From: an uncultured candidate division Zixibacteria bacterium
GTDB lineage: Bacteria; Zixibacteria; MSB-5A5; GN15; FEB-12
NCBI GenBank assembly: GCA_963806185.1
Contig: CAWDXE010000007.1
Span: 128,001 to 192,000 of the forward strand
Length of the DNA: 64,000 nucleotides
Direction of reading: 5' to 3'
Shown: positions 1-64,000 of the stretch, in pieces
Position numbering within the stretch: the stretch's first letter is position 1
Layout of the letters: each line of letters begins with the position of its first letter
The notes under the pieces: model-generated
What the model saw: only the letters and a program-made list of their open reading frames with translations
What the model was told of the DNA's origin: nothing
The model's database searches: none
Position numbers and translations under genes: made by a program

Positions 1-259
1 TGTCGGCACTCTGTACCCACGCGGATCGAGCAAATCCCGGTGGATAATACCTGGCATCGTTGAGGACAATCTCGGCAACACAAACCTCGGGATACTGCCA
101 TCCCTGCGGAATTGCGTCAACGATCTGTCGGCAGACTTCCGCTACCGTGAGATTCTGCTGGTTCAGGATCTCCTCGACACTATAGAGGCAGTTGAGCTCC
201 TTTGCCCGTTCCGACAAAAACCAGATCAGATCATCAAGGGATTTGCCCTCGTCAGCCAT
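1..259 (-). CDS. Partial gene running off the window start: N-terminus with ERAKELNCLY / GWQYPE GAF-like input motif, probably a PEP/pyruvate-binding (PPDK-N) family protein
   Basis: Manual translation from ATG at 259: MADEGKSLDDLIWFLSERAKELNCLYSVEEIL...IPQGWQYPEVCVAEI..., open to position 1. Overlaps the stop of the upstream gene (ATGGCTGA), suggesting translational coupling. Confidence 0.7.
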   Translation of the reverse strand, partial: MADEGKSLDDLIWFLSERAKELNCLYSVEEILNQQNLTVAEVCRQIVDAIPQGWQYPEVCVAEIVLNDARYYPPGFARSAWVQSAD

Positions 260-2009
260 ACAGTATTACCCCGCGAGCTGTGCGTCCATCGGCTTTGATT
301 AGCAGAGGTCTTTCAGATTGCACGTGCCTAACAAAATGAGACTCTGATACGATTCGCTGTTGATTTACCCATCGCCAATCAATAGCGTACTTGCCGCTAT
401 GGGCGACAGAGAAATAGAGTACTTGAAAGCTGGAGAGATTGTGGAAGAAGTGTGATCCCTGGCTCAGCTCTACGTCAAAAGAAGGTAGTGTCGCTTCAAC
501 TACAACCCTGGCCCCCGATACGTTGGACCACGCAACCGGAATACCCAGCCACGGTTCAGAGCTTCCCCATCGACCAAAACCGATGAGCGCATAGGGGCGA
601 CCCTCATCCAGAAGCTGACTGTTTACCCTGTCGATTTCAGCGGCAATTTGCGGCGAATGTGCGGCATCAAATGTCTCCGGTTTGACGAATACAATATCCG
701 AGACGGAATCGATAATTCCGTTGCCCATGGCACGTTCGGTCGCGACGATTGCATTCTGTGCCGATAGTTCTGCCATCGTCACATCCACCACGGCCGCAGA
801 CACCACCATCGGACGCACCTGAAGAAACCCGAATCGGCCGTGCGACGATCTATCGGGTTCGAGCGTCGCCGCAAACTCGATCTCGACGGGACTCCCGACT
901 CGCTCTTCGCACAGCTTCAAGAGCTGCTTCACCAATCGATTGAGCGGAATGAGTTCAGATTTGAGAATCGGTCCGAAATCCAATAGCCTGGGGCCCGCAA
1001 CGTTGATTCCACTCACGATTCTTTCCTCGCCAGGTACGAAGGTTGAGGCGACCCCCACCAAGGTCCCGTCCTCTTCCGCCTCGCGAATGCCTGTCTGAAC
1101 AAGGTACTCGGTTTCTCGAATCGGATCGTACTCTGGCGGTTTCCCCATGTTCACCGCCCAGAATTGCGTCTGCGACTGATCCAGCAGTTCTTCAAAATTG
1201 CCATACGGGGGCATGGCCTTCGGAAACGCAGGCGAATACCCGTACGAAATGCCGCCATCAACAATCGTCTTGCCCAGCCCCAGCGCGAGATTCACGACGC
1301 CATCCAACGGTTTTGCGTGTCCGGATGGATAGTAATTATGTGAACGCGCTACCCCGGAGATGTTCGGGTAGAATCGATCATCGTGTCTTAGTCCGACGAC
1401 CTCCTGAATGATCACGGCCATCTTCTCGGACTCGATCGACTTGCCGGTAGCTCGGAAATACGTCTTTGCCTTGCGAAAAAACGTCGATGCGTAGACAAAT
1501 CGGATGGCCTCAATCAACTTGCGGAACCGTGTATCGGCATCGGCCTGATTATTCGGTATCATCTTGGTGTGGTAAACCCCTGCGAAGGGTTCGAACAGCG
1601 CATCCTCAAGCAGACTTGAAGAGCGGACCGCCAGCGGTGTGTGAACAAAATGGACAAGCGCCCCGAGATCCCCAACCAACGTTGCGGGAAGAGAGCCTTG
1701 CTGGAACGCGGTCGCGATCCGGTTGTCGTGTGCGTCGGAAAGAGCGACTTCGTACAGATTGTTCGATCGCATGAACTCATCGAAGCAATCCGTGGAGAGA
1801 ACCGTCAGCCTTGGCACCGCGACGTCGATCTGGTCATCGCGAAACGCATCGACGTGCTCTGCCAGCACCCCCCGCATCAACGCCAGCCCTTGCGCCTTGC
1901 CACCGATTTCACCGGTTCCTATACGTGTAAATGTCTCTGTGCCGTCAAAAAAACGACGATCAAACGCCGGCAGACTGTTGAGGGGGATGCGGAAAGAGTC
2001 GGCAGTCAA
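252..2009 (-). CDS. PEP/pyruvate-binding domain (PPDK-N, ATP-grasp) protein
   Basis: IGGKAQGL, PLAVRSSSLLED, FAGVY, EKMAVIIQEVVG, ALGLGKTIVDG, VEIEFA, LQVRP motifs; C-terminal GRWGSSEPWLGIPV and SQGSHFFHN. Confidence 0.88.
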   Translation of the reverse strand: MTADSFRIPLNSLPAFDRRFFDGTETFTRIGTGEIGGKAQGLALMRGVLAEHVDAFRDDQIDVAVPRLTVLSTDCFDEFMRSNNLYEVALSDAHDNRIATAFQQGSLPATLVGDLGALVHFVHTPLAVRSSSLLEDALFEPFAGVYHTKMIPNNQADADTRFRKLIEAIRFVYASTFFRKAKTYFRATGKSIESEKMAVIIQEVVGLRHDDRFYPNISGVARSHNYYPSGHAKPLDGVVNLALGLGKTIVDGGISYGYSPAFPKAMPPYGNFEELLDQSQTQFWAVNMGKPPEYDPIRETEYLVQTGIREAEEDGTLVGVASTFVPGEERIVSGINVAGPRLLDFGPILKSELIPLNRLVKQLLKLCEERVGSPVEIEFAATLEPDRSSHGRFGFLQVRPMVVSAAVVDVTMAELSAQNAIVATERAMGNGIIDSVSDIVFVKPETFDAAHSPQIAAEIDRVNSQLLDEGRPYALIGFGRWGSSEPWLGIPVAWSNVSGARVVVEATLPSFDVELSQGSHFFHNLSSFQVLYFSVAHSGKYAIDWRWVNQQRIVSESHFVRHVQSERPLLIKADGRTARGVILYG

Positions 2010-2182
2010 TCTATCGCTCCTTCGGGATGCTAATCCTTGATAGACTAGGTATCTTATAAGTAACGTGCGACATACCCTAAGTCAAGAAATGATTGCCTGT
2101 CGAGTCGTTCTTGTCGATTTCTACTCTGATCACTTGTACGAAGCGTCCGAGCATGGTATGATATTTATTAAGGGTGTTCGTT

Positions 2183-2836
2183 ATGTTAAAGCGGATCATA
2201 AAAGTCATCATTATAGATCACCAGTGCCTGGTACGACAGGGTTTGGCAAGTCTTTTGAATACCGATGGGAATTTTCAAGTTGTCGGTGACTTCGCCTCCA
2301 GCCCGGAGGCGTTTGATCAGGTAAGCCTGGTCAAGCCGGACGTAGCCATCATCGATGTACAAATGCCGGGCCTTGACGGCATCAGTATTGGCCGACGGCT
2401 GCGGCAGATCAGCCCGACAACAGAGATCGTGTACCTGACCGCGAATCATTCTGACGATCAATCCCGGGATGCGTTTGAGTCTGGCGGACGGTGTTATTTG
2501 CTCAAGGACTGTTCATTCGAGGAATTGGCACTCGCTGTGCGAAAGGCAGCCGACGGCGACTACTACCTCACCGGTCCTTCATCGTCAGAGATGATCGCCG
2601 AGTACGTAAAGCCGCTCCTCAGCGCTCAGCGGCCGGGAGGGCAAATGACATTGCGCGAGAGGGAAATCGCTCGGCTGTTGGCGGACGGTTACTCTACCAA
2701 AGAGGCGGCTGACGTGCTCAATATCAGTGTTAAGACGGCAGAGGCACATCGTACTTCTATCATGAAGAAGCTGAACGCCAAAAATGTGACTGATATTGTC
2801 AAGTATTGCATCCGCAATCAAATCATTGAGACATGA
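2183..2836 (+). CDS. NarL/FixJ-family response regulator (REC + LuxR HTH)
   Basis: KVIIIDH...PDVAIIDVQMPGLDG receiver; TLREREIARLLADGYSTKEAADVLNISVKTAEAHR LuxR HTH; ATG at 2183 chosen as start. Confidence 0.92.
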   Translation: MLKRIIKVIIIDHQCLVRQGLASLLNTDGNFQVVGDFASSPEAFDQVSLVKPDVAIIDVQMPGLDGISIGRRLRQISPTTEIVYLTANHSDDQSRDAFESGGRCYLLKDCSFEELALAVRKAADGDYYLTGPSSSEMIAEYVKPLLSAQRPGGQMTLREREIARLLADGYSTKEAADVLNISVKTAEAHRTSIMKKLNAKNVTDIVKYCIRNQIIET

Positions 2837-2868
2837 CGGCTTCTGGGGAATATTCGTGAGGTGGATAA

Positions 2869-4416
<1,548 letters not shown>

Positions 4417-4440
4417 GTCCTGTTTTCGAGCATTACACCA

Positions 4441-4471
4441 AAAACGGAGTGGTATCACACCACTCCGTTTT
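4441..4471 (+). terminator. Intrinsic terminator-like hairpin after gdhA
   Basis: Perfect 13-bp inverted repeat AAAACGGAGTGGT-atcac-ACCACTCCGTTTT followed by T-rich sequence. Confidence 0.75.
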
Positions 4472-4534
4472 GTATGTTTGGTTTTTGGTCTGCGTCAATG
4501 TGCGGGTATAACCGGGAAGCTGAGACTCGACAAG

Positions 4535-7500
4535 ATGCTCACGTTCAACGATCTCCTGGCAGAGCACGGTTACGTAAACCGCTTCAACGAATTTCAAGGA
4601 TTGATGCAGTTTCGCGTGCGCGAAATTCTGCTCGCCTCCAGCTTGTACGACTCGTTCATCTTTGAGCAAGATGGTCGTCTCTCGGAAATGCTCCTTTCCG
4701 AGTACCTTGATCTCAATCTTAGCCAGGCCCCTGGCATCACCCGCGTATCGACCGGTGGCGAGGCGCTCGCACGGATTGTCGGCCCTAACCGCTTCGATCT
4801 GATTATCACGACGATGAATTTGGCCGACATGACAGCGGTCGACCTCGCCAGACGGATCCGCGCCGAGCGACCGAATCTTCCGGTTATTGCCCTGCTATAC
4901 GATACCCGTGAATTTGCCGAACTCACGACTTACCACGATATTGCGGTGTTCGACAAAGTATTTATCTGGCAGGGAGATTTCCGAACCCTGATGGCCGTCG
5001 TCAAGTACGTCGAGGACCGCCGAAACGTCGAACACGACACTGCAGCAGTCGGTGTGCAGTCAATAATCCTCATCGAAGACAACGTCAACGCGTACTCCTC
5101 GTTCCTCCCCATAATCTATACCGAGGTCGTTAAACACACGCAGCAAGTTATGGCTGAGAGCTTGAACCTCTCGCATAAACTTCTTCGCATGCGGGCGCGG
5201 CCGAAGATCTTGCTGTGCAGTTCGTTCGAGGAAGCGTGGGACTTCTTCAAGCGGTATGAGAGTTGTGTGCTCGGAATCATCTCCGACATAGAGTTCCCCA
5301 GAGACGGTCAACTTGACCGGGAAGCCGGCCTTCGCTTCGCAGCCCAGGTACGGGCAGTGCACTTCGACATACCGATTCTGCTGCAATCCGATTCTCCAGA
5401 TTTCGAGGAAGCGGCCCGTGAGATCGGGGCCGGATTTCTACTAAAACGATCGCCCCGACTGCTCCAACAATTGCGCGAATTTATGGCTGCGCATTTTAGC
5501 TTTGGTGAATTCATTTTCCACTTGCCCGATGGACGTGAGGTGGCGCGCGCCAATAGCCTGCTTACGCTCGAGGAACAACTCCGGTTGGTTCCCGATGAAT
5601 CAATCCGCTTTCATGTCGAGCGAAATCACTTTTCCAATTGGCTCAAGGCTCGTACGGAATTTCTGCTGGCGGATCGCCTTCGTCCACAGCGAGTCTCCGA
5701 CTTTCCCTCTATTCAAATGTTGCGCGCCGATCTCGTGCGTTCGTTGCAGGAGTTCCGCCAGGAACGAAGTGTCGGCATCATCGTTGATTTCGATCGCAAG
5801 TCGTTTGATCCTCTGTCTTCCTTTGCCCGGATTGGCTCGGGCTCGCTCGGGGGCAAGGCGCGAGGGATGGCTTTTGTCAATGGGCTTTTGAAAAACTTCA
5901 AGCTCCATGATCGGTTTGATGGCATCCGGCTCCAAGTGCCGTCGGCAGTCGTGCTGGCCACGGACATATTTGATCAATTTATGGACGGCAACAATTTGAG
6001 CAAGATCGCCATAGAATCGACCGACGATACTCGCATACAGAGCCATTTCCGCTCGGCTCAACTTCCGGATTCCGTAGTGCGTGAACTTGCCGAATTCGTA
6101 GATATCGTCCAATATCCGTTGGCGGTCCGCTCTTCAAGTCTGCTGGAGGATTCCAGATTCCAGCCCTTTGCGGGGATCTATGACACCTTAATCCTGCCAA
6201 ACAATCATCCTGACCCGTCTGTTCGTTTGAACGAGCTGCTGGACGCCATCGTCCGGGTGTACGCATCAACATTCAGCGCGGCCGCCAAGACGTACATGGC
6301 CACCACCGTGTTTCGCCTCGAAGAGGAGAAGATGGCGGTCGTTATTCAGCGCCTGGTGGGCTCCGTCCACGAATCAAGGTTCTACCCCAATTTTTCCGGT
6401 GTCGCGCGATCCTATAATTTCTATCCGCACCCGCCCATGTCTCCGCAAGACGGCGTGGCCATTGTCGCGCTCGGTCTGGGCGCCGCCGTGGTCGACGGTG
6501 ATCTCTCTGTCCGATTCTGTCCCCGATATCCCAGGCATCTGTTTCAGTTGTCCGGCATCGAGGATGCTCTGCGATACTCGCAACGGGAATTCCTGGCGCT
6601 GGAACTCAACGACACAAGTGAAGCGGAGCAAAAGACTGGCGCGACGCACCTGACGCACTGCGGACTGGATCAGGCCGAGCGAGATGGAACCTTGTGGCAT
6701 GTTGTCTCCACGTATTCAAGGGAAAACGACGCTATCTCCGACGGACTGTCCCGAACGGGGGTGAGACTGGTCACCTTCGCGCCGATCCTGAAGAATAGTT
6801 TGTTTCCCCTGGCCGAAATCCTGAATGTTGTGCTCGATATGGGAACCTGGGGAACGGGCACTCCGGTCGAGATCGAATTCGCGGTCAATATTCCGTCATC
6901 CCCGGCCGATCGCAGCGAGGTTGCGGTTCTCCAAATGCGGCCGCTCGTCACCACACGGGAGTTCGAAGAACTGTCCATTGGTGATGTTAACCCCGACGAT
7001 GTCATATGTTTTAGCGATCGCGTTCTCGGCCACGGGATACTTGAGACCATCCAGGACATAGTGTTGGTCGACCCGGATTGCTTCCGGCGAGACCGCAGCA
7101 CCGATGTAGCTCGCGAAGTAAGCAGATTCAACGCGGAACTGGTGGCCGCCCGGCGGCCGTACCTGTTGATCGGGGTCGGACGTTGGGGCTCTGCCGATCC
7201 GTGGCTGGGTATTCCGGTATCCTGGGAACAGATTTCGGGTGCGCGGGCAGTGGTTGAATCCAGTTTCCGGGATTTTGACGTTACGCCGTCTGAGGGAAGT
7301 CACTTCTTTCAGAACATGATTTCATCACGCATCGGATATTTTACCGTCAATGCCAGTCAGACCTGTGGGTACGTTGACTGGGCCTGGCTCCGACTTCAAC
7401 CTGCGTTTGAGACTCGCCACTACGCTCGCCACATTAGACTGGATTCGCCGACTATCATCAGAATGGACGGACGCACAGGTCGCGGTGTCATCTACAAACC

Positions 7501-7558
7501 AACGTTTCGTATACCGGCACTGGCGCAGCCTGTGTACCCACTGAACTCTCAGGAATGA
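4535..7558 (+). CDS. Receiver-domain-fused PEP/pyruvate-binding (PPDK-N) protein
   Basis: Two receiver-like segments (EILLASSLYD...FDLIIT; SIILIED...LGIISDIEFP), then LGGKARG, PLAVRSSSLLED, PFAGIY, ALGLG, VEIEFA, LQMRP, GRWGSADPWLGIPV, SEGSHFFQN. Start uncertain (ORF open from 4478). Confidence 0.88.
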   Translation: MLTFNDLLAEHGYVNRFNEFQGLMQFRVREILLASSLYDSFIFEQDGRLSEMLLSEYLDLNLSQAPGITRVSTGGEALARIVGPNRFDLIITTMNLADMTAVDLARRIRAERPNLPVIALLYDTREFAELTTYHDIAVFDKVFIWQGDFRTLMAVVKYVEDRRNVEHDTAAVGVQSIILIEDNVNAYSSFLPIIYTEVVKHTQQVMAESLNLSHKLLRMRARPKILLCSSFEEAWDFFKRYESCVLGIISDIEFPRDGQLDREAGLRFAAQVRAVHFDIPILLQSDSPDFEEAAREIGAGFLLKRSPRLLQQLREFMAAHFSFGEFIFHLPDGREVARANSLLTLEEQLRLVPDESIRFHVERNHFSNWLKARTEFLLADRLRPQRVSDFPSIQMLRADLVRSLQEFRQERSVGIIVDFDRKSFDPLSSFARIGSGSLGGKARGMAFVNGLLKNFKLHDRFDGIRLQVPSAVVLATDIFDQFMDGNNLSKIAIESTDDTRIQSHFRSAQLPDSVVRELAEFVDIVQYPLAVRSSSLLEDSRFQPFAGIYDTLILPNNHPDPSVRLNELLDAIVRVYASTFSAAAKTYMATTVFRLEEEKMAVVIQRLVGSVHESRFYPNFSGVARSYNFYPHPPMSPQDGVAIVALGLGAAVVDGDLSVRFCPRYPRHLFQLSGIEDALRYSQREFLALELNDTSEAEQKTGATHLTHCGLDQAERDGTLWHVVSTYSRENDAISDGLSRTGVRLVTFAPILKNSLFPLAEILNVVLDMGTWGTGTPVEIEFAVNIPSSPADRSEVAVLQMRPLVTTREFEELSIGDVNPDDVICFSDRVLGHGILETIQDIVLVDPDCFRRDRSTDVAREVSRFNAELVAARRPYLLIGVGRWGSADPWLGIPVSWEQISGARAVVESSFRDFDVTPSEGSHFFQNMISSRIGYFTVNASQTCGYVDWAWLRLQPAFETRHYARHIRLDSPTIIRMDGRTGRGVIYKPTFRIPALAQPVYPLNSQE

Positions 7559-8327
7559 TCGAAATCCCACTCGGAACTCGGGGAGCTCTGAGATCCCCGC
7601 GTCACCAGTGTGTTTTCTCATTAATTTATTCTGGCAATCTTCAATTGGCGAACATTAATGAAGTGCATAGACCTTCCTCCCAATGTATTATTTGGTAACG
7701 AACCCAACCCGCCTGGCAGCGTTGGAATGCACCCAATCTCTCGCGATTCCAAAAGTTGTTGAAGACCGGCCTTGCCTGAATCTCGTGGACCTCGCTTCAG
7801 GCGGCGCCTCGACTGCGCTCGATAAACGCCGAAAAGTTTGAGTAGTGCCCGCTCGGGGGAGCATAGCTGAACGAGAGTCGAAATCCAGTAGAAAACTGGA
7901 TGGCGATGTGTAAGTTCGCTTATACTCTTGCAGTCATACGTATAGCTTATAGCCCGAATCCCAAGTGTATGAACCGACACAACGGATCATGAATCCGGAT
8001 TGGCTTACAAGTCTATTGTCAGCGTTCAGTCGCCAGTTAGGACCTTCAACCCGACAGCCAATTGGTCGTTCACTTCCGGGGAACTAGCTGACTTTCAATC
8101 AGCCGCATTGAATTTAGATGGCCGCTGGGGCTTGTTCCAGCGGCCACGAACGGGCAGGTCCTGTATGCGAGGGGGGACCAATACCCTGCGTATTCAAATG
8201 GCCTTTCCCCATGGGCCGGGCGGCGGCCGACGGGATCGAGGTTGACGGCCACCGTGAGGCAGCTTCGGTACTTACACCGATGGTGCCTCGGACCCAATTA
8301 CCTCCAATCGCGTCAAATCCGCCCGCC

Positions 8328-8360
8328 AGAAACGGGAGTGCGTCCACTGCTGGAACTCCC
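8328..8360 (-). terminator. Possible terminator downstream of the MCP gene
   Basis: Minus strand GGGAGT...ACTCCC stem followed by GTTTCT, 8 nt after the MCP stop. Confidence 0.4.
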
Positions 8361-8368
8361 AGTCCGCT

Positions 8369-10132
8369 TCATATGGAGATCCTGAACTTGCTCACCATGC
8401 TCTGCAATCCCTCGGCCTGGCGATTGAGTTGTTCGGCCGCTGCGGCCGATTGCTCGGCTCCCGCTGACGTTTCCTTGGTCACCGACGCGATATGTTCCAC
8501 ATTCTTGGAAATCTGCTCGGCTGCAGTGGACTGCTCTTGTGAAGCGGTCGCGATCTGAGCGATCATATCCATCACCCGCTGGCTCATGCTAACAATCTCG
8601 GCCAAGCTAGAACCGGCCTTGTCGGCCAGATCCCGCCCCTTGTCGACTTCTTGAATACCTGACTCCATCGAGTTAACGGCTTCCTCGGTGTCGGTCTGAA
8701 TCCCCTTGATCATGCTGGTGATCTCTTTAGTTGCCTTGCCCGTCCGCTCGGCCAACTTCCTGACCTCATCGGCCACGACGGCAAAGCCGCGGCCCTGTTC
8801 GCCGGCCCGGGCTGCTTCGATGGCGGCATTTAGGGCCAACAGGTTCGTCTGGTCGGCAATATCATCGATGACGCCAATAATCTCGCCAATCTGATCGGCT
8901 GACTTGGCCAGCTTGCCGATCGACTCAGCCGATTGGCGCACTACCTGGGCGATCTTCTGCATGCCTTGAATAGTGTCAGAGACGATCTGCCCCCCCGAAG
9001 TGGCTGTGCCCGAAGCCGAGCGGGCCGTATCAGTGGCCTCCCCGGTGTTTCTCGAAGACTCCAAGATGGTCGCCGACATCTGTTCGATAGCAGTGGAGAC
9101 CTGGGCCACCTGGTCGGCTTGGACTTTGGCTCCGTTGCTCATCTGCTCGGATGAACTGGAGATCTCATTGGCCGCCGACACGAGCTCCCGGGCGTTGTCG
9201 GTGAGCTGCCTGATCATCCCGCTCAAGTTCTGCAGCATAGTCACGAATGCCTTGCCCAGAGCGTCGTGCTCGCTCTTGGGCTCGACTCGTACCGTCAAAT
9301 CGTTGGCCGCAATACTCTCCGCCGCCTTGGCCATCGTCTTCATATAGTCGATCAGTGCCCGGAACGCATCGGCCAGTACGCCGATCTCGTCTCGAGAGTG
9401 AATATCGACGGTATTGCGGATGTCCCCGATCGCCACGGCCTTGGCCGCCGCAGTCAACCTTCGCATAGGTCCGATCAACTTGGCGGATAAGAGCACGCCG
9501 AGACACAACGACAACGCGAGTGTCACAATACCGATTGTCACGAGCGTCGTCATTCCGGAACTGATCCTCTCTCGGGCCGTGCCCTCCAAGCCGGAGTTCA
9601 TCGTGGCCGCGTCACTGACCGTGCGGTCAATCGCCGCCCGATGCTCATCGTACAGCGGGGCCAGTCGATTCTCTAATAGGGTCCGGGCGGTCGTTACGTC
9701 GCCGCTCATCACCGCCGGAATGACGTCGTTTTGTGCGATCTCATAAAATCTTTGAGCCGGCTGGTACGACTGCTCCACCAGAGTTCGCTTCATCGGTCCC
9801 TCGGGAAGTGCCTTCTGCCAGAACTCGTGTCTGGAGGCGTACTCGGTCTGCAGTTGTTTCAACCGATCGACGAGCGGCGGAATTGCCTGACGCTCCGTGG
9901 CGTACACGATCTGGTAGGTCACCAAATATGACTCGAGGATGTACTCGGGCGGTGGCAGGACGTCAGCCACCAGGTCCTTACCCATCACGATTTCCTGATA
10001 CAACGGGCCGTTTACCTGCAGTGTCCTCGTCATGCTGATCGAAAAGATGCCGAACGCGATCAGTCCCACGACCGGTATAGCCAACAGCACGATCAGCTTT
10101 GACCGAAAAGACAGGTTATTTAGGAATTCCAT
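8369..10132 (-). CDS. Methyl-accepting chemotaxis protein (4-helix-bundle sensor, HAMP, signalling domain)
   Basis: Two TM helices, HAMP ([12 protein letters not shown]), [49 protein letters not shown] before ATG 10132. Confidence 0.96.
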
Positions 10133-10202
10133 CGACGTACCTCCATACTGAAGCGTGAGCTTGTTTGCCGTTTTCTGGGCGGTCTTTCCAAGGGTCTCCC
10201 GG

Positions 10203-11645
10203 CTAGAACCCGCACGTAAACTCAACCGCACCGGAGAATCGCCGGTCGCGAATGTCTCCGTGCGAATTCGCAAAACTCTTCTTGTCCGACCAGTCGTATC
10301 GCGTCTCCAATAGGCAGGTCAGCCCCTCAACGATCACCAGCGAAGGCGCGATCAGAATCGCCTTCCACTCCTGGGCGACTCCGGTTCTGGAACCATCTTT
10401 GTCGTTGAGGTAGTCGAGACGAGCGGTCACGCCATAACGGGAGTCGGGCCGCCAATGAGCCGTGACTAATCCGCCCTGCCAGCGGCCGTCACGGCCGTCC
10501 CCCAGAGCATCCTGCTCCGTGCCCAGCTGTAATTCACCCCCAATCGTCCATTGTTCAGTCGGTGTGTACGCGGCGTCCCAGTCGATGACTGTTCGCGGCC
10601 CGGTCGTACTTCCCGCCACTTCCGGCCCCGTGATCGCCGAAAGGCCCCACGCAAAGCTGGGTGAAAGTGTGACTCCCAGCCGCGTGCCAATCGTCTTCCC
10701 ATTATTATTGTCCGGTGTGGCGTCCCAGCCATTGACTATATAGAGTTTTGTGTCGAACCATGAATTTGGCTTAGCGGATAGCATTAACCCGGTGAGATTG
10801 GTGGGCAGGCCGTACACGAAGACCAGGGCGTGGGAGTACTGATACATATCGGGAGCGTCCAGCAGCTCAAAGCCAATCGGGGCATTGAATTTTCCAAAAG
10901 TAACCTGCCACGTCGCCGACCGACCCAAATCAAATGTCAGATAACCTTGTTCCAGGTCCGTGCCAAAGTGTCCATTCCCATCGGCCATCAATTCAATATC
11001 AGCGCGGACCTTGGCCCGCTCACCCAACGACCTGCTGATATCCACCTCGACCTGATCGAGACCAAAGGAGTTTTCCCGATCGCCGTCGTCATACGCCTGG
11101 CTGGCATCAACAAACCCCGATAGCGCCAGATTGCTTACGATTGGCGACGGTCTACCGGCCGTCGAATTTTCCACGCCTGCCGACCCGGCGTCGGAAGCCA
11201 TCGACGGAACTCCAAACTCCTCAAGGGAGGCGATCTGTGATCCGGCATTGCGGCTGGTATCCTGACGGAGGTTACGGCATTCGGCCCGCAGGTACTCGAT
11301 ATCGGCGAGCAATTGCGGCCAGAGCGAATCCGAAGATATCCTCGGGCTCTCGACGGGCATCTTCATGGCCTCGACCTCGGCGCGAAGTTGCGCGATCTGC
11401 GCTTCGAGTGCCTGCACATCCACGCGGTCAGGCGTCGCCGCGCTGTCCGCGCGTGACCGAAACATCGACTCCAAGCGAGCCACGGACTCTTTGCGGGCCT
11501 TGCATTCACTTTCGACCTGGGCTTTGAGACGTGACTCCATTCTGTCCACCGCCTCAAGCAGCTGGGCGAAGTCCTGCGCCCGACAGCATCCCGCAACCAG
11601 GAGGACGACCGACGCGTACAGGCCGATTCTCTTCAGTTTGTCCAT
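10203..11645 (-). CDS. Outer-membrane beta-barrel porin (BBP2/OprO-like) with N-terminal coiled coil
   Basis: Signal peptide [19 protein letters not shown], coiled coil ([16 protein letters not shown]), [17 protein letters not shown], alternating beta strands, terminal Phe; RBS GGGAAGGGA. Confidence 0.75.
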
Positions 11646-11904
11646 ATTCCCTTCCCACTTTGCTGTCGGCAGGCTCGGCCAGCGACAAGATTTTGCTGAT
11701 CGTAACAGAAATCGCCAGGCAGCGGGAACGCGGCTCAATGCCCCCATGGAAATGTCAGACCGTGTGCGACCGCGCTCCCGCCGCCCGACCAGCAAATGGT
11801 TCACTATCCCTCTTTCGGGAGTCTTACTGAAAGGGCGAGGGCCAGCCAAGGGTCACCCAAAGGCTACTCCGACTGACCTCAGCCTGAATTGTGGGATGGA
11901 CGGG

Positions 11905-12894
11905 CTACTCGTTGGTACCGCGAAGAACGGTAACGAGATCCGACGTTTTGCTGGAAATGCCGAGTTTTCTGCGGATCCGCTTGCGGGTGTTGACGACCGT
12001 AGCGGGGGAGATGCTCAGAGCAGAGGCGATTTGTTTCGACGAATAACCGGAAGAGATAAGGCTGCAAATCTGCAATTCGCGTGGCGTCAGATTTTTCCTT
12101 TCCAATCCGATCTCGCCGCCATGCTTCCGACTAATCGACTGCAACGCTTCCTCGAGGGCGGTGACAACGGGCCGAAGCTCGCTATCCGCCCGGTTGCGCA
12201 GCGCTTCCAATAATGGACTCAGTTGCAGCTCGATGTTCGTCAGAATGGTAGTGCGAATATCGTGGGCCTCCAGATCGATCTGATAGAGCAGTTCCCGCAG
12301 TGCGATGTTCTTTTCGGTGAGCTCCTTCGCGACGGTTTGCAGCCTGAGGTTCGCCTCTGCCAGACCCTCGCGTGACTTGGCCAGCTCGGTCACGTCGCGA
12401 AACGTAAACAGAAACGGACTGCCGGGAAGACCGGTGTCCTTCACGTCGGTCAGCACGCACACCTCTCGGCCGTCGGCAGCCAGCAATTTCGCCGGCACGT
12501 CGCGCAAATCGCGATGACTTTGCACCGACCGAAGCCAGTCGGTGCCCTCGCCGCCCAGAAGCTCAAAAATGGTCGGCATTCGCTTGTACTCCTCGTACGA
12601 GCGGCCGCAAAATCCCTCGGCGTTGGGGCACACAAAGGTGATGTTCCCTTCCTCATCGGTGAGAAAAGCGACATCTGAAATCGCCTCCAGAATCACCCGA
12701 TGCAATCCCTCTGAATCCGACAATAGACGGTTCCCGTGACACTGCTTCAGAAGGATGTTCAGGATTCCATTGACGGCAGCCGACAGGCATGCCTGCGCGC
12801 TGTCAGGGGTATCGTCCGACTCGGTGCTGGCAGGCTGGTCATACGTCACGTCCGCCAATGCTCGTGGTGAGTTCGGCAAGTCATTGGCCGCCAT
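11905..12894 (-). CDS. PAS-domain LuxR-family transcriptional regulator
   Basis: ILEAISDVAFLTDEEGNITFV...FTFRDVTE PAS; coiled coil ELTEKNIALRELL; LTPRELQICSLISSGYSSKQIASALSISPATV HTH. Start uncertain (ORF open to 13341). Confidence 0.82.
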   Translation of the reverse strand: MAANDLPNSPRALADVTYDQPASTESDDTPDSAQACLSAAVNGILNILLKQCHGNRLLSDSEGLHRVILEAISDVAFLTDEEGNITFVCPNAEGFCGRSYEEYKRMPTIFELLGGEGTDWLRSVQSHRDLRDVPAKLLAADGREVCVLTDVKDTGLPGSPFLFTFRDVTELAKSREGLAEANLRLQTVAKELTEKNIALRELLYQIDLEAHDIRTTILTNIELQLSPLLEALRNRADSELRPVVTALEEALQSISRKHGGEIGLERKNLTPRELQICSLISSGYSSKQIASALSISPATVVNTRKRIRRKLGISSKTSDLVTVLRGTNE

Positions 12895-13510
12895 AGACTG
12901 ACGGGCCGACTCGCCCACCATCCAGCCCCCGGTCCGACAGCCAAGCCCAATTCCGGTCACGCGTTGACCGGCCGGCCAGCTCTTGGCGAGAGTGTTCAGG
13001 TGCTCGAGCAATTCCGCGGCGATTGCCTTACCGGCCTCGCAATGGACTCGAGTAGAGGACGGCAGCGACCGCCGAACGAGGTTCAGAGGGCCGTTGGCAT
13101 TGAATCGTTTGGCTGCAGACTTGGTTGTTGATGCCACAAGTGCTTCCGGCGTTGGAGATGGTTGTTTACGGACAGTATCGGCCGATCTGTTGAAAAGTTG
13201 AACAGGCCAAAAGAGAAAAATAAGCCGGCTAATCATTATGGTTGTTGTGAGTCTCTGGCGCACTATCGGATAGTTCCGTGATTGGGGCGGCCCGGAGTGA
13301 ACTTGCGCGACGCCCGATTCCTCTTTCATGAAGTCTGCCACTGTGGTAGCGGTGAGTACGACGACAAACCCGGGCTACTTTCAATCCGGTGTCAACCGAA
13401 TTGAGGGGCGAGTAAGCAACAAGCGCGGGACCGACATGGGACTGGACCTGATCGGCTATGTGACGGCTGACATCTTTGCCATACTAGCGCCTGAATGCTG
13501 TAGTGCAAGT

Positions 13511-13624
13511 TGTTGCATCAACCTGACCGGCAATGTCGGCCGCGACGCAGCTGACGGCGTCGATGTCGGCGAGATCACGTGTTTGATCGACGACCCTTTA
13601 ATCCGCATCGCTGGATTGCCACCA
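13511..13624 (+). pseudogene. Degenerate remnant of the Cys-bracketed dockerin-like C-terminal module
   Basis: Translates CCINLTGNVGRDAADGVDVGEITCLIDDPLI, versus CCVAATGNVDCDAADGVDIGDLTALIDNLFI at the end of the 20175 gene; second repeat missing and no credible upstream gene. Confidence 0.65.
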
Positions 13625-13700
13625 AGCGAACAGTATCGTGATCCAACCTGGGAGAGACGAGGGCCGATCTCAGCGAGGTGCGTGACCCCTGTCATTTGTA

Positions 13701-13860
13701 CCCAATTTGGGTCCAATTCGCTCCGGTGTAGACAAGTCTACAAGCATCTAGACAAAACCATATGGAATTGCTAATTCGTTGGCGCTATTGGCACTATGGC
13801 GTAATCGATTGTATCGCAATTGGATGACGAATAAGGCTCGGGCGAATCCTACCTCCTCCG
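13701..13860 (+). repeat. ~160-bp non-coding direct repeat, copy 1 (att-site-like, ends in a tRNA-3'-like core)
   Basis: Aligns to 32147-32304 (3 mismatches in the first 84 nt) and partly to 22401-22483; contains GTAGAC-AA-GTCTAC palindrome and ends CGAATCCTACCTCCTCCG. Confidence 0.88.
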
Positions 13861-14231
13861 GTTGTAAGTCATTGTGGGACAATCGTGTATGCCGCCCGTC
13901 AATCGGGTTCGCCGCATGACTCCTCCACCACCGGGATTGGGATTGTGAGACTTCTCTGCGGCGGGTTATGCGTGTGGTGGTCGCGCCTGCACCTGTTCCT
14001 ACGCTCACCATCGATATCTCATTCAGGCGTAAAGCCCGAGTAGTAGCCTTCTTGCGTGTACAGCCAGATCAGGCTGCCGACCCATATGGCCTGATAATGA
14101 ATACGTACTCCCGCAGCTGAGTTCCGCCTCACCCCGACAACCATTGACAAGCGGAGCCATTTATCCATATCTTTTGACAAGCACACGACAAGGTAATCAT
14201 ACGGTCCAAACCGATTGCAGTCGAGGACGAT

Positions 14232-17200
14232 ATGGTGCACTCCACGGTTCGGTGGCAGGGAGTACTCACATTAGCGCTTCTCACAAATCTAATAGTATCG
14301 GGATCCGGACTGACTGCGAATGTGGTTCGGGTCGACCATCGTATTTCTGCAATTCGATGGTACAGCTTTGGCGTTGCCCGGCAGAACTCATCCGCTGTCT
14401 CCGAAAGAGACAGCTTGGTGTCTTCTACGACCACGATGTCCGGCAGTCAGAAGTTGTCGGTCGGTCAAGCGGCGACCGCGTCGCGGCGCCTGGGCCCGGG
14501 CTTCGTCGTCGATAATACTTATGACGATTGGCAGCACGGTTCCCGCGGGCGTAAAGTGGATTTCTGGTCCACCCCCGACGTGCATTTTGCCTACTCCGAT
14601 CTGCCGCAAGCCAGCCTGGATTTCTCTCGCCTTGGTTACAATGTCTATGATCCTGTAGGCGGGACATGGCCGCATCTTGCCGGCCAGGGCTGCGAAATTC
14701 AAACAACCGGCGAATATGGCAGCATGGTCTCGTCGTCGATCACACCGTTGGGCCGCGCCGTTCTCGCCGGTCATGAACCCCGCTTGCAGGCGGATCATCA
14801 CCTTTATTACCAGTCCGCTGGCACCGCGTATAGCTGTCTATGGGGGATGGGCACAGCCATCCCGAAATCGAACTATAGCCAGTGGCGTGGCAATCCAGCC
14901 GATACCGCACCGGAACTGAATTTCCCCATCATCGAGATGCAACTGATCGGCGCCGATACGGTGCTTCACCTGGCTGCGCGCTGGAATGGTACCGTCGCTC
15001 CCGGCGGCCCAAACGCACTCGGGTCGGTCGAATACCCAATCCTGTACTATCGCAAGCTCGGGCAGACTGCATCGGGAACATGGACCGGCCCAACGGTTAT
15101 CGATACATCCTACTACTATCTGCACCTTGCAGCGTCACGCGTAAATCAAAACGTGGCCGTCTCCTACATCAAGATCACGGACGCCGGGTATGCCCAGGGT
15201 GAATCGTCAGACGAGATGGCGTGTTATCGTGAGTCGAATGACGGCGGTCTGACCTGGGGACCGCGCACCGTGATCCACTCGATAGATCGATCCGTGCAAA
15301 CCATAGCGCCGTGGGTGGAGGCACAGTGCTTGTACGACAGCAACGGCGATTTGCATATCGTTTTCAATGCGCGGCTGGTCGCTGCTAACCCATACCTTAC
15401 CGGCTATGAGTGGAATTCGCTCCTTAGTGGCTCGAACGTTTATCATTGGTACAAGCCCACCAACGCTGTCAGCTTGGTTTATGATGCGACGTGGCCTGCG
15501 GATCAGATCTACGGCAGAGTCTGTGGCTGGATCGGTTACAACGCCCTCACGACAGCCTACGTGACCATGTCTGAGTGCGGAGGCCACATATACGTCTTTT
15601 GGTCCATGGCCAACGACATGAATACCCCTGGAGCGCCGACCGATGATTGCGCCTCCAGTGTCGGTGCGAGTGACTGGCGTTTTCAAGGAAACGCCGATAT
15701 CTTTATGTCTGTCTCCAATGACCTCTACGGAAGCCTCTGGGACACACCGCGAAACGTTACGGCTACCTATACGCCGAACTGCGATTCAGCCGCTGGTAAT
15801 GGAATCTGCATGAGTGAGGTCAAAGCGGCAACGTCCCGTTACGGACTTGACTCTTCCTCTTACGGCGCGGCCCTTACCTGGCCGGACACATCCTTGACTC
15901 TCGGGGGCGAGCGAAATAATGACTCGTCGATTCAGCTGTTCTACGTGGAAGATCATTATCCTGGTCAATGGACACTGTCGGGCCAATTCACTTTCGTGCC
16001 GACACTCAATCCGCTGAAGTGGGCCCGGATTTCCTGCGTGGCTCCCGTTCCCGAAGCGAAGCTTGTCGCGAATCCAAAGAGCGTGGGATATCCGTACAAT
16101 GTGCTAAACCATTCAATTCACGACACCACCATCGAGCTCCGAAATACGGGAAACATCGAACTCGGATACACTGTCGCGGCTCAGCAGAACAACGGGCCGA
16201 CCGGCTGGCTTTCGGTTTCTCCTGGGAACGGAACGGTTCCGCCAGGGGGGGCTACCCAGCCGCTGAACGTACGGATCGATGCCAGTTCGGTTGAGGCGGG
16301 AGATTCCGTCGTGTACCTGCAGGGGCGATTAGTGTTCACCTCCAATGCATTGACCAGCCCCGACACGGTTCCGATTATAGTAGCGGTTGTTGACACCATC
16401 GGTAACCTCGTCTGGGACACGATCAGCACAACTTGTCTGTCGTTAACCGTCGCTAACAATGGGACGGCCGGACACCAGGGGCTCGGAAAAGTCAATTTGG
16501 ATTACTTCAATCATGGCGACTGCGATACGTTGTCCACCGACCACACAGTGTCCGAACTTTACCTCTTTGATGCGTCGCCGGTGGTTGGCTGGGTGAAAAA
16601 CGGTGATACTGTACTGTATGATGGGCTGTATACCGGCTCGATCCGTACGCAGAGTAGCCTCCTGCCTACGGAAGCACCGACCGGGCCGGTGCAAATGCCC
16701 GGCTACACCGCCTATCAAACCGGTACCTTTGTGACCTATGACTCCACCATTGGCGTGCGTCGCACATGGATGGCGCCGACCGGGGCCAGTTCCTGCAACT
16801 ATTTGATTCAGGAACAAAAAGTATTTGTTCGCGACGGTCAGGTGCACAGCGGGCTCATGATCGGCGATCTCGTGGACTGGGACATTCCTTCCAGCACCGA
16901 TCGAATGAACGTCGGTGGAGTGGATCCGTCTCGAAACCTGCTCTATCAATCCGGGATTGGTAGCGACTGTCAGTCGAATGCTGATAGGTTCGGCGGCTTG
17001 GCGCTCATCGGCTGGCAGAAAAACTCACAGACGACCGGCCACACCTGCAGTGGTGGTTACGTCATGCGCACCGACTCCATGCTGCTCCGGCCCTTCGTCG
17101 GTTTTGACCCGCGACAGCTGTATCGTCGTATGTCCCTGGTGACGTCGCTGACGGCCAACCCGGCTGACACGGCCGATCAATATATGGCCATTGCGTACGT

Positions 17201-20024
17201 GTCCGGCCTCTCTCTGGGGCCTGGAGATACACTGACGATCTACAGCGCCTACGCGACGGTCAGAAATGGTACGCTCAGCACTCTGCAGAGAGCGATCGAT
17301 AGCGCCAAAACATGGCTATGCAACTCAGGCCGTCATCCTTTCCTCCCGACGCCGGACATCTGTGATTTCTGCGGGGATGTGAATTCGGACGGCGTTATCG
17401 AAATCAGTGATATCACTGAACTAACATCCTATCTCTACCACTCTGGTGCGGCTCCACAGCCGCTGAATGTGGCGGACATGGACGGATTCAGCGGGGTAAC
17501 GAACAATGACCTGATGCGCCTATATGACTACCTGTTCGAGAGCTTCCTCCCTCCAAGCTGCGAGACTGCGCCAATACCCTTCCCGGCGATCAGCGACACG
17601 ATTCTTATCACGGGGAGCTACGTTGTTCCCGGCGTCAGCAAGCCGGTCGTGAATCTGTGGATGCGCACGCAGACGCTCTGGCAGGGGCTGTCATTTCCGT
17701 TCTCGGCGCATTGTCTTACATCAGATCTTTACATCGATTCGCTGGTGATCAACCCGGCGATGAAATTTGAGGAGCAGTCCTTTGCCCTTGTTGATTCAAT
17801 TCACAACCCTTCTGACGCGAGAGGGTTGATCGGTTTCGCCAGCCCAGCGCACGAGTACAGCGGTGATGTCCTGCTCGCATCAGTATACTTTACCGTAACA
17901 CCAAGCGACCGAATACAACGAATTTCGTTCGATACTTCATCCTTTTTGCCTGGCCATACGACGGTTCTCTCCCGTTGGTCGGGAACCGGTGAAACGGGGG
18001 TACCGACCCTGAAAGACGAATTCGACATCGACCACGATAATGTACCTGACACGGTGGATAACTGCATGCTGATTGCGAATCCATCCCAGAGTGATATCGA
18101 TTCGGATTCGCTCGGCGATCCGTGCGACAATTGTCCGTCGGTTGCCAACGGCGATCAGATTGATTCGGACGGTGATGGAAAGGGTGACGCCTGCGATCCT
18201 GGCGTTGGCGACTTTTCCGCTACGCCTCGATGTGGCGGCGCACCTCTGACCGTCTCGTTCGTTGATGCCACCGTTCCGCTACGGCCCGCCGTGAGCTGGC
18301 ATTGGGATTTCGGGGACAACGCCACGTCAACCCAAAGCAATCCGACACACGAGTATTCTGATGTCGGCGTGTTCGACGTGACAATGATAGTGTCCGACGG
18401 TTTTGGGGCAGACACCATCACGAAGGAGTCGTATGTCACAACGCAGGAGGGTCTCACTGTTGAGTTCTCGGCCATACCTACGGCCGGTCAATCGCCGCTG
18501 ACGGTGGCCTTCGCCGCCAATATCACTGGGTTGGTCACTGACTATCTCTGGGAATTCGGTGATGGTGATACCGGCAACATCGCGAACCCGATACATACGT
18601 ACGCCGTTCAGGGCATCTACTCTGTGATGCTGAAGGCTCGGTTTGTCCAGGACGGCTGCAATCAAGCCGACTCCCTCATCAAACAGCAGTTCATAACGGT
18701 ACGTGATCTGGTGGCTCGGTTCACAGCCGACAAACAGGTCGGCAGCTTCCCGCTAACGGTACAGTTTATTGATCAGAGTTCCGGCGAGCCGACATCTTGG
18801 TACTGGGATTTCGGCGACAATGCGACATCGTCGTTACAGCATCCGATCCACGTGTATTCCACAGCGGGCCGATACGACGTGAAACTGAAAGTAGCGAACA
18901 GTCTCTTCGAGGACAGTACCGCCGTCCTTGGTTTTGTTCAGGTCGATACCCCGTATGTCGATCTGGAGACAGATGTCTGGACCAATGGAGCCAAACCCGG
19001 TTTTGACTTCTGGTTCCGGGTCCCCTGGAGTAACCTCGGTACCAGCGATGCCGCCGAATGCACGCTCAAGGTTCTGCCGCCGGCGTTGATGCAGCTCCAG
19101 TGGGTCGATGCCGATTTTGATCCTCAGGGTGCCTATCAGGGATTCACTTTATCCGGTGACACAGTGGTGGTGTCGCTTGGCGCGGTTCCACCCAACGGTC
19201 GTTACGGCGGCTATCTGAAATGCTACGGCACCCTGCCGGGCTGGCCGGATGTCGAAGTCGGGGATACCCTGGTCGGCGAGGCCTGGCTGACGACTGCATC
19301 GATAGACGCCGACACGGGTAACAACAGCGTGATCCATGCCTTCGAGGTGACTGGCTCAATCGACCCGAACAACAAGACCGCCTATCCGGAGGGCATCGGC
19401 ACGTTGCAGGCGATCAAGCCGACCCAGCGACTGGATTACCTCGTGCAATTCGAAAACACGAAAGAGGCCAGCGAAGCGGCCACGTACGTGCTGGTGGTCG
19501 ACACTCTTGATCCCAATCTGGACTGGCGCACGCTCGCAATTGGCGCCGAAAGTCACCCGAGCAAGTGTGTGCACAGCTTTGACCCCTTTACCGGCGTCAT
19601 TACCTGGTTCTGCGACAGTATCATGCTTCCGCCCAACGTTGTTGCCCCAGAGGGCGAGGGGTACTTCACCTATTCTATATCGCCGAAGACAGGCCTGCCG
19701 GAAGGAACCGAGATCAGCAACCGCGCTTGGATTCGCTTCGACTTCAACAAGTGGCTGGAGGCACCCAAGGCGGGTCCGCTGATACGGCATATCTTTGCTG
19801 GATGCTGCGTGGCACAAACCGGCAACATCGACTGCGACCCAACGAATGGTGTGGATATTGGCGATCTGACCACACTCATCGACAACCTCTTCATCAGCTT
19901 CACACCACTATGCTGCGATGCTGAGGCCAACTGCGATGGACTTGGCGGGATCGACATCGGTGACCTTACGGCCCTTATCGACAACTTGTTCATCACCTTC
20001 ACGCCGCTGGCGGGGTGTCAGTAG
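14232..20024 (+). CDS. 1930-aa secreted multidomain protein: BNR/Asp-box N-domain, Ig-like, internal dockerin, cohesin-like domain, TSP3 repeats, 3x PKD, DUF11/DUF7619-like, C-terminal dockerin
   Basis: N-terminal hydrophobic stretch; SNDGGLTW Asp-box; CGDVNSDGVIEISDI...ADMDGFSGVTNND dockerin; DNC/DxDxD TSP3 repeats; WDFGD/WEFGD PKD motifs; GSIDPNNK; duplicated DIGDLTxLIDNLFIxFTPL tail. Confidence 0.85.
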   Translation: MVHSTVRWQGVLTLALLTNLIVSGSGLTANVVRVDHRISAIRWYSFGVARQNSSAVSERDSLVSSTTTMSGSQKLSVGQAATASRRLGPGFVVDNTYDDWQHGSRGRKVDFWSTPDVHFAYSDLPQASLDFSRLGYNVYDPVGGTWPHLAGQGCEIQTTGEYGSMVSSSITPLGRAVLAGHEPRLQADHHLYYQSAGTAYSCLWGMGTAIPKSNYSQWRGNPADTAPELNFPIIEMQLIGADTVLHLAARWNGTVAPGGPNALGSVEYPILYYRKLGQTASGTWTGPTVIDTSYYYLHLAASRVNQNVAVSYIKITDAGYAQGESSDEMACYRESNDGGLTWGPRTVIHSIDRSVQTIAPWVEAQCLYDSNGDLHIVFNARLVAANPYLTGYEWNSLLSGSNVYHWYKPTNAVSLVYDATWPADQIYGRVCGWIGYNALTTAYVTMSECGGHIYVFWSMANDMNTPGAPTDDCASSVGASDWRFQGNADIFMSVSNDLYGSLWDTPRNVTATYTPNCDSAAGNGICMSEVKAATSRYGLDSSSYGAALTWPDTSLTLGGERNNDSSIQLFYVEDHYPGQWTLSGQFTFVPTLNPLKWARISCVAPVPEAKLVANPKSVGYPYNVLNHSIHDTTIELRNTGNIELGYTVAAQQNNGPTGWLSVSPGNGTVPPGGATQPLNVRIDASSVEAGDSVVYLQGRLVFTSNALTSPDTVPIIVAVVDTIGNLVWDTISTTCLSLTVANNGTAGHQGLGKVNLDYFNHGDCDTLSTDHTVSELYLFDASPVVGWVKNGDTVLYDGLYTGSIRTQSSLLPTEAPTGPVQMPGYTAYQTGTFVTYDSTIGVRRTWMAPTGASSCNYLIQEQKVFVRDGQVHSGLMIGDLVDWDIPSSTDRMNVGGVDPSRNLLYQSGIGSDCQSNADRFGGLALIGWQKNSQTTGHTCSGGYVMRTDSMLLRPFVGFDPRQLYRRMSLVTSLTANPADTADQYMAIAYVSGLSLGPGDTLTIYSAYATVRNGTLSTLQRAIDSAKTWLCNSGRHPFLPTPDICDFCGDVNSDGVIEISDITELTSYLYHSGAAPQPLNVADMDGFSGVTNNDLMRLYDYLFESFLPPSCETAPIPFPAISDTILITGSYVVPGVSKPVVNLWMRTQTLWQGLSFPFSAHCLTSDLYIDSLVINPAMKFEEQSFALVDSIHNPSDARGLIGFASPAHEYSGDVLLASVYFTVTPSDRIQRISFDTSSFLPGHTTVLSRWSGTGETGVPTLKDEFDIDHDNVPDTVDNCMLIANPSQSDIDSDSLGDPCDNCPSVANGDQIDSDGDGKGDACDPGVGDFSATPRCGGAPLTVSFVDATVPLRPAVSWHWDFGDNATSTQSNPTHEYSDVGVFDVTMIVSDGFGADTITKESYVTTQEGLTVEFSAIPTAGQSPLTVAFAANITGLVTDYLWEFGDGDTGNIANPIHTYAVQGIYSVMLKARFVQDGCNQADSLIKQQFITVRDLVARFTADKQVGSFPLTVQFIDQSSGEPTSWYWDFGDNATSSLQHPIHVYSTAGRYDVKLKVANSLFEDSTAVLGFVQVDTPYVDLETDVWTNGAKPGFDFWFRVPWSNLGTSDAAECTLKVLPPALMQLQWVDADFDPQGAYQGFTLSGDTVVVSLGAVPPNGRYGGYLKCYGTLPGWPDVEVGDTLVGEAWLTTASIDADTGNNSVIHAFEVTGSIDPNNKTAYPEGIGTLQAIKPTQRLDYLVQFENTKEASEAATYVLVVDTLDPNLDWRTLAIGAESHPSKCVHSFDPFTGVITWFCDSIMLPPNVVAPEGEGYFTYSISPKTGLPEGTEISNRAWIRFDFNKWLEAPKAGPLIRHIFAGCCVAQTGNIDCDPTNGVDIGDLTTLIDNLFISFTPLCCDAEANCDGLGGIDIGDLTALIDNLFITFTPLAGCQ

Positions 20025-20174
20025 GCTATGACAAAAAGACACGAGATTTCTGTGCGAACGTTCGTAGTGGGTGGCTCTTGGGAGTCAGTATTTTGTTCTC
20101 GGTATTTGAGATGTTCGATACTTGATCCTAATGATTAGGGCATCTGTGCACGCCATGGGAAAGGAAAATCAGTC

Positions 20175-22340
20175 ATGATCGCACCTGCAACCCTGATGCT
20201 CCGATTGGGTGCTCTGCTCACTGTCGTCGCGTTGCTCTTCGCGTCTGCTTTGACGGCCGAGCCAATACAGCACGAATTGAACGCGCCCGACTACCGCCTG
20301 TCGCCCCCGCGACCTCCGGATTGGGTGATGCCGAAGATGCCGCTACAGCCGCAACGATCGGCTGCAGCGTCAATGACCCACGATCAGTACCTGTCGATCG
20401 ATGTGTTGGTCGTGGTGTACACAAACTACGTATTTGACAATGTCACTACGTCCGAGATCCAGGCGTTGCAGGCCGAGGTGGCGCAGGCCCGCGAGTTCGA
20501 CTTTAGAAACTCCCAGTGCCGCCTTGACTTGAATATCTCGTACGAGGTCATCAATCGTAACCTGACGCTCAATCAATTCTGGAAAGTTGCCCCGCCGTAC
20601 GGATACTGGTATCCATTTTGGGAGGTCGATGGGATTCACTCGGTACGGAACGACCTCTACGCGCTTGGATATTCCGACAACCAGTTTGCGGCCGTCTTTG
20701 TGTACTATGCGTGGCAGAATGTAGACACTGCTGCCGCCGCATACGGCGGCGGCGCATACGGTCCGGACGTCGGGTTCATGGGCAATACCGCGTACGCATC
20801 GGTGCCACTTTGTTGGGACCCGGCCACCAACGACTGGTACTTCATACACGAATTTCATCACCAGCTCGACGGTATGTTCAATTACTCGGGGCATCCGGAG
20901 TATCCGCATGCCGATCAGCCGGGGGATTATAATGGAGGATATGACGACGGATATTCATTCAATGCCTGGATTATGCGAAGCTGGCCCTTTAATGACTGGG
21001 GCGGAATGTCCACAAGCTGGGGCAGTGTGTCAACCTTTGACGATCCCGACACAGACTCGCTGCCCAATAGCGGGACGTTCCCGATCACGGAGACCACATT
21101 TGGAAGTGACCCGACATCCATTGATGGCGACTACGATGGCTTGTCAGATATGGGTGAGGCGACGGCCGATTATTTTAAGGGATCCGATCCGATGGAACAG
21201 GATACGGATGGTGACGGGCTACCAGACGGACTCGATCGCTACGCGCTAGACTCGGTGAAGACGCGTGTGCCGTACGCGAATCCGATTATCGACGGCGTCA
21301 TTAATTGTCCCAACTGCAGTATTGCTCATATTGTGGGAGAAAGCAGCGCCGACTTGAACGCCACTCTGTATGCCGGTCACAATGACTCTGGTCTGTATAT
21401 CGCCTTGCAAGCAAACGATGATATCGTACAGACACCGTGGGGAGACCCGTGGTGGGACGACGGCTTCGAGATAAAGCTGGACGCCACTGATGATGGCTAT
21501 CTCAACCGCGGAGACAATGACTATACGATTTCCGTGGCTCCCACAGGTGGTACAACCACACCGCTCGTCAATTGGGCTATCCTGCGGTCCAATGGAACCC
21601 GCGACCAGACGTATATCCCTCAAACCGACGTTCGAGCGGCGTACACTAGGGGATCAAACAGCTATTCAATCGAAGTCTTCATCAAGACTAATACCCTGAC
21701 CGGCCTGGGAGTGTCATCTCTGGACACCATCGGTCTGCAGGTTGATGTAATCGACTATGACACCTATCCGGGATGGCCCCACTATGTATATTTCACCAAG
21801 TTCCTAAGTCTTGATTTTATCGCCAAAGACGAGGCGCCGCCCGCGCCGCCCCAGAATTTAACTGCCAACGCGAGTACCGATAGCGTCGTATTGGCGTGGA
21901 ACAAGAACCTTGAACTTGATATCTCTCGGTACCGGATCTTTGGTGGCGTCAGTCCCCATCCGACAAGTAAAGTCGACTCCACGACTGGAGGAATAAGTGA
22001 CACAACCAAAGTCGTACACGGGCTGGTTGCGGGGACAGCTTTTTACTTCAGAATAGCCGCCGTGGATACGGCTGGAAACGTAAGTTCCTACTCGAATGAA
22101 GTAGCAGTGTTGATGACGTGTTGTGTCGCCGCCACCGGTAATGTCGACTGCGACGCAGCTGACGGTGTCGATATCGGAGACCTGACAGCCCTGATCGACA
22201 ACCTGTTCATCTCGTTCACACCACTCTGTTGTGAAGCCGAAGCGAACTGCGACGGTTCGGGCGGAATAGACATCGGAGACCTGACGGCCCTGATCGACAA
22301 CCTGTTCATCACCTTCACGCCGCTGGCGGCGTGTCAGTGA
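20175..22340 (+). CDS. Secreted zincin-like metallopeptidase with Ca-binding repeats, CBM9-like domain, FN3 and C-terminal dockerin
   Basis: Signal peptide; YFIHEFHHQLDG (HExxH); DTDGDGLPDG repeats; GLYIALQANDD...DGFEIKLD CBM9-like; PAPPQNLTA...YFRIAAVDTAGNVS FN3; dockerin tail. Confidence 0.8.
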   Translation: MIAPATLMLRLGALLTVVALLFASALTAEPIQHELNAPDYRLSPPRPPDWVMPKMPLQPQRSAAASMTHDQYLSIDVLVVVYTNYVFDNVTTSEIQALQAEVAQAREFDFRNSQCRLDLNISYEVINRNLTLNQFWKVAPPYGYWYPFWEVDGIHSVRNDLYALGYSDNQFAAVFVYYAWQNVDTAAAAYGGGAYGPDVGFMGNTAYASVPLCWDPATNDWYFIHEFHHQLDGMFNYSGHPEYPHADQPGDYNGGYDDGYSFNAWIMRSWPFNDWGGMSTSWGSVSTFDDPDTDSLPNSGTFPITETTFGSDPTSIDGDYDGLSDMGEATADYFKGSDPMEQDTDGDGLPDGLDRYALDSVKTRVPYANPIIDGVINCPNCSIAHIVGESSADLNATLYAGHNDSGLYIALQANDDIVQTPWGDPWWDDGFEIKLDATDDGYLNRGDNDYTISVAPTGGTTTPLVNWAILRSNGTRDQTYIPQTDVRAAYTRGSNSYSIEVFIKTNTLTGLGVSSLDTIGLQVDVIDYDTYPGWPHYVYFTKFLSLDFIAKDEAPPAPPQNLTANASTDSVVLAWNKNLELDISRYRIFGGVSPHPTSKVDSTTGGISDTTKVVHGLVAGTAFYFRIAAVDTAGNVSSYSNEVAVLMTCCVAATGNVDCDAADGVDIGDLTALIDNLFISFTPLCCEAEANCDGSGGIDIGDLTALIDNLFITFTPLAACQ

Positions 22341-22400
22341 GGTAGCCGTAAGTGTGATAGTTCCGAGGCCATTCATCAACGGGTGAGTGGTCTCTTTCAT

Positions 22401-22483
22401 TTGTGCCCGATTTTGATCCAATCAACTCCGGTATAGACAAGTCTGCAGCGATCTAAACAAGACCATATGGAAATGCGAACTGG
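22401..22483 (+). repeat. Diverged, truncated copy 2 of the non-coding repeat
   Basis: ttgtgcccgattttgatccaatcaactccggtatagacaagtctgcagcgatctaaacaagaccatatggaaatgc aligns without gaps to the 5' half of copies 1 and 3. Confidence 0.75.
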
Positions 22484-22549
22484 TATTCGTCTGATGACCG
22501 GCGGATAGCCAAACGACACCTATATTGGGAAGAGTACTCCTGTCCTGAT

Positions 22550-22887
22550 GCCTTGATCGCCGGAATTGTTTTCGATTTTGACCTCCTGTTCTTTGCCGTA
22601 TTATATCCTGTAGAGAACGCATGTTTGGTTACTCTTGTCTGTCCGGGGCGCCGAGTAGCTCCGATCAGGCAAGGTAAATGGTTCTTTCCGTCTGTTACAC
22701 GAGCCCTGAAAGCGAAAGGGAAGAACACGAACCCTCGCCGACCGAAGATTTGTTACGTCTGTCCGATACTGAGGATCAGCGGGGCCAAATATTTGCTGAT
22801 CTACGTGAAAGATTCTCGCGAATTGCCAAAAGACGAATTGGGGTGCAGGATGCAGAGGACGTTGCCAACGAGGCGAGTCTAACGGTT
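22550..22887 (+). repeat. Diverged duplicate of the ECF sigma promoter, leader and 5' coding region (32472-32815)
   Basis: Colinear similarity over ~340 bp, e.g. gccaaaagacgaattggggtgcaggatgcaga is identical in both copies. Confidence 0.88.
22717..22887 (+). pseudogene. Truncated ECF sigma factor pseudogene
   Basis: HEPSPTEDLLR...IFADLRERFSRIAKRRIGVQDAEDVANEASLTV matches the N-terminus of 32640-33185; start ATG replaced by AGG; homology ends within region 2. Confidence 0.8.
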
Positions 22888-23133
22888 GTGAATCTGTGCG
22901 GATATGACGCCCCCGCGATCTACTGCGCGCGTATCGGTCATGCGTGACCAGTCGCCGGATTAGACGGATTTAGCGTGAGCTGCAAACGCCCAAATTGTCT
23001 GCACCTCCTAATCGCATGCCCCGGTAATCGGGAGTCGCAGTGTCGCCACATGGGTACACACTCTGGATGGACAAGTGAAATGTAGACATCAATTATAATA
23101 CTTCAATCGGCTGAATATTGCCAGGAGAAAGGT

Positions 23134-26100
23134 ATGTTCACGAAAACTGCGTGTTCAACATTCGCGCTGATCGTACTGCTGCCGATTCTTGCATGGGCTG
23201 AGCGCATCTCAGTTGCGTCGCAAGAAAGCTCGGACGTAGTCGTGACGGTGCTCGAATCAAGCGATACTCGCACCGTCGTCCGCTTCGACATTAATGCCTT
23301 CAATCAGGACACTGTCGATGTCGAGGGAAAACCATACTTCAGGCTCAGACTGTCGGGGGAATCCTTTGCCCATCAACTCGGTGCACCCGAGTTGCCGGTG
23401 ATTTACCGGAGTCTCGGTCTGCCTGACAATGTTGATGCGAGCCTGCGGATCGTGTCGTCGGAGTTTGTCGACATATCAAACACCCCGGTAGTTCCGTCCG
23501 ATGGCGGGATCGTACCCGAGGCGGGGGAGCGCAAGTGGACATTCGGATCGGCCTATTATGCGTCAACCTGGGTGCCTTCAGCGATAGCAGAGCTGGCGGA
23601 CCCGTTCATAATGAGAGGCATTCGAGGGGTCACTGCCAATATCAACGCGTTTCAGTATCAGCCGACAACGCACACTCTCCGCGTGTTTCGCTCGATAACA
23701 GTCGAGATTTCCGCTGATCATGCGGCGGTGACCAATGTGAGACGAGCTGATGCCTCACGCCCCGCGATAACTGGGGACTTCCAGCGGATTTATCAGGGTT
23801 TGTTTCTCAATTACGGCGCCGTAGAGAAGAGATTGGTTGCGGATCGATCGATCGCTCCATCGTCGACATCGGGAACGGGCATGCAGGCCTGGCCGGATCC
23901 GGAGATGCCGGACGAGCTGGGAGAGATGCTGATCGTCGTTTACGACGACTTCCATGATGCCATGCTGCCGTTTGTGGAGTGGAAGCAGCAGAAGGGGATG
24001 AAGACCACGATGGTACGGGTGTCGGAAACGGCGAACTATCCGTTCACGCCAGTCAGTTATCCGTATGAGTTCTGTCCTCTCACTGCGGTTTGTAATAGCG
24101 TGAAGTCATACATTCAGAATTATTACAATGAGCACCCTACGTTGTCCTATGTGCTCCTGGTTGGAGACGGTAACGAGATTCCGGCCATCGAGTGTCGATC
24201 GTTTGAGAGCGAAGTCACTGAATCTGATTTCTCATACAGCCTTATCGACGGTGTTGACGCCTATCCGGATGTCATTGTCGGTCGATTCTCAGCCTCCACG
24301 GTCGCACATGTTCAAACGCAGGTGAGCCGGAGTATCGACTATGAGAAGGCGAATATCGCCCCGGGCTGGCTGGAAAAGGCGGTCAACATCTCAGATCTCA
24401 GTTTCGCCGGCGGCGAAATGGATCAGATACGCGATCTGTTGGTTGCCGATGGATATCAAGTGGACAACTGGTATTGTCAGGACGCCATGAACTGCCCGGA
24501 GGGTACAACGATCGAGTCGAACCTGATTGCTGCCTTGAACGGCCCGGGACGAAGCGTAGTGAACTACTATTGGCACGGGAATGAGAATAGCTGGGCGTTC
24601 AGCCCTTTCACTGTCGATGATGTACGCGGTTTGCATAACACAGGAAAGCTGCCTATTCTCTTCAGCATCGCCTGTCGACCGGGACACTTCGTTGCCACGC
24701 CGTGTTTTGCTGAAGCGATGCTGCAGTCTCGCGAGAACTATGTCGGTGACCCGATCGGTGCGGTCGGTGCGTATATGTCATCAGAGATCATTACCGGGCC
24801 GGAATTGTGGAACGGCATCATGAGCGCTATCGGCGATCTCACCGCCGAAAACGGTAACAGCACTTACGGCGGCATGTGCTTTCATGCAGCACACACGATG
24901 GTACAGCGGGGCTCTGAGGCCTGGGCCGGCGTAATGATCGTTTTCGGAGATCCTTCGCTGCAAGTGCGCAAGCAGGCACCCGGTACACTGGCGATTGCGC
25001 CCTTAACGAGTATCGACTACAACGCAGCCAGTGTGACCTTATCTGGCGCAACGCTCAACGGCGCGGCCGCGCCGAACATCCGGTGCGGGTTATATGGCGA
25101 TAGCACGATGTGGGGTTCGAGTCTCACGGACGTCGCTGGCCAAGTGTCGGTACCGTTGAGTTCTCCCATCTTTGCCTCTGGTCCGCTACTGCTGACTGTT
25201 ACGGCGCGCGACGCGGACGTAATCCAGATGCCGGTGGCGTTGACGGGATTGACCATTCAGGCTGCGCAGTTGCCGAATACCATTGAGATCCTGGAGCCGT
25301 ATACCGTAACCTGCAAGGTGTTCCACGACAATTACTCGTATTCGACTCCGGCGCTCGAATATCGGGTGAATAGTGATCCCACATGGCAGTCCATTACCAT
25401 GACGTCCGGGACAAATCCTGACGAGTATAGCGGGCAAATCCCCGCTCAGGCACCGGGCAGCACCGTCTACTATCGCGTCTCGGCTTCGAACGAGAACTCC
25501 TATTCGTACGTTACGCCGGAGTACAGCTTCTGGGTCGTCGACTATGCTTTCACCCTCGATGTGCCTGAAGTGACGATCGACACGGAACTGTATAACCATC
25601 CCGTGTATTTCGACATGGGCATAACAAACGAAGGCGCGGTGACGGACTATTACACTCTCAGTGTCGCCGAGGGACTACCGTGGACCGCGACGTTCGTGAA
25701 TATGGCTGATCAACCCATCACTCAGACTTCGACGATGCACAGCGGACTCGGGTATGCATTTCGACTCAAGGTAATAGTCGGTTCCGCAACTCCAGATGCG
25801 GCGATTGATATCCCGATAACAGTTGCGTCGGGACAACGTCCGGAGCTTACCCGGTCCGAGACTTTCACGGTGGTGTCTGAGGGTGCTGCGTTGACGCCGC
25901 CGTTCGCGGACGATTTTGCCGGTTCGACGCTCGATTTGGACAAGTGGCGCGACTGTCTGCAGGCAATCAACAAGTTGCTGATTTCAAGCAGCGCCTATTA
26001 CGATGCGGGTGGCGCACGACCGCAGCCATACTCTGCCTGCCTGTATACGTCGATGGAACTGGGGCTGGCAGCCTCAGCTGCTCTTGTGATGTGCTCCGGG

Positions 26101-27975
26101 TTGACGAGCAAGATGATCGACCTGTCATCGTTTGCCAATGCAAAACTGTCGTTTTGGGGAGAGCGCGGCGGAATGCTAAACCTGCCGGAAGGCGATGACG
26201 AATTGGTTGTTGAGTACATGGATGGTCAGAAGGTGTGGCAGGAGTTGGCTCGATACGGGTCTACATATTTCACTAATGCTGCGTTCACGGAGGTGCGTCA
26301 GGCGCTGCCGTTGGCTGCACTTCACTCTCGGACTCAGATTCGTTTTTATTCAATCTCAACCGTCGATCTCAAAGACCCGATACAGGGCGATCGGGACCAT
26401 TGGTTCATCGATGACGCTTCTATTTACGTCGTGCCCAGTGCTCCGGTGTTATCAACGCCCATTTCGGGGACTCATTCGACGAACCAAACGCCGACGCTGA
26501 CCTGGCAGCCGTCGCAGCCATCCGGGCAAGTGAGCTCATATCATGTGGAGATCAGTCTGGATCCGACATTTGCACAGATCCACCGTTCAGCCTCCGTAAC
26601 CGGTACCACCTGGACAGTCACGCCCGCCCTCGGAACGGGTGCCGCATCCTACTACTGGCGAGTGAATGCTCAGATGCAGCTGGCGAGTACACAGCTGACA
26701 GATTCAAGTGCCTGGTCGACGACTTATACCTACGTCACAACGACGGGGGGGGGCGGTGGTGGGGGCTCCTCATGTCCCGTCTTGTTTGCATATAATGGGG
26801 CAGCTTATCAGGAAGAGAATCCGCTGCTCACGCGTTGCGAAGAGAGCGGTTATAAGGACGCAGTGACGGACTACTATCTTGTTCAAACGCGAGTTGATGC
26901 GAAAACCGGGTTGCTCAGATTCGAACTTCGCGAACAGGAAGATGAGATAACTTATCTGGACAGTGTCTCCTTGCTGCAAGTTGATCATAGCAGCGGCACC
27001 AAGGTAGGATGTTCGGTCGATGGGTTCCCGTTCCTCTACAACGATATCATCTCGCCGATTGCGGCGATCGACCAGGATGGAAACGACTGGCTGGAGGCAG
27101 TCAGTGACAAAGATAACGTCTTGTTTACCGCCATTGGGCCGGGGGAGCTGACGGTTACGTTTGAGGTACCGGCTGGGCGGACAGGTCTCAGAATAGCTGC
27201 CGGTCTCAAGCCGCCTTACTGTATAGCGCGGAAACCCGGATCAGGTACCCCCGTCGCCGGAATGAGGGGGGTGAATGTCTCAGGTCGATCAGCGGAAGTC
27301 GGCTGGAACGACCTCGCAACCTTGCCGTTGCGAGAGCGGCCGACGGACGAATATGTGCTTCTTAACGCGGGTACAGATGGAAATCAGAGGACGATCGAGT
27401 TACGAATTACCTGGCCAGATGCCTATGTCGCCGATGTAATCAGTTTGGTCGTGATTGCCGACGAGCAGCCGGTGGTCTCTCCGCTATTGGCAGATTGCGG
27501 CAAGTTGACGCACAAAGACGGGACAGGTATCGACGTAATTCGGCCGAGTGAGGACCGAGTGACGCTCATAAAGGGCGACGTGCTCGCACTTGATTTCAAG
27601 GCGGAAGAGACGTCAAGCCCGTGGACGACGCGCGACTACGTCGTAAAGGCATCGGGTCGGTATGTGCCTGTCGTTGTCGCGTCAACGGATCTACCCGTGA
27701 AATTTGAGCTGTACTTCAATTACCCGAACCCGTTCAATCCGACCACCACTGTCGAATACGACTTACCCGTCTCGTGTCAGGTGAATCTCAAGGTGTACAA
27801 CGTGCTGGGTCAGGAGGTCATAACCTTGGTGAACGCCATGGAACAAGCAGGACATAAGTCTGTTGTCTGGAACGGTCGCAACAATGCGGGGGAAGCAGTG
27901 GCGAGTGGTGTGTATATGTATAGGCTGGCCGCCGGCAACTTTGTGCAAGTGAAGAAGATGCAGTTGATCAAATAG
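23134..27975 (+). CDS. C25 (gingipain-like) cysteine peptidase with propeptide, FN3-like domains and C-terminal FlgD-Ig/T9SS-type sorting domain
   Basis: Signal peptide; GAPELP propeptide; FVEWKQQKG, YVLLVGD, VIVGRFSA, catalytic YYWHG and SIAC, FGDPSL; tail NYPNPFNPTT...VYNVLGQEV...WNGRN...VASGVYMYRL...KKMQLIK; RBS AGGAGAAAGG. Confidence 0.9.
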   Translation: MFTKTACSTFALIVLLPILAWAERISVASQESSDVVVTVLESSDTRTVVRFDINAFNQDTVDVEGKPYFRLRLSGESFAHQLGAPELPVIYRSLGLPDNVDASLRIVSSEFVDISNTPVVPSDGGIVPEAGERKWTFGSAYYASTWVPSAIAELADPFIMRGIRGVTANINAFQYQPTTHTLRVFRSITVEISADHAAVTNVRRADASRPAITGDFQRIYQGLFLNYGAVEKRLVADRSIAPSSTSGTGMQAWPDPEMPDELGEMLIVVYDDFHDAMLPFVEWKQQKGMKTTMVRVSETANYPFTPVSYPYEFCPLTAVCNSVKSYIQNYYNEHPTLSYVLLVGDGNEIPAIECRSFESEVTESDFSYSLIDGVDAYPDVIVGRFSASTVAHVQTQVSRSIDYEKANIAPGWLEKAVNISDLSFAGGEMDQIRDLLVADGYQVDNWYCQDAMNCPEGTTIESNLIAALNGPGRSVVNYYWHGNENSWAFSPFTVDDVRGLHNTGKLPILFSIACRPGHFVATPCFAEAMLQSRENYVGDPIGAVGAYMSSEIITGPELWNGIMSAIGDLTAENGNSTYGGMCFHAAHTMVQRGSEAWAGVMIVFGDPSLQVRKQAPGTLAIAPLTSIDYNAASVTLSGATLNGAAAPNIRCGLYGDSTMWGSSLTDVAGQVSVPLSSPIFASGPLLLTVTARDADVIQMPVALTGLTIQAAQLPNTIEILEPYTVTCKVFHDNYSYSTPALEYRVNSDPTWQSITMTSGTNPDEYSGQIPAQAPGSTVYYRVSASNENSYSYVTPEYSFWVVDYAFTLDVPEVTIDTELYNHPVYFDMGITNEGAVTDYYTLSVAEGLPWTATFVNMADQPITQTSTMHSGLGYAFRLKVIVGSATPDAAIDIPITVASGQRPELTRSETFTVVSEGAALTPPFADDFAGSTLDLDKWRDCLQAINKLLISSSAYYDAGGARPQPYSACLYTSMELGLAASAALVMCSGLTSKMIDLSSFANAKLSFWGERGGMLNLPEGDDELVVEYMDGQKVWQELARYGSTYFTNAAFTEVRQALPLAALHSRTQIRFYSISTVDLKDPIQGDRDHWFIDDASIYVVPSAPVLSTPISGTHSTNQTPTLTWQPSQPSGQVSSYHVEISLDPTFAQIHRSASVTGTTWTVTPALGTGAASYYWRVNAQMQLASTQLTDSSAWSTTYTYVTTTGGGGGGGSSCPVLFAYNGAAYQEENPLLTRCEESGYKDAVTDYYLVQTRVDAKTGLLRFELREQEDEITYLDSVSLLQVDHSSGTKVGCSVDGFPFLYNDIISPIAAIDQDGNDWLEAVSDKDNVLFTAIGPGELTVTFEVPAGRTGLRIAAGLKPPYCIARKPGSGTPVAGMRGVNVSGRSAEVGWNDLATLPLRERPTDEYVLLNAGTDGNQRTIELRITWPDAYVADVISLVVIADEQPVVSPLLADCGKLTHKDGTGIDVIRPSEDRVTLIKGDVLALDFKAEETSSPWTTRDYVVKASGRYVPVVVASTDLPVKFELYFNYPNPFNPTTTVEYDLPVSCQVNLKVYNVLGQEVITLVNAMEQAGHKSVVWNGRNNAGEAVASGVYMYRLAAGNFVQVKKMQLIK

Positions 27976-28020
27976 CTGCGTTGATTTGCGGCGACAGTGC
28001 CGTTAGAGCGCGTTATTCAG

Positions 28021-28057
28021 AGTGCCATGTCGCTCACGATCGGGTGTGCATGGCACT
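28021..28057. other. Stem-loop downstream of the C25 gene
   Basis: AGTGCCATG...CATGGCACT 9-bp inverted repeat; no U-tract. Confidence 0.35.
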
Positions 28058-28424
28058 CGCGATATCGACATTTGGCAAGGTCAGTCGTCCTGCGCACGAT
28101 CGATCCGGATGGTTTTGGTGGTATTTCGGATTACCTTTCGGCTTGGCAGCGAGCTCGGTCGCTGGAAGAGTGAAGAATCACTTGCATCCACTCAATCGTA
28201 CTGTAGATTGTGGTTGCCATTGTCGGTGATGCCTGGATAGAGCACCGACAACAGGCTATGGTTACAATCATCGATCTTGAGTGCCCGGTGGTGAGTGAGC
28301 GTATGACGTTCTACGAACACACCATCAGGGATTCACATACGTAAATCATCTGAGCTAAACTCTGTGGGCAGTGCTGCCCAACTGCGCAGTTGGGCTGTCT
28401 GCCGAGAAGGGAGAGGAGTAAACC

Positions 28425-31400
28425 ATGGAACCGGGTAACTTCATCAAGGTTTCCAGCTTACTGTTGGCAGTGTTGACGACGGCGTATCCGTCTGCAGGCG
28501 GGGCTACAGAGAAACCCGACGGGGGAATCGACAATCGCCGTCAAACAATCAAAACCTACGATCTGGCGGCGGATCGACCACGCGAGCGGATATCTACGAG
28601 ACTTTCGGGGATTGTTGGTCCCCAATTAGCCGCACCCGTCCGACGAATCTCCGTCGGCGCCTCCGGCGATAACGCGGCTACCGCGGGCCCGGGTATCGAA
28701 GTTGAAGCTTCTTACGACGACTGGCAGGGCTCGTCTCGCGGCCGTCGCGTGGATTTCTGGGGCACCCCGGATATGCACTTCGTTTATCAGGATCAGCCCG
28801 CACCGATTACGACTGAAGAGCGTGCCGGCTATAACGTGTATAGCCCCACGCTCAATAACTGGCCGAAAGGCTTGGGCATTGGTTGCGAAGTTCAGGCCGC
28901 CGGCGACTACGGTATCATCACCTCGATGGCTGTGACCCCCAAGGGCCGCGTCATCCTGGCTGGTGCAGAGCCGCTGTCTCAGATGGACAACCACTTCTAT
29001 TATCAGCCCTCTGCCACAGCTTACTCTTGCACCTGGGGCACCGGCACCAAGATTCCGAAACTCGGCACCAACGGCTACAGCACCTGGCGTGGCCTTGCTT
29101 CCGATACCGCTCCGGAAATGGTTCTCCCGATTGTGGAAACACAAATCATCGGTTCTGATACCATTACCCACGTTGCGGCTCGTTGGCAGGGCACGGTTAA
29201 TCGCCCGCGCGACCGGCAATCGGCCACCGCCGGTTTCCCGATGCTGTACTACCGCAAGCTTGGCCAGACGGCCTGCCGGTACCTGGACCGGTCCGGTACT
29301 TCTGGATACCGTCTTCTCGCAGTGCAACCTGGCTGCTTCCCGCGTGAATAGCAATATCGCCGTTGTCTACACCCGTAACGACCGATCAGGGTTACATTCA
29401 GGGGAAGGCAACGACGAATGCGTGGCTTATCGGGAATCCACCGACGGTGGATTGACCTGGGGCCCGCGTACGGCGATTACCACGCAAGACCGGGCGTCGC
29501 GTCAATCTCTCCGTGGATCGAATGCTCAGGCGCTCTACGACCAGCAACGGCGATCTCCACGCGGTTTTCAACGCGGTCAACGTTGTTGCCGATCCATACG
29601 CGAGCAGGATATGAATGGAATTCGCTATTCAATGGGTCGAATGTCTATCACTGGACGAAATCCATCAATCAGATCAGCCTGATTTACGATGCCACCTGGC
29701 CCGATCCGGCTTGGGTATGTGGGTGGATGGGATTCGACGCCCTGACTACGGCACAACTGAGCATTTCCGAGTGCGCTGGCCGTCTCTATGTGTTCTGGTC
29801 GATGGCCAACGATCTCAATACCCCCGGTGCTCCGACCGACGATTGTACTTCCGGCGGTGCGCCGTATGACTGGCGTTTTTATGCCAACGCCGACGTCTTC
29901 ATGTCGGTGTCCAACGATCTCGCCGGCGCCCTGTGGGATGCCCCGCGTAACATCACCAATACCTATACCCCGAACTGTGACTCTGCCACCGGCAACGGCG
30001 TTTGTATGAACGACGTCAAGATGGCGGTGTCGCGTTATGGTATGGACTCCTCGCAGTACGGCGTGGCCATGACCTGGCAAGAGCCGCCGCTCACCATGGG
30101 TGGTACCATTACCAACGACTCGACTCTCCACCTGTTCTATGTGGAAGATCACTATCCGGGCCAGTACAATTTACAGGACGCCTCGTTGACGTTCGTTCCG
30201 ACGCTGAACCCGCTGCGCTATGCTCGCTTGGCGTGTGTTGCGCCGAACACCGCTCCGACAATTCACTTGGAACCTCTTGTCGCCTCGGCCTCAATCCGAC
30301 ATGGCATGAGCGCCGCGGTAACCGTGACCGTTCGCAATAGCGGCAATACCACACTTACGATAGGCTCCATCGACATACATAAGGACAACTACGCCCCTGA
30401 GAACTGGCTCGGAGTGTCTGCCACTTCACAGTCCGTTCCACCCGCAAGTACGGGAACTTTCAATGTCAGCTTCACCGCCACACCTTTTTTCACGGCGGGT
30501 ACAATTTGGACTGCCGGCGGGAGTGTGACTCTGCATTCAAACGTGCATACGGCTGACTCGGTGCTGGTCATTCCTGTAGGTTTGGCGGTAAAAGATGACA
30601 CGACAGAATCCGTGAAGATATATGAGCTTGATTATCGAACCGCGGGACCCGAAAAGCCCCAAACGGTGTGGGCTTGGGCGCGAATAGCATTTCAGCCGGG
30701 TCCAGGAATCAAGTACTTCAACCTGGCCGTAAATGATGCTTGGCGGGTGAAGAATGTGCCGGTTTACGCGGTTGAGGGTGGTTTCCCTATCCAATCTCTT
30801 GACATCCTATTTCCTCTGTTGGAGAGCACACCCAGTGTTCGCTATGGCTTTACAATTACGCCTGGAATCGGGACACAACCAGAATGCAGACTTGTGGACG
30901 ATCCGACCAGGATGTTAGTTTATTGGCCGAGCGGCCTTGCCGAACAAGAGGTCGTGGACACGGGACTCGCCTATGTCGCACCGACCGCTATTACCGGGGG
31001 CTTGGTCGCAGATGGCACGGCACACAGACATCTCGATTTCCCAAGCCAACAAGCGTGTGTGATGTGTTGTACTCCGACGTCCGTTTCGAACTCACTGAAA
31101 TTTCTAAATACAAGGCACAACCTGCATATCCCGGAGGCGGAATTGTCGCCTGAGGCGATGAAGGCAGCGACCCATTGGACTGCCAAGGACGGTTGCTGGG
31201 GGACCATTGACCCGGAAAGAGGACCCAGCAACTGGAATACATGGTATGCATATAAGAAACAGTACTTGCTTAACAATGGAATTCCCATTTGGACTGAGCG
31301 GCGTTCGCCTTATCGTGTTAACGAAATGGCGGCAGAAATAGATAAGAACAACGTCGTTGAAATGAGCTTCTGGGGACGGCGCTACGATCCTTCCGAAAAC

Positions 31401-31856
31401 GAGTTTATAGAATGGGGACATACAGCTTCGTTGATCGGCATCACTGACGTAGGCGGCGGCCGCTATTCTATGGTGTTTGCCGACGATTTACAACAGGGGA
31501 ATGATTCCGTACCAACCTGGCCGCCGTATATCATGGTCTGGGACGCCAATACACAGATGTTCCAATCTCATGTATATCGTACGATCCGGAATCTCGTCAT
31601 TGAGACTCCAGTCGATTCCGTCTCCGGTTGCTGTATTGCCACGACCGGCAACGTCGACGGCGATGCCCTTGACGGCGTAGACGTCGGTGATCTGACCAAG
31701 CTGATCAATAACCTGTTTATCACCTTTGAAGCCATTGACTGCCCGGCGGAAGCCAACTGTGATGGCGACGGTGCGAACAGTGTCGACGTAGGTGACTTGA
31801 CGGCGTTGATTAACAACCTGTTCATAACCTTTGCGCCGCTTCCTGCCTGTCAGTAG
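28425..31856 (+). CDS. Secreted paralogue of the 14232 protein (shared N-domain) with a papain-like/C39-like peptidase region and C-terminal dockerin; several indels at ~29270-29610
   Basis: ORF pieces 28425-29351, 28963-29682 and 29418-31856 each align in turn to the N-terminal ~600 aa of the 14232 gene (YDDWQxxSRGRxVDFW, FWSMANDxNTPGAPTDDC, FYVEDHYPGQ). C-part has QQACVMCCTPTSVSNSL, EWGHTASLIG, VFADD. RBS AGGAG. Confidence 0.78.
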
Positions 31857-31873
31857 GCAAAGTCGAATCTTCG

Positions 31874-31910
31874 GAGCGAGGCCACAATCATTGAGATTGT
31901 GGCCTCGCTC
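31874..31910 (+). terminator. Strong hairpin after the 28425 gene
   Basis: Perfect 16-bp stem GAGCGAGGCCACAATC-attga-GATTGTGGCCTCGCTC, 17 nt after the stop; weak U-tract. Confidence 0.6.
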
Positions 31911-32146
31911 TGACTACGCAGCTCACCGATCCATGCTGCACCTCGTCCAACTTGATACTGCTTCTGCGAACTCAGCTGTCACAGTAACCGGAGGATGTGA
32001 GTAGTCGGCAACCTCGCTGAGAGCTTCCGACAATTGCCCAAACCGAATCCCGGTCTCTCCACATTCGTGTGTCGTGCGAGAAATCCAGAGCTGCAGCCTA
32101 GTGAAGGCAATTTTGGTGACCGAGTGAGCGGTGTAGTTTTTGTGTG

Positions 32147-32304
32147 CCCAATTTGGGTCCAATCCGCTCCGGTGTAGACAAGTCTAGAGGCATCTAGACA
32201 AAACCATATGGAATTGCTAATTCGTTGGCGCAATTGATCTATGGCGTAATCGGTTGTATCGCAATTGAATGCGAAAACAGCCTCGCCGAATCCTACCTCC
32301 TCCG
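32147..32304 (+). repeat. ~160-bp non-coding direct repeat, copy 3
   Basis: Near-identical to 13701-13860; ends CGAATCCTACCTCCTCCG(C). Confidence 0.88.
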
Positions 32305-32639
32305 CTTTTATATTCAACGCGAAATATCCATTGTCAATGAGCGGCGAAGAGCGGGTGTTGAGGCAAGGGGCTGTGCGTCCGTGGAAGCACGGATGCAGTC
32401 GCACGGAGAAGATCAAATAGAGAAAAACTTGCCTGATAGGTGGGATACCCGTAGGGGACCAGGGGACCGACGCCTTGACCGCCGAAATTGTTTTCGATTT
32501 GGACATGACGCTTTTCGCCGTATTATGACCTGTTGAGAATGCGTGTTTGGTTACTCCTGTCTGTCCGGGGCGCGGACGAGTTCCGATCAGGCAAGGTGTA
32601 CGATACTTCACGATTTGTCTCACGAGCCCTGGAAGCGAA

Positions 32640-33185
32640 ATGTCAGCACACGAACCTTCGCCGACCGACAATTTACTGCGTCAACTTCTGTCCGAGAGCG
32701 AACATCATCGAGACCAGGTATTTGCAGATTTGCGTGAAAGATTCGTGCGGATCGCCAAAAGACGAATTGGGGTGCAGGATGCAGAAGACGTCGCCAACGA
32801 GGCGTGTCTGACGGTATTCGAGAAATATCGTGATTTGCCGGCGGACGTGAATTTTGCCGCCTGGATGTACCAGGTGCTGCGCAACAAGATAGGGAATCGT
32901 CTGCAGCAGCGGGCGCGGTCCAAACCGTCTGCTGGAGCGGCGGTGGAACTGCTGTCGGCACCGCTCGCGAGTACGGCTCTGGAGATTCGTCTTCTGGCCT
33001 GTCTGCACCGGATCTTCCAGACGAATAGTCGATATGCCCGGGTGCTGAATCTGGCGCATCTCGGTTTTTCGGCGGCGGAGATTTGTCAAAAGATAGGTAC
33101 TTCGAAGGAGAACCTGTATGTTCTCCTCAACCGGAGTCGAGCGCAGTTACGACGCTGTCTTAAGGAGAGCGAACCTCATGAGTAA
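32640..33185 (+). CDS. ECF-type RNA polymerase sigma-70 factor
   Basis: DAEDVANEACLTVF and FAAWMYQVLRNK (region 2); GFSAAEICQKIGTSKENLYVLLNRSRAQLRRCL (region 4). Confidence 0.9.
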   Translation: MSAHEPSPTDNLLRQLLSESEHHRDQVFADLRERFVRIAKRRIGVQDAEDVANEACLTVFEKYRDLPADVNFAAWMYQVLRNKIGNRLQQRARSKPSAGAAVELLSAPLASTALEIRLLACLHRIFQTNSRYARVLNLAHLGFSAAEICQKIGTSKENLYVLLNRSRAQLRRCLKESEPHE

Positions 33186-33849
33186 TTGCCTGGATGAGAA
33201 GATTGGCGCTTTGTTGCACGCCTATGAACTGGGTGTGCTCGACGACGAGCAGGAGCAGGCATTCGAGACGCATCTGCTTCAGTGCGCCTATTGCTGGAAT
33301 GAATTGAAGAATAGCCATGACGTCACCCAGCTTATCAGGGGCGATCCTCGCGTGCGTCAGGCGATTAACCGGGCGGCCGAGGGCGACGAGTCTGCTGTTT
33401 TGGCCGCTGACCCGACGCAGACCCCGCCCAGTCGACTGCGGTCGTCGCGACTTCCGCTCTATGCCGCGGCCGCGATGATACTGTTGCTCCTTTACCCGGC
33501 CTATCTCGGAATCGTTGATCGCGGTAACCCGTCAATCATGAGGACGGAACTAGTGACCCTGCTGCCGACCCGGTCGCTAACGTTGCCTGCGGTTCACAGA
33601 GCGTCCGGCGACGATGTGACGCTGACATTTCTCTACCCGGGCGCAGTACCGGGTGAGCGATACGCCGTGGCGATCAGAGACGAATCCGGCCAGGTGATCT
33701 TCTCAGATGCGGCTTTTGGACCATTCAGTGAATCCGGAACAGCGCATCTGTTACTGAGACTGAAGAGTCTGCCCGATGGTGATTATCGGCTGACCATAGG
33801 TGATCCCGAGACGCCGGCGCAAGAGTATACTTTTCGTATCACACGATAA
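33178..33849 (+). CDS. Zinc-finger (zf-HC2/ZAS) transmembrane anti-sigma factor
   Basis: FETHLLQCAYC (HxxxCxxC), one TM helix (LYAAAAMILLLLYPAYLGI), extracytoplasmic Ig-like beta domain (LPDGDYRLTI); start overlaps the sigma stop (ATGAGTAA). Confidence 0.88.
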   Translation: MSNCLDEKIGALLHAYELGVLDDEQEQAFETHLLQCAYCWNELKNSHDVTQLIRGDPRVRQAINRAAEGDESAVLAADPTQTPPSRLRSSRLPLYAAAAMILLLLYPAYLGIVDRGNPSIMRTELVTLLPTRSLTLPAVHRASGDDVTLTFLYPGAVPGERYAVAIRDESGQVIFSDAAFGPFSESGTAHLLLRLKSLPDGDYRLTIGDPETPAQEYTFRITR

Positions 33850-33903
33850 TTGAATCGGTGTGGCAACGAGAGGTGGCCGCGATCTGATTGGGCTTCGGTT
33901 CTG

Positions 33904-36900
33904 CTATTGCGGGTCGCCGACGAGCACGAAGCCGCACCAGAGGTACGGATGCGTGTGGCCGTAGCGCTGTTGGGCGTGCTTTTTGGCGAGGAGCAAAGCG
34001 CCGCGCAGGGCGTCGGCCTTCGTCGCACCGCCGGTCCAGAGGCGATAGAACTCAGTCATCGTCTCGCCGGCCACTTCATCGGGAGCATTCCACAAATTCA
34101 TAATCACGGATCGTGCGCCGGCCTGACGGAAGGCTCGGGTCAAGCCGAGCACTCCTTCGCTACGGGACACGTCGCCCGCACCAGTCTCGCAAGCTGACAA
34201 GACCACAAGCTCCGTGGCGGAAAGATTCATAGCCGAAATCTCGTAGGCGGTCAGGATGCCGTCATCCTGGGTTGATCGAGCCGCGCCGCGCAGTGTCAAG
34301 TTTGCCCCGGCCAGGGCGAGGCCCGAGCGAAGCAAGGGTGAACTCAACGATGGGAGAGCGGCGGTTTCAGCCTGGTCGCAGAAGAAGCCGTGAGTGGCGA
34401 AATGTATGATGCTGGGGCCGTTGGCAAGCAATCGCACAGAGCTCTCGGTCGCTTCCTGACCGATCCGCACCGTGGTGGGCACATTGATGCTCTCCAACAG
34501 AGTCGCGACCGAGTTGGCTTCCCGATCGGTTTGTGGCAGCGGGACAAAACCGTTGCCGAAGCAGCCGGACAGTTCCTCACTGATGGCCGCCCGAGTTTTG
34601 ATTAGTGATGATTCATTGGCAACCGGATTCTCAAAACTACCCGAGGCGTCAAATGCCGGAGCGGCGAAAATGACAGCTCGTCGAGTGGTCAGAGTAGAAG
34701 CTACGTCGGCGGCCAGGTCGCGGGAACTCGCCAGGTAGACGATGCGGTAGCCGTCGATGAATGACCGGTTACTATCCAACGCAAGCAGTTCGAAAGGGAG
34801 CAAGCCCAGCAGACCGTCAGGCGAGATATACAGCGTGCCGGGCGATGCTGAGTCACGTGCAGGCAAGGGAGGCAGCTTATGGGTAATCTGTTCGGCGATG
34901 CGCCGAATCCTCTCCTCGTGAAGGGGAGCCAGAGGCGAGTAGACACATTCGACTTCAGCGCTCACGGCTTTGCGCAGAGCAACCACCAGGCTATCGATTT
35001 CTTCTACCGGCCCCATATCCTGCAGGGCACGGACACCGGTGGCGTCGCAGACAAACACGGCATAATTCTCATCGCAGGGGCAGTTGCCGTATTGGATCGG
35101 AGAAGACGTATCGGAGGGACAATATCGGACGACATCCCACAGTACAGCCCCCGGTGCGAGCTGAGCGAATACCGTTGAATTGCTGACCGTCGGCTGATTC
35201 AGCGGGCCCTCAGACTCAAAACAAACCCTGCTCAGGCTGAGTTCAAGCGAGTCTCGTCTGGCGGCAAGAGCGGAGAGCTTGTCCGTCGCTAAGCTGGGTT
35301 GCGACTGGGTCATCTGCATATAGGTCAGATTGGCCAGTTGGCCGGAGACGCTGAGATATTCATCCAGAATCGGCCGGGCCTCTTGCGCCGAGGAACAGAG
35401 AGCGATGTGCCGCTCCGCCAGGCCGGCATCGATAGCGCGAGCCTTGGCATTGATCGTCATTTCCAACGCCGCATCTAGGTACCGCGGTTGATTCACTTGC
35501 AGAGCCAACGAGATAAGGCCGGAGTGGACCAGCGGGACGGTATTCAACCATTGCAGACGCTGGCTCTCGGTGAGGTAAGGAAAGGAGCGCTCCAACATCG
35601 AACGCTCATTCGCGATCAACTGACCGTAGAGCTGTAAGGCCGAGTCGTATTGATGAGCAGCGCAGAAAATCTCTGCGCCATTCTTCAGATATGAGCGTAC
35701 GCTGGAGTACGCGGGCGCTGTCTGTTCCTGCAGTTCCTCACGTGCCAGCCGAATGCGGGCTAATGCCTCTGGGTATCGCTTCTGCAGTGCGGCGGCCAGA
35801 CCAAGTCCAATGTGAACTGAGATACTACGCTGGTGGGTCATCGTGCCGTGTCGATTCCAAACGTCCCCGGCCATCTGAAACATTTCCGCCGCTTCCGGCG
35901 GTCGCCTGGCGGCGAGGTACAGCGTGCCAAGGCTACGGTATGCTTCTCCAGCTTGTTCAGTGTCTTGTCCCCACCCCGCACGCGCTCGGGCCAGTGCCTG
36001 CATGTAAAGCGTCTCTGCTTCGTCATATTGACACTGGATTCTTCTCAGGTCAGCCAACCCCATGAGTGGATAGCAGAGCTGAACGGTCTGGGGACCATAC
36101 ATGGATGAATCGAGAGCAGCCTCCTTATAGAAAAAGTTCTCCGCCTGTGAGTAGAGACCAAAGGATGAATATGCACCAGCAAGATAATGGTAAGTATAGG
36201 GAAGTTCCGATCGCAGCGAATCCGGCAGAGATTCGAATATTTCGATCGCTCGCTTGGCCGTCCCGATGCCTTCGTACTGGCGCCCCGAGTAGATGAGCGC
36301 GAACGAAATCTGGGCGAGCGCAATCGCCGATAATGCATGATTGGGTCCGTGCGCCTGTTCGAATGCTGTGCGCGTTTGCACCAAGGTCGATTCGGCTGCC
36401 GCCCACTCGCCGCGGGAGGTATAAAAGCTTGCGGTACTCATGAGTGCGCCGCTGATGAACCCTTCATCCTGAAGAGGAATAAGACGGACCAGACCGAGAA
36501 TCTGTTTCCAGAGCTTGATGGCCGCGTCAAAGTTGCGACGGTCGTACTCTATGCTTGCGAGTGTCGTCAAGTTGCCGGCAATGGCCGGGTAGTTCGGGGG
36601 CTCTTGAGCGAGACTTATGTTCAATGCCTGCTCAGCCAGAATTGCGGCAGTGTCGAACAGCTTTTCTTCGCTAAAATAAAATGCCCGAGCTTCCAATATC
36701 CTTCCGCGCAGGGAGTCTGCGATCACGGGGCTGCGCAGCATCGTCTCGAACGCGAGTATGCAGTGTCGTCTTGCGTCTTCATCCTGAGATTGAGAGTAAT
36801 AGTGCGAGCAAAGGAGACAATTGACTGTCGCGGAATCAGTCACTGTAAGGGTGCTGCAGCCGTCCAACGCTGACAGGGCCTTCTGTAAGATTGTGCCGGC

Positions 36901-37089
36901 GGAATCGAGGGAACCTCGATCGCAGAGACTCTCAGTTTGAGTTAGCAAATCGATGATCGCCTGGGGAGACTGAACTTGAGTTTGTAATGAGGTCTTGTCA
37001 CGGCACGCGGCGGGCAAGAATGAGACCGCACAGACGGTTAGGAGCAGAGCACAGAGGCTGGTAAGTCCGCGTGCGGCCGGTGTCTTCAT
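33904..37089 (-). CDS. TPR-CHAT (caspase-family) protease with N-terminal signal/lipoprotein-like peptide
   Basis: Kinesin-light-chain-like TPR repeats; ISPDGLLGLLPFELL, IIHFATHG (catalytic His), LVVLSACETG (catalytic Cys), HPYLWCGFVLVG; N-terminus MKTPAARGLTSLCALLLTVCAVSFLPAAC. Confidence 0.93.
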   Translation of the reverse strand: MKTPAARGLTSLCALLLTVCAVSFLPAACRDKTSLQTQVQSPQAIIDLLTQTESLCDRGSLDSAGTILQKALSALDGCSTLTVTDSATVNCLLCSHYYSQSQDEDARRHCILAFETMLRSPVIADSLRGRILEARAFYFSEEKLFDTAAILAEQALNISLAQEPPNYPAIAGNLTTLASIEYDRRNFDAAIKLWKQILGLVRLIPLQDEGFISGALMSTASFYTSRGEWAAAESTLVQTRTAFEQAHGPNHALSAIALAQISFALIYSGRQYEGIGTAKRAIEIFESLPDSLRSELPYTYHYLAGAYSSFGLYSQAENFFYKEAALDSSMYGPQTVQLCYPLMGLADLRRIQCQYDEAETLYMQALARARAGWGQDTEQAGEAYRSLGTLYLAARRPPEAAEMFQMAGDVWNRHGTMTHQRSISVHIGLGLAAALQKRYPEALARIRLAREELQEQTAPAYSSVRSYLKNGAEIFCAAHQYDSALQLYGQLIANERSMLERSFPYLTESQRLQWLNTVPLVHSGLISLALQVNQPRYLDAALEMTINAKARAIDAGLAERHIALCSSAQEARPILDEYLSVSGQLANLTYMQMTQSQPSLATDKLSALAARRDSLELSLSRVCFESEGPLNQPTVSNSTVFAQLAPGAVLWDVVRYCPSDTSSPIQYGNCPCDENYAVFVCDATGVRALQDMGPVEEIDSLVVALRKAVSAEVECVYSPLAPLHEERIRRIAEQITHKLPPLPARDSASPGTLYISPDGLLGLLPFELLALDSNRSFIDGYRIVYLASSRDLAADVASTLTTRRAVIFAAPAFDASGSFENPVANESSLIKTRAAISEELSGCFGNGFVPLPQTDREANSVATLLESINVPTTVRIGQEATESSVRLLANGPSIIHFATHGFFCDQAETAALPSLSSPLLRSGLALAGANLTLRGAARSTQDDGILTAYEISAMNLSATELVVLSACETGAGDVSRSEGVLGLTRAFRQAGARSVIMNLWNAPDEVAGETMTEFYRLWTGGATKADALRGALLLAKKHAQQRYGHTHPYLWCGFVLVGDPQ

Positions 37090-37352
37090 GGTCGAGTGTG
37101 CTTCGCCGGAAAGTACTGTTCAGTGTGCTCGACACGCGGCAAGCGTTCGTCGGAGACTATCGTGCCCAGCGGTATTATTCAAGTCTGTTTCGCGTAGAGT
37201 GTATGATCTCTCTTTTAATTATACCCTCCGTAGCGCGTCAAGTCAAGGGCGGAGTCGGCATTCGCTTCTGACAGAATCGACTTGTCCCCACAAATAATGT
37301 CAACTATGGTGACCTCGAAGAGGAACGGACGGGGAATCCCGCCGCACACGAC

Positions 37353-37835
37353 ATGGGTATGGCGGACAACATAATCATTCGATCATTTGAGAGCGGTGAG
37401 GAGACGGAAGTCAGCCGACTTATCGTCGATAATCTCATACTGGTCAACGTCATCGATTACGGGGAAGCTGCGGTCAACCAGCTGGCGATTTTCTACACCC
37501 CGGAGTGGATACTGCGTTACGCTCAGAGCTGTGAAATGCTTGTTGCACTCGCGGGTGCAGAGATCGTTGGGACGATAGCTCTGGATCACGAGCGGGTTCG
37601 CAGTCTGTTTGTGCGGATTGATCACCAAAGGCAAGGAATCGGCAAACGGCTGATGCGATTTATCGAAGAGGCGGCCCGGCGACAAGACATGAAGCAGTTG
37701 AATCTTCTCGCCAATGTGGGAGCGGTCGAGTTCTACCGGAAGCTGGGTTTCGTGCCACGGGAGAAGCGGGAGATTGAAGTAGGCGAAGCACGGCTCCTGG
37801 TGGCCTGTATGGAAAAGGCGTTGGAGAAAGCGTAA
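37353..37835 (+). CDS. GNAT-family N-acetyltransferase
   Basis: LFVRIDHQRQGIGKRL acetyl-CoA motif A; AVEFYRKLGF. Confidence 0.9.
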   Translation: MGMADNIIIRSFESGEETEVSRLIVDNLILVNVIDYGEAAVNQLAIFYTPEWILRYAQSCEMLVALAGAEIVGTIALDHERVRSLFVRIDHQRQGIGKRLMRFIEEAARRQDMKQLNLLANVGAVEFYRKLGFVPREKREIEVGEARLLVACMEKALEKA

Positions 37836-37999
37836 GCGGATTTTGCCGAAGGGGGAGCGACCCTCTTGCGTCGTCACGCATCTTCTTGTGACACAAGCGA
37901 TTGGATTGACGGGCGCCCATTCCGAAGCGATCCGTTAAAACTTGACATGGACCGTTCGAACCTTGACACTTCCCGTATATACCCAATAAGGAGAATAGA

Positions 38000-38200
38000 A
38001 TGAGAGACCAAATTGGACTTGTCGCCGGAAAGGTCTGGCGGACGCTTGAATCGAAAGGCGAACTGAGTCTGCCGCAGTTACCCAAGCAGTTGAAGGAACC
38101 TGAGACGATGGTGTACCAGGCGTTGGGTTGGCTGGCACACGAGGGGAAGGTCAGTTATCGGATCGACGGTAATCGCACTTTCGTTTCGATCGTGAAGTAG
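38000..38200 (+). CDS. Small winged-helix protein (DUF2582-like)
   Basis: IGLVAGKVWRTL...ALGWLAHEGKV signature; RBS AAGGAG. Confidence 0.8.
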   Translation: MRDQIGLVAGKVWRTLESKGELSLPQLPKQLKEPETMVYQALGWLAHEGKVSYRIDGNRTFVSIVK

Positions 38201-38384
38201 TATCCCGTGTGCGCAATACATCGTCGCCTTTTCATTGTGGCCCAGGGGCGGCGACGTGTTCGCGCCGTTCAGCTGATTTGCGGACGTCGGGTAGAGCCGG
38301 GTTTCTGCAAGGAAGGTCGATTCAGTGTCGGCAGGAGCAAGCGGCTCCTGCCCTTCGGGCCGCAGTCTTCGGAGGAATGACATC

Positions 38385-38819
38385 ATGGAAGCGCAGAATT
38401 ATGCCAATCATCGCCAGTGGGTCTTCATGTACCATGTGGTGCTGACACTCCTTGTCTTGCTCGGCCTGATCGGGTCAATTGTCAACCTGATTGTTTCGTG
38501 GGGCGACCATGCCCGATACTACAGTGCGTCATTGCTGGTGGTCGTGTTTCTCTGTCTCATGCTGCTTTATGTCTTCGCGCGGATGTTCGCTCTCAAGGCG
38601 CAAGACCGGGCGATTCGCGCCGAGGAGAATCTTCGGCATTTCGCCGTAGCGGGTAAGCTGCTCGACAGCCGCCTGTCGGTCCGGCAGATAATCGGACTTA
38701 GGTTCGCCGGCGACGATGAGTTCGTAGCGCTGGCCAAGCGGGCGGCCGAGGAGAATCTGTCCGAGGATGACATTAAGAAAGCGATTAAGAACTGGCGGCC
38801 GGACAATTACCGGGCCTAA
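38385..38819 (+). CDS. Conserved membrane protein (DUF6526-like)
   Basis: QNYANH, two TM helices, QDRAIRAEENLRH, QIIGLRFA, IKKAIKNWRPD; RBS GGAGG. Confidence 0.72.
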   Translation: MEAQNYANHRQWVFMYHVVLTLLVLLGLIGSIVNLIVSWGDHARYYSASLLVVVFLCLMLLYVFARMFALKAQDRAIRAEENLRHFAVAGKLLDSRLSVRQIIGLRFAGDDEFVALAKRAAEENLSEDDIKKAIKNWRPDNYRA

Positions 38820-38924
38820 ATATCACGTTGATCTGCGACGTCGGCCGGACAGATTGAAAGACCTGTTCGAGCACGGAATTCGTATATTCCCGAAAAGCAA
38901 ACCGACCTCGAAAGGCTCGAACCC

Positions 38925-39257
38925 ATGCCCTGGAGCAACCAGATTCAGATTGCCATTACGGTGACCGACGAACATGGCATTATCACTGACATGAATCCCG
39001 CGTCGATCGACGTCTTCGCTGCCGACGGTGGAGCAAGGCTGATCGGCACCGATGTTCTTGCCTGTCACCCGGAACCCTCCCGAGCGCAACTGGCCGAGAT
39101 GTACCGGCACCCTCAGCCGAACCACTATACCATTCAGAAGAACGGGCGTCGGAAGATCATTCACCAACTGCCGTTGTTCGAAGGATCGGTGTTTAAGGGG
39201 TATGTTGAGATAGCGATTCCGATCCCGGACGACCTGCCGCACCATAACAGAGACTGA
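38925..39257 (+). CDS. Small stand-alone PAS-fold protein
   Basis: AITVTDEHGIITDMN, LIGTDVLACHPEPS, YTIQKNGRRKIIHQLP. Confidence 0.72.
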   Translation: MPWSNQIQIAITVTDEHGIITDMNPASIDVFAADGGARLIGTDVLACHPEPSRAQLAEMYRHPQPNHYTIQKNGRRKIIHQLPLFEGSVFKGYVEIAIPIPDDLPHHNRD

Positions 39258-39363
39258 GTCGCTGTCCCTGGACGGGCAGACCGGAAGACCTGCGGTGGGC
39301 AAAGTGATGGTTTTGTGTGGGCGGGAGCACGGGGCTCCTGCCCTGCGGACTCCGCCCTCATCG

Positions 39364-40188
39364 TCAGCGGCCGAGATTGCTGAGATCGGTCCGCCTCTCC
39401 ATCTCGTACGACTGCTTCAACGGAAAATACTCGCCAAGCTTCGCCAGTAGTCCGGCAGCTTTATCCTCGCCCAATTGCTCAGCGAGGGCAGTCTGAAGTG
39501 AAGCGGCACCGTGATACTGCACAGAATCGCGCGCCAACCACAGGAGCATGCACTCGCCCTGGGTGCCGGTGTAGACATTCGTATAGACGCGACAAGCCAA
39601 GGGATATCTGGCAGCTGTCAGTGTTTCCTGCAACTCTTTCCACAGCTTCTCGAATTCGTCCCAGTGATACCAATCGATTTGGTGAATTTCCATACGGCCG
39701 ACGGCGGCGGTTACGTCAGTTAGCGAGTCGCTTCCTGACCAAACAATATCTGACTCGACCGACCGTCGCCAAATCTGGGAGCCATGCGGCGGTACGAGGG
39801 CCTCATCACCGGCATCGTAGGTTTTGACGGCGGAATCGCCGACCAAAGCCTGTGTTTGTTTGATCATTTTCCCACGGGTATCCAACTCTGTCCAGGTGCG
39901 GAAGGGGTAGAAGGTGAAGTAGGTCCGGGCAATTTTCGCATGGGCGCACCAGAACAGGGGGCGACCGTCACCGAGCAGAGTATCCCCGCGCTGTAGATTG
40001 GCCAGCCAACCCTTACGGGCGCCTTCGAACAACTGAATCTTCTGCACATCGACGTTATCAATATGAACCCATCGATATGGCGCCTGCCACTCGAGATCGC
40101 GGTGAGAAGAGAGGGTCTGGGCGTTCACGGCGAATGTAAGCAGTGTTAAGGATAACAACGAATCGCGAAGCAGAGTCAGGCCGCGCAT
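39364..40188 (-). CDS. Secreted hypothetical protein with two NIPSNAP-like alpha/beta halves
   Basis: Signal peptide ending VNA; internally repeated pattern ending RRTDLS; RBS GGAG. Confidence 0.6.
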   Translation of the reverse strand: MRGLTLLRDSLLSLTLLTFAVNAQTLSSHRDLEWQAPYRWVHIDNVDVQKIQLFEGARKGWLANLQRGDTLLGDGRPLFWCAHAKIARTYFTFYPFRTWTELDTRGKMIKQTQALVGDSAVKTYDAGDEALVPPHGSQIWRRSVESDIVWSGSDSLTDVTAAVGRMEIHQIDWYHWDEFEKLWKELQETLTAARYPLACRVYTNVYTGTQGECMLLWLARDSVQYHGAASLQTALAEQLGEDKAAGLLAKLGEYFPLKQSYEMERRTDLSNLGR

Positions 40189-40332
40189 GATAAAAGAAGC
40201 TCCTTTCCCGAGTCGGGGACGATCTTGCGGGTAGTCCCCGCCATGAATGGATTGCAGTCGTTGGAAGTTTAGGCGGTCTCCTGTCGTTTGTACAGATTTA
40301 GTTGAGGCAGGATCCAGCGAGCATTTCTAGCC

Positions 40333-40362
40333 TTGACTTAGCGGCCCACTTGCGACTACTAT
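40333..40362 (+). promoter_or_regulatory. Putative sigma-70 promoter for the OPT gene
   Basis: TTGACT-N18-TACTAT. Confidence 0.4.
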
Positions 40363-40410
40363 GACGATCAGAAAATAACTTCCCCGTCACCCTGGATCAC
40401 GGAGGTCCGT

Positions 40411-42226
40411 GTGTCACAACGTCCGGAAATTACCTGGCAATCGATCAGTGGAGCCATCATCGTTTCGGCGGTGGTTTCGATGGCGTACCCGTATATCGTG
40501 CTCAAGCTCGGCATGGGGCCGAACATGAGTGTCATCGCCGCCTTTCTGGGCGCCGTCTTTCTGGCTGTGACCGCCCGAGCCACGGCCGGGCGAAATGCGG
40601 TCCAGAACAACATCATCCAATCGGCGGCGACGTCGGCCGTCTCCACGGCGTTCATGTGCGTGGTAGCGGCGGCGTTCGGGTATCTGGCGATGAACGAGTC
40701 GGTCGATGTACACCTGACTATCACGCCTTGGCAGATGTTTACGTGGCTGTGCTGTTCCGGGGCGATCGGTGTGTTCATGTCGGCGATGTTTCGCAAGTAT
40801 TTCGTCGATGATCCGGAGATGATTTTTGCCGACGGCGTCGCGGCGGCCGAGACAATAAATGTTCTCGACCAGGGGACGGCGGCCGGGGCAGCGGTTTGCC
40901 GTGCTCGGTATCGGCACGATTTTCGGCGCCGTTCTCGCGTTTTTGCGCGACGGTCTGGCATGGATCGGCACGCTCGGTCTGGCGATGCGGTACCGGATTG
41001 GCATCGAATGGGGTTTCCTGAACATTGGCACCGGCATGTTGATCGGTCTGCATGTCGGCGTGTCGATGTTGCTCGGCACCCTGGTGGTTTGGATATTTGC
41101 GCCGATGGTGATGGAGCGGGCGGGGATGTTTATCGTGCAGAACTCCGTCGCGCCCCAATACTGGCCGCAGGTGCAGGCGCTGATGAATGTGGCGCAGCTT
41201 TCCCCGGAACAGACGGCGTTTCTGCACCAGCACGGCGGTCTCATGGCGAATTACCTTTCCGACAGCCACTTTGCGATCATCATGCTCTGGTTCATGTGGC
41301 CGGCGACGGCACTTATGATATTCGCGGCCATGACGGCGGTGGTGCTGAAGTGGCGGTCTATTGTGACCATGTTCCGGGAGCTTCGCGCGGCGAAGGCCCC
41401 CGGGCACGAGCGGGTCGATGTGTCGCTGCGGACGATCATAATCATGACAACACTGCTGACTATTCTGATGGCTTATGTCCAGCAAGTGCACTTCCAGATG
41501 CCCTGGTGGCAGACGATTGCGTCGGTGTTAGCCGGTTTCCCGCTGATTCTGGTGGGTGTGCGCGTGCTCGGGGAAACCAACAACGGGCCGGTGTCATTGA
41601 TGGCCAATACGCTGCAGGCGATTTTCCGCGTGTTTTCACCGGCTATCAGTCATAACCTGGTTGCTGCCGGCATGGCGGGAAATATCAACTCGCAAGGGGA
41701 GGGGTTGATGCAGGTGTTCAAGACCGGCAAGCTGGTCGGCTCGACCCCCCGTATCCTGACCTGGGTGCAGTTTTGGGCGGTACCAATCGGGGCGGCGGCG
41801 GTGGCGATCATGTATCCTCTGCTCATTGCGCGGTATGGACTCGGCGGTGATGGTCTGGCGGCGCCGACGGGACTGAAACTGGCCAACATGGCCGTGCTGA
41901 TGTCCAAAGGGGTCTCGGCGTTTCCTCCGGGAGCGTTGCTCTGGACGGTGATCGCGGCAGTGGCGGGTGTGCTGATGGCACTCGGTCAGGGAAAACTGGG
42001 GTGGCGCTGGATACCAAGTGCGGCCGGTTTCGGCTTTGCACTGATTTTGCCCGGCACGCTGAATCTGCCGATTGCGTTGGGCTCAATCATCGGGTGGATC
42101 TGGATGAAGATGTCACCGGTATCGTATGAGAAGAACTATGTAACGATTGCGTCGGGGTTTATCGCCGGTGAGGCGCTCATCGCCGGGCTGATCCTGCCGC
42201 TGTTGTTCTATTTCGGATTATTTTAA
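40411..42226 (+). CDS. OPT-family oligopeptide transporter (+1 frameshift in the G-run at ~40885)
   Basis: YIVLKLGMGPN, NNIIQSAA, FADGVAAAETI in the first frame; GETNNGP, FKTGKLVG, ASGFIAGEAL in the second; removing one G joins them; GTG start with GGAGG. Confidence 0.85.
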
Positions 42227-42242
42227 TTCTGATATTGAGCAT

Positions 42243-42277
42243 AAAGGGCCGGGCAGCGACTTGTTGCCCGGCCTTTT
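42243..42277 (+). terminator. Intrinsic terminator after the OPT gene
   Basis: AAAGGGCCGGGCAGC-gactt-GTTGCCCGGCCTTTT. Confidence 0.7.
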
Positions 42278-42526
42278 GTCGTCTGCTTTGCCGACCGGTC
42301 GGAGCAGATTGATCATTGCCGGAATTCCTCAGAATCCGCCGTTCCATGCGGCTCTCCATCAATAACATTTCCCCAGTATTTGCCGATATCAGATACGAAA
42401 GGGGCTATGGCCCTACATACCTCGTCGAGAGATTTTGGCGTGGGACATTTCTCATCTGCCAATGACTCTCATCGCACACCGAGGCCAACGGCAATGTGAC
42501 ATATTGATCAAACGAAAGCGGAGACC

Positions 42527-44611
42527 ATGGAATATTCCGACTATCAATCGATCAACGGGGAGTATGGGCAGGCAGGCGATCAAACTTCGGTCCGGGACGA
42601 TTCGGCTGAGCGCCAGGCAACAGGCATAGCGTTGACCCCCGTTGTGGCATTGGTATCGGTGGAGGAGTTTCGGCGACTGAGGATCGCACCAGTGTCGTTT
42701 GACCCCGCAGGACGGCGGCTCAAACTGGTTTGTGCTGCGTCTGTGGATGAAAATCAACGACGCGATTTTGCGGGCCGGATGAACGGCATGGACTGCGAAT
42801 GGTATCATGCGGATGAAGAAGTGCTCGATGCCATGCTGCAGCGGCTGGCGGGCGAATATGCGCCGATTGACTCGATTTCGACTGATACCCTGGATGACAT
42901 ACTCATCGGAGCCGAGTCAACCTCCGCGCCGGCGACCGAGGAGCCGGTCGCAGCAGCGCAATCCACGCCGGCGATTGCCGAGACGGCGCCTGAGAAGTCT
43001 CGTGATGCGATTGTCCCCCCCGGACAGAAGTACGTCTTATTTATTTCGCCCACGGGAAAGATCAGCCAACACCTCCTGTTCGCGTTCAACGCCGAGCGGT
43101 GTAGGCCAATAACGGTCAACAATCCGGATCAAGCACTCGCCGAGCTGGAAAAGCAATCGATGGCGTGCGTCTTCATTCACGAGAAATTTCATGGGCGCAG
43201 CGACCAGCTTATTCAGAGGCTGCAGACTACGTCGCCGGCGACGCCGGTGCGACATTACAGTTCGGAAGCAGGCCTGCTGCTCAACGACACGCGCAACCAG
43301 GCTGTCTTTGATCTTGTTCGTCAGAATCTGACTCTCTTCAGCCGACTGCATAGCGCGCAGGGGAGTGCGCTTTCCGGTCATGCGGCTGCCGTCGCGAGAT
43401 ATGCCGATCGGATGGCGGTGCGCCTGGGCGTGCCCGATCACTGCCGCCTGATGATTTCAACGGCGGCATTCCTGCACAACATGGCAGAGGAGACGTTGAC
43501 AAGCACCGAGGGGTTGCAGCCAACCGACATTATCGGACTGGCGGCGTCGCGGCTGGAATCCTGGGATTTCCCGGCGCCAGTGGTGCGGATGCTCCGCCGG
43601 ATGTATCGCCGGATAGGCGAACCGGGGGTCGCAACCGAAGGTATCGAAGCGACGAGCGGATATATCCTGACGGCGGCCGACGCCTTTTGTCATCTCTGGC
43701 CGGAGTGTGCCAGTGCCGGGCGTCAAATGGATCTGGTGCAGAAGAAGCTGGAAGATCAACTCCAGTGGAAAGTAATGCCGTCAGTGATAGGCACGCTGGT
43801 GGACGTCATCTGTGACGATTGCACGGCGCGCATGCTCCGCCCGACCACATTCCACGTCCACCTCTTTGAATCTCGCGGATCGCTGCCAGCTGGTCTGGTG
43901 GAAGCGCTGGCGAGTTCGGAATTCAATGTGGCTGTGTCCTCGTCCATCGGTGAGTGCGCGCAGGGATGCCGACAGTCGAAGGCAGATCTGCTGATCATTC
44001 GTGATTCCGGCTCGGTACAGGACATCTACGACACGCTCATGAGCCTGGCGCTTCGGGGAATTGCCGTCGACCAGTTGCACGCGGTGTTGCTGCTGGAGGA
44101 ATCGATAGTGGCCGACGCTCATCGTCTCCTGCCGCACGGCGTGGAGGAGATTCTTCCGTGGAACGCACAATTACCGGCGATCACCACCAAGTTGGTGCGG
44201 ATCAAGAACAGACTTGACGAGCAATACCGGCATCGGGTCTCAGCGATTGAACGGCTGGGCACGCATGGTTCGCTGAGTGACATGAGCCTCACCGACATTC
44301 TGGAGCTCTGGCGGGGCAACCGGAGGCCGGCCCGAATCTCGGTTACCGCGTTCGGCAACCAGCTGACCGTGTATCTCGACCGGGGTAAGGTCGTTGCCGC
44401 CGAGAGTGGAGAATGTGAAGGACTGAACGCGCTGCTGCGGGGCGTGTCGTGGCGGCAAGGGATCTGGAACATAGATTCCATCGAAACGTCAGAACTGCCT
44501 GAGCCGAATATCGACCAAAGCATTGATGCCGTACTGATAGAGGCGTGTTCAAAATTAGACGAGGTGGTGAAAGAGGAGCCGATGTACGCGCTCCCCTCCA
44601 GCTCCCGATGA
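42527..44611 (+). CDS. Multidomain signalling protein: MshEN/GspE-N-like, receiver-like, degenerate HD-GYP-like, receiver-like, DUF4388
   Basis: EEFRRLRIAPV N-domain; HAAAVARYADRMAVRLG...AAFLHNMA and ILTAADAF HD-fold; HGSLSDMSLTDILEL...VYLDRGKVVAA DUF4388. Confidence 0.7.
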   Translation: MEYSDYQSINGEYGQAGDQTSVRDDSAERQATGIALTPVVALVSVEEFRRLRIAPVSFDPAGRRLKLVCAASVDENQRRDFAGRMNGMDCEWYHADEEVLDAMLQRLAGEYAPIDSISTDTLDDILIGAESTSAPATEEPVAAAQSTPAIAETAPEKSRDAIVPPGQKYVLFISPTGKISQHLLFAFNAERCRPITVNNPDQALAELEKQSMACVFIHEKFHGRSDQLIQRLQTTSPATPVRHYSSEAGLLLNDTRNQAVFDLVRQNLTLFSRLHSAQGSALSGHAAAVARYADRMAVRLGVPDHCRLMISTAAFLHNMAEETLTSTEGLQPTDIIGLAASRLESWDFPAPVVRMLRRMYRRIGEPGVATEGIEATSGYILTAADAFCHLWPECASAGRQMDLVQKKLEDQLQWKVMPSVIGTLVDVICDDCTARMLRPTTFHVHLFESRGSLPAGLVEALASSEFNVAVSSSIGECAQGCRQSKADLLIIRDSGSVQDIYDTLMSLALRGIAVDQLHAVLLLEESIVADAHRLLPHGVEEILPWNAQLPAITTKLVRIKNRLDEQYRHRVSAIERLGTHGSLSDMSLTDILELWRGNRRPARISVTAFGNQLTVYLDRGKVVAAESGECEGLNALLRGVSWRQGIWNIDSIETSELPEPNIDQSIDAVLIEACSKLDEVVKEEPMYALPSSSR

Positions 44612-44651
44612 GCCTGGCCGGCCGCAGGCCATGGCCCCCCTGTTATCAAAG

Positions 44652-44682
44652 CAGCCGCCCGTAATTGGGGGGCTCTTTTTTC
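44652..44682 (+). terminator. Possible intrinsic terminator
   Basis: AGCCGCCC-gtaatt-GGGGGGCT followed by CTTTTTT. Confidence 0.45.
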
Positions 44683-44714
44683 TACGCGGTATATGCCCGG
44701 CCGGCCAACGCCGT

Positions 44715-44743
44715 TTGCAATTTCACCTCAAATTCAATATTAT
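44715..44743 (+). promoter_or_regulatory. Putative sigma-70 promoter for the carbonic anhydrase gene
   Basis: TTGCAA-N17-TATTAT. Confidence 0.5.
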
Positions 44744-44812
44744 TGATAGGTTCCTCATGACTCAACCAGGATTTTCCGAGCATGAACGAAACTTTCGAGA
44801 GGATTTGGAGCG

Positions 44813-45445
44813 GTGAGCGACATCAAGCAGCTTTTTGCCGGATACGAACGCTTTCGACGGCGGTATTTCGACGGTCACAGCAATCTCTATGATCGACTTA
44901 AACTCGCCCAACAGCCGAAGGTCATCGTCATTGCCTGTAGCGATTCGCGAGTCGATCCGGCGATCCTGCTGGATGCAGAGCCGGGGGAGCTGTTTGTGGT
45001 GCGGAACGTGGCAAACCTGGTGCCGCCGCACGCAGGCGATCACGGGACACACGGCGTCAGTGCGGCACTGGAATTCGCCGTCTGCACCCTTGAGGTCAGC
45101 GATATCATAGTTCTGGGTCACTCGCAGTGCGGCGGAATCAAAGCGTTGCTGAGCAACGCCACCGGGGAATATGTTTCTCGGTGGATGGATATTGCGCGAG
45201 AGGCGGCAACAATCGTATGCCATCGGCACGATGTTCAATCGGACGAGGCGGCGCGCGCCTGCGAGCAGCACTCGATCCTGCTTTCGCTGCAGAATCTCCT
45301 GACCTTCCCCTGGATTCACGAGCGGGTGAAATGCGGCACGCTGAAGACTCACGGCTGGTATTTCGATCTGGCGAGCGGGACGATCGCAGTATTTGACACT
45401 GAAGTCGGCGAATTCATAGTGGTTGACCACGCCATCCGTGAGTGA
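44813..45445 (+). CDS. Beta-class carbonic anhydrase
   Basis: ACSDSRV, GELFVVRNVANLVP, GHSQCGG zinc ligands; GTG start with GGAG. Confidence 0.95.
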   Translation: MSDIKQLFAGYERFRRRYFDGHSNLYDRLKLAQQPKVIVIACSDSRVDPAILLDAEPGELFVVRNVANLVPPHAGDHGTHGVSAALEFAVCTLEVSDIIVLGHSQCGGIKALLSNATGEYVSRWMDIAREAATIVCHRHDVQSDEAARACEQHSILLSLQNLLTFPWIHERVKCGTLKTHGWYFDLASGTIAVFDTEVGEFIVVDHAIRE

Positions 45446-45495
45446 CGTGTCGGCCCACTGGTAGATTTGTGTTTGAGGAATAGTAAGGAAATGTT

Positions 45496-47439
45496 ATGAA
45501 GTGCCCCTTGGTACTTGCGGTCCTGTCAGTCGTGATGGCCACGCTCGTGGTCCGAGCCGAAATACCCCAACCCCGACACGTGCTCTCGCACGACAATGTC
45601 AAGGTAGTTACCGATCAGACGAAAGGGATAGCGCTGTATCCTGCCTGGGCCCTCTTTCCGCCGAAGACAGTGGACTACAGGAAGGTAGTGTTGTATATCA
45701 CCTACCGTTGCCCTGACGGTCAGCATTGCGGCGAGTGGGACTATATCGACAATGTCTACCTGCGCAAGAGCGGCGGCGGCAATGCCGACGAGCGGCACCT
45801 GGAGCTGGCCCGCATGATCTCACCGTACGGGTGGAAATTCGATTCAACCTGGTCGTTCACCTGGCACGTGGACGTGTCTGATTTTTCCTTTCTCCTGCAT
45901 GATTCGGTGCAGATCGAATTCGCTCACGGCGGGTATGAGAGCAACACCGATCGCGGATGGTTGGTGACGCTCGACTTTGTGATCACCGAGGGCACGCCGC
46001 CGATGCGGTGTGTCGGTGTGGACACCCTGTGGCAAGGATCGTTCAAATACGGCGACAGTGCGCTGCCGTTTGACAGCGCTGTGCGCGCCATAGCCGTTGG
46101 GGCAAAGTTTGGGCCTTCAATCGCTCGATTACGAATCCTTCAAACCGGTCACGGGATGGATGATTCGGAGAATTGCGCCGAGTTTTGCAATAAATATCGC
46201 CGCATTTTGTGGAACGATTCCCTGGTAGACCAGAGGCAGATCTGGCGGACGTGCGGTGACAATCCGTTGTATCCGCAGGCGGGGACCTGGCTCTTCAATC
46301 GCGCCAATTGGTGTCCCGGTGGAATTGTTCATCCTGACTGTTACGACCTGCCAATTGAACGCGGCCTTCCGTACAAGATCGATCTCGATATGGAACCGTA
46401 CCTCAATCGCAAGAATCCGACCGCGAATTATGCAATTTCGGCCTACCTGTTTTATTTCGAAGCGCCGCGAGCGATGCTGGACGTCGCCCTCGAAGGAATA
46501 GTGGCGCCGAGCGAGGCGGATGAGAACGCGCGTGAGAATCCGATTTGCGGCCATCCCCGGGTGCGGGTGAAGAATTATGGAAGTCGGGTGGTAACGTCAA
46601 TGAACTTCACCTACGGCGTCGAGGGGTTGTCGATGCAGTCGGAATGGTGGGCAGGGAAACTGGCCCCGCAGCAGACGGTCGAAGTATCCCTGATGGGCAA
46701 TGCGCCGGCCAACAAGATCACTTCGAAATTCAAAGTGCGAGTCGATTCGCCGAACGGGGGAGCGGACGAGTATCCGCTGGACAACGAAGCATCTACCGAG
46801 GTCACGCCGCCGCCATCCTATGACACGCAGCTCGTCGTCGTGTTTCGAACGAATCACGATTCGACAAGCACGTCGTATCAGGTAGTAGATGATGCCGGAA
46901 GGATTGTGGCGGAGCGTAACACCGGCAGTCTGGCGGCCAATACCGTGTACCGGGATACCCTGAGACTAACTCCGGGATGTTACGCCATGCAGGTGACAGA
47001 TACGGCCGGTGACGGATTGGATTTCTGGTTTAACCCGGAGGGCGGGTATGGGTATGTTCGCCTGCTTGATGCGGCCGGCCGGCTGGTGAAGGCGTTTCCG
47101 TCGGATTTTGGATCGGGCGTTTATCATGCGTTCACCGTTCTGCCCGGTGTCAAATCGTTGTTGCCCGAAGATCAGCTTCCTTTGGTGACGGTGTTTCCGG
47201 CGCGGACAACAGGGTCATTTGAGGTTGAGTTGTTCCGCAACGAGCCGGGGGGTATAACGCTACAGGTCGTGTCGGACAGCACCAGGAAAGTAGTCTACGA
47301 GAAGGCATTTGCAGACGTCAAAGAGGCACTGATCCCGATCGATATTGCCAAGCAACAGGATGGTATCTACTGGTTGAAGGCGAAGGACGGCGAGAAGACG
47401 ATAGAGCGTCGGGTACGTCTCAAACGTGAGGTGAAGTAG
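45496..47439 (+). CDS. Peptide-N-glycosidase F-related secreted protein
   Basis: Signal peptide; CGEWDY, ELARMISPYG, TGHG, CAEFC, QAGTWLFNRANWCPG PNGase F motifs; Ig-like C-terminal domains. Confidence 0.85.
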   Translation: MKCPLVLAVLSVVMATLVVRAEIPQPRHVLSHDNVKVVTDQTKGIALYPAWALFPPKTVDYRKVVLYITYRCPDGQHCGEWDYIDNVYLRKSGGGNADERHLELARMISPYGWKFDSTWSFTWHVDVSDFSFLLHDSVQIEFAHGGYESNTDRGWLVTLDFVITEGTPPMRCVGVDTLWQGSFKYGDSALPFDSAVRAIAVGAKFGPSIARLRILQTGHGMDDSENCAEFCNKYRRILWNDSLVDQRQIWRTCGDNPLYPQAGTWLFNRANWCPGGIVHPDCYDLPIERGLPYKIDLDMEPYLNRKNPTANYAISAYLFYFEAPRAMLDVALEGIVAPSEADENARENPICGHPRVRVKNYGSRVVTSMNFTYGVEGLSMQSEWWAGKLAPQQTVEVSLMGNAPANKITSKFKVRVDSPNGGADEYPLDNEASTEVTPPPSYDTQLVVVFRTNHDSTSTSYQVVDDAGRIVAERNTGSLAANTVYRDTLRLTPGCYAMQVTDTAGDGLDFWFNPEGGYGYVRLLDAAGRLVKAFPSDFGSGVYHAFTVLPGVKSLLPEDQLPLVTVFPARTTGSFEVELFRNEPGGITLQVVSDSTRKVVYEKAFADVKEALIPIDIAKQQDGIYWLKAKDGEKTIERRVRLKREVK

Positions 47440-47458
47440 GCTCTTCAGTTGGCCGGAG

Positions 47459-49318
47459 TTAAGACTGCGGCGTATAGATGTAGCGATAGGCGTCGTCGCG
47501 GAGTCGCTTTGCTATGGCTGGATGCGCTGCTACGCGCCGATGCTGCGCGTAGAGTCCCATCAAGCGCAAGGTCCAGGCGCGGCCAGTGAGCCGTTCCGAA
47601 GCGAGCGATGACGGTCCCGGAATCGCGAGGGCAAGAGCCGCCAGTCGTGTCTGTCGCGAAGCCTGCCGAAAAACGCCCGGTGAACGCAAAATATCGTATC
47701 CGGCCGACCGATAAAGGGAAGCCCTGGCTGTCGTCTGGTGGTCCGGTGCAACCGGTAGACAAAATGATTGCCATTTCGGCTCGGGGCGCAAGAAGATGTC
47801 GGTGAGATGCGACGATGGTAATCGTGCCAACAAATCGGCATTCACATTTTCCAAATATGCGCGGCGAATCGTGTGCGCCCGCTTCCAGAGCGGCGGCACG
47901 GACAGCAGGAATTCCACCAGATCATAATCGAGGAACGGGTACACTGAGTCCAGCTTGAGCGAGAGAAGTCGCTGGCTGAACAAGGCCGTCTTTCGCCGCG
48001 TCCAATTCATGAAGTAGAACATGGTAAAGCGATGATCGCTGACCGGGAGTTTACGGATCTCGTCGGCGATACGAACCGCCAAGGGCGGTTCAGGAGCCGG
48101 GTGAGAGAAGTGCGATGACCACAGATCGGGGAAGCGCTCGATGACGGAGTTGGCGAGCCAGGCGGGATCGTCGATATGTTCGGCCTGGCCGTCGAAAGTG
48201 AAATTGCCGTCCTCCAGAACATCGCCGCCGCTGCCGTCAAAATTGATTCCTCCTCCCATCGCGATGCGGGGCAGAAGTGGCATTATCCAGGCGTGGGCGT
48301 CGGTTTCGTAGTCGAGAAGCTGATAGGTTTGGCGGACCATTCTAGCCTGCTCCGTCGGGGCAGGTAAGTCGGAGTGGACATGCGGGACGCCGAATTCACG
48401 GCAAAGGGCGCCGGCGACTGAGGTGTCGATCTCAAACCCGCCCTCCGGCTGGATGATCGAAGCGGTGTAGGCCGTTGATGTACGATTTTGGGCCAACATT
48501 TCCAGGAGTATGCGGCGTGAATCGAAGCCGGAACTGAGCATGCAGATCGGCTGATTCACCTGGCTGAGTAATTTGCCCATCGAGAGGCCAAAGAGTCGTC
48601 GCATTTCAGCAACAAACTCATTTATGTCGGTTGGGCCACCTCCACGCACTCGTCCGAAGTCCCAGTAACTGCTATTGGCCAACCGGCCATCGCGGAAAGT
48701 CAGCACGGTGGCAGGAGGGAGTCGAAAGATCGACGGATAAAGCGTGTGATCACCTATCGGAGCGCCCAACGTGAACAGCTCGTGAGTCGCGGCGAGATTG
48801 CCGCTGAGGTCGTTTTCACCGGCGAGCAAGGCCCCGATCTCCGATGCGAAGGTGAGCGTAGACGCTTGTTGCCGGTAATACAACGGTTTTAGTCCCCAGC
48901 GGTCGGTGCCCAGGGAGAGCGTCTGACTGTCGTCTTGCCAAAGAGCAAACACAAAACATCCATTGAGATTGGCGAGAATTTCCGGGCCGTGACGGGTGAA
49001 GAGGTAACCGACTATCTCAGCGGCTGTGGTCGCCGGTACGCGACCGTGGCTCTCGGTGCGTACGCGGTTGGCAAGGACAGCCTTGTCACTTAAGTATCCG
49101 GAAAAGACGATCGAAAGGTGATCGTCGGCGAACTGAGCGAGATCGGTTCCGAGATTATTTTGCGGGAAGAAGACGCAGCCGAGGGAAGCGCCGGCGAGAT
49201 GTGCCGAGGTCGAGCGGAAGCCGGTCGAATGGAGTTGAGCGGCGACTTGCATGGCAAGCGCTGATGCGCGTTCCTCTCGACCCTTGGTCGGTGCGACAAT
49301 CCCACAGATGCGCGACAT
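47459..49318 (-). CDS. Asparagine synthetase B-like amidotransferase/ligase (atypical)
   Basis: MSRICGIV, LNGCFVFALW, DRWGLKPLYY, FASEI, LSSGFDSR, DGSGGD, YPFLDYDLVEF. Confidence 0.8.
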   Translation of the reverse strand: MSRICGIVAPTKGREERASALAMQVAAQLHSTGFRSTSAHLAGASLGCVFFPQNNLGTDLAQFADDHLSIVFSGYLSDKAVLANRVRTESHGRVPATTAAEIVGYLFTRHGPEILANLNGCFVFALWQDDSQTLSLGTDRWGLKPLYYRQQASTLTFASEIGALLAGENDLSGNLAATHELFTLGAPIGDHTLYPSIFRLPPATVLTFRDGRLANSSYWDFGRVRGGGPTDINEFVAEMRRLFGLSMGKLLSQVNQPICMLSSGFDSRRILLEMLAQNRTSTAYTASIIQPEGGFEIDTSVAGALCREFGVPHVHSDLPAPTEQARMVRQTYQLLDYETDAHAWIMPLLPRIAMGGGINFDGSGGDVLEDGNFTFDGQAEHIDDPAWLANSVIERFPDLWSSHFSHPAPEPPLAVRIADEIRKLPVSDHRFTMFYFMNWTRRKTALFSQRLLSLKLDSVYPFLDYDLVEFLLSVPPLWKRAHTIRRAYLENVNADLLARLPSSHLTDIFLRPEPKWQSFCLPVAPDHQTTARASLYRSAGYDILRSPGVFRQASRQTRLAALALAIPGPSSLASERLTGRAWTLRLMGLYAQHRRVAAHPAIAKRLRDDAYRYIYTPQS

Positions 49319-49438
49319 GCTGAAGCGTCCTTCTCGAAAAATGATCAATCGAGGATCACTCTCGTAAGATGGCGCAAATACGGAGAAGGGTCAACTGCTA
49401 TGCGAATGTCGAGGCGCTCGCTGGTTGAGGGGAACAGA

Positions 49439-50059
49439 CTATCGGCGTCGGAGAGAGAATAGATAGCCGACAGATAGACGGAAGCCGCCCGTACGAAGCT
49501 GGGACTGGTTGCGGCTGGAATAGGAGGCCGGGCCGTGACTGCGGATGTACTGCAGCTGGGGCCGTGACTCGGTGATAGCCATTTCGATTGAGTAGGATCG
49601 CTGGAGGCGCAAGCCAAAAGTTAATCGATATCCAAACGCGTCAGTGACCTTGAGATCGGTGACGCCCCAATTTCGGCTCAGCGAATCAGCGGAGGTCTCG
49701 GTCGGATTGAATGAGTTAAACGAATAGACAACCCCTGCGCCAAGGTAGGCCAGCAGGATATCGGTGCCACGGTAGCAGAGTACATCCAGTGCCAGAGACG
49801 CCGACTTGAAATCACCACGAGGGTAGAGGGGCGAGTTGAAAGCGCTGAGGTGGTAACTCCCCTCGGCTCTCACGATGAGCGGATGGGTTACCAGAAGTTC
49901 ATATTTGGCGGCTATTTCCGGACCGGCGGAGAGGACAGCGGTCGGACCGCTTAGTCCAGCGGTGACGTGGATGCTGGCAGGAGCGACCGTATCCTGAGCG
50001 ATCGGATTAAGTGGCGCCAGGGGCAAGGTCAGCCATGAACACACCAGGAGCAGCAACAT
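49439..50059 (-). CDS. Small outer-membrane beta-barrel protein
   Basis: Hydrophobic N-terminus, AYLGAGVVYS, GYRLTFGLRL, C-terminal RLSVGYLF. Confidence 0.65.
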   Translation of the reverse strand: MLLLLVCSWLTLPLAPLNPIAQDTVAPASIHVTAGLSGPTAVLSAGPEIAAKYELLVTHPLIVRAEGSYHLSAFNSPLYPRGDFKSASLALDVLCYRGTDILLAYLGAGVVYSFNSFNPTETSADSLSRNWGVTDLKVTDAFGYRLTFGLRLQRSYSIEMAITESRPQLQYIRSHGPASYSSRNQSQLRTGGFRLSVGYLFSLRRR

Positions 50060-50262
50060 ACTTTTCTTCTTCGTCCTGTCTTTTCGGACCCGTGTGGAGC
50101 GGTGGACAGTCAGCTGTTACATCAAGATACAAAACAAATTCAGTATCACCAACATTCGGCACTAAACGTTCTGTCCCACCCAAAGAAGACGTGGCAATCT
50201 CTGGTCTGTGTAAGTTATTGTGCCGCAAGATGAAAATAGGACTAATCCGGAGCCGAAACCGT

Positions 50263-50290
50263 TTGACATTATAGGTGGGAGACGTATATT
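50263..50290 (+). promoter_or_regulatory. Putative sigma-70 promoter of the metabolic gene run
   Basis: TTGACA-N16-TATATT, ~90 bp upstream of the ALDH start. Confidence 0.55.
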
Positions 50291-50379
50291 ATCCGCTTGT
50301 GTTGCGCCGGTGTGAATAAATTCACAACGTAATTTTCCATCTGCGCGGCGAGAAGCTTTTAGATCACATGGAGTTAGCT

Positions 50380-51871
50380 ATGGCAGCACCAACCTTCAAG
50401 AATTACATAAATGGGCAATGGGTCGATTCGAAATCAGGTCAAACGTTTGAGAATCGCAACCCTGCGAACACGAGTGAAGTTCTGGGTCATTTCCAGAAGT
50501 CAACGGCAGACGATGTGAAGCTGGCAATCGATGCGGCTTCTGAAGCCTACAAGAGCTGGCGTCTGGTCCCGGCCCCCAAGCGGGGCGAGATGTTGTACAA
50601 GGTGGCCTCGACCATTCTTGCTCACAAGGAGGAGTTCTCGCGCGACATGACGCGTGAAATGGGGAAGGTGCTGGCCGAGACGCGGGGCGATGTTCAGGAA
50701 GCAATCGACATGACGTTCTATATGGCGGGAGAAGGGCGAAGGTTGTTTGGCCAAACGACCCCGTCGGAGCTGCCGAACAAGTTCAACATGACGATTCGTC
50801 AGTCGGTAGGGGTGTGTTCGTTTATTACGCCGTGGAATTTTCCGATGGCGATTCCGTCGTGGAAAATGATGCCGGCGCTTATTTGTGGAAATACGATAGT
50901 CATCAAGCCGGCGACTGACACTCCGTTGTCGGTGGTTAATTTGATGAAGGCCTGTGAAGAGGCAGGAATCCCGAAAGGGGTGATCAACATGGTCACCGGC
51001 TCGGGCGGGGCGCTGGGCGACAAGCTGATAAACGACGACCGGGTGAGGATCGTATCGTTTACCGGTTCAACTGAAATCGGCCGCAAGGTATCCGAGGCGT
51101 GCGCTCCCAAGTTCAAGCATTGCTGCCTGGAAATGGGTGGCAAGAACCCGATGATGGTGATGGAAGACGCCAACATCGACCTCGCGGTTGACGGGGCGCT
51201 GTGGGGTGCGTTTGGCACTACCGGGCAGCGCTGCACGGCGACGAGCCGGGTCATCCTTCACAAAGATATCGCCAAGAAGTTTCTCGACAAGCTGGTCGAA
51301 CGGGCGTCGAAGCTCAAAGTCGGCGATGGCCTGATAGAGGCGAGTCAGATGGGGCCGTGCATCAACGAAGGACAAATGAACACGGTGCTGTCGTATGTCG
51401 AAATCGGCAAGAAAGACGGGGCCAAGCTCCTGTGCGGCGGCAAACGTCTGGACACGGGCGAACACGCCAAGGGATGGTTCGTTCAGCCGACGATATTCGG
51501 CGAGGTTACGCCCGAACATGCGCATCTGGAAAGAAGAGATTTTTGGCCCGGTGCTGAGCGTGGCGACCTGCAGTTCGCTGGACGAAGCCATTGCCCTGGC
51601 CAACGACACGCCGTACGGCCTGTCGGCATCGATCTATACCAACGATGTCAACCGGGCGTATCGGGCAATGCGGGACGTGTACACCGGAATATTCTATATT
51701 AACGCGCCGACCATCGGAGCCGAGACGCACCTGCCGTTTGGCGGCACGAAAGAGACCGGCAACGGGCATCGCGAAGCGGCGACGGCCGCGCTGGATGTGT
51801 TCAGCGAATGGAAGTCGGTCTATGTCGATTTCTCCGGGACGATGCAGCGGGCACAGATTGACAACCAGTAG
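50380..51871 (+). CDS. Aldehyde dehydrogenase family protein (+1 frameshift at ~51512)
   Basis: [30 protein letters not shown], then EEIFGPV and PFGGTKETG in the next frame; one extra C in ACGCCCGAAC. Confidence 0.92.
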
Positions 51872-52070
51872 TTGAATTGTTGATCAGGCACCTGAAACGG
51901 GAAGAGTTGAGCGGTCAGCGTATGCGACATGATGATGCAAGTCACGCCGTTTATCTGGTGGCGTTCATCTGGCTGTCTTCGTCGATATAGTCACGCCCTG
52001 TCCGGCTGACGGACAGACTGGTAGGAAATGGTCCAGTGAAAACAAGTGACTCTTATCGCAGGAGAACAGT

Positions 52071-53427
52071 ATGAGCACGAAGAAAAGAAAAGTCATTATC
52101 ATGGGCGCGGCCGGCCGCGATTTCCATAATTTCAATACGCTGTATCGGGATAATGCTTCCGTCGACGTGGTGGCCTTTACGGCTACCCAGATTCCGGACA
52201 TTGAAGGCCGTCGCTATCCGGCGGCACTGGCCGGAAAGCTTTATCCCAAGGGCATTCCGATTCACGACGAGAAGGAACTGCTTGACCTCATCAAGAAGCA
52301 TGACGTCGACGAAGTAATCTTCTCGTATTCCGACGTATCGTTTCCAGTATGTGATGACCAAAGCCTCCATGGTCATGGCGGCCGGGGCCCGGTTTTCGCT
52401 CGAGGGTGGCGCCCCGACCATGGTCAAATCAACCAAGCCGGTGGTGGCAGTTTGTGCTGTCCGCACCGGTTCCGGCAAGTCGCAGACGACCCGGCGCGTG
52501 GCCCAGGTGCTTCAGGACATGGGGAAGAAGGTGGTGGCGATTCGTCACCCCATGCCGTATGGCGATCTGGTGAAACAGACGGTGCAGCGATTTGCCACGC
52601 TGAAGGATCTGGACAAGCACGATTGTACGATTGAAGAGCGCGAAGAGTACGAGCCGCACATCGCGAGCGGTGTGATCGTGTATGCCGGTGTGGATTATGA
52701 GAAGATCCTCCGCCAGGCGGAGAAGGAAGCCGACATAATCTTGTGGGACGGCGGTAACAACGACATGCCGTTCTACAAACCGGATCTGCACATCACGGTG
52801 GTCGATCCGCACCGTCCGGGGCACGAGATCAGCTACTATCCGGGGATGAGCAATCTGCTCATGGCCGATGTCATCGTGATCAACAAGATTGATTCGGCTG
52901 ATCCGGAAGGGGTTGGCGAGGTTCGTGCCAATGTCGCCAGGTTCAATCCGAAGGCGATCGTGATCGATGCGGCCTCACCGATCTCGGTCGAGAAGCCGGA
53001 ATTGATCAAAGGCAAGCGGGTGCTGGTGGTCGAAGACGGCCCGACACTGACGCACGGCGAGATGACTTACGGCGCCGGTGTCGTGGCGGCCGAGAAATTC
53101 GGCGCGGCCGAGTTGGTGGACCCCAGACCGTATACGGTCAAGTCGATCAGCGATACGTTCAAAAAGTATCCGGACATCGGCATCCTGCTTCCGGCCATGG
53201 GGTACGGCGCCCAGCAGATGAAGGATCTTGAGAAGACGATCAATCGTACGAAGTGCGACGTGGTCATCATTGCCACGCCGATTGACCTGACTCGGATCAT
53301 CAATATCAAGAAGCCGAGTGTGCGGGTCTTTTACGATCTGCAGGAAATCGGCATGCCGAATTTACCGCAAGTGCTCGGCGAAGCCTTTGGCGGCGGCTCC
53401 AAGCCCAGGAAAGGGGCGAAGAAGTAG
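52071..53427 (+). CDS. ArcE-like arginine synthetase (family often annotated as predicted GTPase / cyclic 2,3-diphosphoglycerate synthase); +1 frameshift at ~52342
   Basis: GAAGRDFHNFN, AFTATQIP, AVRTGSGKSQT P-loop, RHPMPYGDL, TIEEREEYEPH, WDGGNND, EDGPTLTHG, LPAMGY; directly upstream of carbamate kinase. Confidence 0.82.
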
Positions 53428-53487
53428 GACGGCAGGGCAGGTTGACCCGTGCGAACGGGTCAACCGCCAACGTTGACCTCGAGTATC

Positions 53488-54438
53488 ATGGGGAAAAGTA
53501 AAACAGCGGTCGTCGCCCTGGGCGGCAACGCGATCACCCTGCCGGGTCAGGAAGATACGATTGCCAACCAATTTGCCAACACGCGCAAATCGCTCGACGG
53601 GATCATCGAGCTGGCGCGTGACGGATATCGTTTGGTGGTGACTCACGGCAACGGTCCACAGGTGGGAAATGCCTTGCTGCGCATTGAGCTGGCGCGGGGC
53701 AAAGCCCCGGTGCTGCCGCTCGGCGTCTGTGTTGCCGACACCGAGGGAGGCATGGGGTACATGATCGAGCAATCGCTGCAGAACCGGTTTCGGGTGGAGG
53801 GGATTGACCGGTCGGTGGTGACGATCATCACGCAGATGGTGGTTGATCCGAACGATCCGGCGATTGCGAATCCGACCAAGTATATCGGCCAGTTTTACAC
53901 CGACGGCGAAGCGAAACTGTATTCGGAGACGCGGCAGTGGCAGATGAAACAGGATGCCGATCGCGGTTGGCGTCGCGTGGTGCCGTCACCGGTACCGCAG
54001 AAGGCGATTGAAGGTGACACGATTAAGACGCTGGTTGACGCGGGTGTCGTGGTGATCGCCGGCGGCGGTGGAGGTATTCCCGTGTATGTCGACCATCGCG
54101 GACTGCTGGAGGGGATTGACGCCGTCATCGACAAGGATTTGGCCTCGGCGGTGCTGGGTAACGAGATCGGCGCGGAGATACTCTGTATTCTTACGGGGGT
54201 CGAGAAGGTTGCGCTGAATTTCGGCAAGCCGGAGGAGCAGGAACTGGAAACGGTGAGACTGTCGGAGTTGCGGAAGTATGTGAGCGAGGGTCATTTTCCT
54301 CCGGGGTCGATGGGTCCAAAAATAAACGCCGCGATCAAGTTTCTGGAGGGTGGTGGCGAGATGGTCACCATCACGTCGTTCAAACACGCACGCAATGCGG
54401 TTGCCGGCCGGGCCGGAACGCGCATCGTGCCGGACTGA
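53488..54438 (+). CDS. arcC: Carbamate kinase
   Basis: VALGGNA, THGNGPQVG, NPTKYIG, WRRVVPSP, GGGGIPV, AVIDKD, GSMGPK. Confidence 0.96.
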   Translation: MGKSKTAVVALGGNAITLPGQEDTIANQFANTRKSLDGIIELARDGYRLVVTHGNGPQVGNALLRIELARGKAPVLPLGVCVADTEGGMGYMIEQSLQNRFRVEGIDRSVVTIITQMVVDPNDPAIANPTKYIGQFYTDGEAKLYSETRQWQMKQDADRGWRRVVPSPVPQKAIEGDTIKTLVDAGVVVIAGGGGGIPVYVDHRGLLEGIDAVIDKDLASAVLGNEIGAEILCILTGVEKVALNFGKPEEQELETVRLSELRKYVSEGHFPPGSMGPKINAAIKFLEGGGEMVTITSFKHARNAVAGRAGTRIVPD

Positions 54439-54441
54439 GGT

Positions 54442-55842
54442 ATGTGTACGTTGTCACAAGAGACGGTTGCCGCCATTCGCCGACGCGGGCGCATCTATGA
54501 AGTTGGCGGCGCCGTTCGCGATCGTCTGCTCAACGGGCAGGCGGCGGTGAAGGATCGCGATTACCTCGTGACCGGCATCCCGTATGAAGATCTCACCGAC
54601 ATATTAAAAACCCACGGCCGAGTCGACCTGGTGGGACGGAGTTTCGGCGTTATCAAGTTCACGCAGCACCGGCGTTCCGGGTCGTACACGTTTGATATTG
54701 CTTTGCCGCGGAAGGAACACTCGACGGGCATCGGTCACACCGATTTCGCGGTCGACTTCGATCCGAGTTTGTCGGTAGAGGACGATTTGATCCGCCGGGA
54801 TTTCACGGTCAACGCGATGGCGTATGAACTGGAGACTGAGCATCTGGTCGATCCGCTCGGCGGCCAGATCGATCTGCAGAAACGGCAGTTGCGGATGACG
54901 TCGGCGTCGTCCTTTGAAGAGGACCCGCTGCGGATGTTGCGGGCGGTACAATTCGCAGCCCGATTCGAATTTCTGATCGAGCCGGATACGTTTGCGGCCA
55001 TGCGCAAATTTGCGCCGCTCATTGCGACGGTCTCGGCAGAACGGGTGAACGAGGAATTGAATAAGTTGTTGCTTTCGGCCAAGGAACCGTCGCACGGATT
55101 CCGGCTGATGGAAACGTCGGGTCTATTGCGGCAGGTGCTGCCGGAGCTGCAAGCGTGTGTGGGCGTGACCCAACCGGGGCCGTACCACAAGTATGACGTG
55201 TTTGAACACACGATGCATGTTGTCGATGCCGCGAAGCCGAGTTTGCGGCTGCGGCTGGCCTGCCTGTTCCATGATATTCGCAAGCCGCAGTCACGCCGAG
55301 TCATCGACGACGGCAAGGCGGCCACGTTCTACGGTCACGAGGTGATCGGTGCGCGGGCGGCACAGGAGGTGATGGTACGGCTGCGGTATCCGAGGGAACT
55401 CACGCAGGAGGTCTGCACGCTGGTCGAGCGGCACATGTTCACCACCGACGTCACTGACAAGGGGCTGCGCCGCTTGGTGAAGCGAGTGGGCGTGCCGCTG
55501 ATTTTCGACCTGCTCGATCTGCGCCGGGCCGACGTGATCGGACAGGGGATGAGTGGACGCACGGACGACGTGGACCGGTTCGAGAATGAAATCAAGGACG
55601 AACTGGCGAAGCGACCACCGTTCGGCTACGGCGACCTGGCGCTCAAGGGTAACGATATCATGCAGATGTTCAGCCTGACGCCCAGTCCGCTGGTCGGGAA
55701 GATACTTGAGTATCTGCTCGAGCGGGCGCTGGACGATCCGAACGATAACACCCGCGAGAAGATGGAAGCACACGCGCGCGACGCCTATGCGCAATTCAGG
55801 GAATCAATGATTGATCATAGAACCAAGGAACCAAAAGAATGA
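54442..55842 (+). CDS. CCA-adding tRNA nucleotidyltransferase / poly(A) polymerase family with HD domain
   Basis: EVGGAVRD, DRD, RRDFTVNAMA, EDPLRMLRAVQF, ACLFHDIRKP, FYGHE. Confidence 0.92.
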   Translation: MCTLSQETVAAIRRRGRIYEVGGAVRDRLLNGQAAVKDRDYLVTGIPYEDLTDILKTHGRVDLVGRSFGVIKFTQHRRSGSYTFDIALPRKEHSTGIGHTDFAVDFDPSLSVEDDLIRRDFTVNAMAYELETEHLVDPLGGQIDLQKRQLRMTSASSFEEDPLRMLRAVQFAARFEFLIEPDTFAAMRKFAPLIATVSAERVNEELNKLLLSAKEPSHGFRLMETSGLLRQVLPELQACVGVTQPGPYHKYDVFEHTMHVVDAAKPSLRLRLACLFHDIRKPQSRRVIDDGKAATFYGHEVIGARAAQEVMVRLRYPRELTQEVCTLVERHMFTTDVTDKGLRRLVKRVGVPLIFDLLDLRRADVIGQGMSGRTDDVDRFENEIKDELAKRPPFGYGDLALKGNDIMQMFSLTPSPLVGKILEYLLERALDDPNDNTREKMEAHARDAYAQFRESMIDHRTKEPKE

Positions 55843-56978
55843 AAGTTCACGAATATCAGGCGAAGGAGCTGTTCGGTCGGGCTGGTATCCCGATTCCACA
55901 GGGAGACGTGGCCACCAATGCCGCGGAGGCGCGCGAGATCGCCATCCGATTTGCCAAGCCGGTGATGGTGAAGTCACAGGTGCACGTCGGTGGTCGCGGC
56001 AAAGCGGGTGGCATCAAGTATGCCGAAAACGCCGAAGCGGCTCAGGTGCTTGCCCAGAAGATCATCGGCATGGAGATCAAGGGGCTGATAGTCAAGAAAG
56101 TGCTGGTGACGGTGGCCGAGGATATTTTGTCCGAAGCGTACGTCGGCATCATTCTCGATCGGGCCACCAAGAAACCGGTGATCATTGTTTCGCCCGCCGG
56201 TGGTATCGATATCGAAGAAGTGGCGGCCAAGACGCCGAACAAGATTTTCAAGCTGTATGTCGACCCGGTCGTGGGTCTGAAGTCGTTCCAGGCGCGCAAT
56301 CTGGCGTATAAGCTGTATCGCGACATCAACCAGGTCCGTCAGGCGGCTGACATTATCATGAAGCTGTACGACCTGTTCTGGCAGTGTGACGCGTCATTGA
56401 TTGAGATCAACCCGCTGGTGACGACGCCGGGTGGGAGGATCATTGCGCTGGATGCGAAGCTGAATATCGACGACAACGCGCTGTTCCGGCAAGCGGAGAT
56501 TGCGGCGATGCGCGATCTGGACGCCGAGGATCCGGCTGAGGTGAAAGCACGCGAAGCCGACCTTTCGTTCGTGAAGCTGGACGGCAGTATCGGGTGTATC
56601 GTCAATGGCGCCGGTCTGGCTATGGCGACGATGGACCTGGTGAAGCGGTACGGCGGCGAGCCGGCCAACTTTCTCGATATCGGCGGTTCGTCGAACCCGC
56701 AGAAAGTGGTAACGGCGCTGCAGATTATACTCTCGGATCCGAACGTAAAGTCCGTGCTAATCAATATTTTCGGCGGCATCACGCGGTGCGACGATGTCGC
56801 GACGGGTATTGTCACGGCGATCGATCAGCTCAAGCCGAAAGTGCCGATTGTGGTTCGGTTGACCGGCACCAACGAAAGAGAAGCCCAGAAGATCCTGGCA
56901 GGCGTGAAGCTCCCGTCGGCGGACACGCTTGACAACGTCGTAAAGAAGGCGATTGAACTGGCGCAGGCTGAGGCGTAG
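55839..56978 (+). CDS. sucC: Succinyl-CoA ligase (ADP-forming) beta subunit
   Basis: [55 protein letters not shown]. Confidence 0.97.
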
Positions 56979-56991
56979 GAAAGGGGCGGAT

Positions 56992-57984
56992 ATGGCAATA
57001 TTCATCGACAAGAAGACAAAACTTCTGGTGCAGGGCATCACCGGTCGGGACGGCGGATTTCATGCGGACCAGATGAAAAAATACGGTACGACAGTAGTTG
57101 GCGGCGTGACGCCCGGCAAGGGCGGATCGAAAGTCCATGGCATTCCGGTGTTCAACACGATGGAAGAAGCGGTGGCGGAGACCGGCGCGAATACGTCGGT
57201 AATCTACGTGCCACCGGCGTTCGCAGTGGACGCGATCTACGAAGCGGTCGATGCCGGCATCAAGTTGGTCGTCTGCATCACCGAAGGCGTGCCCGCGAAC
57301 GATATGATGAAGGTATATCCGTACGTCAGAGCGAAGGGCGCCCGCCTTATCGGACCGAACTGTCCCGGACTGATCTCACCGGAACTCTGCAAGGTCGGAA
57401 TCCTGCCGGGGATGATCGTGAAGAAGGGGCATGTCGGCGTGGTTTCCCGCTCCGGCACGTTGACATACGAAGCGATCTGGGCGCTTACGCTGGCCGGCAT
57501 GGGTCAATCGACCTGTATCGGCATCGGCGGCGATCAGGTTATCGGCACGAATTTTATCGACTGTCTCGAGGCATTTCAGGCTGATCCGCAAACCAACGCG
57601 ATTGTCATGATCGGCGAAATCGGCGGTTCGGACGAAGAAGTGGCCGCTGAGTATATCAAGAAGCATGTGACCAAACCGGTGGTATCGTTTATCGCCGGTC
57701 AGACGGCTCCACCCGGAAAGCGGATGGGGCATGCAGGGGCAATCATTTCAGGTGGTTCTGGTACCGCCGAAGGGAAGCTCAGGGCGCTGACTGCGGCCGG
57801 CATACCGGTCGCCGGATCGCCGACCGAGATTCCGCGGCTCATCGTGGAACAGTTCAAAAAGAAGTCGGCAAAAGCCAAGCCGGCAAAACCCAAAGCGGCC
57901 AAAGTGAAGCCGACCGCAAAGGCGAAGGCCAAACCGTCAACGGCGACCAAGAAGGCGGTGAAGCCCGCCAAAAAGAGAAAGTAA
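56992..57984 (+). CDS. sucD: Succinyl-CoA ligase alpha subunit with Lys/Ala-rich C-terminal tail
   Basis: [46 protein letters not shown]. Confidence 0.97.
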
Positions 57985-58036
57985 TGAATGCCGGGACAAC
58001 CGGGCAGGATATTCGATACCGGGCCGAGGAGAATGT

Positions 58037-58300
58037 ATGAGTGAAACAGCCAGGGCCGGCGATGCCGCAGCGACACCGTCGACCAAACAGAAGATCCAGT
58101 ATTCGAAAGACAATTTGCCGCTGGCGATCAATCTGAGCTGGTGCAAGGCGTGCAATCTGTGCATCGCGTTGTGTCCGACCCAGGTGTTTGAGCCCGACCG
58201 CGACGGCAAGCCGATCCAGGCCCGGCCGGAAGCATGCACGCAGTGTACGATTTGCTGGGTGCATTGTCCCGACTTCGCCATAACCTCGAGATTCAAGTAG
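58037..58300 (+). CDS. korD: 2[4Fe-4S] ferredoxin, delta subunit of 2-oxoacid:ferredoxin oxidoreductase
   Basis: CKACNLCIALCP and CTQCTICWVHCPDFAI. Confidence 0.88.
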   Translation: MSETARAGDAAATPSTKQKIQYSKDNLPLAINLSWCKACNLCIALCPTQVFEPDRDGKPIQARPEACTQCTICWVHCPDFAITSRFK

Positions 58301-58311
58301 GAAACCCTGCA

Positions 58312-59449
58312 ATGGCACAAAAAGTACGACGTCTGATGCAGGGGAATATCGCGTGTGTGCAGGGCGCTTTGTACGCCGGCATGCGCTTTTTCGCCGGATA
58401 CCCGATCACGCCCTCGACCGAGGTGGCTGAGGGGAGCGCGCGCGAACTGCCCAAGATCGGCGGTCGCTTCATCCAGATGGAAGACGAGATCGCTTCGATC
58501 GCGGCAGTGGTCGGCGCTTCCGTTTCCGGATTGAAGTCGATGACCGCGACCTCCGGGCCGGGATATTCCCTGATGCTTGAAAATATCGGTTATGCCTACA
58601 TGACCGAGACGCCCTGCGTGGTTGTCAACGTTCAGCGCGGCGGGCCGTCGACCGGCCTGCCGACCAAAGTGTCGCAGTCCGACACGATGCAGGCCCGCTG
58701 GGGCACGCACGGCGACTATACTGCCATCGCGGTGGCGCCGTCGACTGTCGGCGACACGGTCACCGAGACTATTCGCGCTTTCAATCTGGCCGAGCGATTC
58801 CGAACGCCGGTGACGATTCTGCTTGATGAAGTGATCGGGCATATGCGGGAGTTGATTACGCTACCGGAACCGGGTGAGTGTCCGAGTGTTCGATCGGGTG
58901 AAGCCGACGGCTCCGCCGGACAGATTCGTCCCGTTTGAATTCACGCCGAATTACGTGTCGCCGATGCCGGCGTACGGCGAAGGATACCGGTACAACGTGA
59001 CCGGCCTGACGCACGATCCAATGGGCTTCACAACGAATCGGGCGGACGAGATTTTTCCGAAGCTGGATAAGCTCAAAAGGAAGATTGAACTCTACACCGA
59101 CGAAATCGTCAAGCTTCGCGTCGAACATATGGACGATGCTGAGATAGCTTTTATCAGCTACGGTACCGTCTCCCGCGCCGCCCTGCAGGCGACCTCACTG
59201 GCACGTCAGGCGGGCGTCAAAGTCGGGACCATTCAGCTCTACACGATCTGGCCGTTCCCGGATAAGCAGTTGATCGAGCTGTGCTCGCGCTGCCGGGCGG
59301 TCATCGTTGGCGAGCTGAATATGGGGCAGATCGTGACCGAAGTGCAGCGGGTCCTGCCGCGAGAGATCAGGATTCACCAGATAAATCGATACGACGGTGA
59401 AATACTCACGCCGATGCAACTGCTGGAGAAGCTGGAGGAGGTGCTCTGA
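58312..59449 (+). CDS. korA: 2-oxoglutarate(2-oxoacid):ferredoxin oxidoreductase alpha subunit (+1 frameshift at ~58879)
   Basis: FAGYPITPSTE, QMEDE, TATSGPG, VQRGGPSTGLPT; continues as VTGLTHD...ELNMGQ in the next frame. Confidence 0.9.
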
Positions 59450-60298
59450 TGGCTACTGTAGAAAAACAGAAATCTGACGTGATGCTGCAGTACCTGCGGC
59501 CGAAGAAGAAATTCCCGTCCGTCTGGTGTCCGGGGTGTGGGAACGGGATCGTGCAGGGTGCACTTATCCGGGCGATCGACAAACTGGGGTTGTCACCGCG
59601 ACAACGTCGCGCTGGTGTCCGGTATCGGCTGTTCGAGTCGCTTGCCGGTCTATCTTGATTTCAATTCGCTGCACACGACGCACGGTCGGGCGCTGGCCTT
59701 TGCCACCGGTGTGAAGTTCGCTCAGCCGCACATGAAAGTGATCGTCATCACCGGTGACGGCGACGCCCTGGCGATCGGCGGCAATCATTTCATTCATGCC
59801 TGCCGTCGGAATATTGATATCACAACGATTCTGATCAACAACTTCATCTATGGTATGACCGGCGGGCAGGGATCACCGACCACGCCGGCCGGGGCGAATT
59901 CGACGACCACGCCGTACGGTAATGTTGAGAAGCAGTTCAACCCGTGTGGACTGGCACAGGCGGCGGGAGCGTCGTTTGTCGGACGTACAACGGTGTTTCA
60001 CACTCCGCAGATGGAGAAGATGATCATGGCGGCGATCGAGCACAAAGGGTTCTCGCTTGTCGAGGTGATTGCCAATTGCCACACCTATTTCGGTCGTTTG
60101 AACAAGCAGGGTGACGCGGTGGCAATGATCAACCAGTTCAAGGAGAACGCGGTGCTCTCCGGCAAAGCCGCGACCATGCCGCCCGATGAATTGAAGGGGA
60201 AGTGGGTCATTGGGACTCTCCATCAGGACAAGCAGATCACCGAATTCTGTGATGAGTATCAGAAGACGGTCGATGCCCAGATGGGAGGGAAGAAGTAA
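59449..60298 (+). CDS. korB: 2-oxoacid:ferredoxin oxidoreductase beta subunit (+1 frameshift at ~59596)
   Basis: WCPGCG, then SGIGCS, HTTHGRA, GDGD...NNFIYGMTGGQ TPP motif. Confidence 0.9.
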
Positions 60299-60870
60299 TG
60301 GCCAAATTCCTCGACAGAGTGAAGGTGCCCGCGGATCGTTTTGAAATTCGTCTTTCGGGCTCCGGTGGTCAGGGGATGATTCTGGCCGCCGTGATTTTCG
60401 GCGAGGCGATCGGACGCGGGTCGGAGAAGAACGTCGTGCAGAGCCAGTCGTACGGTCCGGAAGCGCGCGGCGGGGCGTCGAAGGCGGACGTGGTCGTCTC
60501 GACCGACGAGATTTACTACCCCAAGGCGATGCAACTCGACCTGCTTCTGGCCATGACCCAGGAGGCGCTCGACAGTTACTTCTCGTATCTGAAGCCGAAC
60601 GGGATTCTGATCATCGACGACGTCTTGGTAACGAATATCCCGACGGATAACTACTACGGCCTGCCGTTTACGCGGTTGGCGCGTGAAGAGGCGGGCCATG
60701 TCATGGTGGCGAATGTGATCGCGCTGGGAGCGATTGCCGCCCTGACGAACGTGGTGAGCAAGGAAGCGCTCACCGAGGCAGTCGTGGCGCGCGCGCCGCG
60801 CGGCACGGAAGATAAAAACCGGAAGGCGGTCGAGATCGGTTTCCGGGAAGCACTGAAGATCAAGAAGTAG
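60298..60870 (+). CDS. korC: 2-oxoacid:ferredoxin oxidoreductase gamma subunit
   Basis: GSGGQG, SYGPEARGG, NVIALGA. Confidence 0.9.
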   Translation: MAKFLDRVKVPADRFEIRLSGSGGQGMILAAVIFGEAIGRGSEKNVVQSQSYGPEARGGASKADVVVSTDEIYYPKAMQLDLLLAMTQEALDSYFSYLKPNGILIIDDVLVTNIPTDNYYGLPFTRLAREEAGHVMVANVIALGAIAALTNVVSKEALTEAVVARAPRGTEDKNRKAVEIGFREALKIKK

Positions 60871-60886
60871 TTAATAGAGGAGTGGC

Positions 60887-61285
60887 ATGAGCAAATCTTT
60901 GCTGATCATAAAGCCGAATGCGGTAGCGAAGAACAAGATCGGACATGTGATTAATCGGCTGGAAGACGCCCGGTACAAGATTGTCGAGATGCAGTTGATG
61001 GAGCTGACCGAACAGCAGGCTCGCCAGTTTTATGCCGTGCACGAGGGGAAGCCGTTCTTGAACGACCTGGTCAAGTTCATGACGTCGGGTCCGGTGGTGC
61101 CGATGGCGGTGGAGAAGGAAAACGCTGTCGAGGATCTTCGCGCATTAGTCGGGGCAACCGACCCCAAGAAGGCGGCGTGCGGGACGATTCGTTTCGAAAT
61201 CGGCGATGATATCGAGAAGAATGCGGTGCATGCGTCCGATTCTGACGAGAACGCCGCGAAGGAGATTAAGTTCTTTTTCGGGTGA
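60887..61285 (+). CDS. ndk: Nucleoside diphosphate kinase
   Basis: IIKPNAV, FYAVHEGKPF, GATDP, GTIR, NAVHASDS. Confidence 0.97.
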   Translation: MSKSLLIIKPNAVAKNKIGHVINRLEDARYKIVEMQLMELTEQQARQFYAVHEGKPFLNDLVKFMTSGPVVPMAVEKENAVEDLRALVGATDPKKAACGTIRFEIGDDIEKNAVHASDSDENAAKEIKFFFG

Positions 61286-61330
61286 GAATGTGTGGGAACG
61301 AATAGCACATAGGATGAGAATGCCGAGTAC

Positions 61331-62561
61331 ATGAATGTAACATTGGCATATGGTCAGGGGAAACTGGAGATTCCAATACCGACCGCGGCGGTTGTCGATA
61401 CCTTCGCACCGACCGAATCCGGCCCGGAGATAACCTTTGCCGATTTTCAGTCTCGCCTCGCCGCGGCCAAAGCGGACGCGTTCTTCGCGGCCCATCGTCA
61501 CCCTCTGTTTCTCGTCAATGACGGGTACCGGCACACGCCGACAGCCCGCGTGCTCGAATGGCTCGACCAACTCTATCCCGATCTGATTGAACGATCCACG
61601 TATGGCATTGCGACCGGCGCCCACGAGGCACCGTCGGTCAAACATCTTCAGACAATCTTCGGCAGGTATCTTCCGCGCGTGGCGGATAACATCTGGCACC
61701 ATGACGCGCGCGACAAATCGTCGATGGTCGAAGTGGGCATCGATTCCTTTGGCGCGCCTGTCTATTTGAACAAACACTACTTCCAGGCCAAACAGGTGGT
61801 GGTTATCGGCTCGGTGGAGCCGCACTATTTCGCCGGATTTACCGGCGGGCGCAAGGCGCTCTGCCCGGGCATAGCCGACCTGGCCACGACCGAGCGCAAC
61901 CACAACATGGCCAATTCGCTGGAGTGCCGGCCGATGCGACTGGAGGGGAATCCGGTGGCGGAGCATCTTCAGGCCATGGTCGACCTCATTCGCACGGATC
62001 ACATCCTGTCCATACAGCTGGTAGCCGACTCGGGCGGCCGAGTGTCCGGCTTGCATTGCGGTTCACTGCGAGATTCGTTTCTCGAGGCGTGCACATCGTC
62101 GCGTGCGATGTTTGGTCGAACGATAGCCGATCGGTATGACATCGTTTTAGCCGAACTTCTGCCGCCGCTCGATCTGAACTTGTACCAGGCGCAGAAAGCG
62201 CTGGAGAATTGTCGGGAAGGAGTCAAGGACGGTGGGGGCGTGTGTCGTTGTGGCCGCCTGCGCGCAGGGAATCGGGTCGGAACACTATGCCAGGCTGGCC
62301 GAGAATTGGGACGAGGAGAAGAACGAGCCGAAGGACGGAGTGCACCGGTTTGGCTCGCACAAGCTGTCGCGCGTCAATGCGCTTTCACGCCGGATTGACG
62401 TACGTATCCATTCGACGATGGCTGAGGCCGACGTCCGCAAGGTGTTCTATACGCCGTGCCCGGATATCGGGACGTATATCGAAGAAAAGACTAAAGGAAA
62501 TAAATCATGCCGCATCGCGGTCGTGCACGACGCCGGCCATACGGTGCTGCAAATGGCATAA
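61331..62561 (+). CDS. LarA-superfamily (nickel-pincer) racemase/epimerase (+1 frameshift in the G-run at ~62235)
   Basis: LAYG N-terminus, ATGAH, HHDAR, VEPHYFAGFTGGRKALCPG, NH, GNPV, NLYQAQKAL, ACAQGIG. Confidence 0.85.
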
Positions 62562-62601
62562 TCAATGCTGAGTAATACAATACACTACTTAGGAGAGTTG
62601 T

Positions 62602-63528
62602 ATGAATAAGAAAATTGCCGTCATCGGCGCTGGTAATGTAGGCGCAAGCTGCGCCCTGTATCTCGCGGAAGCGAACTTCGCGGATGTCGTACTTGTCGAC
62701 GTCATCGAGGGTGTCCCGCAGGGCAAGGCGCTCGATCTGTCGCAGGCCGGCCCGGTGCGGCGCTACAATGCGATGGTCACCGGAACCAACGATTACAAAG
62801 ACATCGCTGGAGCGGATATTGTCGTTATGACCGCCGGTCTGGCTCGCAAGCCGGGAATGACCCGCGAGGATCTGCTGATCAAGAACGCCGAGATCGTCGG
62901 CATGGCGGCGGAGAACATCAAGAAGTACGCCCCCAATGCCTATGTGCTCGTGGTGTCCAATCCGCTCGATCTGATGACGTTCCACATGTTCAAGAAGACC
63001 GGCTTCGCGCAGAACAAGGTGTTCGGCCAGGCGGGCGTGCTGGATTCGATCCGGTTCCGCACGTTTGTCGCGATGGAACTGGGCGTGGCGATGACCGACA
63101 TCCAGGCGATGGTGCTCGGCGGCCACGGCGACACCATGGTACCGCTGCCGCGCTACACGACGGTGGCCGGTATTCCGATTGCCGAACTGATTTCGAACGA
63201 ACGGATCGACGCGATCTGTGCCCGCACCGCTGACGGTGGCGGCGAAATCGTGAGACTGCTCAAGACCGGTTCGGCGTTTTACGCTCCGGCGGCGGCATCG
63301 GTCGATATGGTCCGCGCGGTATTCAACGATGAAAAGCGTGTCCTGGCGGCGTCGGCCTGGCTGACCGGCCAGTACGGCATCAAGGATATCTACATCGGCG
63401 TGCCGGTGGTGTTGGGCGCCAAGGGCGTGGAGAAGATTCTCGAACTGAAACTCGACAAAGCCGAACTGGATGCGCTGCAGAAATCGGCCGCGACCTATAA
63501 AGAACATCTCAAGATCATGGGTTACTAA
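62602..63528 (+). CDS. mdh: Malate dehydrogenase (LDH-like)
   Basis: GAGNVG, GKALD, ARKPGMTREDL, SNPLD, GVLDSIRF, LGGHGD, GSAFYAPA. Confidence 0.96.
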   Translation: MNKKIAVIGAGNVGASCALYLAEANFADVVLVDVIEGVPQGKALDLSQAGPVRRYNAMVTGTNDYKDIAGADIVVMTAGLARKPGMTREDLLIKNAEIVGMAAENIKKYAPNAYVLVVSNPLDLMTFHMFKKTGFAQNKVFGQAGVLDSIRFRTFVAMELGVAMTDIQAMVLGGHGDTMVPLPRYTTVAGIPIAELISNERIDAICARTADGGGEIVRLLKTGSAFYAPAAASVDMVRAVFNDEKRVLAASAWLTGQYGIKDIYIGVPVVLGAKGVEKILELKLDKAELDALQKSAATYKEHLKIMGY

Positions 63529-63538
63529 GGAACGGTGT

Positions 63539-64000
63539 ATGGCAAAGTACAAACATATTCGCATTCCTGAAGGCGGTGAAACGATCACCGTCAAGAACAA
63601 GAAGCTGGTCATCCCGGACAAGCCGATCATCCCGGTTATCGAGGGTGACGGCATCGGCAAGGACATCATGACCGCAACGCGCCGGGTCGTCGACGCCGCC
63701 GTGGAGAAGGCCTACGGTGGGAAGAAGAAGATCGCCTGGATGGACATCTACGCCGGCGACAAGGCTTCCGAGCTGTACGGCGAGGTGGCTGCCGAAGGAG
63801 ACGATCGACGCGATCAAGAAATACTATGTCGCTCTCAAGGGGCCGCTGACCACGCCGGTCGGCGGCGGTTTCCGGTCGCTCAATGTCACGATGCGCCAGG
63901 TGATGAACCTGTACGCCTGCGTGCGTCCGGTGCGGTATTTCAAGGGAGTCGGCTCGCCGGTAGTGCATCCGGAGAGGCTGAATGTGGTCATCTTCCGCGA
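63539..64000 (+). CDS. icd: NADP-dependent isocitrate dehydrogenase, partial (runs off the window; +1 frameshift at ~63784)
   Basis: Manual translation [13 protein letters not shown]...[12 protein letters not shown]..., then [10 protein letters not shown]...[17 protein letters not shown]...[13 protein letters not shown]. Confidence 0.93.

Follow-up and report, generated by a model that had tools for sequence, protein, structure and literature searches.

How did a block of genes for predicted secreted proteins, in an uncultured member of the candidate division Zixibacteria, come to lie between copies of one repeat, and can such a block still move? The question is raised by the window studied here, that is, the whole stretch of 64,000 nt that was analysed (C7:128001-192000 of G000, the genome under study). 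A preliminary description had noticed in it two direct repeats of ~160 bp (A and B) and a decayed half copy (C), which it took to be att-like scars of serially integrated, integrase-less cassettes mobilised in trans, with a shared regulatory element or non-coding RNA (ncRNA) as the alternative. The answer that we consider probable is that A and B are attR sites from at least two tyrosine-integrase insertions at a tRNA-Ser(UGA) gene, and that the inserted blocks are now immobile.

Three repeat copies and a serine tRNA

The three copies lie where they had been reported, and A and B indeed show exactly three mismatches in their first 84 nt and end in an identical 18-mer. An alignment of A with B over 171 nt gives 89.5% identity (E 2e-56), and C matches each of them at 81-82% over ~80 nt, with homology spanning 22382-22479. 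No other arm copy was found in the 3.65-Mb assembly, and none further near the array. The features of the locus are the following, in window positions unless stated otherwise.

C7:121911-121996 (contig numbering), same strand as A and B: tRNA-Ser(UGA), 6 kb left of the window, called by ARAGORN and Rfam
1-13860, no strand assigned: window part of segment 1, which begins at the tRNA left of the window and measures 19,865 bp core to core; its genes encode glutamate dehydrogenases, a metallophosphoesterase, PPDK_N proteins, a response regulator, an MCP, a porin and a PAS-LuxR protein
13511-13603: dockerin-like remnant in segment 1
13695-13716, + strand: tandem 11-bp arm pair of A, putative arm-type integrase-binding sites
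13697-13860, + strand: copy A, a right (attR-type) arm plus the tRNA-Ser(UGA) 3' core (arm-profile score 16.5); end of segment 1 and junction to segment 2 (attI-like)
13727-13756, + strand: three repeats of 10-bp period in A (at 13727, 13737 and 13747), seen in the sequence; phased repeats also occur in relatives' arms
13843-13860, + strand: 18-nt core of A, identical to the 3' end of tRNA-Ser(UGA)
13861-32304, + strand: segment 2, 18,444 bp core to core, predicted secreted proteins
13865-13889, + strand: degenerate left-arm motif of the core-proximal type, TAA-N4-TTG-N5-CAA-N4-TTA, at the start of segment 2
14232-20024: predicted secreted protein of segment 2, PKD/dockerin
20175-22340: predicted secreted protein of segment 2, CBM9/fn3
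22382-22483, + strand: copy C, a decayed right arm without distal half and core (arm-profile score 6.5)
22547-22886, + strand: remnant of the upstream region and 5' end of an ECF sigma gene, 80% identical to 32469-32815
23134-27975: predicted secreted protein of segment 2, peptidase C25
28425-31856: split paralogue, in segment 2, of gene 14232-20024
32141-32162, + strand: arm pair of B
32143-32304, + strand: copy B, right arm plus core at 32287-32304 (arm-profile score 21.2); last detectable att site of the array
32173-32202, + strand: three phased direct repeats of 10-bp period in B (at 32173, 32183 and 32193)
32547-37089, no strand assigned: module of ECF sigma, zinc-finger anti-sigma and CHAT-TPR genes right of B, patchy in relatives

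The origin of the 18-mer core is apparent from its distribution, since its three exact occurrences in the 3.65-Mb genome are A, B and the 3' end of tRNA-Ser(UGA), all on the same strand, with no further match at up to two mismatches in the whole genome and no extra copy at up to four mismatches within 138 kb downstream of the tRNA. This is the host serine tRNA with a matching 3' end that had been predicted; none of the three observations named beforehand as speaking against integration (no such tRNA, no further copies at island borders, colinear presence of the region in all relatives) was made. The locus thus displays an intact tRNA followed by displaced 3' fragments on the same strand, which is the signature of Islander-type islands, and at both A and B the tRNA fragment is joined to attP-derived arm sequence. 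Because the conserved ~145 nt stand before the core in both copies (arm-then-core polarity), A and B both have the polarity of right ends and A is an internal junction. The idea that the two repeats bracket one island had to be abandoned: on the left the system begins at the tRNA, 6 kb beyond the window edge, and from there the array runs through 19.9 kb to A and through a further 18.4 kb to B.

The alternative view of the repeat, as a regulatory element or ncRNA shared by dockerin-type genes and placed after them, draws on the position of the copies, all three of which follow dockerin-like gene ends or remnants (~95 nt upstream of A, 62 nt of C and 287 nt of B), and on local hairpins into which single copies can fold. 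The position had been correctly noted, but the dockerin tails themselves have no Pfam match (the only dockerin match lies inside gene 14232-20024, none in C-terminal tails), and the 'dockerin tail' is a resemblance. Moreover, (i) Rfam gives no credible match between 11000 and 35000, its one chance match (E 0.15) falling outside the repeats, (ii) 8 aligned arms contain no consensus pair, (iii) folding is weak, with z-scores of just -1.27 and -1.72, (iv) 44 dockerin-like motif matches are spread across the genome and the repeat is found at this locus alone and (v) the relatives' copies follow unrelated genes. This reading is therefore largely refuted, and we give it next to no credence. As for the GTAGAC-AA-GTCTAC palindrome described earlier, it is perfect in A, but in A only, and is a by-product of the three direct repeats of 10-bp period that B displays. 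By analogy with the Xis model of phage lambda, these phased repeats are predicted excisionase/RDF sites; the functions ascribed to arm, Xis and IHF-like sites come from the same model and are likewise putative.

Arms and integrases in related genomes

The evidence that A and B belong to an integration system comes mostly from other genomes. A survey of integrase loci, reduced from 85 to 55 by removing duplicates, truncated starts and short flanks, revealed an arm pair directly upstream of the integrase gene in 52 of the 55, a tRNA or tmRNA tail in 51 and both in 51. When the 52 arm pairs lying ahead of tyrosine-integrase genes of other genomes were turned into a weight matrix (with no input from G000) and run on both strands of G000, B ranked second and A eighth; the remaining six top matches comprise four in other tRNA/tmRNA-associated regions and two that are apparently fortuitous. 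A whole-arm HMM built from relatives only found B (E 0.005) and, weakly, C, A not being among the matches listed. The arm motif is present in 87/160 genomes, with ~190 matches as compared to 7 for a reversed control, and the same tandem motif is found ahead of attR cores in relatives. The integrase-adjacent arm profile, the arm HMM and these motif counts make the att reading very likely, and A and B are, in our opinion, almost certainly att sites of some kind. G000 itself holds at least three further att-bounded regions that are free of integrase. A Xer/dif origin of the repeats was considered and rejected, because their core corresponds to the tail of a tRNA and their arms to sites found next to integrase genes.

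The tRNA core is common in the phylum, being present in 117 of 250 other genomes and in two or more copies in 18 of the 250. All 18 multi-core genomes were examined; the compared genomes are all from other genera, and no empty site for segments 1 and 2 was seen among them. In 12 of them, a tandem arm pair lies ~140-150 nt ahead of the extra cores and is followed by phased short repeats; the arms are of the TGTGCC type seen in A and B in five of these genomes and of the TTTCTAAC type in seven. Elsewhere among the 18, extra cores go with GIY-YIG mini-elements of 400-480 bp (four genomes) or with split or partial tRNA copies (two genomes). Four of the five genomes with TGTGCC arms encode a tyrosine integrase (PF00589 plus PF13102) directly downstream of the tRNA, from which a second arm pair separates it; G162 and G244 have an intact gene, that of G107 is frameshifted and that of G152 is interrupted by the end of a contig. 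HTH_17 genes adjoin the integrase gene in G244 and G107, together with a primase gene in G107. This cognate integrase of 370-390 aa, with the same two domains, belongs to a family found in 62/160 genomes of the order and absent from G000.

Records of related integrases are labelled in many cases Zixiibacteriota or Zixibacteria and in others Ignavibacteriales. A BLAST search of the whole repeat against 60 relatives matched the tRNA core alone, in four of them, because the arms diverge too fast for the whole repeat to be matched in this way. A match returned by a pattern scan of metagenomes was dismissed as chance, as it lies in an unrelated eukaryote-like gene without BLAST similarity to the genome.

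The missing integrase and the fate of the segments

That the units are integrase-less, as had been claimed, was borne out for the locus and for the assembly. Neither segment contains a recombinase, nor, according to Pfam searches of the longer ORFs and genome-wide recombinase searches, any integration or transfer gene. G000 holds two PF00589 genes, one XerD-like beside a ComF-like gene and the other XerC-like beside an hslV-like gene, which, judging by their sequences and neighbours, would be XerC/XerD-like recombinases; no PF00239 or PF07508 match was found genome-wide. The cognate integrase, or a remnant of it, is absent from the assembly (tblastn returns just the two Xer-like genes), which is 82% complete, and an integrase could be unassembled.

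How such an array may have arisen can be outlined from the elements of relatives. A circular element with an attP composed of right arm, tRNA tail, left arm and integrase gene would recombine with the 3' end of the tRNA gene, an insertion that would restore the tRNA and carry the 18-nt tail and the right arm of the element to the distal end of the inserted DNA. Repeated insertion would stack units in the order seen here, with C and the ECF sigma remnant as the deleted trace of a third, older junction. In relatives, autonomous elements have their left arm pair immediately ahead of the integrase start codon, and a deletion of the integrase would therefore tend to take this pair too, leaving cores and right arms.

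The left ends of the units agree with this outline. Within 200 nt after the tRNA, A and B, no arm pair was found (best matrix scores -11, -1 and -13, respectively). The core-proximal left-arm motif after A has 11 of 12 positions, with a motif that was set by eye and has A in its set; with an independent matrix it scores 4.8, a value reached by ~1% of background windows, and it is at background after the tRNA (-4.5) and after B. The attL side therefore amounts to a core, a weak proximal motif after A and no arm pair. With no recombinase in the assembly other than the XerC/XerD-like ones, and without a left-hand arm pair, the units are probably frozen.

It is possible, but in our view rather unlikely, that the same att sites delimit units that are still working non-autonomous cassettes, moved in trans by a passing integrase-bearing element; such a helper would supply integrase and Xis to excise or re-insert the units by means of the right arm, which is intact, and a minimal flank on the left. 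Relatives offer several points in its favour. In G142, an integrase-free cassette of 5.4 kb occupies the same tRNA on one contig and a precisely empty site is found on another (100% flank match), and the same cassette recurs in G058, a member of another family, at 81% nt identity. Closed integrase-free units were also found in G191 (2.4 and 10.0 kb), G044 (2.2 kb) and G168 (3.8 kb). In addition, 19 of 20 regions with at least two arms within 20 kb have no integrase, several being runs of 1.5-11-kb units behind tmRNA or tRNA-Leu, although small units were favoured by the way in which these 20 were selected; G022 and G023, moreover, encode an integrase on the same contig at a distance of 19-25 kb. 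In the locus itself, A keeps the core-proximal left motif. Against this, the G142/G058 cassette has another arm type, the filled/empty pair is a precise indel whose unit may have had an integrase when it moved, and the assembly contains no helper. No phage helper was identified either, an alignment of the integrase against phage contigs giving 19 distant matches of at most 36% identity. The left arm pair is missing after the tRNA, A and B, as opposed to the 52 of 55 integrase-bearing left ends that have one. Mobilisation in trans, as originally proposed, is hypothetical for these units and better supported for the small integrase-free cassettes of relatives than for segments 1 and 2.

A more far-reaching version, which we regard as speculative and would not bet on, is a lineage-wide, integron-like gene capture in Zixibacteria. 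One tyrosine-integrase family would recognise a common TGTG(A/C)CCA arm pair at the ends of several tRNA-Ser, tRNA-Leu and tmRNA genes, small helper elements in under half of the genomes would shuffle integrase-free cassettes in trans, including the secreted dockerin-tail proteins typical of these genomes, and the A-B segment would be a live cassette.

Stacked and stranded insertions, the reading that we prefer, must also be weighed against a single true integration, after which tandem duplication of a block (secreted-protein gene, attR and ECF sigma start), or its homologous replacement, gave rise to the additional arms, with deletion and divergence to follow. What speaks for such a history is that 13860-22886 and 28425-32815 are paralogous in order, with nucleotide identities of 66% between the first gene and the split gene, 78% between C and B and 80% between the remnant and the sigma gene. 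Duplication probably does explain C and the ECF sigma remnant, which is truncated and 71% identical to its counterpart over 70 residues at the protein level. As an account of A and B it is very unlikely, since a left-arm-like motif follows A, unlike the sequence following B, segments 1 and 2 are unrelated in content, and the same two-attR tandem is found in G191 with unrelated cargo. C itself is best seen as an older junction because, after a deletion, it continues into the 80% copy of the region behind B, with the truncated ECF sigma start. To go by the sequence, C and this remnant would together be an older, deleted copy of the B junction, which may have come by duplication or inside a composite unit. 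Decay is visible in C, in the ECF sigma remnant and in the dockerin remnant.

Some results on the cargo are neutral or count against stacked insertions. GC content provides no island signal (0.52-0.60 in the segments vs 0.56 in the genome), the first gene of segment 2 belongs to a native multi-copy family with six matches in G000 that is present in 100/160 genomes, and in G057 and G162, too, parts of segment 1 come after a tRNA-Ser att site, so that they may be old resident genes. The gene order before the tRNA is common to G000 and relatives, whereas 20 kb around the tRNA, compared in seven genomes with a single core, contain no full-length match to the segment-2 genes. The ECF sigma/anti-sigma/CHAT-TPR module right of B is possibly older cargo. 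The right edge of the variable region was not located, and two candidate markers of resumed backbone were discarded, namely an OPT gene (found in only 14/108 genomes and inverted in G121) and the CHAT-TPR homologues, which are uninformative (28-37% identical and patchy, in 33/160 genomes).

The array among known systems

A decayed tandem island at a tRNA is in itself an ordinary finding, stranded integrase-free blocks being a known way in which bacteria pile up accessory genes. Its use lies elsewhere, in a worked map of att anatomy and of the cognate integrase for an uncultured phylum, on which literature searches, judged by titles and abstract openings, returned no paper about such sites in Zixibacteria. 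As island finders that require an integrase skip such units, accessory genes arriving this way are underestimated. The arm, core and integrase sequences also make the choice between live cargo and dead scars directly testable in E. coli.

Integron cassette arrays, in which gene blocks free of recombinase genes follow one another separated by repeats, recombine through folded attC sites and the integrase IntI. The present array resembles them in its serial recombinase-free blocks between repeats and departs from them in having tRNA-tail cores with direct-repeat arms, no conserved stem-loop, no IntI in the assembly and units of 18-20 kb.

Closer parallels are found among elements that target tRNA and tmRNA genes. 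In Prochlorococcus tycheposons, as described in the preprint, successive integrations at one tRNA push older elements inward and leave partial tRNAs (bioRxiv 10.1101/2020.12.28.424599). Serial integration is shared, and the autonomous element of the relative G107 carries integrase, HTH_17 and primase genes, a possible further parallel, whereas the units studied here have no integration or replication module. Islander-type islands are outlined as an intact tDNA with a displaced 3' fragment on the same strand, an attP of ~250 bp and a tyrosine integrase, integrase-free candidates being rejected (PMC4383910). The intact tDNA and displaced fragment on one strand are found here too, but no integrase gene lies within the island, and Islander would filter these units out. 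The Dehalococcoides ssrA islands, by the account given in PMC3146451, are tandem, carry ~20-bp copies of the 3' end of their target, lack an integration module in 15 cases and stock a multigene family typical of the lineage. They are similar in that tandem units are marked by 3'-end copies of the target gene with the integration module missing. They differ in their use of the serine recombinases DsiA/B at tmRNA, as opposed to a tyrosine integrase with arm-type sites at tRNA-Ser(UGA) in our case.

A close match is provided by cis-mobilizable elements (CIMEs), which are characterised in PMC5704250 as elements that have lost integration and transfer genes and have att sequences left, that by definition keep attL and attR, and that accrete in tandem at tRNA 3' ends. 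What sets the present array apart from them, as they are portrayed there, is that it retains its cores and right arms but shows no detectable left arm pair, and that the assembly contains no tandem ICE/IME. Since an intact attL is not evident, the locus is best called CIME-like, and may or may not be a CIME in the strict sense. It works as a CIME-like tandem tRNA island array, in which, as in the CIMEs of that source, units without integration or transfer genes keep their att sequences and are stacked at one target gene.

A second arm type at the same tRNA-Ser core

The 18-nt tRNA-Ser(UGA) core of A and B, the two attR-type sites of the window with arms of the TGTGCC type, is also found with another arm in seven genomes, none of which has an integrase adjacent to it. 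This second arm type consists of a TTTCTAAC pair followed by about six repeats at a 10-bp period (loci L019-L023, L030-L032, L039 and L042). Three such sites are present in the single-contig genome G180, none near a matching tRNA, and two of them are mutually inverted, 29.5 kb apart.

Islands at other tRNA genes of the same contig

Related arms occur in G000, the assembly under study, at two islands of contig C7, in neither of which was an integrase found:

G000:C7:79329-95716, 16.3 kb: island at tRNA-Ser(CGA)
G000:C7:4568-37433, ~33 kb: island at tRNA-Leu(CAG), right end within L059

In the first, the right arm is a related one and the left proximal motif is strong; the cargo, judged by eye, looks like arsenic-resistance and permease genes. 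In the second, the duplicated tRNA tail is preceded by a related arm pair, and further arm pairs lie inside, at 23968 and 33118. This island also holds the tmRNA 3' end twice (4896 and 33152), although the tmRNA gene of G000 is on contig C1.

Genes of the window and the assembly

One gene set takes up stretches of the window and of locus L001, and part of it also sits behind the tRNA-Ser att site in G057:

window 252-7558 and L001:12754-18259: module of two glutamate dehydrogenases, three PPDK_N-domain proteins, a response regulator and a metallophosphoesterase

Frame changes interrupt two genes of the window, the paralogue of gene 14232 (28425-31856) and the OPT transporter (40411-42226), which could be long-read errors instead of pseudogenes. 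The leader of gene 14232 itself (window 14142-14232) has further copies at C7:39949 (91%) and C4:31412 (80%), both upstream of other genes with dockerin-like C-terminal ends, genes that are located directly past tRNA hot spots.

GC skew changes sign several times inside single contigs in all large G000 contigs, once near the tRNA-Ser(UGA) array, which suggests rearrangement or scaffolding.

Mini-elements, integrase-free units and autonomous elements

A much smaller kind of insertion, of 300-480 bp, is represented in G000 and at L016, L017, L018 and L037:

G000:C5:189656-190045: GIY-YIG mini-element at tRNA-Met

Each duplicates a tRNA 3' end, of tRNA-Met in G000 and tRNA-Ser(UGA) in relatives, and carries a single GIY-YIG ORF (confirmed by Pfam in L016 and L018). 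Integrase arms are absent from these insertions, which have the look of a separate, very small type of mobile element.

In relatives, units of 1.5-11 kb without integrase, which hold a single gene or a few genes apiece, form runs behind tmRNA or tRNA-Leu(UAA) (L084 in G014, L089 in G041, L083 in G029, and L100-L102). Autonomous elements at tRNA-Ser(UGA) (L013, L029 and L035) have a defence-like cargo, made up of a SMODS nucleotidyltransferase, ThiF with JAB and a restriction-type helicase.
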